Shown here in pieces: positions 1-64,000 of a DNA stretch of 64,000 nucleotides; position 1 is the first letter of the stretch; each line of letters begins with the position of its first letter. Location of the stretch: the NCBI RefSeq assembly GCF_020745735.1, contig NC_083404.1:97897731-97961730 (forward strand), in the 5' to 3' direction. A program made the position numbers and the translations under genes. Source of the stretch: Hemiscyllium ocellatum (lineage: Eukaryota). The notes under the pieces are model-generated. The model saw nothing but the letters and a program-made list of their open reading frames with translations. It did not search any database and was not told where the DNA came from.

Positions 1-218
1 GATGGCATGAGACTTTCTGAGATCTGGAAATATTGGATTTCTGGATTTCCGAGATCAATTCTCCCTCTAACTGTTTAATTGTGCAACCATCTCTGGTGAG
101 GCAGTACGTATCAGTAATGTTGATAATGGAAGAGATTGTGTCATCGATTGTGGAATCTGGTTTGGTGTGACGTTGTTGCTTGACTATTCAATGGGAAAGC
201 TCTCTCAATTTTGGTACA
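1..218 (-). mobile_element. SINE-headed CR1-group LINE ('LINE-A'), copy 1: endonuclease N-terminal fragment
   Basis: Reverse complement (gtaccaaaattgagagagctttcccattgaatagtcaagcaac...aaagtctcatgccatc) matches 44586-44815, the APE-endonuclease start. It joins 2105-2500 once the CR1 at 219-2104 is removed. Confidence 0.75.
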
Positions 219-2104
219 ATTTTTGTCATCCATGGTTCACAATTCGTGGAGGAACATTGGAAGAGTAGGGCAAGTATTAAATGAGGAATAAAGCGGGCTA
301 AAAGGAGTCATGAAATAGCTTTAGCGAGCAGAATTAAGGAGAATCTCAAAGCATTTCATTCTTATATAAGAAGCAAGAGGGTAACTAGAGAAAGGATTGG
401 TCCACTTAAGGATAACGATAGAAGGCTATGTGTCGAACCTGAGAGAATAGGTGAGATTCTGAATGATTACTTTGCATCAGTGTTCACTGAGGAGAGGAAC
501 ACGATGAATGTTGAGATTAGAGACAGAAGTTTGATTAGTCTGGATCATGTTGACAGAAGTAGGAAAGATGTGTTGGGTATGCTAGAGGTTATTAAGGTGG
601 ACAAATTCCCAGGACCAGATAGGATCTATCCTAGGTTGCTGAGGAAGGCGAGAGAGGAAATAGCTGGGGCCCTGACAGATATTTTTGTGGCATCCTTAAA
701 TACAGGTGAGGTGCCGGAGGACTGGAGAGTTGCTCGAGTTGTCCCTTTGTACAAGAAGGGTAGTAGGGATATTCCAGGTAACTACAGACCAGTGAGCCTG
801 ACGTCAGTTGTGGGAAAGTTTCTGGAGAACGTACTGAGGGATAGGGTCTATTTATATTTAGAAACGAATGGGCTTATCAGTGATGGGCAACATGGTATTG
901 TGCGGGGAGATCGTGCCTTACCAACTTGACAGAGTTCTTCGTGGAAGTGACCAAGTTGTTAGATGAAGGAAGGGCTGTTGATGTTATATACATGGACTTT
1001 AGTAAGGAGTTTGATAAGGTTCCCCATGGTAGACTAATGGAGAAAGTGAAGTCACATGGTGTGCAGGGTGTTCCAGCTAGGTGGATAAAGAACTGGTTGA
1101 GCAACAGGAGATAGAGAGTAGTAGCTGAAGGGAGTTTCTCGAAATGGAGAAAGGTGACCAGTGGTGTTGCACAGGGATCAGTATTGGGGCCAGTGTTTTT
1201 TGTAATGTACACAAATGATCTGGAAGAGGGCACTGTTGGTATGATCAGCAAGTTTGCAGATGACACAAAGATTGGTGGAGTAGCAGAAAGCATAGGGACT
1301 GTCAGAGAATACAGGAGGATATATGTAGACTGGAGAGTTGGGTGGAAACGTGGCAGATGGAGTTCAATCCAGACAAATGTGAGGTGATGCATTTAGGCAA
1401 GTCTAATTCTGGAGCGAATTATACAATGAACGGAAGAGCCTTGGGAAAGGTTGATGGGCAGAGAGATTTGGGAGTGCAGATCCATTGTACCCTGAAGTTT
1501 GCTGCACATTGGACGGGATATTGAGTATAAGAGCTGGCTAGTCATGTTAAAATTGTCCAAGACGTTGGTTTGGCTGCACTTAGAACACTATGTACAGTGC
1601 TGGTCGCCACATTACCAAAAGGATGTGGACGCATTGGAGAGGGTGCAGAGAAGGTTTACGAGGATGTTGCCTGGTATGGAAGGCGTTAGCTATGAAGAGA
1701 GGTTGAGAGGGTTAGGTTTATTTTCATTAGAAAAAAGGAGATTGAGGGGGGACCTGATTGAGGTTTACAAAATCATGAAGGGTTTAGACAGTGTGGATAG
1801 AGACAAGCTTTTTCCCAAGGTGAAGGATTCAATAACGAGAGGTCACGCTTTCAAGGTTGAGAGGTGAAAAGTTTAAGGGGATATACATAGCAAGAACTTC
1901 ACACAGTTTTTGGAACGCGTTGCCAGCAGAGCTGGTAGAGGCAGGTATGGTAGATTCAGTTAAGATTCATCTGGACAGATGCATGAGTAGGTGGGGAGCA
2001 GAGGGATACAGATCGACAGGTTTAGACAGTCCATTTGGATTGGCTCAGGCTTGGAGGGCTGAAGGGCCTGTTCCTGGACTGTAATTTTTTTTCCTCTTTG
2101 TTCT
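219..2104 (+). mobile_element. 5'-truncated CR1/HER1-type LINE, frameshifted ORF2 (RT and 3' UTR)
   Basis: ORF fragments with NYRPVSLTSV, YMDFSKEFDKVPH, QGSVLGP, KFADDTK and LERVQRRFTRM; 3' tail gggctgaagggcctgttcct. 219-245 looks like a short inverted ORF2 piece (reverse complement reads EPWMTK). Confidence 0.95.
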
Positions 2105-2500
2105 AAACCACTAGTTAATAATAAGACAGACTTTGTGGGGTCAACTTGGTTCCTGTGCTGTTGCTGCTTCCAGTGGCTAGGTCAATTCCAGCTGTTCCAC
2201 CTCGATTTGTTCTCATTCTTCTCTTTCAGTTTGATACAACTTCATGGCTTGCTCAGCCATTTCGGTGGCAGCCATATTGCTGTGGGTCTGGAGGCCACAT
2301 GGAGACCATACCTGGAAAGGATATCAACTTTTTTTTCTCTATGGGACACTAGTGAAACCAACTGGATTGTTCTAGTAATCTGTTAGGTCAGGATCAATAT
2401 CACTAAGATTTGCACATTTAATTCTTGATTGACAGACTGAATTAAAATTCCATTAGTTGCCATGATAGGAATTGTACTCCTAAACACAGGGCATTAGCTG
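2105..2500 (-). mobile_element. LINE-A copy 1: SINE-like head and 5' region
   Basis: Reverse complement contains ggttcactagtgtcc...ccatgtggcctccagacccacagcaatatgg...aattgacctagccactggaag...gaccccacaaagtc, colinear with 44340-44585. Confidence 0.7.
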
Positions 2501-2977
2501 TCACTCAATTCATTGTCTTTTTGCAAGATATTGCTGTGTGCAAACTGATATCTGTCTGTCTGCATGACAACAGTGGCTACAATTCCAATTCATTGACAAT
2601 AATCACATTAGGACTTCCTGATAAGACATTATATAAATTATTTTTTTACATTATCCTACAATCCTGAAACTCCTCGACTCTTGGTGCACAGTGTGGCTAA
2701 CTGTTGCTTAGGTATAAAGATGTAATGCTGCAAAGGTTCAATTTACAAATGTGCTGGTTCTGGAGTCATGATAGGTTCGTGATTTTCAAAATGCTTATAT
2801 TACTCACGTCACTACTTCACCCAACGTACTTAGGTGCACAAACTTGGATTAAAAGTAGAAAAATAAAGAAATTAGTAAAAAGTGCAAAATTACAGATCTT
2901 CTCAGTACAAAGTAGGAAATAAGAAACAAAGTTAAAAATTTCAAATTACAATCCTTCTTTAGCTATGGGCTTCAGCC

Positions 2978-4210
2978 CCTCCATCCTGGATCTCTCCCCC
3001 CTGCACTGGGCTCGATCTCTCTCCAGCACTGAACTCGATCTCTCTCCCGCACTGAGCTCGAATTCTCTCCCGTACTGAGCTCAATCTCTTCCGCTGCGCT
3101 GGGCTCAATCTCTCCCCCTGTGCTGGGCGCAATCTCTCCCCCTGCGCTGGGCTCGATCTCTCCCTCCGCGCTGGGCTTAATCTCTCTCCTTGCACTGGGC
3201 TCGATCTCTCCCCCTGCGCTGGGCTCAATCTCTACCCCTGCGCTGGGCTCGATCTCTCCCTCTGCGCTGGGCTCAATCTCTCTCCTTGCACTGGGCTCGA
3301 TCTCTACCCCTGCACTGAGCTCGATCTCTCTCCCTGCGCTGGGCTTGATCTCTCCCTCTGCGCTGGGCTCAATCTCTCTCCCTGTGCTGGGCTCAATCTC
3401 TCCCCCTGCACTGGGCTCAATCTCTCCCCCTGCACTGGGCTCAATCTCTCCCCCTGTGCTGGGCTCAATCTCTCCCCCTGCGCTGGGCTCAATCTCTCCC
3501 CCTGTGTTGGGCTCAATCTCTACCCCTGCACTGAGCTCTATCTCTCTCCTTGCACTGAGCCCGATCTCTCCCCCTATACTGAGCCTGATCTCTCTTCCTG
3601 CGCTGGGCCCAGTTGTTCTCGCTGCGCTGCGCCCGATCTCTCCCCCTGCACTGGGCTCGATCTCTCCCTCCTGCGCTGGACTCGATCTTTTTCCCCTGCA
3701 CTGGGCTCGATCTCTCTCCCTGCGCTGGGCTCGATCTCTCCCCCTGCATTGAGCCCAATCTTTCCCCTTGCACTGGGCTCGATCTTTTTCCCCTGCGCTG
3801 GGCTCAATCTCTCCCCCTGCGCTGCGCTCGCTCTCTCCCTGCGTTTAGCTCTATCTCTCTCCCTGCGCTGGGTTCGATCTCTCCCCTGTGCTGAGTTTGA
3901 ACTCTCTCCTTGTGCTGGCTTCAATCTCTCTCCCTGTGCTGTTCAATCTCTCCCCTGTGCTGACTTCGATCTCTCCCCCTGTGCTAAGTTTGATTTCTCT
4001 CCCTGTGCTGACTTCGATCTCTCTCCCTGTCTTGAGTTTGATCTCCCCCCCTGTGCTGAGTTGATCTCTCCCCCTGTGCTGACTTTGATCTCTTTCCCTA
4101 TGCTGGCATTGATCTCTCCCCTTGTGCTGACTTGTTCCCTCTCCCTGTGCTGGCTTTGATCTCTCCCTCTAGGCTGAGTTTAATCCCGCCCCCAGTGCTG
4201 GGCTCAATCA
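2978..4210. repeat. Minisatellite, 24-bp unit (CTGCGCTGGGCTCGATCTCTCCCC), roughly 50 copies
   Basis: The unit is directly visible and generates the repetitive ORFs (ALGSISPP / AQGERLSP). Confidence 0.97.
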
Positions 4211-4413
4211 CTCATCCCCACGTCTCGATGCTGCCGTCTATCTTCCAACCACTATCCTCTCTCTCCCATACTGTGCTTGAAACTAGTGTTCTCTAAAATG
4301 TTCCTTAAAAGCACAAGCAACACCTAAGATTGGGTTACAAATCAAGGTTATGTTCAACACAAAGATGATTCTCAGGTGTCATACTGAGGAATTGACAATG
4401 CTTTTCAGAGGAT

Positions 4414-5987
4414 TTTGTGATGCCAGTGTTGGACTGGGGTGTACAAAGTTAAAAAATCAAACAACACCAGGTCATAGTCCAACAGGTTTATTTGGAAGCA
4501 CTAGCTTATAGAGCACTGCTCCTTCATCAGGTGGTTGTGGAGTATAAGATTGTAAGACACAGAATTTATAGCAAAAGTTTACAGTGTGCTGTAACTGAAA
4601 TTATATATTGAAAAAATACCTGAATTGTTTGTAAAGTCTCTTACCTTTTTGAATGACCATGTTGGCTTCAGTTCTTTCATATGTAAATCACAAACTTTTT
4701 TTAAAAGTTACATTCTCAAGTGAACTTTAACAATTGATGTCATGTCGGCCCAGGTAAAGTATTGAAGGTCTGAGCTGCCCTGTGTGAGACTGTCTGTGCC
4801 ACAATGGTCAGACTGATTCTAATCTAAAAAACGGATTTACAGAATCTTACATGGATTCGTGCAGTTTTTGAGCAAAGTAAAATGTGATTCTGCAAGTACA
4901 AATTCACCCCACAAACATATATATATATGTTCATGTGTGAGTGTAAAGGGATAATAAGTCTGTTAGAGGGTGCGTGTGTGAGTGTAGGAATGTATGTGTG
5001 AGCACATGAGAGAGGNNNNNNNNNNNNNNNNNNNNNNNNNNNNNNNNNNNNNNNNNNNNNNNNNNNNNNNNNNNNNNNNNNNNNNNNNNNNNNNNNNNNN
5101 NNNNNNNNNNNNNNNNNNNNNNNNNNNNNNNNNNNNNNNNNNNNNNNNGGTGGCTGTTTAAAGGCAAGAAGTGGAGATGCCCATCCTCATTGATAATTTG
5201 TTGCAGGCTGCGACAACATGGCATAGTTTTTCGGTTGCTGGAAAGTACTGGACAACAAAGAGTACCCTGTTGGTTGCAGCTCGTGTCTGTCTCCTGAGGA
5301 GGTCATTACAGTTTCTTATTGTGGCACGTCGGAACTGACAGTTGATGAGTTGAGCATCATATCCTGTTCTTATTCCCTGAGTACTTCCAGGTGCCCGTCA
5401 CGTTCTTCCTCATCTGAACAGATCCTGTATGTGTAGGGCTTTCCATGTGGGATGGCAGTTTTAATGTGTTTCGAGTGGAATCTGGAGAAGTGTAGCATCG
5501 TGAGGTTATCCATGAGTTTGCAGTAGAATGAGGTGCTGAGGTGCCCATCCTTGATGGAGATGCATGTGTCCAAGAATGAGACAAATAGTAGAGAGTAGTC
5601 CATTGCGAGTTTAATGGTGGCATTAAACTCATTGTTATCACTGTGCAGTTGTTTCAGTGACTCCTCGCCATTGGTCCAGAGGAAGAAAATGTCGTCGATG
5701 TACCTGGTGTATAGTGTTGGTTGGAGGAAACTTTGCTATGGCAACGGATGAATGGACACTGCATAACAGTCAATGGATAGGAGTGTTCCCTCCCAGTCGG
5801 AGAACACTTCTGCGGTCTGGGACATTCGACCTTGGACCTTCGGGTGACCATCCTCCATGGCTGACTTTGGGACAGGCAACAATGAAAAGTGGCTAAGTAG
5901 AAGATGATAGCCAAGTTCGGTATCCATGGGCATGGTCTCAACTGGGACCTTGAGTTCATGTCACACTACAGGTGACCCCATTGCACT

Positions 5988-6018
<31 letters not shown>

Positions 6019-6704
6019 GTCACAGACAGACACAGACGCACACACACACTGTCCTACAGACCTATACAGTCATGCAGACCCTCTCTCATACGATCACGCA
6101 TATGCTCTCATACTCCCACACGCATCCTCTCACAGGCATATACCCCTTTACACTGACACTCACATACATACACGCACTTTTACAGACATTCATAACCCCC
6201 GCCATGGCCCCCTCCCTCACCCACACACAAACACCTTCATTTACACATACACATATAAGTTTGTGGGGTGAATTTGTACTTGCAGAAGTACATTTTACTT
6301 TGCTCAAAAACTGCTTGAATCTATGTAATATTCTGTAAATCCATTTTTAAGATTAGAATCAGTCTGACCATTGTGGCACAAACAGTCTCACACAGGGCAG
6401 CACTATCTGGGCTGACATGACACCAAATGTTAAAGTTCACTTGAGAATGTAACTTTTAAAGAAGTTTTGTGATTTACATATGAAAGAACTGAAGCCAACA
6501 TGGTCATTCAAAAAGACGAGAGACTTAAACAATTCAGGTCTTTTTTCAATACATAATTTCAGTTACAGCACATTGTAAACTTTTGCTGTAAATTCTGTGT
6601 CTTACAATCTTATACTCCACAACCACCTGATGAAGGAGCAGCGCTCCAAAAGCTAGTGCTTCCAAATAAACCTGTTGGACAATGACCTGTTGTGTGATCT
6701 TTAA
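4414..6704. mobile_element. Penelope-like retroelement with inverted arms (minus arm 4414-~5726, plus arm ~5727-6704)
   Basis: Minus arm has the terminal repeat and RT thumb (FLDTCISIKDGHLST...LHFSRFH). Plus arm has the GIY-YIG C-terminus, a CA-rich UTR and the terminal repeat. TSD CTTTTCAGA(G/T)GAT at 4401-4413 and 6705-6717. Confidence 0.92.
5016..5148. other. Assembly gap (N run)
   Basis: Run of N at the position of the PLE's GT-rich UTR. Confidence 0.99.
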
Positions 6705-6830
6705 CTTTTCAGATGATATCTTTATCAGAGTCCCATCTGCTATCTCAGGTGGACATTAAAACTTCCAAAGAACTGCTCAGAATAACAGAACATTATGGCC
6801 TCTTTACTTTCCTTAATAACTCTTCTTTGA
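6705..6830 (+). mobile_element. DeuSINE remnant split by the PLE (5' part at ~4330-4413)
   Basis: cagatgatatctttatcagagtcccatctgctatctcaggtggacattaaaa resembles the Deu-domain consensus (ggatgagacgttaaaccgaggccccgtctgccctctcaggtggacgtaaaa). Confidence 0.6.
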
Positions 6831-8194
6831 TGTATTTAGGAGTTGTAAAAATCTGCAGCTTTCTTTTCAGGGTCTCCATCAGTTGATCACTGGGTACTTA
6901 ATTATTTAAAAAGGCATTTTGAGGAAAATTACTGTGCTATTTAATAGTGTGTTAGAATACCCTAATCAATTTCTTAGTGAGTTAAATATTTTTTGAAATG
7001 TTTTTTGTAAACAAGCAGCTATCCCTGCCTGTGTACCTAAGAGCACAAGCATAATTCCAAATGCTGACCAAAATTATTATCAGGCATTATTTTGACTGGC
7101 AGTGCCAGAAACTAATAGAAACAATGTGGAACTCCAGCACTATGTTTTAAGCTATTGGCAAATGTCCCTTCAAAAGATTTTTAGTCGTCATTTAGTTGCA
7201 TATTTTTAAAAATGTTCTTCTCCTTAATAAAATGACAAAGGAATAGTATGTGTCTACCTAGTTCTCATTTCTCCAGTCTTATCTGTGGATAAATTATAAA
7301 CAAATACTTCTCCAAACACAATGGAGTGGAAATTGGCATAGACTGGGCCCATTTACTGCCTGTGACACTGACATCACACTGACCAATTTAATAATGGATG
7401 TCCTGCACTCTGTGTTCACACTGGGGCTACTGCTGAATTTACCAGATGTATTTTCAGTTGTCCCTGTCAGCCACCTAAAACAGGCATCAGGCCCATTAAA
7501 TACACAAATAAGTGGCCGAGCATCTGTTCTAGATTGCTTGCCAAAATTGGCTGCTGATGAGCAGAACAGGAACTGTACCTGCTCTTTTCCAAACTCATTT
7601 TTAAAAAAGAATTCTTCTGCAGCCACTGTGGGTTCCCACTAAGTGTAAGTTTATACTGTTTTTTTCAGAAAAAAAACCAGAAACTGGGGAGCCAGGAATG
7701 TAAGTGAACTCCCCAAAAGATAGAGTTGGTACAGTATTCGGATGTAGTATATCCAAACTCCCTCCCTCTTCTCGGAACGCCCATATCCCACTCGTGAAGC
7801 AAACAGCCAAGTATTTATTTTTCCAAAAACAGAGGAGAGACTGGTGTTGGCAATTCATCCAAATAATTCTAATGATGCCACAGAATGAATTCCTGGTTTG
7901 CTTGTGCCTCCCGACTAGGGGTTTGCTGCTGACTACAGGCTATAACCGACTTCTAACCAAATAGGTAAGACAAAGCACAAGTAGGTAAGACAAAGACAGG
8001 TACTTCTAGAAATAAATTCATGGTCAGTGCATTGGGATAATTTTATGATATGATATTTGAAAAATGGGGTCAACTCACCTCAATAAAAGTCACCTTAAAT
8101 ATTAATCCAAAAAGTCTGCTGTATATAATAGATGTACAGTGTCTTGTTTTGAGATATGTAGCCTTATTGCTTTCGCATGTATTTCCCCATATTA

Positions 8195-8384
8195 GGAGAA
8201 AGTGAGGACTGCAGATGCTGGAGACCAGAGTTGAAAGTGTGGTGCTGGAAAAGCGCAGCAGGCCAGGCAGCATCCGACAAGCAGGAGAATTGATGTTTCG
8301 GGCATAAGCCCTTCCTCCTGAAAAAGGGCTTATGCCTGAAACGTCGATTCTCCTGCTCATCGGATGCTGCCTGGCCTGCTGCGC
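8195..8384. mobile_element. Short foldback PLE-terminus element with hammerhead motif
   Basis: Inverted arms around ~8314; ctgaaaaagggcttatgcctgaaacgtcga; exact 13-bp TSD TTTCCCCATATTA at 8182-8194 and 8385-8397. Confidence 0.9.
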
Positions 8385-8483
8385 TTTCCCCATATTATCC
8401 AATACCCTTAAACCTTGAACAAGCCATTTAGTGCATACCCGATAATCAACTAGGAGAAATTACCAAAAGCTAAGAGAAATAAA

Positions 8484-8616
8484 CATGAGCTATAGAAAAT
8501 GAAACATCTCCAATTTTCTATATGGGGTGTTACTGAGAACATTCTATTAACATGCGCTATAGAAAATAAAAGAACCCCAATATTCCATGTGGTGGTGACT
8601 GAGAGCATTCTATTAA
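8484..8616. repeat. Diverged ~67-bp tandem duplication
   Basis: catgagctatagaaaat...attctattaa is followed by catgcgctatagaaaat...attctattaa. Confidence 0.85.
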
Positions 8617-10654
8617 ATGCTTTCTTGTAACAGAGAAATGTTCCTCTAGATTTTTCCTACAAGTAAATATTGAGAAGCCATTGTCTTCAATCCAAATATA
8701 AATTATGACCTCTAGTCACCAACTAATGCATGTTAACATTAAATGTAACTGTAGATGGTTATCTGAGAGATACCAGGCTCACTGATCATAGTTAAGAAAC
8801 TGTAATCTAGATGTACTTCTCTCTTCATTCTAAATTAGCTCCGCCCCCACTGTGTTATTTATGCCCTATGTTAATTAACTCTATGACATCACAAGGTTAC
8901 TCCATAACCCTAAAGCACTTATATCACATAAATGCAAGTTTTAATATGATTGTATTCTTGAAAGCTGAACTTCCCCTTACTGTTCTTGTGTTTTATGCTG
9001 ATGCATAACAAAAATGGGAATCACTAATTCTATTACAGACACTAGAAATTCAGAATTGTAGCTGGTTGTCAATGCAATTAGCTCATTTGCTAGAATGTTG
9101 TTGAACACCCTGGTCAGATACTGAGAGTTAGGGAATATATCAAAACTGTATGCTACCATTTAACATTAATTGATATGGCCACCACAACTTCATTATTGTT
9201 TATAATCTATGGTCTTCTCCAAAACAAAGGCAGTTATTAGAACTGTGATCTGCCGTGAAGGCAATTTAGCACATCACTCTCCAGAACAGTTGTTCCATTA
9301 TCTCCTTACCTAATGTGGATGCCGAAGCAACATGATGCATTGTACCTCAGTTATTCCATTTTGAAATAAATACACATCTCAAATGGACATTTCAAACAGT
9401 TTAAAAAAAAACTTTTTGTGTCAATAATTTGGCATTCCAGCGAGTTAACCAGTAGGAAGTGACATTATGCACAACAAGAAGAATGCTTAATAGCATTCAC
9501 ATCACATTTCTCTGCCTGCAATATTGGAGGAAGCATAAACTACACAGACATTAAATTCAACAGATTCATTCCTGCAGTAAAACAACAGATGGGAAAAGTA
9601 CTGGGAAGAATATTACCGAAACCACCCCCTACTTTCCCTCCTGAGGAGGCTGGAATGAGGCGAGGGAACAGAAAATAAAATTAAATCAGATCAGCACTCT
9701 GACCAAGGACTAGGCTTTACGCTACCTTGCTGGTTTAAGGTGGTGGCACATACAATGCACCCAACTGATGGCTATTTACATGTCTTAACCCCCTTTCCCA
9801 AGCTATTTTACTAGTGGGGTTAAGGACAGCTAGTCTGGTTGCTGTGCAGGTTAGTGTTGGTAGAGAAGGCAGAATCTGCTTAGGGGGTCGGCAAAGTCCA
9901 ATTGAAGGCAACCCCCTGAAAGGTTCATATCCCCTTTGATACATCCCTGTCACACCCCTCACGTACCCAGGACTTGCCTTCAGCCTGGTCTCCAAAAGCC
10001 ACTTCTTTGGCTGTGTCTCAGATTGGCAGGGCCTAGTGAGGAGTGACAGGAAAAGCAGGATCTCAGTGGCAAGAGGGTAAAGGGAAAAGGATGACTATTG
10101 GTGGGGTGTTCATTACCAGTCCTACTGACACCAACCTGCACAGTGAAACTGCTAAGCTTCCAACATGGGATGGGGAAAATTGCTGTGTGGCATAAGGCCC
10201 CTAAATGACTTCAATAGGCCAAAGGCTGATTGCTTAAAACCTTGAATATCCCACAAAGATTTTGCCAGTGCGATGTTATTGTTATTTTGGTATGACCTTT
10301 CTAAAGTGAGAATGGTTCACAATTTTAGCTGTATAGAAAATCAACATTTTTTTGAAAAGTTCAGAAGGTAATTTTGAGGAATGAAATCAAAACAGCATTG
10401 ACATGCAGTCAGGTGATTTTAGCTCCATGGCCAGTAAGATACTTCAGAAGATAATTGTGAGGGCATTTGCTGACTTGTGGTTTACAACCTAGAATGACAT
10501 GGTCTCATGTAGACTAAAGGAGTTAATAATAGTAGAGGTGCTTTGAGTAGAAGTCTGCAGGCCATCAAGACAGGGGAGAAATCCTTGGAAGCTTAAAAGG
10601 TAATGGGAAGACAATCCCAAGAGCAGTCCATATTGAAAGGCAGCAAACCAGGAT

Positions 10655-11265
10655 AATAATCAGGGTTGGTCTGACAAGAGGCAAATATAATTTATATCAC
10701 ACAAGTATCAGTCAATTATTGCCCTTGAGATTCAATGGCATCACCATCACTGAATCTCCCAAAATTAACATTCAGGGGTTTCCTTTAACCAGGAACTGAA
10801 CTGGACTCAGCATGTGAATGCAATGGCTACAAGGACAGATCAGAGGTTAGAAATACTTCAACAAGTAATTCGCCTCCTGATACCTCAAAGCCTGTCCACC
10901 ATCTAATGGGCACAAGTCAAGAATTTGATGGAATACTTTTCACGTTTCTGGAAGACTGTAGCTCCAACAACACACAAGAAGCTTGACACAATCCAAGACA
11001 GAGCGCCCACTTGATTGGTACCACATCCACAAACATTCTTTCCCTCTATAATCGATGCTCAGTAGCAGCAGTGTGCATCATCTATAGATTTATTGAAGAA
11101 GTTCACCAAGGATCCTTCAACAGAACCTTCCAAACTGATGACTGTTATGTTCTAGTCCAAAAATGCCAGCAGATACATCAGAACACCACCATGTGCAAGT
11201 TCTTTTGCAAGCCATTCACTACCCTGACTTAGAAACATTTCTCCATTCCTTCAGTGTCACTGTAG
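10655..11265 (+). mobile_element. LINE-A 3' fragment
   Basis: ttcaatggcatcaccatcactgaatctccc...gaactgaactggactcagcat matches 47600-47700; the later part matches the reverse complement of 61800-62240. Confidence 0.85.
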
Positions 11266-11429
11266 ACCTCCCACAGGCTATTCCTGGAACAATTTGTCAC
11301 TCAGTGGATATTTGATGAAAGGCCAGTATCCCCTGGTGCATGTACTAACACTGCCATTTAGAAACTGCCCTGGTCAGTGATGGACACAGTACCAAGATAT
11401 CAGAGAAGGTTAAGATGTTGCCGTGATTC

Positions 11430-12250
11430 TCTGTTGGGAATCTGGAAGTCCTGGTGGATGGGTGGTACAGCGATGTCTGACAGACGACCTAGCAGCCTAA
11501 GTTTGAGGTTACCATCCAGATCAGTGCAGTCAAATGATCAGTAGTGCCGCCAGAAGGTCAATGACTTTCTCTGCTGTGCCAGATAAGTGCCACACTCTTC
11601 TTTCTGCTACCTCACACTCACTCTATCTCTGCCACTGTGCCAACCTCTTACCAAGCCTCATGCTCTGCCACACTCACTATTGACTCAATATCTTTCCTCA
11701 ATAATACTTACTTCCCTAACCCCAGCAAATATCCCACGCCACTAACCCTGCATGGCCATCTTTCCTACTCACTTCCTTGGAATAGCTCGCCATTTTCCTC
11801 CCAGGAACTGTGATGCCATCTACTTTCAACTCACTCAATCCTTTCCTTTCTCTCTTTTCTGGAGAAAGCAGCTGACAATAAGCCAGAAAGGGTCCAGAGA
11901 GGTGGTGAGGTTCCCAGATATTAGACTGCTCAGCCCTACATCCTGGGCCTCTCAGGCGAAGGTTCCTACTACATCGGCTGAGGGGATGCAGAGGCATCTG
12001 TATCCCACTGTGACTCCCACAATACATTGCCGTTAGGGGTATTCACTGCACACTATTTCTAACCATTGGCCTCTCTCTTTTCGTCTTACATCTTTACTAG
12101 CGGAATGTCCACCACCTGCTGTGGAGAAACAGCCACTCCATCTGAAACTACCTCCTTGAGCTTTGAGGATGACAGTCCCGAGGCCTCAGAGGAAGCATCG
12201 AGAAGGCTACCTGTGCACCTCTACCAGCTCAGATACGGTCAACCTACATG
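11430..12250 (+). mobile_element. PIF/Harbinger Myb/SANT-like gene relic (continues at ~13860-14150)
   Basis: Broken frames read LEVLVDG...(Q)CRQKVNDFL and EKAADNKPERVQRGG.PDIRLLSPY, typical of Harbinger Myb/SANT proteins. Confidence 0.6.
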
Positions 12251-13660
12251 GAACATAGAACATAGAAAAGTACAGCACAGAACAGGCCCTTCGGCCTGTG
12301 ATGTTGTGAAGAGGATTAATCTTAATGTAAAATAAAATAGCCTTACCTACACACCCCTCAATTCACTGCTGTCCATGTGCATGTCCAGTAGTCGCTTAAA
12401 TGTCCCTAATGATTCTGCTTTCACCACCATTGCTGGTGGTGAGCCATGCATTCACAACTCTCTGCATAAAGAACCGAGCTCTGACATCTCCTCTATACCT
12501 TCCTCCTAATATTTTAAAACTATGACCCCTCATCCCAATCAATCCTGCACTGGGGAAAAGTCTCCGGCTAATGATTCTATCCATGCCTCTCATTACCTTG
12601 TATACCTCAATCAGGTCACCTCTTCCTCCTTCTCTCCAGAGAGAAAAATCCAAGCTTAGTCAATCTCTCTTCGTAAGACAAGCCCTCCAGTCCAGGCAGC
12701 ATCCTGGTAAACCTTCTTTGCACCCTCTCCAAAACTTCTGTATCTTTCCTGTAATAGGCCAACCAGAACTGGACACAGTATTCCAAGTGTGGTCTCACCA
12801 GGGACTTGTAGAGCTGTAGCAAAACCTCGCAGCTCTTAAACCTGATCCCCTGTTAATGAAAACCAAAATACCATATGCTTTCTTAACAACTCTATTCACC
12901 TTGGTGGCAATTTTGAGGGATCTATGTTCTTGAACACCAAGATCCCTCTGTTTCCACCACACTGCCAAGAATCCTGTCTTTAATCCTATATTCAGCATTC
13001 AAGTTCGACCTTCCATCACTTTGCATTTAACCAGGTTGAACTCCAACTGCCATTTCTCAGCCCAGCTCTGCATCCTGTTTATGTCACACTGCAGCCTGCA
13101 ATAGCCCTCAATTCTATCAATGGCACCTCCAACCTTTGTGTCGTCTGCAAATTTACTAACCCACCCCTCAATCTCCTCATCCAAGTCATTTATAAAAACT
13201 ACAAAGAGCAGAGGCCCAAGAACAGAGCCCTGTGGGACACCACTCAATACTGACCTCCAGGCAGAATACTTTCCATCTACAACCACTCCCTGCTTTCTGT
13301 CAGCCAACCAATTCTGAAGCCAGATAGCCAAATCTCCCTGCATCCCATACCTCCTGAGTTTATAAATGAACCTACCATGGGGAACCTTATCAAATGCCTT
13401 GCTGAAGTCCATATACACCATATCTACTGGTCGAACTTCATCGACTTATCTTGCCACCTCCTCGAAGAATTCAATAAGATTATTTAGGCATGACCTGCCC
13501 TTCATAAAGCCATGCTGACTGCCTTTAATCACGCTATTCTTTTCCAAATAGTCATAAATCCTATCCCTCAGAATTCTTTCCAAAACCTTGCTGACCACAG
13601 ACTTAAGACTGATTGGCCTGTAATTGCCAGGGCTTTCCCTATTACCTTTCTTTTCAAGAG
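12251..13660 (-). mobile_element. 5'-truncated CR1 LINE
   Basis: Minus-strand ORFs with YMDFSKAFDKVPH, GVPQGSVLGP, KFADDTK and VRPHLEYCVQFW; (catagaa)n tail. Confidence 0.95.
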
Positions 13661-13997
13661 ATCTGCAGCTCCTGTGTATGTTGGTGAAGCCTTAAATTGT
13701 AGACACCACAGGGTCTTCTCCTGCCTAGGGCAGAGCAGGTGCCTGGTCTCTGGCAGGCTTCTGGCTGCCAATGATTCTTGCTTGCATTGAGGTGCTCACC
13801 AGATTGTGCCCCCACACTGTCTATGTCTAAAGTTCTCATCATTTCCCTATTATCTTTCTTGAGCACCTCAATGCAAACAAAAATAATTGGCAGCCGGAAG
13901 CCTGCCAGAGACCAGGCACCTGCTCTGCCCCAGGCAGGAGAAGACCCTGTGGTGTCTACAATTTAGGGCTTCACCCATATACACCGGAGCTGCAGAT
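13661..13997. repeat. Inverted repeat, arms 13661-13798 and 13860-13997
   Basis: The arms are reverse complements with only about 10 mismatches over ~138 bp. Confidence 0.95.
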
Positions 13998-14414
13998 GGT
14001 ATGTGGGATGCTATGGATGTCACTGGCGAGAAGCTGTGAGGGTGTAAACATGCTATGGGAATCCAACTGCTCCCTGCATCTGGTTGCTTCCATCAACAGA
14101 TTGGCAGCTACTATAGAGATCCAGGTCCTGTACTCTCAGGTTCTGGCGGGGAGGTGCACACTTTTGCATAGATTTTCATCGGGAATCTTGGCACACACTC
14201 CAGGTGACCCATCCACGCAAGGAGACAGGACGGTGAGAGCAGACAGTGACATTGGACTGTAAAAGAAGTATAAATTTGGTTGTTTTTGTATTACATTTGT
14301 TTGTTTGAATTTATGTATTCCCGAATGTCACTGTGTATTACATCATGTCCGTACAGAATGTACCATACCCATTCCATAGGATGAACCCCACCTCTGACTT
14401 CCACTCTTGATGTC

Positions 14415-14539
14415 ATGATTTGGAGATGCCGGTGTTGGACTGGCGTGTACAAAGCTAAACATCACACAGCACCAGGTTATAGTCCAACAGGTTTAATTGG
14501 AAGCTCTACCTTTCGGAGGGCCACTCCTTCATCAGGTGG
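14415..14539 (-). mobile_element. Solo PLE terminal fragment
   Basis: Matches 25679-25803; TTGATGTC flanks both sides (14407-14414 and 14540-14547). Confidence 0.88.
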
Positions 14540-14840
14540 TTGATGTCTACCTTGTTTGGTGAATCTGCTAAGACAGAATATTAATGAAACAAGTTGTGGC
14601 ATTAAGAAAGTATTAACCAAGCTATAATTCTCCCTTGATTGGCAACTTGCCACTGCCCAAAGAGAAATATATCTCTCCTCTCAATAAATATATAGATATT
14701 GCAACAGGTTGGTCCCGACGGCAAGATTGGATTTCATGTGCAAATCTTGTCATAACCACATTGCTAAGGCCCTCATAGGATTTCACCCACGGTCAATCCA
14801 TACAGGTTTTCTGTGTTAGTAATATCATATAGTTTGGGCA

Positions 14841-15037
14841 TGATGTGGAGGAGCCAGTTGTGAACTGGGGTGTGCCAAGTTAAAAATCACACAGCACTAG
14901 ATTATAGTCCAACAGGTTTATTTAGAAGTACTAGCTTGTGAAGTGCCGCTCCTTCATCAGGTAGCTGTGGAGCAAGACCATAAGACACAGAATTTATAGC
15001 AAAAGATTACAGTGACATTCAACTGCAATGATATATT
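14841..15037 (-). mobile_element. Solo PLE terminal fragment
   Basis: Diverged match to 25679-25875. Confidence 0.85.
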
Positions 15038-16289
15038 TGGGGTCACAACAGTGTCATGCCACCTGTGAAGGAAACATAAGTATTTGTGGATTCCAAGGTA
15101 CTGCATTAAGTTATCACTGCCTTAATTGTCCTACTTTGAACATGGAGAAAAGACATTTTCAGTGGCCCATGGTTACAACAGGATAGGGGACATTACACTT
15201 GTGCTTTTGTCATTCCAAATGCATTTTGGTTGTAAATTAAATGAAAAATAATGAAACATAAAATTTAATATATAAAGCAAAGAAGCATGTTCCTGTTGTA
15301 GAAAAGAATTGTTATTAATAATCTTTTCTGGTTTTCAGCAGAGGAAGGAAGGTTAGTGCTTTAAATATATGTACGTGACTGTAGCCCATGATCCAGCTGG
15401 CTATGGTCTCATGCCAACTCTTGTTTGTCTCCAGCCTGTACATTTATAAAATAGCCAGCATGTGTAAGTCTCCTGCCTAGCCTGGAAATGTGAATCTAAT
15501 TATGAAACCTGAGTCGTGTGCCAAATCTCCCACATGTTTCAGCACCTGTACAGCTCGTGCCTTTGTGTAGACAAAGTCTTTTGCCAAATTACTCAGTGCA
15601 CTTTTCTGGGAGTTATTTTCCTTTTAACATTCAGGTTCAATTACATTTTTGATTTTGTTTGGAAAAGTGAGTTATATGTTTCCCCTATAAGAATATGTAA
15701 AAATGCTACCCATTCTCGATGTAATCTTATTTTTCCATAATGCACATTCTCTTTTCTGGAGGACATCAATCTGGAAATTAGTTCCATGTAACTTCACTCC
15801 TGATGGTAATTGGCAATTACACATGGGTCTTCCCAGGAGCATGTTTCAATAGTTTTGTTGTATTCTCAAAAAACTGTTTGTATATAATGAACCTCCTGTA
15901 ATTACCTTATATACAGTGTATTTTTCAAACAATGTGACAAGGTCCATCATTATGCATGCACAGATAGGGGGAAAGGACTGTTCATGATCTTTCAAAAGGA
16001 AATAATGAAAACAATGGCAATAATATACTACACATGTTCACTGAGTTTGTTGAATATCTCACTCAGTAGTAAGAAAGATTACATCATACAAGCAGTGAAT
16101 GCCACTCTTGAGAATTGAAATCAATACTGTTATACACTCACAACTAATAGTGATTTTGTTGGTGAGAAAATCATTGACCTTTATGCTGCCGTGTCAATGT
16201 TGTTCAAATGCCACTGTTGCCCGAGTGTTAAACTCACCGCCATAATGTTGGTTGATGGTACGACCTGTGACTGTCACTGGGGCGTTATC

Positions 16290-16530
16290 TGATCTTCTCA
16301 CCTCCAAGTCAGAAAGTCATAAATTCAATTCCCCCTCCAGGGACTGAAGGTCAAAAAATCTCAATTGATGACCCAGTGTAGTACTGAGATTATATGCCAT
16401 TGTTGGATGAGCTGTTTAACCGAGGTCTCATCTACCTTGTCAAATCGATGCAAAAGTTTGCATGTCAGTATTAAAGAGCAAAAGAGAAATTAATTTGTTC
16501 TCAGAATCTTGGTCAATATTTATCCATTAG
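16290..16530 (+). mobile_element. DeuSINE (tRNA-Deu) remnant
   Basis: agtcagaaagtcataaattcaattccc...ggatgagctgtttaaccgaggtctcatctacc...ggtcaatatttatcc. Confidence 0.7.
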
Positions 16531-16819
16531 TAAAACAAAGGGTGGACTTTTCCTGTCAATGATGTGGCATGAGTAATGGCAAGAAGGACAGGAAAATATG
16601 GTTAAAATGAAATATCAAATTTCAAATGTCAAGAAAGGTTTTCTTGATTTTGCCCTCACACATGGTGACTTCAGAATCTCTCTATTGAGTGGTGACTACC
16701 TTATTTTCACTCATTGGAATCACACTCAACCCTAAATCATCTGATTGACACGCCGCTTCCAATTCTCTTCTTCCCTGAGACTTAAATTCTGAACATGTAG
16801 TTGATCAAATATTGAAAAG

Positions 16820-18170
16820 TTAAAAAGTCATTTCTCTTCCTTCTAAATTCTCATGAGTGCAAGCCCAAGTTATTCAACCTCTCTTCACAGGACAGTTCTT
16901 CTGTAATTGCAATCGACCTAGTAAACCTTCTTTGGACTGCCTCCAGTGCCAATACATCTTAGCTTAGATAAGGGGCCCAAAAGCAGACATAATACCTGTT
17001 TAGTGCCTTGCATAATTTCAGCATACCTTCCTATTTTCATACACCATCTTCATAGCAATAAAGATCATGAGTTAATTTTCCTTTACTATTGTCCATTGAA
17101 TTTGTATGCTCGATATTTGTGATTCATGCTCTGTCTCATACATTTGCGCAGTCTTTCCCAATTTAAATAATACTTGTGGGCGGCACGGTGGCACAGTGGT
17201 TAGCACTGCTGCCTCACAGCGCCAGAGACCCGGGTTCAATTCCCGACTCAGGCGACTGACTGTGTGGAGTTTGCACATTCTCCCCGTGTCTGCGTGGGTT
17301 TCCTCCGGGTGCTCCGGTTTCCTCCCACAGTCCAAAGATGTGCAGGTCAGATGAATTGGCCATGCTAAATTGCCTGTAGTGTTAGGTAGGGGGTAAATGT
17401 AGGGGAATGGGTGGGTTTCGCTTTGGCGGGTCGGTGTGGACTTGTTGGGCCGAAGGGCCTGTTTACACACTGTAAGTAATCTAATCTAATCAACTCTTCA
17501 ATTGTTCCTTCTAAAGTGATCAACTTCACATTTTCTCATATTATATTCCATCTCTTCCATTTTTTGTGCATTAGCTTAAGCTGACTATATCCCTCTGTAG
17601 ACTCCTCGTCACGACTTGACTTTCCACCCATTTTTGTGTCCTGAGCAAACTTGGAGTTGGTACATTCACTTCTGTTGTCCAAATCATTAACGTATATTGT
17701 AAATAATTGTGTCCCAACATTGATCCCTGTGGCACTAGTTACAACTTGCCATCCTGAAAATGCCTGCTTTATCATACTTTTTGTCTTCTATTTGTTAGCC
17801 AATTTTGTATCAATGTTAATGTACTTTACCTGACCATGGGCTTTTATCTTATTAAATCATTTATCTTATTAAATATGTAGTATCTGACCAAATGCCTTTG
17901 GAAATCCAAATATATTACTTTTATTGGTTATTCTTTGTCTATGATGTTTATGACTTCCTTCAAGAACAAAATAAGTTCATCAGGCTTGATTTCTTCTTCA
18001 TGAAGCCATGCTGACTCTGCTTGATCATCTTTTGTTTCTAAATGCACTGTTATTACATCCTTTATTACTGACTTTAACATTTCCACAATAACAGATGTGA
18101 AGCTAACCGGCTGAGAGTTAACTGTTTTTGTCTCCTTCACTTTTTGTATAAGGGTGTTACATTGACGTTG
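16820..18170 (-). mobile_element. Decayed CR1 LINE interrupted by an HE1 SINE
   Basis: Minus-strand ORFs: SQPVSFTSVI, FTIYVNDLD...SKFAQDTK. Confidence 0.85.
17178..17491 (+). mobile_element. HE1-type V-SINE, full length
   Basis: A box tggcacagtgg, B box gggttcaattcc, V-domain ctgtgtggagtttgcacattctccccgtgtctgcgtgggtttcctccggg, CR1-like tail ending (aatct)n. Confidence 0.95.
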
Positions 18171-18699
18171 TATGCAAGTTGACATCTGCACATCACCAGC
18201 CTCAATACACCATCATGTCTGCCCTTGGACCAAATCAGCCTAGACTTCAGCAACTGACGTCGAAACTCAGGAAGTTCTAGAACTGGTGAGCTTCTGCCAT
18301 ATTGTTATGTGTGCAAGGACATACAGCAATAATGTTTTTGCATTCACATGGAGACTTGCAGCCTATGGCCCTCAGCTTAATATTCACTCACTTTTGTGCT
18401 TACTTTCAGGCTGCTAGCTTCTGTTTGGCACACATTGTTCCCTTAATGATCATGGCTTTTAGTGCTCAGTGACAGACTACCCACCTCTGTGGCTTGCGAC
18501 TTTTTAGCTTGGGGGGAAGAAGCATGCAAGGTAACTGGTGCTAAGACATGACCTGTCAATCTCTCAGTCAGCTGGGGGTATGGCATGGCACCGGTTTACT
18601 TTGATGTCAGAGCTAAAGCATACGTCAGCAGTTTAACACAAACGTCCTGGAACCTTCAACATTAGTATCCTAACCTATGTTGTCCTGCAGCCATATCTC

Positions 18700-19860
18700 T
18701 ATTATGGCTATCAGATGGTACTTGCTTATTTGAATAAGTGTGATCGGTTTAGCTGTTTATTTTTAATACTACATACGTTCACAGACCCTTTAGTTTTGTC
18801 ATTTTGTAGCCTAATCTGCTGAGTTACCCTTTCATGTATATTCTCAATCCCTTCCTGTTACAATCTGTTTGCAACATTTTATAAAAATAACTTTCACTCT
18901 TACCTTGTCCCTTATGGATGATCTACTAAATCTTCCTAAGTTTTAGGCCTTAACCCAAATTTCACTGAAAGTCCTCTCTATTTCTCTGCTTATGCAGCTT
19001 GCTAGAGCTCTGGGCCTAGCATGGTTCAGGTGTAGACCATCTCAATGGGATAGATTTCACCTTCCCCAGTGCCCTACAAACAAAAACCCACTTCTCCAAT
19101 ACCAGTGTTTGGGCCGTGCATTCTATTGAATACCTCTATAATCTTATTCACCCTATGCCAATTTGTTCATGGTTTGGGTAATAATTGAGAGTGTATTATC
19201 TTTGAGGTCTGCTTTTTAATTGGTGACTAGCTCCTCATTTTGTCCATGCAGAATATTTTTTCCTTGTACTACCTGTGTCACTGCTATGTACATAGATCAT
19301 GAATGACTGAAATCTTACCTTCTCACTGTATATTCCTGTGAAGCCCTGACCTGATGTCCTAAACTCTGGTACTAAACAGGCAACAAATCTTCTGGGCTCT
19401 CATGCTTTGCCGGAAAGGACAGTGTCAGTCTCCCTCACTATACTTTCCTGTGTTATCACTACATTTATTTTCCTTCGCACACTTGAATGGCTTTCTGCAT
19501 CACAGTATAATAATCAGATGGCTCATGAACCCTGCAGCCCTTGGTAACACAAACTAAAATTACTTCATGCTTGTTGGACCATTGCAAAAGCTGCAGCTCC
19601 TTCACCTCCGGCGTTCCTATAGCTTCACAACTTTACAATCACAGCTTCCTGTTGCTGACCACTAACCAAATCAGAAGGCTCTGTCCTTAGGGATGTAATC
19701 ACCTCCAGCAACTTTCCTTCTCTTTGAAGCAACACAATGCCTGCAGTTCAATCTCCAACTCAATCTCTGAACTGGAGTTCCTCCAATCCTGAACATTTCT
19801 TGCAGGAATATTTGTCCTGGATCCCATTGTCATCCTGCAGTTACATACGTCATTGCCCAG
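18700..19860 (-). mobile_element. Decayed CR1 5' region (ORF1 esterase and ORF2 start)
   Basis: Reverse complement resembles the 37440-37900 esterase segment (e.g. cctgtttagtaccagagtttaggacatc vs cctatctggtgccagggttaaggacatc). Confidence 0.6.
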
Positions 19861-21194
19861 CCATCTTCAATTATCTTAATCAGTCTATTTTATGAATTAA
19901 ATTATGATTAATAAACCCTACTACTCCTACTAAGATTTATTACTACTGATGCATTTACTAATACCAATGAAACCTTGTAATTACTAATAAATTTCCTGAG
20001 CTTTAAAAGATTAGATAAGTGCACAAAATATTCATCAATCAATCACTTACCAATTTTCCTACAAATTCACCTTTCATTTTTATATAATTAGGGTGGTAGA
20101 TGTTTAGTGTGGGGGTGGATAAGTTGTAAGTGGGTGAAATGGCATTTGGGTGATTTAACAGATCCATGAGTTGATAGATAAGTATAGTGTCAGGTGGGTA
20201 AGGTGGTAGTTAGTTTGGTTGCCAGATGATTTAGTTGGTGGGTGAGTAGGATAATAAGCAACTGAGTTAATAGGTGAGTCAGGTGGCAAGTGGGTGGTTC
20301 TGTAGGTGGGTGAGGTGCTAGGTGGATAGTGTGATAGGAAGATGAGGTGATAGTTAGAATGGTAGGTAGTGTGATACATGGTTGAATTGGCAAGTGAACA
20401 GGGTAGCATGTGAGTAAGTTGGTTGGTGGGTATTATGGAATGTGGTTGAGGAGGTGGATGGCAAGTGGATGGGATGGCAATCACAGGAGATGGTTGTTGT
20501 ATCTGGGATGTTGTAGTTTTGAGGTTAGGAGACTAGTCTCTGATAGTACAATTGTTGGTTCAGGGGAATTAATGAGATGTGAGGGGTGGTTAGGGTTTGT
20601 ATAGGGAAGAATTAAGGCATTTGGAGTAGTTGGGGAATGTTGGGAGACAGGTGTCATTGAAGTCAGTGTTAATCTGATGTTCAGCAGATCAGGTGGATGC
20701 CTTAAAAGCATTTGATAGCACATGTTAGTAAGTAACAGAACCAAGGGTTATGGGGTACAGACATAAAAACGGAGCTGTGATCACAAATGGACCAAACATA
20801 TGACCAACCCTACCTCCTCATGCATGTGTTACCATACCTACCTGGCACTCTATTACCTCACATTTTTTAAATTCAGTCATCTACTTGCATGCCACCCTTC
20901 ACCCTCATCTACTCAGCTGGTTAGCACTTATCTAACCAATTGGAAGCTTATCCCTTCACACATCTGCCACCATACTCTCTTACTGTCTTGCCACTTAACC
21001 CCCTCACTCATTTGCTATGCTAGTCTCTTACTCATTTGATACCCAACCCTGTCACGCATCTCCTAATCTCTACCTTCACTGACTAACCTGCCTCCCTCCT
21101 CTCTCACTCTCTTACCCTGCACATTACCTCTCTCAGTTTTGGTGGGGGTGGGGGATTTAACTTCTTTAACCATTTTGCTTACTCAAACACAGCA

Positions 21195-23915
21195 GCTATG
21201 TCATTAAAAGGAAATACATCCTATCGAAAAGATAGGTAGGTGGACAGACGGGATGGGGCTGCCTTATTAGTAAGAAATGAAATTTAATCAATATTAGGAA
21301 ATGATGTAGGGTCAGATGGTATAGAATCTATGTGGGTAGAATTGAGGAACCGTGAAGATAAAACAACCATATTTAAAGTTATGTATAGGCCTCCAAACAG
21401 TAGTCAGGAACTGGGGCACAAGATATACCAGGAGCTAGAAAGAGTGTGTAAGAAAGGCAACGTTACAGTGATCATAGAGGATTTCAATATGTTAATGGAC
21501 TGGGAAAATCAGGTTGGTGGTGGATTGTAAGAAAAGGTATTTGTCTAATGTGTACTTGTGGTGGAGTCCTCCAGGGAACAGGCAATATTGGATTTAGTGT
21601 TGTTCAATGAGGCAGACTTGATAAGGAAGTTTAAGATGAAAATACCCATAAGAGGCAGTGCACACCATGAAATAAAAGCAAATGCAGAGGCATGAGACAG
21701 GAACTGGGTAGAATTGACTGGGAGAGGAGCCTAGCAAGATAGACAGTGGAACAGCAATGGCAGGAGTTTCTGGGAGTAATTCAGGAGACACAGCAAAACT
21801 TCATCCCTTGGGAAAAGAAGTATGGTACAGAGAGGGTGAGGCAACCATGGCTGACTAAGGAAGTAAGGGATAGCGTAAAAGCAAAAGAAAAAGCATATAA
21901 TGTGGCAAAGGGCAGTGGGAAACCAGACAACTGGGAAGCTTACAAAGATTAACAGAGGGCAACAAAAAGGTTTAGGAACTGAATAATTACTTTGTGTTAG
22001 TCTTCACATTGGAGGACATGAGTAGTATCCCAAAAATTCAAGAGACCAAGGAGGCAGAGCTGAGTATGGTGACCATCACCAAGGAGAAGCTGCGAGAAAA
22101 ACTGAAAGAGCTGAAAGTAGATAAATTCCAGTACCAGATGGACTACACCTCAGAGTTCTAAGGGAAATAGCTGAAGAGATTGTAGAGGCATAGGTGGTGA
22201 TCTTTCAGGAATTGCTAGAATCAGGGAGGACTGGAAAATTGCTATTGTAACACCCTTATTTAAAAAGGGCGTAAGGTGAAAGACAGAAAATTACAGGCTG
22301 ATTAGCCTAACCTCAATTGTGGGTAAGAGTTTGGAGTCCATTGTGAAGAATCAGATTTCTGAATGCTTGAAAGTGTGAGGTAAAATAAGGCATGGTTTAA
22401 TCAAGGAGAGGTCATATCTGACAAGTCTGCTCAAATGCTTTGAGGAGGTAATGAACAGATTAGACCAAGGAGAGCCAATGGATGTTATCTACCTGGACTT
22501 CAAAAAGGCCTTTGCTCAGGTGCTGCACAGAAGGCTACTGAGTAAGATAAGGGCCCTTGGTGTTTGAGGTAAAGTGCAAGCATGGATAGAAAATGGCTGT
22601 CTGGCAGAAAGCAGAGAGTGAGAATAAAAGTATTCTTCTCAGGATGGCAGCTGGTGACAAGTGATGTTCTACAAGTGTGGGCGGCACGGTGGCACAGTGG
22701 TTAGCACTGCTGCCTCACAGCGCCTGAGACCTGAGTTCAATTCCCGACTCAGGCGACAGACTGTGTGGAGTTTGCACGTTCTCCCCGTGTCTGCGTGGGT
22801 TTCCTCCGGGTGCTCCGGTTTCCTCCCACAGTCCAAAGATGTGCGGGTCAGGTGAATTGGCCAAGCTAAATTGCCCACAGTGTTAGGTAAGGGGTAAATG
22901 GAGGGGTATGGGTGGGTTGCGCTTCGGTGGGTCGGTGTGGACTTGTTGGGCCGAAGGGCCTGTTTCCACATTGTAAGTAATCTAATCTAAAGTGTCAGTG
23001 TTGGGACCACAACTTTTCACTTTATAAATTAACGATCTAGATGAAGGAACTGAGGGATTTCTGACTAAGCTTGCAGACAAATACAAAGATAGATAGAGGG
23101 ACAGATAGTATTGAGATGGGGAGGTTGTAGAAGGATTTGGACAGGTTAGGAGAGTGGATAAAGAAATGGCAGATGGAGTACAACATAGGAAAGTGTGAGA
23201 TCATGCACCTTGGTAGGAAGAATAGAAGCATGGACTATTTTCAAAATGAGGAGAAAATTCAGAAATCTGAAGTGTAAAAGACTTGGGAGATCTAGTTCAG
23301 GATTCTCTCAAGGTAAACTTGCAGGTTGAGCCAGTAGTTATGAAAGTAAATGCAATGATGGCATTAATTTTGAGAGGACTTGAATATAAAAGCAGGAACG
23401 TACTTCTGAGGCTTTATAAGGCTCTGGTCAGACCTTGTGTGCAGTTCTGGGCCCCATATCTCAGGAAGGATGTATTGACCCTGGAGCAGGTTCAGAGGAG
23501 GTTCATGATTGTGGGAATGAAAATCTTAATAGATGAGGAAGGTTTCAGGACTCTGAGACTATACTTGATGGACTTCAGAAGGCTGAGAGGGGTATCTAGT
23601 TGAAACATGCAGAACACTGAATGACCTGGACAGAGTAGATGGAAGGTGTTTCCATTGGTAGGAGAGACTAGGACATTACGGCACAGCCTTAGAGTAAAGG
23701 GAAGAGCGGAGATAAGGAGAAACTTCTTCAGCCAGGGAGTGATACATGTTTGGAATTCAATACCACAGAAGGCTGTGGAGGCCAGGTCATTGAGTGTACT
23801 TAAGGTAGTGATAAATAGGTTCTTGATTGTCAAGGGGATCAAGGATTATGGGGAGAAAGTGGACCAGACTCAATGGGCTGAAAGGCCTCATTACTGCTCT
23901 CATGCCTTATGGTCT
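21195..23915 (+). mobile_element. CR1 LINE ORF2 (endonuclease, RT, 3' UTR), internally deleted and frameshifted
   Basis: WVELRN...YRPPNS...EDFN (endonuclease), QPWLTKEV, DFKKAF, LYKALVRP..VQFWAPY. Confidence 0.92.
22679..22989 (+). mobile_element. HE1-type V-SINE inserted in CR1
   Basis: Near-identical to 17178-17491; TSD AAGTGT at 22673-22678 and 22990-22995. Confidence 0.95.
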
Positions 23916-25768
23916 GAAAAGGAGCTTGTCTTGGCCTCCAACAGTGATCCAACAACGTCCAGCTGCTCTCTTGGTTTTCAGGAGACATGGTCAGAGGTCT
24001 GGCAGCAAAAATAGCTCAGGTAAGTAGGAAATTTTTAAAAGGATTGCCATTGGTGGATTTGTTCTAACAATAATCTGAAGATCTGGGACAATCTGGTTAT
24101 GATTTCCTAAATCTACCAGATGAAGTCAAGCTGTTGCCTTATGATCAGCTCTCATTTTTTAATTCCTTTACCTTTTATCTAACCCTCTTTCTCTTGTCTC
24201 ATTCTCGTATAGTTTCTTATTACTGAAATCCCTCAGAAGTTCAATAATTTAATTGAACTTCTGCCAAATATTGTAATACAGCTGTGTTGGGACTCAGTCT
24301 TCCCACTGCATGCTGACCCTATTTCCATAAAAGTACTTTATATGAAAAAAGGTTTGATAACACAAATCACACCCCAAGGGAGTTTTTCATTCTACTGGAT
24401 AGTCCTAGTCTAGTGTTCATTCAAAACATTTCTTTGGCATTTCCCCAAGAACAGGATAGCAGCTGCTCTGCTACCTAATGTGGGAAAGCTGGGTGAGATT
24501 TTCCCGAGGGCAGCTGAAGCAGATTCATTAATAGCTAGAGAAGTGGCAACTCCAGTTCTTTCTGTGCTTTCAGTCTTTCCCATGGTGGTGTAGGTCCCAA
24601 ATTTACTGTTTGTTTTCTCTGACATTTATAGTTTATTGTTTTCTTTTTTGATTTTGTATTTTTTTCTCTCAAAATGAACTGAGGTTTGAATAAAACAGAA
24701 GTGTAGACCACTTCTGAAGCTGTACATAAATATGATTCCTTAACTCACCATGAGGAGGTGCACAAAAACAGCTTGTAGATGTGTCTATGATTCCCACTTT
24801 ATTTGAAGAATGTGATTGCCCATTTATTGGTGCTGTTCCTATGTAAATTCACATTTCCCAGAATATGGAATTTTGTTCATGGACATCTTCTTCACACTGA
24901 ATCCGAGAACAAAATAGTGTTGCTATTCACTATCCATAGCTTCACTACCAAATGTCTTTTTCTTATCTGCTACCAACAAATCACTGGAGAACAGGAATGA
25001 ATGATTACCACAATAGTAGGCATATAAACTATCCAATTTTTTTTTACAATGTTTGGTTAAAATTGATGCAATTAGCAGTTGTGATGGCAGAGTGGGTTTG
25101 TGGAATGATTGACTCAAGATGATTCCAACGACATCTTAGCACCTTGATGCATTAATCAGTTGCAGAAAGAAGCAGTGATGTAAAATGATGTAACTGGGCC
25201 TTCTTGTCTCCAAGCAAGAAAATACAAAAAACATCAACCAACATTCCTGGTCCTGATTGCTACCCAGTGACCCTTGTTACATGACTGTGCTGTTCCAAAG
25301 GGAATGGGAAAAAATAGCAACTGCAATATATGGTTCAGGGCTCGAGTTTGGGCACAGACGATTGGAAACTTTCTCATAGCTCATTACTGCTTCTGCCAGG
25401 TAGAAAACTGGGTTTGTCAGCACAATTACAGCCACTGCAGCTGGGAAAACCATACCTCTTGTATCATATATATCAAAAGTCTTGGAAAGCCTAATAGGAA
25501 AAACACAACTTTATACAACACTAGTAATGATGCTAGAAATCAGATAAAAAGCACAGCAATTAATGCTCACAAATAATATAATTTAATGAATTATTACTGA
25601 AATACAGTAGAATTTATTTTGATGACTAAACCATATGCAGATGCTTAGTACAACGAAAAGGATGCATGCAATTACTTTTGATTTGGAGATGCCGGTGTTG
25701 GACTGGGGTGTACAAAGTTAAAAATCACACAACACCAGGTTATAGTCCAACAGGTTTAACTGGAAGCA

Positions 25769-25803
25769 CACTAGCTTTCGGAGCGATGCTCCTTCATCAG
25801 GTG
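25769..25803 (-). ncRNA. Minimal hammerhead ribozyme motif in PLE terminus
   Basis: Reverse complement reads CAC-CUGAUGA-A-GGAGC-AUC-GCUCC-GAAA-GCUA-GUG: intact core, stem II, CAC/GUG stem I and palindromic AGCU stem III. Confidence 0.8.
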
Positions 25804-26259
25804 ATAGTGGAGGGCTCGATCGTAACACAGAATTTATAGCAAAAATTTGCAGTGTGATGTAACTGAAATTATACGTTGAAAAATTGATTGTCTGTTAAGC
25901 CTTTCATCTGTTACAATACAGTGATAATATCACTTCTTTCATGTGTAAATCACAAAACCCTTTTTTTAAAGTTGCATTCTTGGGTTAGCTGTTAACAATG
26001 GTGATAACTAGACAATATGTTGAAGGTGTTAGCCCCCTGTGTTCTCTGTCTATGCCATGATGTTTAGATTGATTCTAATCTAAAAAGTGAGATAACAGAG
26101 TTTTACATAAATTCATGCAGTTTTTGAGCTCAGAGTTCTACATGAATGCGTGCAATTTTTGAGCAAAGTGCAATGTAACTCTGCAAGTACAAATTCACCC
26201 CACAAATTATATGTGTACATGTGGGTCTTTGTGTGTGTGTGTCTGTTTGGGGTGAGGGT

Positions 26260-26264
<5 letters not shown>

Positions 26265-26342
<78 letters not shown>
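26265..26342. repeat. (GT)n microsatellite in PLE 3' UTR
   Basis: Perfect dinucleotide run. Confidence 0.98.
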
Positions 26343-26344
<2 letters not shown>

Positions 26345-26520
26345 TGAGTGCAGAGTGTCTTAAGTCTGTGAGGGGGTGCATGTGTGAGTGTGGGAGCATG
26401 TGTGTCTATTAGGGTGTGTGTGGGTGTCTGTATGCGCGTCTGTGTGTACCTGTGTCTGTGTGTATGTGAGAGTGTGTATGTGTAGGAATATCTGTGTGTG
26501 TGTGTGTAGTGTAATGGTGA

Positions 26521-27815
26521 TCACCTGTAATGTGACATGAACCCAAGGTCCCGGTTGAGGCCCTCCCTATGGGTACCGAACTTAGCTATCAGCCTCTGCT
26601 CGGCCACTTTCCTCTGCTGCCTGTCCCAGAGTCCACCTTGGAGGATGGTCACCTGAAGGTCCGAGGCTGAATGTCCAGGACCACTGAAGTGTTCCCCAAC
26701 TGGGAGGGAACCCTCCTGTCTGTTGATTGTTGTGCGGTTCCCATTCATCCGTTGTCATAGCCTTTGCTTGGTTTCCCCAATGTACCATGCCTCCGGGCAT
26801 CCTAGCCTGCAACATATAAGATAGACAATGTTGGCTGAGTCACATGAGTACCTGCCATGTACAAGGTGGGAGGTGTTCCCACGTGTAATAGTGGTATCTA
26901 TGTCCACAATCTGACACATCTTGCAACGTCCACCATGACATGGTTATATGGAGTTGTCATGAGAGCTGGACAGTTTGCTACGAACAATGATCTGTTTGAG
27001 GATTGGCGATTGTTTAAAGGCAAGTAGTGGAGGTGTAGGGAAGGTCTCGGTGAGGTACTCATCCTCATTGATAATGTGTTGCAGGTCATGAAGAACATGG
27101 CATAATTTTTCAGCCCCTGGGAAGTACTGAACAACGAAGGGTACCCTGTCAGTTGCAGCACGTGTCTATCTCCTGAGGAGGTCATTACGGTTCCTTGCCG
27201 TGGCACGTCGGAACTGGCGGTCGATGAGTTGAGCATTGTACTCCATTCTTGTGAGGGCATCCTTGAGTACTTCCAGGTGTCCGTCACGTTCCTCCTCATC
27301 TGAGCAGATCTGGTGTATGCGTAGGGCTTGTCCACAGGGAATGGCTGTTTTAATATGTTTTGGGTGGAAGCTGGAGAAGTGTAGCATTGTGAGGTTGTCT
27401 GTGGGTTTGCGGTAGAGTGTGGTGCTGAGGTGTCCGTCCTTGATGGAGACGCACGTGTCCAAGAATGAGACAGACAGTCAAGAGTAGTCCATGGTGAGTT
27501 TGATGGTGGGATGAAACTTGTTGATGTCACTGTGTAGTTTTATCAGTGACTCCTCACCATGGGTCCAGAGGAAGAAAATGTCATCAATGTCCCTGGTGTA
27601 CAATGTTGGTTGGAGATCCTGCATAGAGAAGAAATTTTGTTCGAACCTGTGCATAAAAATGTTGGCATATTGGGGTGCAAATTTTGTCCCCATGGCTGTT
27701 CCGTGTGTCTGGATGAAGAATTGGTTGTCAAAGGTGAAGACATTATGATCGAGGATAAAGTGGATGAGTTGTAGGATAGTGTTTGGAGATTGGCAGTTGT
27801 TGGCGTTGAGTACTG
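26521..27815 (-). pseudogene. PLE RT / GIY-YIG ORF, frameshifted
   Basis: ORFs 27478-27828, 27166-27462 and 26521-26748 are successive pieces of one protein. Confidence 0.92.
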
Positions 27816-29009
27816 GCGTTGAAATCAATTTTTCAATGTATAATTTCAGTTACATCACACTGCAAATTTTTGCTATAAATTCTGTATTACTATCAAGCCC
27901 TCCACAATCGCCTGATGAAGGAGCGTCGCTCTAAAAGCTAATGTGCTTCCAATTAAACCTGTTGGACTATAACCTGGTGTTGTGTGATTTTTAACTTTGC
28001 AATTACTTTGATAGCATAGTACATGAAAAGCATTTGTAGATTGCTATTAACATGTATATTAATGTGAAAGCACAAAGTGTGTGAAATTCAGATCGGTTGT
28101 TCCTGTTTTGGGGGCCTATAAATGGTGTTAGAGCTGCAAAATGGCACTTATGGCAACAAACACACTTTTGGGATAAATCATGCCAGGTACAAAGGTGAAG
28201 GTGTTAGCATTCTCGCAATGCATGTCTGGTCGAGGTATGCAGAACAGGCAATTCAAGATGTCAATCAGCTTGCAATGCTGGTGTGATGAAAGCAGTGCTT
28301 TTGGAGCTCAACGCTTTAGCTAATGTTCTCTTTGAACCTTGTACAGCTGAACACGTGTTCAGCAGTAAGAAGGAACCACCCTTCCCCCACCCCTAGTACT
28401 ATTTAAAGAGATCGTAACAGCTTACAGGTTAGTCGATTTCTTCTGGCAGTCACTACTCTTCTACAAGTGTTTGGTGATTTTTGTGGGTTGTTTGAAGTTG
28501 CTGAACTCTACAGGGAATAGTAAGGCAGATGCTGAAAGATTCTTTTGCTGATTTCAAAGCTTCTGAGCAAAACAGTTGCTTCGGTGATGGATGCACTAAT
28601 AATCATTCCTTACGGAATATGCCTTGACTTAGGGAATAAGCAAAGACACCAAGCAGGAGGAAGAGAGCAAGGATTCTCTGGAGGAAACCATCTAATTCCA
28701 GGGTGGTATTCGATGAGTAATTCTTCTACCTGCACCCCTTGTGTGAGGTTGTTTGGAGACGGTCCTTTGTGCACTGTTGCCTTTTGATTACAGTGGATTG
28801 TTATAGTCATCGGACCATGTTGGAGGCCAATCATTTCAATTCCAGGGAAGCATTGTTACTTAGGTTAATGCCATAGGCAAACCATCCACAGCTTCTTTTA
28901 ATAGTCTTCCCACTGACATAAGGTCAGAAGTGGGGATATGAACTGAAGATTGCAGAGGGTTAGTATTATTCTCAACACTCCAGATGCTGAAGCAGTCTGG
29001 GTTAATGAG

Positions 29010-29815
29010 CAGCATGATTTAGGCAACATTCAAGAATGGCTAATAATCAACAAGTGACATGCTCATCACAGATGTGTCAAGCAATGACCATCTCCAACCA
29101 GAGAGAGAGGATCTAGCTATCTTTCTTTGCTACTTACTAGCATTACCATTACTGAATTCCACTCTCCATCACCCACCATCAACATCTTAAGGATTATCAA
29201 TAAACGGCAAATGAACTGGAACAACAATGGCTAAAAGCTATATTAAAAACTATGGCTATAACAACAGGTCAGAGGTGAGCGTTCTCAGTTCCTTGGCTTC
29301 TGACCCTGCAAAGTCTGTTTGCTATCCACAAACCCTAACTCAGGAGGGCAATGGAATACTCACCACTTTCTTGCATGAATGCAGCTCTAACAATTCAAGA
29401 AGCTTGACACTGTCCAAGACAAAGTAGCCTAGATGATTGGCACCCCGTTCACTCTTGCAAATCTCCTTCCCTCCTTTTATTATCTATAAAATGCATAGCA
29501 ACATTTTGCGATGACTCTTTTGAGAACACATTCCAAATCTGTGCTCTATCTCCTGGAAAGGCAGATAAATGGAAACACCACTAGCAAAATTCCCTCCAAG
29601 ACAGACACTTGATTTGGAACTCTACCATTGTTTTATCACTACCTTTGGGTGAAAATCCAAGAGCTCTTTCTCTTACAGTATTGTGCCTATGCCTATAACA
29701 CATGGTCTGCAGCAGCAGGTGGCCCATCATCACCTCCTAAGAAGAATTTAGGGATTAAAATAAATGCTGGCCCAGTCAGCAATACTCACATCACAAAAAC
29801 CAATAATGAAGAAAA
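29010..29815 (+). mobile_element. LINE-A 3' fragment
   Basis: gcaatgaccatctccaac...; ends taaatgctggcccagtcagcaatactcacatc, the family's 3' tail. Confidence 0.8.
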
Positions 29816-30939
29816 GAGCACAGGCTGAATGACAGTGAAAGACATGAAAGTGAATGCTGTCTTAATGTCAAAAGGCAGCAGGTTTATACCGCGTGGAGCT
29901 ACTGCTGCTAGCCCAGAGTGAATCCTTAGCAATTTTAGTCAACTGTAGAAGGGTAGTTTACTAGGCTGCTGTGTCCCCTCTCAAACCCCATTGTGTACAC
30001 AGTAAGAATGCAGCAAGCCAACCCAGTCTGAATTTCCATGAGCACTCAGACATTGCATGGCAACTGAGTCTGTGGTAATTATTTGAAAAAAATCATTGGC
30101 TCCCCATGCCATCACTTACCTTGTAGCCTACCCATTTGGCGCCTCACTTACCTGGAACACGAGCACCTTACCCACCTGGAAACCTACTTCGCTGGCACCT
30201 TTTCTATTTGGCACTGGGATTACACGCTTAACCTACAGACTTACCCTTGAATAGCAGCTGTCAAAATGTCTGACTGTGCTTCTGGGCATTTCAGTCTCAG
30301 AACACGATGTACTGGGTTGCTGTAAAAAGGGGTATGGTTTGATATCCCTCCCCATCCTGCAATCTGAGGGAGCTGTGTTGACTTAAGCTATGCTCTGTAT
30401 TTCTGAACAAGCTGGGATCAGAATTCCTGGATAGAAATGTGGAGCGCTCCACTATTAGCATTAAAGAAGATGAATGGAGTGGCAATTGGTTGCCAATCTT
30501 TGAAAAATCTGAGCCATTATCACAGACTAACACACAGAATCTAGGTCCTGTGTTTAATAATGTTACTATATATTACATATACATAATTACCTGACTGACA
30601 ACACTCAGTGCTTTATACACTTAACTGACTGAATATGGTGATCAATATGCCAGATTGTTGCATGAGCTATTTCTTTGATTTGTCATACAAAGGGTAATTT
30701 TATGAAATGGTCAGTCATTTGAATCCATTCGTGTGGACATGGAAAATTAACTCAAGATGGGTACTTTTACACAGGCTATCACTTGTTAAGATGTCATATC
30801 TTGAAGGTTTAAGCCTGTTTAGTTTGGAATCTATGCCACAATACAACATCCCCCACTTTCCCTTTCAAGAATGGAACACTTTTTTAGGACAGATTTGTCC
30901 AAGTGTATATAGATAAAAAATAAAATTTCTGTATTCCGG

Positions 30940-31055
30940 AGACCAGAAACACAAAACAAAACAGAAAATGCATGAGAAACTCAATAGGTCTGACAGCATT
31001 CATGGACAGAGAAACAATGTTGATGTTTTGCGTCCAACATGGCTATTCATCAGCA
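30940..31055 (-). mobile_element. Old PLE terminal fragment
   Basis: aaaacagaaaatgcatgagaaactcaataggtctgacagcat...ttcatcag; same family as 57765-57870. Confidence 0.7.
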
Positions 31056-31742
31056 TTCCTGCAAGTAGATAAGTTGTCTCTATATCTTCAGTGAATGTGC
31101 AATATGACCGCTCCTGATCCTAATGTTGTTATTGGGAGTTAAATTCACTCTGCAGTGTGCTGTCTGTCATGGCAGATGGATACTGATTAGTTGTCATAGA
31201 AGCAAGAGGGTTGTCTTGTATGATTTCTTCAACAGTCATGTCATCATCCCATGTGATGGGGAAAATGGTCTCATTCAGTTTGAATATGCTATTTGTTTCT
31301 TTGAGAGACTTGCCTACTGCTAATCATGTGGCATGACCTGGGCTGGATGCAAAAATTAATATCTTTTCATGAAGCCATGTGTTCATCCAAAAATATCGCA
31401 TTTGTATGCTCTGTTCTGGTTCAATCAGGAATAATTATCTGCATGCTCATTAATCATATTCACATACCCACTCTGCCTTCTTGCATTGTAAACTGACCAT
31501 CAAAGTCAAGCTGCGGTTGTTTTTCCTTCACGTCCTTGAGGCCATCTTTGAGCATTAGATAAAGGAAGATGTCTTAAGTGACTGGCACAGCTTGGGAGCA
31601 TGATATCCCTCCCCATCCCTCCTATACACAATAGCAGCAGGAGTGCCGTGCATTTGATGGCTGTGTTCTTGCTGACATTGGAGAGGGTTTGTCACTCTCA
31701 CATGCCCAGTTTCTTTTTCACTGTTGTATGTGTTCCTTCCAG

Positions 31743-31937
31743 TTTCTGCTGCCTGCAAGGCCCCTCCAGACCATACCTCCAGCAGCATCTGTTTCTCTGA
31801 CTTGACGGTGAAGTTGATGGAGGATCGCTTGGCCCAGTTCACACAGCATGGCCTCGCTCTTGCTGAGGTTTCCTTTCTCGACTGCACTCAGTTGAAACCG
31901 GCCACTCCTGCTCTCCGTCTGCAAACCAGCAGTGAAT
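31743..31937 (+). CDS. Candidate 195-nt internal coding exon (phase 1-1) of an unidentified gene: xSAACKAPPDHTSSSICFSDLTVKLMEDRLAQFTQHGLALAEVSFLDCTQLKPATPALRLQTSSEx
   Basis: Acceptor ttctttttcactgttgtatgtgttccttccAG, donor AAT/GTAAGC, length divisible by 3, only one plus frame open, 40 of 64 codons end in G/C, repeat-free flanks. Confidence 0.5.
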
Positions 31938-32294
31938 GTAAGCAAAAGACAGCATGCCATAATGTACAGGAAGGTCTCTCTCTGAGTACCTCTGCTGCCA
32001 CATGACATGACACTTCCTGCAAGGTGTCCCCCTTGTGGCTGCATCCTTCTTGATGAACAAAAAAAAGCTCCACACAAGGAACAAGATGGATGGGAGAGTC
32101 CAACCTTTGCTGTTTCTAGGCCTAATGTGAAAGCTTTCCAATTCCCACCCATTGATTGAAATTGTGCTGTTGATCTCTTTACTGAACTGTTGGAGAATAT
32201 TGCAGATTTCCACCCCAAAAGCCATTCCAGGGAATATGTCCATCATGTAAATTGTGTGATATTCTGTCAAAGCCCTCTCCTGGTCAAAACTGAT

Positions 32295-32435
32295 CCGGCA
32301 GCCTGTCCTCTATCAGAACAGTTCTGAGAAAGAGTTGACGGAATGTTATTTGTTCTTTCCACATGACCTGTTGAGTTTTACCAGCACTTTCTGTCTTTGT
32401 TTCAGACTTTCAGAATCCACAGTTCTTTGTTTTAC
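32295..32435 (+). mobile_element. Old PLE terminal fragment
   Basis: gacctgttgagttttaccagcactttctgtctttgtttcagactttcagaatccacagttctttg. Confidence 0.7.
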
Positions 32436-33044
32436 TTTGGCCTGTCCTCTATGTCAGGTATTATACACCTGTGCAGAACCTGGCTATCAGAGATTTCCTT
32501 GCTGCACATTTGACCTTATTACATGTGATCCCAGACAGGGAAGGAGCACTACATATTTGATGGGTGTGGAGAAGCTGAGAGAATTGGATAAGCACTTAAG
32601 AAAAAAAAAATGTCAGGTAGTAGGAATCAGCTTCAGTCACAATGCACCTCCCAGAGGTGGAGAGATGGCTACTTTTAAGCAGTGCAGACTAGCCAGTTCC
32701 AATATTGGCCTTCTATTGGTCTTACGGTGTGCTTAGTCTTGACTGGACATTAAAATTATTGAAATGAACAGGCTGCAGAAGGCTGACATGCTGCTGGCAT
32801 CTGAATCAACAGGTTTGGTTAATCATGTATAATGGAATTTTATTCTGCTTTCAGTTGTTAAACTGAATTTAGTATCCAAAATGTCTGATTTATTAATGCA
32901 TTGTCTCAAAAGCTTCAAAGACAAGAAAACAAATGAGAGGATTAAATCCAGAGGACAATTTCAGAAATCAAAGGCACTGCTAAATGCAGTTTGAAGGAGA
33001 ATGATTGTCAAATGCAGGCATTGAAAATGAAGACCTGCCAGCAA

Positions 33045-33305
33045 TTAGATTGCTTACAATGTGGAAACATGCCCTTCAGCCCACACCAACCCTCCAAAGA
33101 GTAACCCATTTCCCTCTGACAAATGCACCTAACACTACAGGCAATTTAGCATGGCCAATTCACCTGGCCTGTAGCAGCAAACCAGAGGAAACTCACACAG
33201 ACACAGGGAGAATGTGTAAACTCCGCACAGACAGTCACCCAAGGTTGGGATCAAACCTGGGACCCTGGTGCTGTGAAACAGCAGTGCTGACCACTGAGCC
33301 ATCAT
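33045..33305 (-). mobile_element. HE1-type V-SINE, older copy
   Basis: Reverse-complement match: gcaatttagcatggccaattcacct...cacagacacagggagaatgtgtaaactcc...gcagtgctgaccactgagcca. Confidence 0.88.
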
Positions 33306-33354
33306 GCTTGATGTTGGAAGTGGGGGTAAACACAGTAGAGGAAGAAGAAAATTC

Positions 33355-34160
33355 ACATGTTTCAAAAGAGTTAGGGTATAAGAGCAGAGACATCTCACTG
33401 CAACTGTACAAGTTGCTGGTGAGACCTTGTCTGGAGTTCTGTGAGCAGTTTCGATCCCCTTATCTAAGAAAAGATATTGTTTCATTGGAGGCAGTTCAAA
33501 GAATGTTCATTAAGATGATCTCTGATATGGAAGGATTGTCTTATGAGCAAAGGTTGGAACTCTACTCACTAGAATTTAGAAGAATGAGGGGTGATCTCAT
33601 TGAAACATAAAGAAGTCTTAAAGGTCTTGACAAGGTAAATGCTGAGGATATTATGGGAAGGCTAGGCCAGATGGCATATTCTCAGAATAAAATGGTTGCT
33701 GAAAATGTGTTGCTGGAAAAGCACAGTAGGTCAGGCAGCATCCAAGGAACAGGAGATTCGACGTTTCAGGCATAAGCCCATTCCTGAAGAAGGGCTTATG
33801 CCCGAAATGTCAAATCTCTTGTTCCTTGGATGCTGCCTGACCTGCTGCACTTTTCCAGCAACACATTTTCAGTTCTGATCTCCAGCATCTGCAGACCTCA
33901 CTTTCTGCTAGAATAAAATGGTGTCAATTTAAGACTGAGATGAGGAGGAATTTCTGATTTCAGAGTACTGTGAGTCTTTTAACCTCCTTTCCCGAAATAA
34001 TAATGTGTTATGTAAGGCTGATGTTGATAGATTCTTAATCAGTAGGAGAATCAAGGGTTACGAGGAAAATGCAGGGATTTTGGATCAGCCAAGATCCTAA
34101 TAAGTAGCAGAGCAGGATGGAGTGGGTTCGCAGCCTACTCCTGTTCCTGTTGCTTATGGT
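33355..34160 (+). mobile_element. CR1 3' fragment
   Basis: LYKLLVRPCLEFCEQF...RRMRGDLIET and CR1 3' UTR. Confidence 0.88.
33697..33909. mobile_element. Short foldback PLE-terminus element with hammerhead motif, nested in CR1
   Basis: Inverted arms pivot at ~33780; cctgaagaagggcttatgcccgaaatgtc; exact 13-bp TSD AGAATAAAATGGT at 33684-33696 and 33910-33922. Confidence 0.92.
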
Positions 34161-36639
34161 GGATAACACTGGGACATGGATTGAGGGAGACTTGAAGAAA
34201 CCATAGAAAAAGCAGATCATTGCCAATAGTCCCACAAAGGCTCTGATTAAAGCAAACTAAGGAATATCTCAAACATTCACTAAACAAGCAACTACTCCAG
34301 GAATGCTACATTTAAGTCTATTTTAGCAAAAATAATATTATTGTGATTCTTAAATTTTCTTCTCAATCTTAAATATTAATGCTAAAATAAATAAAGGACT
34401 ATTGATGATTTTATTGATGCACCTTTAATAAGATTTTCTTGGCATCACATTTCAAAAAAGAAGAGTATATAAATAGCTTAGTTGTTCTGTGTGAGATTTA
34501 TTTTCCAGCAGGAAAGCGTATGCTGGTCGTAAACACCTCTCCAATCTGGCAATTGTACAATTATGGAACTGTTTAACGTTATGACTAATTGCCAGACAAT
34601 ATTTTTCCTCTCTGTGTGTTAGTTGTTCATCCAGTGAGCCAATAATAATTCAGTTACCTAATATGCATTTGGAGATTAATATACCTTTTAATGATGACCC
34701 ACAAGTACTTTCCATACACCACGTATCAATTTGTCAAACCATTAGTTCTTCTACAATTAAAACTTCAATATAAATGCTATAAATGCAGCTCCTTTAAATA
34801 TTAGAACAACTGTAATTTAGAAAAAACATTGCTCTGTGTTAAGCTTAAACCTGACCTTCAAGTTTAAACCTTGCAATTTCAATTGCGTACTTTGACCTTT
34901 AGAGGTCAGTGTTTCACTTCAATGAATTTTTTTTCTCACTGCAGTAGAAATCAGATCATTATAGCATAGAAACTGGTCTTTTGACCCACCAAATCTATAC
35001 TGGAGTGTTCCTTCACATCAGCCACTCAACCTAATTCCAAAGTATTGCTATCTTCCTATACTAATTATTTTTTCCCATGATTGTCATGATAAAAGCTGTT
35101 GCGTCATCAATGGTTTGTGGGAGAGAATGCCAGATTCTAAGCACATTGTGATCTTGTGATCCCCCTGCACCTTGAGTTGCCAATCCTCCAGGAATATCTT
35201 GGCATCTCTTAGATTTAGAGATGAATTCCTGAACACTGTTATAAATAGGAATTTTAAAATGGTTGTTTTTATTTCAATTTTTGACCTCTTTTGTTGATTA
35301 TTGTAATAAATGTCTATCTTGTCACTTTATAAAATCTTTACAAATTAATTGAATATTATAGAAGTAGTTCTCTTTCTTTCTCTCTTATTAATAAAAATTC
35401 TATAGCAGGTTGCTTAGCTAACAGTCAAAAGTAAAAGCCTGTTATGGCTGCAAAGGACACTACTCTAGCACAGACTCCACTAAAACAACATTCAAAACCT
35501 GTTAAAGGAAGATCTCATGCTTTAGTCTGATTATGGTTAACATAAAGTCATGGTAGACATAAGTAGTGAGGAAACTTTATGGGCTGGCAGAGGGAATTAG
35601 TGGGGGGAGGAGGTGTTGTATCTTGACTATCTTTCCCCAGTAATTGAACTGTTGAATAATTGATTAGCATGAAGCACCCAATAACTTTCTAGAAATGAGA
35701 TACAAAAATAAGGGAGGAAAAAGATTTCAGATGGAAGAGAGCTCCTGAAGTTGCTAGAGGTCTCCTAAAATATTGGTTGGATCAAAGTGTCATTGAAAAA
35801 TGAGAACTTTCTGGAATGGATTTATGCCGGCTCTGGACCAACCCTCAAGTTAGCTCAAGATGACCAAGAAGAAAAGATATTGCAATGATCAAGTTAAGAG
35901 CTAGATCAGCACTATTCTAGTTCACGTGTCCATCTTTAATATCCGGGACAATTAAACAATTTCCACTTTTGCCAAATCGTAAGTCTTTTCTGTCTCTAGC
36001 TTATGCATCATATGTCCTGTGTTACATCTTAATAATTTGCCTTAAAACAGTTTATTCTTAGGTCAATGCAAATCTCTCTAGCTTTGATAAAGCAGCCCTA
36101 CCTTATCAAGTAAGAAAGGGATTATGTACTACAACTTTCAAGGCTTCTCTCTCCAATGTTTTAATTAAAAATACTTTCATTAGCTGAGCTACTATTATAT
36201 CCCTCTTGTTTGCCTTTTGGAGGTCACCTACTGAGGCCTCAAGGGAACCAGATGTTGTGTTATATCTCACAGTTAGTATGTCAATATACCTTTAAAAAAT
36301 ATGATCATGATATCACGACTGTATGATAGCATGTGACCTGAAGGTACAAATATCTCAGACACCACCTTAATTTGGGTTACATGAAGCCTGGCACACTGAT
36401 GAATGCATGCTGCCTTTTATGACTCAATAGCCTGATACAAGCCCAGACAATGAAATGTTTCAATGTGATGTTTGTGCACAACAATCAGCTGTAACAAAAG
36501 CTCTGTTGGATTTGTTTTTAACCCATATTTCGATTCTTATATTATGGGTGATAATAAAAACATTGCTGGATTAGGTAAGTAAATCCTGCTGGAAGCAAAC
36601 CACATATTATGGTAAGCAGCAGTGAGCATAGAAGAAGAT

Positions 36640-36929
36640 GGGTGGCACGGTGGCACAGTGGTCAGCACTGCTGCCTTACAGTGCCTGAGACCTGGGTTCA
36701 ATTCCTGACTCAGGCAATTGACTGTGTGGAGTTTGCACGTTCTCCCCGTGTCTGCGTGGGTTTCCTCCCACAGTCCAAAGATGTGCGGGTCAGATGAATT
36801 GGCCATGCTAAATTGCCCGTAGTGTTAGGTAAGGGGTAAATGTAGGGGCATGGGTGGGTTGCGCTTTGGCGGGTCGGTGTGGACTTGTTGGGCCGAAGGG
36901 CCTGTTTCTACACCGTAAGTAATCTAATC
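36640..36929 (+). mobile_element. HE1-type V-SINE
   Basis: As 17178-17491, with a ~19-bp deletion between the ggtttcctcc repeats; TSD AAGAT. Confidence 0.95.
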
Positions 36930-37134
36930 AAGATTTCATGATCTTAGTGGCAGATATTTTGAAAATCTAATTTATGATCAATGGACAACAGCCCTGGCTG
37001 TCAAATAGTTCTGAAATTCAGTGTTAGCAGTTTCTGTAAGACAGAACTAATCTCTTTCTAATTAAAACCCAAACATATTTTAAGCTGGAAGAAATTTCTA
37101 GGTAATAGTTATTTGGAAGTACAAACTTGTGTAT

Positions 37135-39620
37135 TCTTGGAGAAAGACACATTTTGTTGAAACTTTTCATCTTGTTGTTATCAAGACAATTCACAGTAAG
37201 TCAACTTAATAGGAAAACCAACATTTATACTCTATGAGAATAGAGTGGGCAAGTAGACTTTGATTCACAGTGGCATTGCCATGGAGAACATGCAATTAAT
37301 AATGATTGACAGTTAACAGCCATGTTTTGTTTAAATGTTAACCAGCAGGTTGAATCTGATTTGTTGCAGGGAGGATAAGCAAACTGACCACAGCACCTTT
37401 TTAAAGGGAGCCATTAAAGTGGGGGGAGGAATTAATAATGTTGCAGTGTTAGGGGACAGTATATTTAAGGGGATAGATACTGTTCTCTGCAGTCATCAGT
37501 GAGACCCCTGAAGGCTGTGTTGCCTATCTGGTGCCAGGGTTAAGGACATCTGCTCAGGACTAGAGAAGAACTTGGAGAAGGACGGAAGGGATCCAGCAGT
37601 TGTTGTCCATGTTGGTACCAATGGCTAATTGGTAGGATTAAAAATAAGGTTTCGCTGAAAGATTTTGAACAGTAATAATCTCTGGAGAACTACCTGAGCC
37701 ACAGGCAAAATGGCACAGGATAAATAAAGTCAATGAATTAAATACATGACTCAAAAAATTGATATGGATGGAATGGGTTTCTTTCATGGGGTATTGGCAC
37801 CAGTGTTGGTGCAGAAAAGTAGAATGGGCTTCACTTGGCCAATGCTGGGGCTAGTGTTATGGTAAATTTAATAATTGGAGCTGTACAGAGGACTTTATAC
37901 TAATTCTGCGTGACCGAAAGTAGTTGGGGACAAAATATTGAATGTTTTCAAAAAGAAGTTAGATGTAGCCTTGAGCTAAAGGGATCAAGTAGGGGGAGAA
38001 AGTAGGAACAAGGTACTAAGATGAATGATTAACCATAGTCATGTTGAGTGGATAAGCAGAATTAAAGGGCCAAATGGCATACTCCTGATTCTGTTTAATT
38101 AGAAGGTGAAAGCCGGTTTGGGATAATGGAAATCTGGGCTTACAAAACAAAAGGATATGATAGCAATACAGTGCAACTATTTGGATAATGATACCCAAAT
38201 GGGACAGAGAAAAACAACAGTAAATAGCAGCAAAGAGGGGACAAATTGTAAGATAAGCTAAATTAATGACTCTTTTCTTGAAAGCCTTTAGCATTAAAAA
38301 AAAAAGAATTAATAGCACAAATAATGGTTAATGGATATGATTTTATAGCCATTATGGAGACATAGCTACAAGGAGATCAAAGCTGTAACTAAATATCCAG
38401 GACTATGTGATGTTTTAAAAGGACAAGCAGGAAGGGATGGTGATAGGGTAGCATTGCTGGCATGGAATGGAATTGGTACAATGCCAAGATTTGATCTTGG
38501 ATTGGAAGATGCAGAATGCTTATGGGTGAAGCTAAGAAATAAAAAGGGGAAGTAGAAATAGTCTATCGGCCCCTAACAGCAGCTATATTTAGGACAGCAC
38601 ATTTGAGACAGAGATGTGAAGGAATTTCTTCTTTTACAGGGTATTGACTCTGGAATTCTTTATCACAGAGTGCTGTTAAGTCTGGGTCATTTAGTATATT
38701 CAAGGCTGAGACAAATATTTTTTAAAGAGCAGGGGATTAAAGGATTATAGTGAAAACACAGGAAAATGGACTTGACAGTTATCAGATCAGCCATGATCTC
38801 ATTGAATGACAGACCAGGCTCATTGCGACTAATGGCCTACCCTGCATCTAGATCTTATGGTCGTATGGTCATGGCATTGTCCTAGGAAATGAACTGATGA
38901 ATTAGGTCTCACCTGTTTTTCTGATTTGAAACAGGCATAACGCGTGTACATATTCAATCTGTCTGTAAAGAAAATGGCCCGATGTATATTATATGTAGTT
39001 TGAAGTACATGCGAGCACAATACACTGTGTAACAAGCACAGAAAATAATAGTGAACCTCAGCAAGTCTGGCAACATCTGTGGAGAGAGAAACAGTTTATA
39101 TTTGGAATACAGTATGACTCTTCTTCAGAGATTCTGCAGCATACTGTGGACCTGATTGACAATCTTAAATTGGCTTACAGCATAGTTTCTTGCATACTCA
39201 CAATTATACAAAAAATGTCCAAAAGCAGATTCACATCCAATGTTTGACAATGTGCTGCAAGTTTCACAATTTCACAAGCTGGTTGGCTACAGTTGTATAT
39301 TTACTGTATCTGTTTCAACTAAACAAGACAGATGGCAACCATGAGCTGATTCATTTCTTAGGGCAATGACTTAGTGAATCAGAGTCAGCTTGTCTGTTTA
39401 AAATATAAACAAAGCCAAGTAGTTAACTGTCAGTCATTAGTAACAGGGTCGTTCTTCATAGTAATGCCCTTACTAATCATGGTCTACTTTCTAACCAATC
39501 ATCACTCTCTTTTTATATAGCATAATGTTGTTTCCCCCTTAAATTAGTATATTTGCAAATCACAGTTTTAAGTGTAAGATGAAATTAAATATTCTTTTTT
39601 CAACAATACTCAAATTCTAA
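37135..39620. mobile_element. Older PLE family with inverted termini, interrupted by CR1 and by another PLE-terminus fragment (39037-39140)
   Basis: 37135-37365, 38866-39036 and 39140-39320 are colinear with 54640-55120. 39320-39620 is the inverted copy of the terminus. Confidence 0.7.
37400..38862 (+). mobile_element. CR1 fragments: ORF1 SGNH esterase, endonuclease start and two 3' tails
   Basis: VLGDSIFKGID...LCCLSGARVKDI...VVVHVGTN; GYDFIAIMET; 3' UTRs at ~37910-38095 and ~38600-38862. Confidence 0.8.
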
Positions 39621-40829
39621 CAGTGAAGTTGCAAATACAAGCAAAGCTGTAGTTTACAGTCCTCTGCTGAAGCAATGAACTCTCTTTAGATCCCTATATC
39701 TCTTAAAAAAAATCACTGAGTGTCTTCAGTTCTGACTTTTTAAGAGAAAAATGCAGCCCAGTGCCCCTCACAGCACAGCTACCTAGCTTTCCTTAAAGTG
39801 TGCTGAATGAGAAAATCTTTTAAAAACAGTTTTCTGCACAAATAAGCCTTATCTATGTTATAGATAAAGTGATAAATGATCTTGAAAAGAGAACTCTGAA
39901 AATCTTGTTGATATTCAGCAAAAACTGGGCGGAATGTGGGGCGTGGGGTGGGGGGTGGGGGGAAGTGGTAGGGGCTGATGGGGACTTCATAGAATTAATG
40001 CATTCACTCTTTTTGTGGATGATCATAAAGATCCAGAAAAGATCTAGAAAATACAGTAGAAAGACCAGCTCAAGATAAGAATCAACTTGAGTACAAATAG
40101 ATTCCAATTCATGTCATACACACAAGTCAAGAGTCTATTGATCAGTTTGTCAGAACATGACACAGCATAAGGTATATGTATAACTTTTTAGAAACAGAAT
40201 TCTCAGAGAGACTCATTGAATTAGAAATAATTTCTCACCCAATCCATTGGGAAAGATCTTTAGGCAGAGAAAGTGCTGTATAACTGATGCATTACTTGAG
40301 GATGGATTCAAGTATGAATCTATACTGTCAGGTCAAAAACTATTATGTTTTTTTGTTACAGTCAGCACAATTGCTACAGTCAGTAAAGTGAACCAAACTA
40401 ACAAAATCTGTAACAGATGTGGTTTGTCACACATATCTAAAGGCTACTCAACATTTTTGGATATGTATGAAACATGTTACACTAAAGGACATTGGGCAGA
40501 TAGGCGCAGGAAATCTATTTTCAAAAACCAGAGTAAACACAGAACAAAGTGACTCACGGCCAAAAGATCATGATGCGGGCAGCAAGGACACTGTGAAGAA
40601 GGTGCAGAAATGAAAATACATGGGTGAAATTCAGACTGTCAATCAAGTGAAATGCAAATTTCAGAAGATGATCAATCTTACACAGCTGGTCAATAGTATA
40701 AGGTTTTTTCAGAAGCTTTTATGACCACTAAAATCTTTTGACCTGGAAAGGCAGGCCCACACGCCTCAAAATGTTGACACATGATCAATATCCATCTTGA
40801 AAGGCACATATGTTAGCAAGTAACACTCC

Positions 40830-41650
40830 ATGGTACAGGCCATCTCATAGCATTTAATAGATCACTAGTTGTGTCCATTGGCAGAACCACACTGAAGTGT
40901 CAATATTAGAGATTATCTTTGCTTCCCAAATCTTCCACCTGCTGGATACGCATAATCCGACAGTGGCTGAACTACCAGTATGAACAGATCTCTGTCATAA
41001 TTTGAAAGGTTCCAACTTTATGAGCATCCAATGTGGTGGAACAACCAGGAATGAAACAATCAAATCACCCAACCATCATAAACCCCTGTAGTTAGATCAA
41101 TTAGATTGAATCCCATATGATTAAGGTAAATGCACTATAATATCTTAGTAGCGATGCAATTTCATTTATTGATTCTTCAAGAAAGTGCTGCCCGCACATT
41201 CAGGAGAAGCTTGGAATGGAACTGAACAATTGGACTGAAATGGTATCATTTGGAAGTTGACCATCAATAGATTGGTAAAGCTCCATCGCATGCCTTTAAA
41301 GAAATGTAAGAACATGTCTAGATTTAAGCACTTAAATCTTTCACTTAAAACTGCTCACATAAGACACCGATGCTGGAAAGATTACATCTTAAATTTGTTG
41401 GTGCAAAATTTTTCCAAACTGGATGTGAATCAGATCTGGTCATTTACAGAGGAATTAAAGAGCTCATGACATTTAGATAGTACTGTTTCTGATGGGCTAT
41501 CAGACCAAGACTTACTCCAGTTGTACATGGATAGGAATATTGCAAATGTCCCTGGCTATGCTTATACCACTGATAATATTGCAATCATGGGGAAAACAAA
41601 GGCAGAGTATAGACACAACCTTCACCTACTAATGCGAGCAGTACAACTGC
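40830..41650 (+). mobile_element. Ty3/Gypsy pol relic (protease end to RT)
   Basis: RKV.PAHIQEKL; GLSDQDLLQLYMDRNIANVPGYAYTTDNIAIMGKTKAEYRHNLHLLM (degenerate YxDD region). Confidence 0.6.
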
Positions 41651-42019
41651 TCTGACAAAATTCTCTTAATTGGCTATCTACCACTTGTGGATAAGTAACC
41701 CTGCTGATATTCATTTTGCTTCTGTGAAAGTAAAGTTTCAGAGTTCAAACAGTAGATACACAAACTCTAAAGATAAACACTGCGGTAAGAGCATAGGCTC
41801 ACATATATACATTATAAGTTGGAACAAAATATATTGGGGAAGGGGTCACAATTTTCAACCACTAGCTATCTTTTGGCAATTAAAACTTATGGGTGAGAAT
41901 GAATGGTGTTGGTGCAAGATAGTATTGAAGCTGCCGCATTAATGTTCAAACTTGCGCAATTTAAGTTTGACACTGGCTTGTGCCAAACAGTCTACCCACC
42001 CAATACCATAACCATACTA

Positions 42020-42480
42020 TAAAATGTAGGAGCAGAAGTAGGCCAATTGGCCCATTGAGTCCACTCAGTCATTCAATGAGAACATGGCTGATCCAATAAT
42101 CCTCAACTTCTGCATTTCTCCTGCCTTTTCCCCTTCACCACAGAAGTAACATGCCAGCAGGTTGTAAATAAAGTGATTTCACCTGGCGAAGGAGCAGTGC
42201 TCTGAAAATTTGTGATTTCTAGTGAAACTATTGGACTATAACATGGGGTCATGTGACTTTTGACATTTTTCACCCCAGTCTAACACCGGCACCTCCACTT
42301 CATCACTTCCCCATAATCACTGATTCCCTTACTGATTAAAGATCTGTCTATCTCAGCCTTGAATATACTTAATGACTCATGCTTGACAGCCCTCCTTGGT
42401 AAAGATTGTCAACCATTCACTACCCTGTAAGAGAAGAAGTCCCTCCTCAGTTCTGTCCAAAACGGGTAACTTCTTCACTG
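42020..42480 (-). mobile_element. CR1 3' end, with a plus-strand PLE terminus inserted at ~42150-42305
   Basis: taggagcagaagtaggccaattggccc tail; insert cacctggcgaaggagcagtgctctgaaa...ccccagtctaacaccggcacctcc. Confidence 0.8.
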
Positions 42481-42770
42481 AGACTTGTGAGAGATTGAAC
42501 TGCTTGAATATGCCAGACTGGGACTGAGGCTATTAGCACATATTTAAACATTTGGCCAACAAATAACTTAGGAAACACTGATGGCCACTTAAAAATGGAT
42601 GAGAAAAAATTCAAGTTTTTGTCTAGGTGATCAGAGACTTTGCAGATATACTTCACCTGAACTTCTAGAATAATCTCTGGTTGGCACTGGTTCTATGAGA
42701 CCCTATTGCCCCTTCTCCCAGTAGTCATCATCTGCTGACCAGTCAGTAAGCTTGCCTCTTCCAAGAAATA

Positions 42771-43438
42771 AGAGGAAGTGAGGGCTGCAGATGCTGGAGA
42801 TCAAAGTCGAAAAGTGTGGTGCTGGAAAGGTCCAGCCAGTCAGACAATCTCTGAAGGCATTAGCCCTTCTTCAGGAATGTGGGCACGAAGGAGACTGAGG
42901 GATAAATAGGAGGGTGGGAGTGGGGGTGAAGTAGCTGGGAAGGTGAAACAACCTCATTGTCCAGTGGCTGACCACTGACCACACCCTCTCACTCTGAAAG
43001 ACATGCAAGTCCTGGGCCTCCTCCAACGCCAAATCCATGTCACCCAAGGCCTGGAGGAAGAACACTTTATCTTCCACCTTGAGACCCTCCAACCACACAG
43101 CATCAACGTATACTTCACCAGTTTCCTCATGTCCTTTTCCCCCACCTCACCCCAGATGCAACCCTCCAACTCAGCACCGCCCTCTTGAACTGTCCTACCT
43201 GTCCATCTTCCTTCCCATCTATCCACTCTATCCTCCCCTCTGACCTGTCACCATCACTACCTATCGCCCTCCAAGCTACCTTCCCTCCAGCCCCATCCTT
43301 ACCCTCCTATTTATCTCATACCCTCCTTCACCCCCTCCCCCCCACATTCTGATGAAGGGCTTATGCTTGAAACATCGATTCTCCTGCTCCTTGGATGCTG
43401 CCTGACCTTCTGTGCTTTTCCAATGTCACACTTCTTGA
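42771..43438. mobile_element. Non-autonomous PLE with inverted termini and a GIY-YIG C-terminal fragment
   Basis: LEEEHFIFHLETLQPHSINVYF; hammerhead-like ctgatgaagggcttatgcttgaaacatcga; TSD CTCTTCC(A/C)AGAA at 42756-42767 and 43439-43450. Confidence 0.85.
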
Positions 43439-44912
43439 CTCTTCCCAGAAGTGACAAGGAACACTGCATTTCAAAACAGATCAAGCCTGAGTCTAGCCTC
43501 AATGGACAGAAGGGAATATGGTCACTCCGCTGATTTCAAGTCCATTGCATCTGTTTTTAGCAATAAGCAAATTAAGAGTAGCTCAAAAAACATAACGGAT
43601 ATGACAATGTTTCAACTTATAAGCTAGCATTCAAAATAATAATAAACCCAATTTCTAATCTGTTATTGTCAATGTAATCATTACTTTAAAAGTGATTACT
43701 TATTGTTTTTTGGGAAAAGAAATTTCTTCTTTATCAACATGTATTTTGAACCAAATTTTCTTAGCATACTTTGGATATGGAAATCTGTCTTTTTGATCAG
43801 ATGCTTTCTGTACTATCTTGAAATATCACACACATACACACTTCTATCATTATTATTCACCTAATGCAAGTGCTCTTGTGAGCTATTAAAAAGAGGAGTT
43901 CTGAGTGGAAAAAAAATGCTTTAGAAAACTTGTGGGCATCCTCAAAAATGAAAATATATTAAGCTGTCCTTTCCAGCTGTTGCTATCTTATCTTGTCATT
44001 CAGTTTACACAACACAGAATGGTGGAGACTGAAATGGCAGTCAGAGTGTTGTCCATTTTTCATTATGATTCTCAACAGCAACATATTAAAGGCAATCTAA
44101 ACTGTTATCCAGAACTGCATTAGTTTGCTGAACTGAGGTCTGAGCGAGGCTTTATTGCATGTATCTTACAAAATGTGAGGCATAGACACTTTATTAAACA
44201 CAAAGTATTTAACATTGAAATGTTTGATATTCCTGCAACGTACAATGCCTAAATGTTAAAGGGGATGTTAGACTCTACTGGAGTCGTTACTGGATTAGTA
44301 ATCGAGAGATCCAGGTACTCTTGTAGGGACCTGGGGTTAAATATGGTGGAATTTGAATCCAGCAATGTCTTGCAGTGAAGGAAACTGCTGTCTTTTCCCA
44401 GTTCAGCCTACATGTGACTCAGACCCCGAGCAATGTGGTTGACCTTTAACTGCCCTCTGAAATAGCCACAGAAAGATTAAAAGGAATGAAGCTTGATGGA
44501 CCTGCTGGTATTGACTAAGGCACTGGAAACATTAAGAATGAGCAGTCAAATCTGCAGAATCCTCCTTACTGACAACTGGAGGCTAGTGCGAAAATTGGAG
44601 AGCTGTCTCACAGACTGGTCAAGCAACAGCCTGACATAGTCATACTCATGGAATCATACCTTACAGACTCTGTCCCAGACACCACCATCACCATCTCTGG
44701 ATATGTCCTGTCCCATTGGCCAAACAGACCTATCAGAGATGGCAACAGAGATGTATACAGTCGAGAAACGGTTGTATTGGATGTTTTTTGGACTCCATGA
44801 AGTCTCACAGCATCAAATCAAACATGGGCAAGGAAGCCTCCTGCTGATCACCATGTACTGAGTCCTCCTCAGCTGATATATCAGTTCTACTCCATATTGG
44901 ACAAAACATGGA

Positions 44913-46164
44913 AAACCCACTTGGAAGGGCATGGGTTAATTCGTGACAGTCAGCATGGCTTTGTCAGGGGAGGTCATCATGCCATATAAATTTGTTAGAG
45001 GTTTTTGAACACGTGATCAAGTGTGTGGATAATGTAGTTTGAATGGATTTGCATTTAGTTGATGTAGCTTATATGGATTTTAGCAAAGCTTTTGACGAAG
45101 TCCCACATGGGAGACTAATTGAGAACATTAAAGCACATGGTACTGAGGGAAATTTGATATATTGGCTGAGTAATAGGACAGAAAGGATAATAGTCAAAGG
45201 CTGTTTGAGTAACTGGAGACTGGTTTCCAGTAGAGTACCACAAACATCTGTACTGGGACCCTGATTGTTTGTTATATACATAAATGATATGGTTGAAAAT
45301 GTGGGGGGAATTGTTAACCAAATTTGCAGAAGACACCAAGAAGATTACAGGAATAGATGGGGTTGTCAGATGGGCAGACCAGTGGCAGATGATATTTAAG
45401 TGGGAGGTGATGCACTTTGGAAGAAGAAAAGAGATGAGGGAGTATTTAATGAATGGCAGGACACTGGATAGCTTAGAGGAATAGAGGGATTTTTGGGGTA
45501 ATTATTCATAATTCCCTGAAGTCTGCAGAGCAGATGAATAGGATATTTCAGAAGGCTTATGGGGAATTTGCATTTGTCAGTTGTGGTACAGACAATAAAA
45601 ATAAGGAGATAATGTTGGAGTTATACAGACCACAGCTGGAGTATGTGTACAGTTCTGGTGTCTCACTCCTGGGAGTATGTGATAGGACTGAAGGGTGTGC
45701 AGAGGAGGTTCACCAGGATGTTGCCTGGGATGGAGCGATAAGCAGAAACTAGATAGGCTTGGATTGTTTTCTTTGGAATGAGAGGAATGACATGATACAT
45801 GATTGAAGTGTAAAAGGTTATGAGGAGTATGGATAATGTGAATATAGCAGTTATTCCCCTTGGTTGAGGGGTCAATCACGAGGCTGCATAGTTTTAGGGT
45901 AAGAGGCAGGACACTCAGAGAGGATTTGAGGAAGAAAAAACTTTTCACTCAGTACATGGTGAGAATCTGAAATGCACTGCCTGGGAAGGTAGTGAAGGCT
46001 AGAAACCTTACAATCTTTGCAAAATATTTGGATGAGCATTTCAAATATCAAAACATTCAAGGAAATGGGACAAATGCAGGAAATTGGGATTTGTGTAAAT
46101 AAGTGCAGACTTAATGGGCCGAAGGGTTTTTTCAGCGCTATTTGACTCTGTGAAATATGAATCT
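44913..46164 (+). mobile_element. CR1 nested in LINE-A
   Basis: YMDFSKAFDEVPH, KFAEDTK; ATGGA duplicated at 44908-44912 and 46165-46169. Confidence 0.9.
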
Positions 46165-47731
46165 ATGGAGGAAGCACTGAGGGTAGCAAAGGTGCAAAAT
46201 GTTCTCTGGGAGGGAGATTTCATTGTCCAGCAGCAAGAGTGACTCAGCAGCAGAACTATTGACTGAGTCCAAAAGGAAATTGCTGCTAGTTTGAGTCTCT
46301 GGCAAGTGGTGATGGAGCAAACAAAAGGGAGAAACATACTTGAGCCCCTCCTGATCAATCTGCTTACTGCTCATGGCACAGTCCTTGTGGAGACAAACAT
46401 TTTCACACTGAGCATGCTCTCCATGATATGAACTATCACTGAGCTAACTGAGAAAGGACTCAAACAGGGCAAGCAATTCGAAGCTGGAAGTGCTTTGAAA
46501 TGGTATTAGCAGCAAAGTTATACAGTTATACAATCTGTAACCTCATAGCCCAGCATATTCCCAACTCAGTCATTCCCATCAAACTGGAAGATCAGCCCTG
46601 GTCCAATGAAGAGTGCAGGGGGGTGGGCCAAAAGCAGTGCTGGGCATATCTAAAAAGGAGATGTCAACTTGGTGAAGCTACCAGGACTACCTGTGTGCCA
46701 AATAGCATAAGCAGCAAGAGATAAAAAGAGCTAAGCGACTCTAGAAACAACAGATCAGATATAAGCTCTGCAGTCCTGCCACATCCAGTTTTGAGTAGGC
46801 GCCGCAAATACTCCCATCCTCAATAATTTGGAAGCCCAACGCATCAAAAGATAAGGTTGAAAATTTCACAATAATCTTCAGTCAGAAGTGCCAAATAAAT
46901 GATTCATCCCAGCCTCCTCTAGAGGTCTCCAGTATCACAGATATCAGTCTGAAGATTTACTCCGTTTGATACTAATATGGAGGCACTGGATGCTGCAAAG
47001 ACTATGGACCGTAATAACATTCTCACAATAGTACTGAAGACTTGTGCTCCAGAGCTTGCTACTTCCCTAGCCAAGCTGTTCCAGTACAGTTGCGACACTG
47101 GTATCTACCCGACAATGTAGAAAATTGCCCAGACATGTCCTCTACACAAGAAAACCGGACAATTACCTTCCTATCAGTCTACTCTAGTTCATCAGTAAAG
47201 TGATGGAAAATGTCATCAACAGTGCTATCAAGAGCATTTGTTAGCAATAACCTGCTCACTATTGCTCAGTTTGTGGTTATTGGAGGTCAGTCATCTCAGC
47301 TCCAGCATATTTCTGTAGGACTTCCTCAGTGTAGTGTCCAAGGTCTAACCAGCATCAGCTGCTTCATCAATGAGTCTTCCTGCATCATATGGTCAGAAGT
47401 GCAAATATTCACTAATGATTGTACAATGTTCAGCACCATTCATGACTCTTTGGAGACTGGAGACATCCATGCTCAAATGCAACAACATCTGGACAATAGC
47501 CAGGCTTGGGCTGAAAAGTGGCAAGTAACATTTGCATTACTCAAGTGCCAGGCAATGACCATCTCCAATAAAAGAGAACCTAACCACCACCCATTGACAT
47601 CCAATGGCATAACTATCACTGAAATCCCCACTATCAACATCTTGGGGATTAGTATTGACCAGAAACTGAACTGGACTCAACATATGAATAAGTGGCTACA
47701 GGGGCAGGTCAGACACGACAAATCCTGCAGC

Positions 47732-48500
47732 AAATCTTAGCAGGACTTATACACTTCATGGTAAGGTCTTTGGAAGTTTACTGAACAAAGAGACCTTGGA
47801 GTGCAGGTTCATAGCTCCTTGAAAGTGAAGTCGCAGGTAGATAGTATAGCGAAGAAGGCGTTTGGTATACTTTCCTTTATTGGTCAGAGTATTGATTACA
47901 GGAATTGGGAGGTCATGTTGTAGCTGTACAGGACACTGGTTAGGCTACTGTTAGAGTATTGCGTGCAATTCTGGTCTCCTTCCTATCGGAAAGATATTGT
48001 GAAACTTGAAAGGGTTCAGAAAATCCTTACAAGGATGTTGCCAGGGTTGGAGGATTTGAGCTACAGGGAGAGGCTGAACAGGCTGGGGCTGTTTTCCCTG
48101 GAGTGTTGGAAGCTGAGGGGTGACCTTATAGAGGTTTATAAAATCATTAGGGGCATGGATGGGGTGAATAGACAAAGTCTTCTCCCTGGGGTGGAGGAGT
48201 CCAGAACTAGAGGGCATAGGTTTACGGTGAGAGGGGAAAGATATAAAAGAGACTTAAGGGGCAACTTTTTCATGCAGAGGATGGTACATGTATGGAATGA
48301 ACTGCCAGAGGAAGTGATGGAGGCTGGTATGATTGCAACATTTAAAAGACATCTGGATGGATATATGAATAGGAAGGGTTGGAGGGATATGGGCCAGGTG
48401 CTAGCAGGTGGGACTAGATTGGGTTGGGATATCTGGTCGGCACGGACTAGTTGGACTGAAGGGTCTGTTTCCATGCTGTACATTTCTTTGACTCTATGAC
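47732..48500 (+). mobile_element. Young HER1/CR1 3' fragment nested in LINE-A
   Basis: ORF 47963-48499 (QFWSPSYRKD...LRGDLIEVYKI); tail tttgactctatgac. Confidence 0.95.
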
Positions 48501-48720
48501 TTGAGGTAACTCACCTTCTCATTTGCATCTTACACTCATGATCTTGACTTGGAATTATATCACTATTCTTTTAATGTCACTGAGCCAAAATCCTGAAAAT
48601 CCCTCCCTCATGGCTCTGAGTATGTTCCTCCAACCAATAGGCTGTAGCAATTTGAAAAGGTGGCTCACCACTACCCTCTATGGGATACCACAGGTGGACA
48701 GGAAACATTCCCCAGGCAGT

Positions 48721-49012
48721 ATAGATTCATAGATTTGTAGAAAATAGGTGCTAGAGTAGGCCATTTGGCCCTTTGAGCCTGCACCACCATTCAAAACGAT
48801 CATGGCTAATCATGCAATTTCAGCATCCCACTTCCACTTTCTCTCCATACCCCTTGATCCTATCAGCTGCAGGGACCACGTCGAGCTCCCTCTTGAATGT
48901 AACTAAAGAACTGGCTCCAACAGCTTCCTGTGACAGACAATTCCACAGGTTCACAACTCTCTGAGTGAAGAAATTCATCCTCATCTCAGTCCTGAATGGC
49001 TTTCTCCTTATT
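48721..49012 (-). mobile_element. CR1 3' fragment nested in the LINE-A tail
   Basis: taggtgctagagtaggccatttggccctttgagcctgc...gtgaagaaattcatcctcatctcagtcct. Confidence 0.88.
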
Positions 49013-49250
49013 TACACATACCCCATGATGAAATGAAAATAAGAGATATGTCAATAGATGATATTCGAGTAAAGCTTACTCAATTTTCAGTCTGATTAGA
49101 GTAAGATTTTCTTTCATGCCTTCATGGAGGTGAGCTCACTTGGCAATGAGAGCACTTATTGTCCACCTCCATTGCTTTTGGAGTTCAACGCCACCCTGCT
49201 GGAGCGAACTTTAGAGAAATGTCATGGGTAGTCAACTACTTTGTAATCTT

Positions 49251-49495
49251 GGAGAAAGTGAGGACTACAGATGCTGGTGATCAGAGTTGAAAATTATGGT
49301 GATAGAAAAGCACAGCCGATCAGGCAGGATCTGAGGAGAAGATGGGTTGATGTTTTGAGCATGAGATTTTCATCAGGAATAAGGGGTGACCCAAGGGGGC
49401 TGAGAGATAAATGGACAGGGGTGGGGCTGGGGGGAAAGGTAACTGGGAATGCGATAGGATGTGATGGTGATAGTTCAGAGAGGAGGGTGGAAGCC
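49251..49495 (-). mobile_element. PLE terminal fragment
   Basis: Matches 8195-8310 and 42771-42945. Confidence 0.8.
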
Positions 49496-49768
49496 TATTA
49501 GCCATAGTTGAATTTGCCCTTCTACATTATTGGGCTGACAACCCATCACCTTTCTGATATACTTCCCATGGCCACTGTGGCAGGAATGCATAATGAAAAA
49601 TAAACCTGACCATGGATGAATCTGTGGCTCACTTTGTCTGAGTCTCCTCTGGATTTGTTAGTGGGTGGAGCTTCTGCTTATGGTAAGACATGACCACAAT
49701 GGGGGTTTCAAAGGAGCCTTTGAAAGTAAATCAGTGAAAGACAAAATTGAGCGGTGCATCTAAAAGGC

Positions 49769-49911
49769 AGAGGTGGGTACGGCAGATACTGGAGATTAGA
49801 GTCAAGATGAGAGTGGTGCTGGAGGAACACAGCAGGTCAGGCAGCATCCGAGGAGCAGGAAAGTCAACGTTTCGGGCAAAAGCCCTTCATCAGAAATGAG
49901 GATGGGTTTTT
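49769..49911 (-). mobile_element. Solo PLE terminus with intact hammerhead core
   Basis: Reverse complement CUGAUGA-A-GGGC-UUUU-GCCC-GAAACGUU; exact 17-bp TSD CGGTGCATCTAAAAGGC at 49752-49768 and 49912-49928. Confidence 0.9.
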
Positions 49912-50399
49912 CGGTGCATCTAAAAGGCTGCTGATTGACTGTGCCCAGCCGTAGGTGAATGTCACCCCTGCTGTGTCCTACCTTCATGCTTATTTGCCCT
50001 TTGTTTGTTTTTTCCCTTTATCAGTTTCAGAGACATTGCTCGAAACTAAACAGACAATATTTAAATCCTTGAAAATCCTTGCCTTTAAGGGTCTGAATTC
50101 CTTTAAATTTTAGTTGTAATCTTTCAGAAATTGCTTGTGCAGGTATTTGCTGTTCAGGTCTTTAAATGAGCTCCCAGTGCAGACCCAATATGGTGCAGGC
50201 GGTAAGTATAAACAAAATCTGTGGTGATCCTGGGAAACCCTATGGGGTTAGCCCAGAGCAGAATTGGCAAAAACTAATCTGGCGCTTCTGAAGTCTCCCT
50301 GTTTTAATACTGTTATTGGATAATCTGGTCTAGAATTAACCGCACTTCATTGCAGCTATAACTATAATCGAGGCAAAACTAGTATAATGCTACAAATAG

Positions 50400-50600
50400 T
50401 ACTGAGAGGAATGATTGATTTTTGACAGCTTTGCTTGAGGGAGGTATGCATATGAAACTCACTCTCATCTTCGAATAATATCATAGAATATTTAATTTCC
50501 ATTGGAATCATAGAGATGGGTTCAATTCAACAATTATCTGAAGAACGGCAGCTTGCTTCAATGTAGCAGTTCTTCATCATTACACACACAGTGTCAGGAT
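50400..50600 (-). mobile_element. DeuSINE remnant
   Basis: Weak reverse-complement similarity to 16360-16530. Confidence 0.5.
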
Positions 50601-50805
50601 TTTTTCTCCCTAGATGAGAGGGCAGGTGGTGAAGAGACCAAATAATAGAACAGGTTGGCACTGGAGAGATAGCTGTCCCCTTTGCACCACCCTATCGACC
50701 ATTATTCTGGGTGAGAAGGTCCATGGGTGATGTTCCTGAACCCCTCTTTCCCCAGTCCACCAACTGGAAGACACAAGAGTGGCCACTAATGACCACCTAA
50801 GAGCC

Positions 50806-51213
50806 TCATGAACTCAAGGTCCTGGTTGAGGCAATCCCTATGGGTACTTAGCTGTCAGCCTCTGCTCAGCCACGTTTTGCTGCTGCCTGTCCCAAAGTCC
50901 ACCTTGGAAGATGGTCACCTGAAGGTCCGAGGTCCGAGGTCCGAGGTCAACTGGGACCTTGGGTTCATGTCACACTGCAGGTGATCCCATTACACTATAC
51001 AGACACTCCTCCAGACACACATACACACACACACATGCATGTACACACATATACACAAAGGCACTCCTACACACACACACACACACACGCACACATGCAT
51101 TCCCACAGTTGCATATGCACCCTCACACAGACCTAGACCCCTTTACACTCAAACATACATATACACTCTCTCTCACAGGCACTCACAAACACCCCCCCCA
51201 CCCAACATCCCCC

Positions 51214-51244
<31 letters not shown>

Positions 51245-51774
51245 ATACACACAAACCCACGTGCACACAGATGCATATATGTTTGTGGGGTGAATTTGTA
51301 CTTGCAGAGTTACATTGTACTTTGCTCCAAAACTGCATGAATCCATGTAAGATTCTGTTAATTCATTTTTTAGGTTAGAGTCTAAACATTATGGCACAGA
51401 CAGCAGCACATAGGGGGCTAACACCTTCAACACATTATCTGGGCTGACACCAATTGTTAAGGTTCTCCTGAGAATGTAATTTTAAAAGGAAGTTTTGTGA
51501 TTTACATATGAAAGAAGTGAAACTAACATGGTCATTCTAACAGATGAGACTTAACAAACAATCAATGTATTTTTCAATGTAGAATTTCAGTTACATCACA
51601 CTGTAAACTTTTGCTATAAATTCTGTGTCTTACAATTGTGTACTCTATAACCGCCTGATGAAGGAGCAGCGCTCCGAAAGCTAGTGTTTCCAAATAAACC
51701 TAGTGGACAATAACCTGGTGTTGTATGATTTTTAACTTTGTATACCCCACTCCAACACTGGCATCTCCAAATCA
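50806..51774 (+). mobile_element. PLE 3' end with inverted 5' segment (50806-~50930)
   Basis: Minus GIY-YIG piece, (GGTCCGA)3 junction, then plus-strand stop region, CA/C-rich UTR and full terminus ending ggcatctccaaatc. Confidence 0.9.
51649..51689 (+). ncRNA. Minimal hammerhead ribozyme motif
   Basis: AACCGC-CUGAUGA-A-GGAGC-AGC-GCUCC-GAAA-GCUA-GUGUUU. Confidence 0.8.
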
Positions 51775-51975
51775 ATCCAAAGTAGTGCAGGTTAGGTGAA
51801 TTGGCCATGCTAAATTGCCCACAGTCTTCAGGGATATGTAGGTTAGGTGCATTAGTTACGGGTAAATGTGGGGTAATAGGGTAGCGGGAATAGGTCTGGG
51901 TGTGTTACTGTTTGGAGGGTTGGTGTGGACACATTGGGCTGAAGGGCTTGTTTCCACACTGTAGAGATTCTGTGA
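51775..51975 (+). mobile_element. 3' half of an HE1-type SINE
   Basis: tccaaagtagtgcaggttaggtgaattggccatgctaaattgccc...gggctgaagggcttgtttccacactgta. Confidence 0.85.
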
Positions 51976-52649
51976 GGTCTAAATTTACTCCAGTTTGAGG
52001 ATAACATGAGGACATAGCTGTAAAACAACAACAGAAAGTGGGTTCTAAGTTCCACTTTTTTTAAAACCATGATTGCACATTAGGGAGGGCTAGAAGAGGA
52101 GGAACATGGCAAGAAAGTAAACTAAACTGTTGCTAGCTAGTATTTTTCCAACTGTCTTAAAGAAGAACTTCAGCCTTCTCCGGCCACAGTAATTTATTAA
52201 CATCTTGCTGGTCCTGTTTACAACACCAAGTAAGAAGCACCCACTATGGCTGTGACCTCTCTCACCCCTTTTCTTTACAGGGAGCTGTAAAGTTTCCAAG
52301 ACTGTAAAGTTCACTTAGACAGCCATCACTTCTCCACAATTTCCACATCTCCCACACCTCCCACACCCCACCTCAGACTTTGTAAGGGGAGATTCCCAGC
52401 AACAGCCAAGCCCACTGACGATGATACTGAAGCCTAGGGAGAGACTCTAAGCTGTGGAGGAAGCTGAAACATCTAGAAATGGCCAAAAAGATGCACCCCC
52501 TTGTATGACCCTGAACAATGGGTTCCCAGGCCTGTCATGCCCTGTGTGGCCCTTGCTCTGTTGAATGAATGCTCAGGTGATTCTGAGCCCTGCTGTGGTA
52601 CCTGTTATATCAGCACAGGATCCTGAACCTGTTGTACCCCCACGATTGA

Positions 52650-52950
52650 TTCAGACAGCACAAAGTATTTGGGGTACTATAGACCAAACTATACCACTCA
52701 GTTGCTGAATACCCACATTCTGAATTGGGTCTTTGTCACTATTTTCTAATTTGGTAAAGATAGAAGCAAAGTACTCATGTAACACCTCTACCTTTGTTTC
52801 AGTGAGCAGCTGATCCTGCTTGATTCTTATGGACTCCACTCTATCCTCCACTAACCTTTTACTATTAATATGTTTGAAGAACATTTTACTATTTGTTTTC
52901 ACACAGTCTGCCATCCTTTCCTCATTCTTCCCTAGCCATTCTCTGCAGAT
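52650..52950 (-). mobile_element. CR1 ORF2 linker fragment
   Basis: VKTNSKMFFKHINSKR...VLHEYFASIFT. Confidence 0.8.
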
Positions 52951-54639
52951 TAAATAAATAGTCATATTGCGAGAATAAAACTCAATGATGCTGAAATATT
53001 TCTGCTTAAATGACAGGAACCTTACAGTTCCTTTTATTCAACTCCTCATGAACCAGCAATGAATGAATAATCCAAATCTACTAATTCAATGGTGACGCAT
53101 ATCATTTAATAGGCTATTGGAAAATGTGGCATGCTGCGGTTTGTGTGGCATGCATCTGCAACATTTCATCAAGTAACAATCTGGATAATATCAAAAGTAT
53201 TAAAGCAAACTACTTTGTGTCATTGAATTTTGTGAAAAGACTTAAGTCAACAATCAGTCTGAAGATTGCTTAGATCAGGAGTTTGCTTATGTAAGATTTA
53301 AATACTTGTGAAACTCACTGTATTTCTACCTTAACAGTTTGTGGTTTTTATCAACAAATATTGGGACCTCATGAATAACATGCCAGACCCCAGATTAAAA
53401 TTTGCAAAAAATGAAATAAATTATCCTGTTCAGATGAAATATGCATTCTGCAATCAAATAATACTGCACAGAAATTCAGAATTCATGAATAGATATATTT
53501 AATTTTATACCTTTAAACATTTATCATTTTTAAAAAGATTAGTTTTTTAAGTATATTGTTTCAATGTAAAATTGGCAAAGTGACAACTTTCAATGTGTTG
53601 AATATTAAACAGGAATCGTTCCAGAAAATGTTATGTTTCTATTAAACAACAGACAATTATATTAATTATATATGCAAGTGTCATGTCTGGAATCAATGTA
53701 ATGGATGCAATTTGGCATACTGGAATTGTATCCTTGGGATTGAATTAAAATAATATCTGGTGAGTTCAATTGCTTAAAATGTGGTTTTCTTCATTGTGTT
53801 GCAGAGAATCTGGCATTGTTCATTTTTTGATTAAAAACAGAGTGACATTCAGTTTAAAGAAATGGCTTTGAGGTTCAGCTGCCTTAAATATTATTCCATG
53901 AATTTCAAATGTTGACCACATAACAACCACAATTTTACTGCCAAAATAACAATATGTTTAATGGGACTTAGCATTATTAACATGTAAATTGTCCAACAAC
54001 TCATGGTGAAGAAACAAAGCAATGTAAATTGCAAATCACCACAAGTTGCTGTATGATTTAAGCCACATTGCCATTAGTCTTACAAAAACAACAGCTTCCC
54101 CTCAACTCTCCTCTGAGTTTCATGAATATGTTACATTTCTGTAAGAATTGCTCATTAAACATATTGTAGAAAGTTAGGGCTTGTACTTGACAGTGCAAGT
54201 ACTATTTAATGAGAAACATTTGTATTTTGATCTCTCAGTTCAAAATTTCTTTACTTTTCTTTGAGTTCCCTATTCGACATTGAATTCCCATTTCTTAATT
54301 CATTCTCCTTCATAATCCTTTCTGTGTTATTCCCACATTCTTACTTCTCATTATTCAAGGAAACACCTTGTTAGTTACCCTGCTGAATCAGGCCCTAGTT
54401 GCCTCTTGCTATGATTATCACCTCGTACATTCAGAAACTTTACTGGGATGAATGTTTTAAGCTGAAATATGCCCAGGTCACACCAATCACAGGCATTGGT
54501 TGATACCCTGGTGCAGCAAATTATTTCAAATATTCTCTTGTTACCATTGCAAGTAATAGTGAAAGTGACAAATTTATAAACTTATTCATGAAGAACATGA
54601 GTATTTATGAAAAGAAAATGATTTGTTGAATTGTTTTTT

Positions 54640-55240
54640 GTTGTCCACTCATCTGGACAACTCGCAAAAACTACTAATGTAAAGGGAAAAAGCATTATGC
54701 TGTATGATAGAGAGTGCTGATTGGTTGTCAAGTGGATTAGCAGAGCCAAGAAAGCACCAGTTAATGATGGCTGACAGTTAACTGGTAAACTTTCTTTAAA
54801 TTTTAAACCAGGCAGGTTGACTCTGAATGAATCAGTGAATGGCTGTCATCTATTTTATTGAGTTGAAACAGGCAAATGTGTGTACATACTCTTCCTCTTT
54901 GCAAAGGACAAGGTCCTGTGTATTTGTATGTATAACTTCCAACTTAAGCAATTGCAAATCGTGAGCCTGATAGACAATCCTAAATTGGTTGTCAGTGCAA
55001 TATTTTGCACACTCAGGATTACTTAATAAATACTGTCCAATTGCAGAATCACTTCTGATATTGGGCATTGTGTTGTTAATGTTACAAGCATGTGCTGGTT
55101 GTGTATTGTTGGTAGTGAATAGCTGTAGAGATATCCTGTTTATATGATCCACCAGTCTTTGGAGTGTATGTCCTACATACTGCATCCCACTAATACTGAA
55201 GATCATATGTGACATTACTCATTTGTATGATAGACACCAG
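54640..55240 (-). mobile_element. Older PLE family: GIY-YIG C-terminus and terminus
   Basis: YVGHTLQRLVDHI...SAIGQYLLSNPECA...LKLEVIH...LCK. Confidence 0.8.
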
Positions 55241-56354
55241 CGACATGAGTGTTATCTGCCACTAACAGGATTCTTCTGCTAAATCAAAATGTCAAATGAG
55301 AGCATATTTTAAACTGTTATTTTGAAAATCCTTAAGAAAAATTGTAGCGCAACCTGTGTCCAAACATTTTATCACAGCAACAAATATCAAAACATGAAAG
55401 GGTTGTTGCTGCTTTCCAACAGTTTTCTACTGATATGCTCAAATCTTATTTTTAGTTGAAATTATGGAAAGGTGAAAATATATCTTTTAAATTGCTCATT
55501 GAATTTAGCAGACTGCAACAAATTGGAAGAGCACAAAAGTGAGAGTTTCGATGATCTAAAGTCATATTTTCATATATTATGATCTGAACTTTAAAAAATT
55601 TGATAAACCATTGCATAAACTGATACAAACTCAAAGTTCTAACATTCAAAAATAACCAACAATTCAATAGAAATCCTGGCTGACACTGGTTTATGGTGAC
55701 TGACCAAGTTACATACAGTTGCTATTGCATGAAATTCCACGATATTAGACATATGTTAGCAGAAACTTTGGAAGCAGAAACTATTGGGCTGCTTTCAAAT
55801 ACCTCTGTTGCCACAAATTGCTCCATTCTTCTGTGAAAAGTAAAAATACATTGCCCTTGTCTGTGATATGTGTAAACAAATATCTGCAATGGACTAAGGT
55901 TTATTGCAACTTAAGCTGCTGGTATATCCAACATTCATCACTTGAATTTGAAGGGATTTGTTAGGTTGAATTGACTAAAAATAGACATGGAAAAGCAATA
56001 AAATACAAGAGACTGAAATATTGTATTGTAAGTAAGAGAGATTGAGAAAAATGGGTTAAGAATTGTTCAAAATGAAGTATATAGATTTAGACAATAATGT
56101 GAAGGTCAGACTAACTATTGTGTAACTATTGCCAAGACAAAGGACCACATAAAGGCCTCAATGTTTGCTTTTGAATCAGGAACACAAGGTTGGAAAAGTG
56201 CCCTGCTCCACAGGGCTAGCATGGGAGAAAGTGTCCTGACCAATCAGCGACAACTAGAGTTGGACGTGGCAGCCCTGGAAATGGCAGTCACCTGTGTTGC
56301 CAGGTGCACAGGTGTCCGTGTGAAAGGCTGGGCTTGGTGATTCCCTCGAGGGGA

Positions 56355-56510
56355 GAAAAAACAAAGAACTGTAGATGGTGGAAATCAGAAACAAAAGTAG
56401 AAATTGCTGGAAAACTCATCAGTTCTGGTACTATCTGTTGAGACAAAGCAGAATTAACTGAAGAAGGATTAGTGGACCCGAAATGCTAACTGTGCCCTAT
56501 CTCCAAAGCT
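56355..56510. mobile_element. Old foldback PLE-terminus fragment
   Basis: Minus-strand arm followed by ctgaagaaggattagtggacccgaaatgctaac. Confidence 0.65.
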
Positions 56511-56974
56511 TATGTTGGTGATTCTGTATCTCATCCTAACTATTGAAACAAATAGTAAAACCAAAAACAACACTCCAGTCCTCGCCTATCACCACTCCCC
56601 TCACATACGCCAATGTATCCCACCTCATGTCCCTCACGTATCCCAATGGATCCTCACATCTTCCATGCCAATCTGAACACTTGTATGTACACCCACTCTG
56701 CTAAGTGTCAAGTCATGTCAACTCATTTCCTCTGTAACACCTTTTGTCCTTGTACCCTCTGTGCTATATCACCCAACCTCAACCATGAACCTTAGGATCC
56801 ATGCTGAGATAAAATTAGATAAAGTTCTATGTATCTTTAATTGACTCACTATTTTAAAACAAACATTCTGATAACAAAAATCTATTCATTACACTCACCT
56901 TCAACCATTTAATCCCTTGACAGGAATTTTTTTTATTCAAAACCCTACTTCAAACACATTATAAGCACTCGGAT

Positions 56975-57070
56975 CTATGAGTAAGAGCTCATGCCTGAAA
57001 TGTCGATTCTCCTGCTCGTTGGATGCTGCCTGATCTGCTGCGCTTTTCCAGCAACACATTTTTAGTATTT
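56975..57070 (+). mobile_element. PLE terminal fragment
   Basis: atgcctgaaatgtcgattctcctgctcgttggatgctgcctg matches 8332-8384. Confidence 0.8.
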
Positions 57071-57554
57071 AACTTTCTTGACAGTCTTACAGTTCCTTTA
57101 ACTGTATGACAGTTACAATTAGCTTGAGAGTTACAATGAGTTCTTCTGCTTTTTTTGTTTAATGTTTTATTCATGTTCAGTTTTAACATTCTGAGTGAGC
57201 ACGCAATGTATTCAAAGGAGAACCTGACCTCTTGTATAGGGAACCATACCTCGCCCAAAGAGGGAACCATACTTTTAAGACCTGTCAAAAGAGGTCTGAA
57301 ATGTCTCAAGCTCACAAATCATGTCTTGGTGATTCCATGGTGAAAATTAGATCTGCCTGAAGGGACATGCACTTCAACAGGTGCATTTGCCTCCGTGAAC
57401 CGGAGATATGAAACATAAACCTTCCCACATTGGTTTAGCTTTGATAATGATGGGTGTCAGCTGACATTATTTTGGGTAAGGTGAAGACCCTCTCCACCTT
57501 TACAAAAATGAGCTCCACCGGAGATATTTTGGGTTGAGAATTGTTATATTGTAC

Positions 57555-58110
57555 TCACCCAGGAAAGGAAACATCCGTTTCACATCTACCTTGTCAGGAT
57601 CATTCAGGATCACAGAATCACAGAAGTGCAATTAATCTATAATGCAGCCACATCCTTCCTAAGTAAGGAGACCAAACCTGTGTGCCGGGCTTGAGATGTG
57701 GTTCCATCAATAACGGAAGCATGCCATCCTTACTTTTATGTTCAATTCCTTTCACCGTAAAGGATAGTTCTGAAGAAGGGTAACTGGGCTTGAAAAGTTA
57801 ATGCTGCTTTCCCTCCACAGATGCTGCTGGACCTGCTGAGTTTCTCCAGCAATTTCTGTTTTTGTTTCATACTTTCCTACTTAGCTTTGTGTCATTTGGA
57901 AGTTTAGCCACCATGCTTTCACTTCTGTCATCTAAGTTATTGAGGTAAATTGTAAAAATTGGAGTCCTAGCCCTGACTGGATCCTGCAGACTTCCATACA
58001 TCGCATCCTGCGAATTAGACAAAGACCCAGTTATGCCTACTGAGTTTTACCTACTCAGTCAATCTTTTATTCATGCTAAATAATACCGCAATACCATAAA
58101 CATTTTTATC
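57555..58110 (-). mobile_element. Decayed CR1 with a PLE terminus inserted at ~57765-57870
   Basis: ggagaccaaacctgtg, tcatttggaagtttagcc (reverse of the KF.DD region); insert ctgaagaagggtaactgggcttgaaaagtt. Confidence 0.65.
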
Positions 58111-58329
58111 TGATTTGCGATTGAACAATTGAGGCCGTAATGCCAGCTGCAGAAGGGGAGGGTGGTCAGGATTTAGCTATCCTGAGAAGGCTTTGGGAAC
58201 AAGGGCACGAACACAGAACTGCATTCTTAAGACAAAAGCAATGAGAGGTGATGCCAGAGAGTCCCGAGGCTGTGTTAGGAAGTGAACTCTGCCATTCATA
58301 GAATATTGCAGTAAAGCCTGAAACCATGT

Positions 58330-59130
58330 CACCAAGTCACTCTATGCCAGTGGTTTTCAAGGTAACTGCATTTCTCAATTGTTTCATTGCTGAGGTGATT
58401 GCCAGGGCTCCGATGGTGATAAATGTGGCATTTCACAAGCTGGAACATATAGGTATATAAATAAGTTTACCCACCCTCTTGTATTGTGTGAATGAATTCA
58501 TCAATTACTCCACAGATAAGACAGTCAGGCAGTGAATACAAATGCAAGTACCTCACTCTTGGGTGAATCTGATGTATGTTTGGTTGCTCCTGGTATTTCA
58601 TGGGTTTCTGCCCATTGCACTTGCATGTTTCAGAATCGTTGCTTATTTCTTTAGACAGCAAGAGTTCATCAGCTGTTCTCATGTGGCCATTACAATTCCC
58701 TGGGACCAGCCAATGGCAATTCTGAATGAAAAGGCTTTCACTTCTTGAATGTATAACAGGTCTGCGACTGTGGGCATAGAATTGAACACACCTGTGCTTA
58801 TTTCTCAGGGAGCTGTCATGATTTTTACAGTTTGCACAATTCTAAGGTGACAGCTTTTTCAAGACCATGTCCTAAGTTGACTTCCAGGTCTTCAGTGATA
58901 CTGATTATCTCTTCTGGACCAGGTTGGTAACACTTGTGAGATACTCCCAGCGTACAGCAGAAAGCTGCTCACAACTCCATCAGAGTCAGCATTGAATCGA
59001 CCCTTGGCTTGTTGAAAATGTGCATCTACTGCCTTGATTTATGTAGAGGGCCTCTGTTGAAAACCCAGCATGAAATATAATGAAAAGGTGTGGCTTGCTG
59101 CTTTGATGCACAATGTGATCATGTAACCCT
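58330..59130 (+). mobile_element. PIF/Harbinger (HARBI1-like) transposase relic
   Basis: MPVVFKVTAFLNCF..QGSDGDKCGISQ; QVCD..HRI; FSGSCHDFYSL; IRVSIESTLGLLKMCIYCLD; ACC..HN. Confidence 0.75.
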
Positions 59131-60004
59131 GTTACAATAGAACGAATGGGAGAAGCAACACTACTCTTCCAATAAGGATGAATTAAATGTGCCTGAGGAG
59201 AAGGCCATGAATGTGCAAGAGTATTTGCTGGTGATGCCAGGACTATGGGCAGAAGTGCACGGAATATCATGGGCCACCAAATGTACATCAGATTTACCCG
59301 AGTGAGTTACCTACATATCCATGGTCCCAACACTGGAACTCCCTAGACTAATCTCTGCCAGTAATCTGGCAGAGTTCCTTTGAACTGTTTCTCTGACACT
59401 TAAATGAGGAAGGGATGCAAATCTTTGTCATACTCATTTACTACTAGTCCTGGGGACATCTTAATATCACACTTGGGATATATGTCAATTCTGACTGAGA
59501 AATCAGGCCCTGAACCATCCTCAGCAGGTTCTCACACAAAATTTTAATTTTCTTTGCTGAGAGTGATCTCAAACAATTTTTTTTTTACAGTGCACTGAAG
59601 GGAGGACCAACTGGAAATTTAGTAACTACCATTGTCAAGTACAACACCAGACACCAATGTGGACATTCAATAAAGAGTGAACACCAACTTGCACACCATT
59701 TCTTCCACAATAACTTAAATGATCCTCATTTCCTATAACCAATAATATGTGCCAACCATGAGGTTTGCCAATACGTTCACCTCTCTGACTAAGTTCATTT
59801 CAACAAATGACAATGGTAGTAATATTCATATGAATACAGTGAAACAAATGCAATGTACAATTTTTAGAAGGAATGTAAATTTACAATATTTACACTTCAA
59901 AAAAAAATTTACAACACTTTTGTGCTCAGTTAACTTTATGTTAATGGCAAAAGGAGTTGAAAACAAAGTTGTGACTACGAAAGATTACAAGTATTGGACT
60001 TCTG

Positions 60005-60296
60005 TTCTTCATTCACAGGACACTGGTATCCCTGGCCGGACCAGCATTTATTGCCTGAGGATTTAACCACATTCCTGTGGGTCTGAAGACCAGATAAGGC
60101 TGGCAATTCCTTTCACTAAAGGACATTAATGAAACAGAAGGATGTTTCTCAACAATGATCTCATGGTCATCATGAGACTCCAGATTTTCATTGAATTCAT
60201 TAAAACTTCAACAGCAGAAAGTGAATACAAGTCCCCATCACATTATATGGGTCACAGGATTAATAGTCCAGAGGCAATACTAGGAAGCCATTACCC
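60005..60296 (-). mobile_element. SINE made of the LINE-A head plus the LINE-A 3' tail
   Basis: Reverse complement: ctggactattaatcc...ggggac...aatgtcctttag...cagacccacaggaatgtggtt joined to ggcaataaatgctgg...tgaatgaa. Confidence 0.75.
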
Positions 60297-61664
60297 ATTT
60301 ATAGCTCTGGCTTTGGATTGAGGTGCCACAGATAAGTGCCAACTGTTGCATTGTTATCTTGATATCACCCCGTCCTCTCCTAGATTGAGCTGTGTGGGTT
60401 TGAAAGTGAATGCAAGCAGGTCTCATAGCTCTTGGATCATCATTTCAATATCCAATGAAACTAAAGAGCTGCTGCTCTCAGCCCTGCATCTTAGAGATTG
60501 TTTTGCTGCTTGATAGATGGTTGTTGATTTCTTGTTAGAAATTATGTCACATATCTTGCACTTTATTTAAACGTAAGCTGCACTACCAGCGTTCACCACA
60601 ACTTGAGGATAACCAATGAAGCTCTACATTGCTAGGGATTGGGGTTGGGGGTTACTGGCAACAATATTGTGAAGGCAAAGGGGTATTGCATTGTTGTGAT
60701 AGTGGGATTGGTGGGCAATTCTGAGAGTAGGCTAGGGTGCAGACTTCTGAGTGCAGGAAGAGAATACACACATGCCAATTTTATACAGCAATTTGATATC
60801 CAATGAGAATTTGGAATAATCAAAATCACTCAACCCCCATCTTGGACAAACAATTATAAAAATGTAATTTCAGTCTAATTATGATGGACAACATAGCCAC
60901 TGTCAAAACCAAAGAATAGACATTGTGATTGACGTACAATTTACTTCCACTGGGGTATCTTTGCTGTACCAATGCTCATGTTATCACTCACAAGTTTGAA
61001 TCATTGAGCTTTATAAACAATGGATTATGCGATTCTAAATAGGCTTCATTCTTTTAACTTGGAAAACAAAAGACATTTCAAGCTTTTCTCAACTGTAAAT
61101 ATTGTGCTGCACAACATGTTCCTTGTAGTGCAGCACCAATTATCTGAGTTCAGAAAATAGATGAAAAAAACATGAGCACATGACAGTGATTTCCTAAGGG
61201 TATGATATCTTAAAACTCGTCTTAATTTACCTATTTCTTTGTTGAAGCATTGATCTATTTGCTTCTCTTTATTAGTTACAAATGATTGAAGATATTGGGT
61301 CAGGAAAGAAGGATTCTATGATTCCACTGTTGGCACTTTGGTAGAGATGAGAATTGCAGGTGGTTAATAGTTAAATAGCAAAGGAATGTTTAAACTAGGA
61401 AATACAGACAACTGGGAAAATATAAGTACTGAAGTTAAGTTAAAGGTGAATGATAAATGAATGAAAATATAAATCGTGCATGGAGTAAAAGGTAAACCAC
61501 ACTTTAATAATAACCAATGAACATGAGCATAAGAAGTTATGTCATGTTGACATCAAATCATACAGAACTGAATCATGAGTGTGTACACTCAAAGTCTTCT
61601 CTTAATATCCCTTATTCGTGTTTATATTCAATGAAACTTGTTTATGTTCACTCAACTGCTTTTA

Positions 61665-62385
61665 ATTCATTCATGGAATATGAGCATTGTTGGCTGGCCA
61701 GCATTTATTGTCCATCCCGAGTTGCCCTTGAGAAGTTGGTGATGTATTGCCTTCTTAAATCTCTGCAGTCCATTTGGTGTAGGTGACGCACAATGCCATT
61801 CATTCGGGAATTTCAGGATTTTGATCCAGCAACAGTGAAGGAATGGCGATATCTTTACAAGTCTGCATGGTGATTGGCTTGGAGGGGAACTTGCAGCTGA
61901 TAGTGTTTCCATGTATCTGCTGCCCTTGTCCTTCTAGGTGGATGTGTAGATTTGGAATGTGCTGTCGAGGGATCATTACAGAAATTCTGCAGTGCATTTG
62001 TAGGTAGTACACTTTGTTACTATGTAGTGTCAATGAAATGGGGAGTAGATTCTTGTGGGTGTGGTGCCAATCAAGTGGGCTACTTTGTCCTGGGTGGTGT
62101 CAAGCTTCTTGATGTTGGAGCTGCACTTACCCAGTCAAATGGGGAGCATACCAACACACTCTGACTCGTGTGGTGGACAGGCTTTTTGGGGAGCCAGGTG
62201 GTGAGTTATTCATTGCAGTATTTCCAGCTTCTGACCTGCTCTTATCATCACTGTATTAATACAGTTGAGCTTCTGGTCAATGGTAACCCCAGGTTATTGA
62301 TACTGGAGTATTCAGTGATGGGTTGGTTGGATTGTCTCTTCTTGGAGATGGCTGTTACTTGGCATTTGTGTGGCATGAATGTTAT
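61665..62385 (-). mobile_element. LINE-A 3' fragment
   Basis: Tail cattcatggaatatgagcattgttggctggccagcatttattg; ORF end GLQRFKKAIHHQLLKG. Confidence 0.85.
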
Positions 62386-63214
62386 TGAAAAATTGCCATG
62401 AATTGCTAACTTCTCTTTTCTTCCTTCTAACCAAATTTAATCCTGTTTTCTATCAATCCCTCTAATTCCATAACACTTAATCTTTAAAAATCTGTTTTAT
62501 TGAACAGTTTCAAAGACTTTCCCAAAGCACACAGAAACCGCATACTTTACATAACCACTGTTCATGATGATTGTTCACTACACAAAAACAACAAACGAGG
62601 TTAGTCAAACTTATCTATACTATGTATAGACTTCATCTTACTATATTTAGAAAGACAAATGGAATACACAAATAAAATACACATGTCACAAGTGCAAAAA
62701 GACTAAAATAAGGTAGGGTGCAGCTTAGACAAGTGAGTTACTGGAAAAGGTGCTATGTCAGAAAGTTTTAAAAATACAAATTTTGCAATGTGAAGAATTT
62801 TGTAATTAACCTGAGTTAGCTGAAAACAATTATTTTACAGGAAGATCTAGAATTCATTGTATAAGCAGACATCTCATTACAAACAGGCTAAAGCAGCAAA
62901 ATAAGTACATTGGGGTGCAGCTTATGGATAAGTGGTAGAACAAATAATAAAAGAGGTGGAGTGGCTATATTAATAAAATAAAGAATAAATGAAGAATATA
63001 TACTGCAGAAATGCAAGAATGTTGTCGATTCACCATTTGAAGCTCCATTAAATGTGAATGTGTTCTGAAAGATTGTAGAGTGGTCAGTATTGTAACCATT
63101 TTTAACAGGCAGATAAAGCTAGATGGTTGAACATCTGTGTTAGGGAATAGTTTTGAGTATCTGTGGATGACATGTATATATGTATATATAGGTTTAAAAG
63201 AAGTAGATAGTAGC

Positions 63215-63570
63215 AACCATACAGATTCATATGGAAAGATCAGTTTGACAACACTCATTTGATTTTTAAAGTCGCTAACTGCTGTTTTATGGTTTTAGCT
63301 GTCAAAGTAAATGTATGTGGTGCATATGCACTTTGGGAAAGCCTTTGAAACTGTTTCATAAAGGAGATTTGTAAAGATCAAGAGTTATGGAATTAGAGAC
63401 ATTGATAAAGAGCTGGATTAAAATTCGATTAAAAGGAAGACAAGAGAAGGAAGCAGTTCATTGCAATTTATCAACGTGATTAGGAATGGCTAATAGTGAA
63501 TAGCAGATTTCAGTTCTGGATCATTTGTATTCACCGTGTTACCAATGATTTGGATAATGGGTTTCAAGAA
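63215..63570 (+). mobile_element. Very old CR1 RT fragment
   Basis: gcatatgcactttgggaaagcctttgaaactgtt reads YMHFGKAFETV. Confidence 0.6.
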
Positions 63571-63619
63571 TTGATGTTAACATTCAATAAAACCTGTTTA
63601 CATTCACTCACTTTTTAAA

Positions 63620-63865
63620 AAAATTCACTCATGGGACATGTGCATTGCTGGCTGGGCCAGCATTTATTGCCCAAACCTAGTCGCCCTTGAGAAGGTGTTG
63701 ATGAGCAATCTTCTTGAACCGCTGCAGTTTATTTGATCTAGGTAGACTTACAATGTTGATAGTTAGGAAATTCCAGGCTTTTGAGCCACTGACAGTGATG
63801 GAATAGCAATAAATTTCCTAGTCAGGACTGTGATTAGCTTGGAGTGGAACTAGCAACTGGCGTTT
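63620..63865 (-). mobile_element. LINE-A 3' tail
   Basis: Matches 61665-61900. Confidence 0.85.
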
Positions 63866-64000
63866 TTTTTTCACACATATTTGCTGCTCCCAGATTACAA
63901 TATAGAGTTGTTTTTAGTAAATAAAAGGAACCTCTCAAAGAATATTGATAAGATTTGAACTGTACATTCACAAGATATTAGAAACTGTATCGTGTGTCAA

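Follow-up and report, generated by a model that had tools for sequence, protein, structure and literature searches.

Copy A, which lies at positions 44262 to ~49045 (+) of the window (the whole 64,000-nucleotide stretch of Hemiscyllium ocellatum DNA that was analysed), is very probably an ancient, dead, full-length insertion of a cartilaginous-fish LINE family that lacks ORF1 and has a SINE-homologous 5' untranslated region (UTR). A SINE-like head and body lead through a spacer into a single ORF for an endonuclease and a reverse transcriptase (RT). Alignment shows homology of the whole LINE 5' UTR, first base included, with a local SINE's head and body, and shows that LINE and SINE share both ends, the SINE closing with the LINE 3' tail.

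Structure and age of copy A

The tRNA-like part of the copy A head (44262-44350, +) was delimited by alignment A3 and a head alignment. It starts with GGGG; an A-box-like stretch spans about 44269-44282, and a B-box-like one about 44334-44345. The SINE-body-like part of the 5' UTR follows at 44351-44465 (+), as given by alignments A1 and A3 and an nhmmer match of the head profile at 44255-44472, and is about 100 bp shorter in copy A than its counterparts in copy B, L002 and the SINE. The local-alignment score of the copy A head against the L002 head, compared with shuffles, gave z=27.5. The ORF start and the N-terminal half of the AP-type endonuclease occupy 44487-44936 (+), where L001:26-454, from another member of the family, matches 44517-44936 with 74% identity and tblastn also placed P0015, P0005 and P0145. 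Stops and frameshifts now break the ORF in this part; homology to whale-shark models beginning MKPDG or MKLDG puts its ATG at 44487.

The C-terminal half of the endonuclease, the linker and the RT are found at 46166-47738 (+), matched by L001:427-657 at 46166-46387 and, in tblastn, by P0010, P0023 and P0001 (64% over 151 aa for the last); about 200 bp are deleted internally near 47240-47270. The ORF end and the first part of the 3' tail lie at 48501-48725 (+), within which 48533-48718 aligns to the tail copy at 61876-61691 with 63% identity (E=1e-12, z=8.4). The last tail bases (...CCCATGA.TGAA...) were located at 49017-49045 (+) by direct reading and comparison with the tails of copies E and F, and are followed by an A-rich stretch. 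These final ~28 bases, which come after an antisense CR1-like fragment, match weakly (z 2.4-3.1), and the element end at 49043 given in the original prediction is reasonable. When the sequence 3' of the copy A end was read directly, no SINE remainder was seen.

The locus of copy A is itself ordinary in content: very old, dead and interrupted by three nested CR1-like insertions. The first is a 5'-truncated CR1-like LINE at 44937-46165 (+), bounded by the end of L001 homology at 44936 and its restart at 46166, with a left edge somewhere within 44910-44936; it contains RVT_1 at 45043-45261 and reading frames with C-terminal CR1-type motifs. The second, a CR1-like 3' fragment at 47739-48500 (+), carries an ORF at 47963-48499 with CR1-type C-terminal motifs, and its word depth reaches 10^6 in every read run, a measure that is not usable as a copy count. 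The third, at 48726-49016 (-), splits the copy A tail in two; it was assigned by eye alone as an antisense CR1-like 3' end, has high read depth, and aligns over 48754-48868 to 38084-37974 with 72% identity.

Contigs from two related species (organisms B and C) carry copy A at the same locus with ~5% divergence. Because these orthologous contigs bridge both the flank-to-head joint (X9 record 25, X17 record 17) and the nested insertions, copy A is older than the split of the three species. Decay amounts to 25-40% in all window copies.

Recurrence of the junction between head and ORF

A second copy with the same arrangement, copy B, runs off the window edge on the minus strand. Its head, body, spacer and ORF start lie at 2100-2520 (-), as shown by alignments A1 and A3, an nhmmer match at 2518-2251 and z-scores against shuffles (9.2 for the A and B heads, 24.2 for the B and L002 heads, 11.2 for the B spacer against copy A). 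Its endonuclease, at 1-218 (-) and continuing past the edge, matches L001:93-144 at 217-166 with 77% identity; local alignment of 218-1 gave z values of 11.7 against the copy A endonuclease and 13.1 against L001. The two pieces are separated by a CR1-like LINE at 219-2099 (+) with CR1-type ORFs at 480-929 and 1499-1867. BLAST aligned copies A and B directly over 197 bp (E=1e-6), in agreement with the original prediction that copy B has the same junction. Both copies consist of ~200-300 nt of SINE-like head and body and a spacer of 20-45 nt before the ORF ATG. Because the spacer is so short, there is no space for an ORF1, and none had been visible to the first inspection either.

The order of head, spacer, ATG and endonuclease is also found in L002, an unrelated JGI contig and the sole DNA copy outside the window with the junction, which is rearranged and internally deleted. 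A single BLAST HSP between L002:1350-1771 and window 44364-44760 (70%) crosses the boundary between head and ORF, bearing out the prediction that the head at 44262-44465 continues unbroken into the ORF; the conserved endonuclease block begins about 100 bp past the head, as had been stated. Among whale-shark sequences, which are fragmentary ORF models with no DNA behind them, SINE-body sequence reads into the endonuclease in P0004, P0006, P0013 and P0145, and P0007, P0011 and P0015 begin at the shared ATG. In no copy reaching upstream of the ATG, whether in the window, in L002 or among the whale-shark models, was an alternative 5' UTR or an ORF1 found, the kind of observation that the original prediction had set against itself.

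Since the junction recurs in two window copies, L002 and four whale-shark ORF models, it is, by these alignments, a property of the family and not the chance adjacency that had already been argued against. Independent chance nesting of a SINE and a LINE at each locus would suit a region where nesting is rife, copy A alone holding three nested CR1-like fragments, but it is refuted by a junction that is the same, at alignment resolution, in A, B, L002 and four whale-shark ORFs, and its probability is close to nil.

Further relatives were few. An endonuclease alignment search of metagenome, viral and prokaryote genome contigs gave no related locus. A search of representative proteins gave 21 matches, none of them a full-length family ORF; most were fragments of 81-298 aa, and two longer ones were unrelated. 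Sequence-word searches returned mainly whale-shark eukprot fragments, and L003 and L004 cover part of the RT but no head.

The short element and the truncated LINE copies

The SINE at 60005-60312 (-) consists of head and body fused to the family 3' tail, as had been predicted. It was recognised by an nhmmer match at 60312-60035, by its tail match and by the tail motif at 60039-60056. Its head gave z values of 4.2, 10.2 and 20.4 against the A, B and L002 heads, respectively, and its tail matches the LINE tail at 63624-63671 over 48 bp with 77% identity (E=2e-5). The 18-nt tail motif occurs three times in the window, against 0.02 occurrences expected by chance. The element shares its 3' tail with a partner LINE in the manner of tRNA-derived SINEs and combines a LINE 5' part with the LINE 3' end in the manner of bipartite LINE-derived SINEs. 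In the full-length copies A and L002 the head comes first, and its 5' end (GGGG) coincides with that of the SINE.

The remaining LINE copies were recognised by alignment matches: fragment C, from the RT to the C-terminal region (10652-11262, +); copy D, from the RT to the tail (28897-29810, +); copy E, from the RT end to the tail (61665-62400, -), with no SINE sequence upstream; and copy F, the tail alone (63622-63887, -). All four are 5'-truncated with a common 3' end, like ordinary LINE insertions. The tails of A, D, E and F end ...CCATGAATGAAT and continue into short A-rich runs, where decay blurs poly-A and flank.

These copies bear on the possibility that the family is a target-specific LINE inserting at a fixed position of a SINE, with the head being the 5' part of the target. 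LINEs of this type behind small-RNA gene sequence are known (cited in PMC5786205), and they typically show one and the same junction in all copies. Such a reading is nevertheless disfavoured and very unlikely: the SINE remainder is absent past the 3' end of copy A, the four truncated copies C-F lack SINE sequence upstream, and the 3' part of the SINE is the LINE tail itself, so that a separate target remainder does not exist.

Protein domains and clade

The single protein of the family combines an AP-type endonuclease with an RT downstream of it. The endonuclease was identified in L001:471-686, which matches PF14529 with 41.7 bits (cut-off 27.4); the corresponding pieces in the window are too decayed for Pfam and align to L001 at 73-74%. 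P0001 matches RVT_1 with 79.9 bits, and window 47204-47737, which is 64% identical to P0001, gives a weak RVT_1 match of 20.3 bits. Over 80-140 aa, the family RT shows 34-40% identity to local CR1-like RTs. Placement in a clade relies on percent identity to these local RTs rather than on a tree with named references; because of the 40% RT identity to CR1-like RTs and the PF14529-type endonuclease, it favours the CR1 group over RTE. Membership in RTE, with which the single ORF and a SINE sharing both LINE ends would be compatible, was set aside on the 40% identity to CR1-like RTs.

The statement in the original prediction that CR1-group LINEs usually have an ORF1 is out of date, as ORF1-less LINEs are common in this group (PMC13343379). 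Rex1, Zenon and the chondrichthyan L2 elements lack ORF1, so its absence is ordinary for the present family, which shares a single endonuclease and RT ORF with Rex1, Zenon and L2 clade B (PMC13343379). Zenon, likewise without ORF1, is found among elasmobranchs and ends in poly-A (PMC13343379). The SINE-like 5' UTR sets the local family apart, as none is reported there for Rex1, Zenon or L2 clade B (PMC13343379).

Promoter-like motifs in the head

The head had been proposed to be tRNA-like, but a scan for promoter boxes and tRNA similarity did not establish a tRNA origin: A- and B-box-like motifs are visible, but tRNA similarity was not found by Rfam or ARAGORN. Rfam gave no tRNA match in any head copy at gathering and E-value thresholds, and ARAGORN detected no tRNA in any head or in a 122-nt head-only consensus of four copies. 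The resemblance is limited to the A-box-like TAACACAGTGG, 6 nt from the L002 5' end, and the B-box-like GTTCANTTCC, about 60 nt downstream of it in the consensus. Sense-strand TTTT runs numbered 14 against 16.2 expected in 6.6 kb of decayed copies; this is no depletion and gives no sign of Pol III adaptation, but decay leaves the count without power to reveal one. Words of the SINE sequence had no match in the searched literature text.

The lack of a tRNA match in every copy and in the four-copy consensus would agree with a short element that is simply a bipartite non-autonomous LINE, RIME/ingi- or RTESINE-like, whose head is the Pol II 5' UTR of the LINE and whose A and B boxes are due to chance. 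Bipartite deletion derivatives are well documented (PMC5786205), and L002 is itself an internally deleted copy of this LINE. Against this stands the order of TAACACAGTGG before GTTCANTTCC, which is that of a tRNA-type head with a gap longer than in a tRNA; moreover, a cartilaginous-fish SINE with a similar tail, likened here by description, has been described as tRNA-derived (PMC5499810, PMC2746220). This explanation is judged distinctly unlikely, and the head is read here as putatively tRNA-type.

Discussion

The closest published system is SacSINE1, a tRNA-type SINE of 463 bp with a tail matching an L2-type LINE, which occurs in chimaera, sharks and skates (PMC5499810). The pair SacSINE1/L2-2_CM is described by Nishihara 2006, as cited, and by Luchetti 2017 (PMC5499810). 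It resembles the local pair, whose SINE is putatively tRNA-type, in that the SINE has the tail of a LINE, and chondrichthyan L2 elements are without ORF1 (PMC13343379); compared by description, the local SINE and LINE probably belong to the same lineage. The difference is that the published homology is confined to the tail, as in the published drawing of L2-2_CM (PMC5499810), whereas in the local LINE the 5' UTR also corresponds to the SINE head and body. The chimaera LINE may lack the head, or the L2-2_CM consensus may be 5'-incomplete.

Bipartite LINE-derived SINEs such as Bov-tA, CoeSINE4/5, WALLSI2, SINE2_Gav and SINE1-1_EBu (Kojima 2018, PMC5786205; Kojima 2020, PMC7245038) likewise combine a LINE 5'-UTR part with the LINE 3' end, and internal deletion has been proposed as their origin. 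In those cases, which come from the RTE and Vingi clades only, the parent LINE has no small-RNA head and the head was added later to the derivative, whereas here the head already stands at the front of copy A and L002, and the RT is closest to CR1-group LINEs. The ingi/RIME and L1Tc/NARTc pairs of trypanosomes, as cited in PMC5786205, also have a short element built from both ends of its long partner, but lack a tRNA-like head and belong to another clade and host. A description of a LINE with such a SINE front was not found in the literature.

By analogy with CR1/L2-type LINE-SINE pairs, the shared 3' tail would be recognised by the LINE RT so that both RNAs are copied, and the common front end would be the transcription start of LINE and SINE, both from the same GGGG. 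As a best guess, Pol III would transcribe the short element from the A/B-box-like head; a coding LINE RNA would still require a capped Pol II transcript beginning in or near the head region. Two routes to the pair appear about equally probable. Template switching at the LINE 5' end may have supplied a tRNA head, the SINE arising later when the LINE lost its middle, or a LINE may have captured the 5' part of a pre-existing SINE. Template switching is a plausible way to gain such a head by analogy with chimeras of L1 and U6 or other small RNAs, in which the small RNA likewise lies 5' of the LINE cDNA (bioRxiv 10.1101/2025.02.02.635956); those chimeras are isolated dead ends and do not form a propagating LINE family with a fixed small-RNA front.

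The source of the conserved middle parts of SINEs is an open question. The only systematic survey found SINE-borne LINE 5' parts from RTE and Vingi only, and none for conserved SINE bodies (PMC5786205). A CR1-group LINE with a whole SINE front would add a third clade to these two. In a broader and rather unlikely reading, the body conserved in this SINE lineage, which may be the vertebrate Deu domain, would be the 5' UTR of a CR1-group LINE with a tRNA-type internal promoter; that LINE would be an autonomous, protein-coding retrotransposon transcribable by Pol III and the living parent of the enigmatic body of a SINE superfamily. With such a pair, comparison of chimaera, sharks, skates and coelacanth could test which came first, head gain or deletion, and the pair raises the question whether a tRNA-type head can start the transcription of a 3-kb coding retrotransposon, and with which polymerase.

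Architecture of the composite LINE

The window is repeat-rich cartilaginous-fish DNA, and whale-shark gene models are among the relatives of its repeats. The LINE of interest is a composite element with several nested insertions. This copy (copy A) was mapped using two better-preserved family fragments, L001 (an ENA contig) and L002 (a JGI contig), and whale-shark ORF models as references. By direct reading and alignment, its head and body occupy 44262-44465 (+), followed by a spacer of 21 nt read directly at 44466-44486 (+) and by the ATG and the N-terminal half of the endonuclease at 44487 to about 44936 (+), which matches L001:26-454 at 74%. A nested 5'-truncated CR1-like LINE, recognized from the break in L001 homology and from RVT_1, occupies about 44937-46165 (+). 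The remaining endonuclease, the linker and the RT, with an internal deletion of about 200 bp, lie at 46166-47738 (+; L001:427-657 against 46166-46387, and 64% over 151 aa with the whale-shark model P0001). A second nested CR1-like 3' fragment was identified at 47739-48500 (+) by ORF motifs and word depth, and a BLAST match assigns 48501-48725 (+) to the C-terminus and the beginning of the tail. The third nested fragment, at 48726-49016, is antisense (similarity to another window repeat, and depth), and the final ~28 bases of the tail, at 49017 to about 49045 (+), were assigned by direct reading and comparison with other tails. This map confirms the coordinates of the LINE in the original prediction.

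The head-to-ORF junction in other copies

A second copy had been claimed to have the same head-to-endonuclease junction. This copy B (minus strand, 2520-2100 then 218-1), whose two parts are separated by an oppositely oriented CR1-like LINE insertion, indeed aligns with copy A through head, spacer and endonuclease, with local-alignment scores 9 to 24 standard deviations above shuffled sequences. The same order is found in L002, evidently host DNA sequenced within a JGI metagenome sample: head at 1208-1470, spacer/UTR, and endonuclease to about 1790. A single BLAST segment spans the head/ORF boundary (L002:1350-1771 against 44364-44760, 70%). Beyond about 1790 the sequence passes through an internal deletion with rearrangement to the tail (2061-2127). 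Upstream of this copy (L002:464-800) sits the 3' end of a LINE in inverted orientation, and within it (L002:1881-2018) a piece of endonuclease, also inverted; the L002 copy is thus rearranged and not a clean deletion derivative.

Whale-shark ORF fragments were recovered by representative and word searches of proteins. In P0004, P0006, P0013 and P0145 the open frame runs from SINE-body sequence on into the endonuclease, in P0013 extending back as far as the tRNA-like part of the head, and P0007, P0011 and P0015 start at a common ATG (MKPDG.../MKLDG...). The other fragments are 5'-truncated LINE copies joined to unrelated sequence. Among the window copies, L002 and the whale-shark ORFs, no copy extending upstream of the ATG has a different 5' UTR or an ORF1, and the spacer between head and ATG is 20-45 nt, so that an ORF1 does not fit there.

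The junction might also be read as the product of a target-specific LINE landing in SINEs. The window holds four 5'-truncated family copies, at 10652-11262 (+), 28897-29810 (+) and 61665-62400 (-), each found by BLAST and tblastn, and at 63622-63887 (-), found by BLAST. None has SINE sequence upstream, and all are plain LINE insertions; moreover, the remainder of a SINE is absent past the copy A tail. Taken together, these observations argue against a SINE-targeting LINE.

The SINE at 60005-60312 (-) was likewise borne out as a LINE head joined to the LINE tail, with z values of 4 to 20 against the heads (local alignment versus shuffles) and a 48-bp tail match (77%, E=2e-5). An HMM made from the heads matches the window at exactly three positions, namely copy A, copy B and this SINE, and an 18-nt tail motif occurs 3 times in the window versus 0.02 expected.

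Features of the head

GGGG is the common 5' start of the SINE and of the full-length LINE copies A and L002. The L002 head carries TAACACAGTGG six bases from its 5' end, and a 4-copy head consensus carries GTTCANTTCC about 60 nt downstream of the A-box-like stretch. These motifs look like A and B boxes and follow one another in the order expected, but neither Rfam nor ARAGORN found a tRNA in the heads, in any copy or in the 4-copy consensus, and a tRNA origin therefore stays tentative. No depletion of sense-strand TTTT was seen (14 versus 16.2 expected), the copies being so decayed that this test has no power.

Classification and age

PF14529 was detected in L001 (41.7 bits) and RVT_1 in P0001 (79.9 bits). 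The family RT shares 34-40% identity with CR1-like RTs from the window and, judged by percent identity, appears to fit the CR1 group better than RTE. A 2026 survey describes Rex1, Zenon and chondrichthyan L2 elements without ORF1 (PMC13343379), so the absence of ORF1 here is ordinary. The tails end ...CCATGAATGAAT, then short A-rich runs, in copies too decayed for poly-A (a Zenon trait) to be separated.

The locus is present in sequencing runs of three species. Contigs of two related species, organisms B and C, join unique flank to head (X9 record 25, X17 record 17; about 5% different), and further contigs span the borders of the nested insertions (records 11, 18, 20, 21, 24, 26, 30). The whole composite is thus older than the split of the three species. 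Copy A and L001 are about 26% diverged.

Other repeats in the window

CR1-like LINE fragments lie at 12999-13421 (-), 480-1867 (+), 45043-46150 (+) and 47760-48500 (+). In each of four sequencing runs this family has by far the greatest word depth (10^6; the LINE of interest has about 10^4), and among repeats it dominates in all three species. Two adjacent ORFs at 26898-27828 (-) belong to another retroelement; the upstream one has a weak RVT_1 match (20.4 bits) and differs from both the LINE of interest and the CR1-like copies. A minisatellite at 3000-4200 consists of ~45 copies of a 24-bp unit (about 80% matches). Its higher-order periods are 72 and 96 bp, and both strands show long spurious ORFs. 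A CA/CT-rich low-complexity stretch at 50959-51378 contains an ORF of H/T/P repeats. At 33684-33922, ~200-bp foldback elements with a hammerhead ribozyme as their pivot had been described; an Rfam scan of the whole window at gathering thresholds gave no family, hammerhead included.

Comparison with published elements

Luchetti et al. (PMC5499810) reported a common tail in the L2-type LINE L2-2_CM and SacSINE1, a tRNA-type SINE known from chimaera, sharks and skates. Papers on DeuSINE, MetaSINE, bivalve HCD-SINE and CR1-group LINEs compare tails alone or leave the 5' UTR undiscussed (PMC4824008, PMC11481361, PMC13343379). Phrase searches of the literature turned up no paper describing a LINE headed by a SINE or a tRNA; the layout may already stand, unremarked, in Repbase or Dfam. 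SINEs combining part of a LINE 5' UTR with the LINE 3' end are known (Bov-tA, CoeSINE4/5, WALLSI2, SINE1-1_EBu), from the RTE and Vingi clades only, and in Kojima's model a LINE derivative that has no head and has already undergone deletion gains a small-RNA head (PMC5786205, PMC7245038). The interpretation in the original prediction finds support in part: the head-to-ORF layout stands, held up by the junction in copies A and B, L002 and the whale-shark ORFs. Unlike in Kojima's model, the head here begins the full-length LINE itself, and unlike in the RTE and Vingi cases, the RT looks, from its sequence, like one of the CR1 group.
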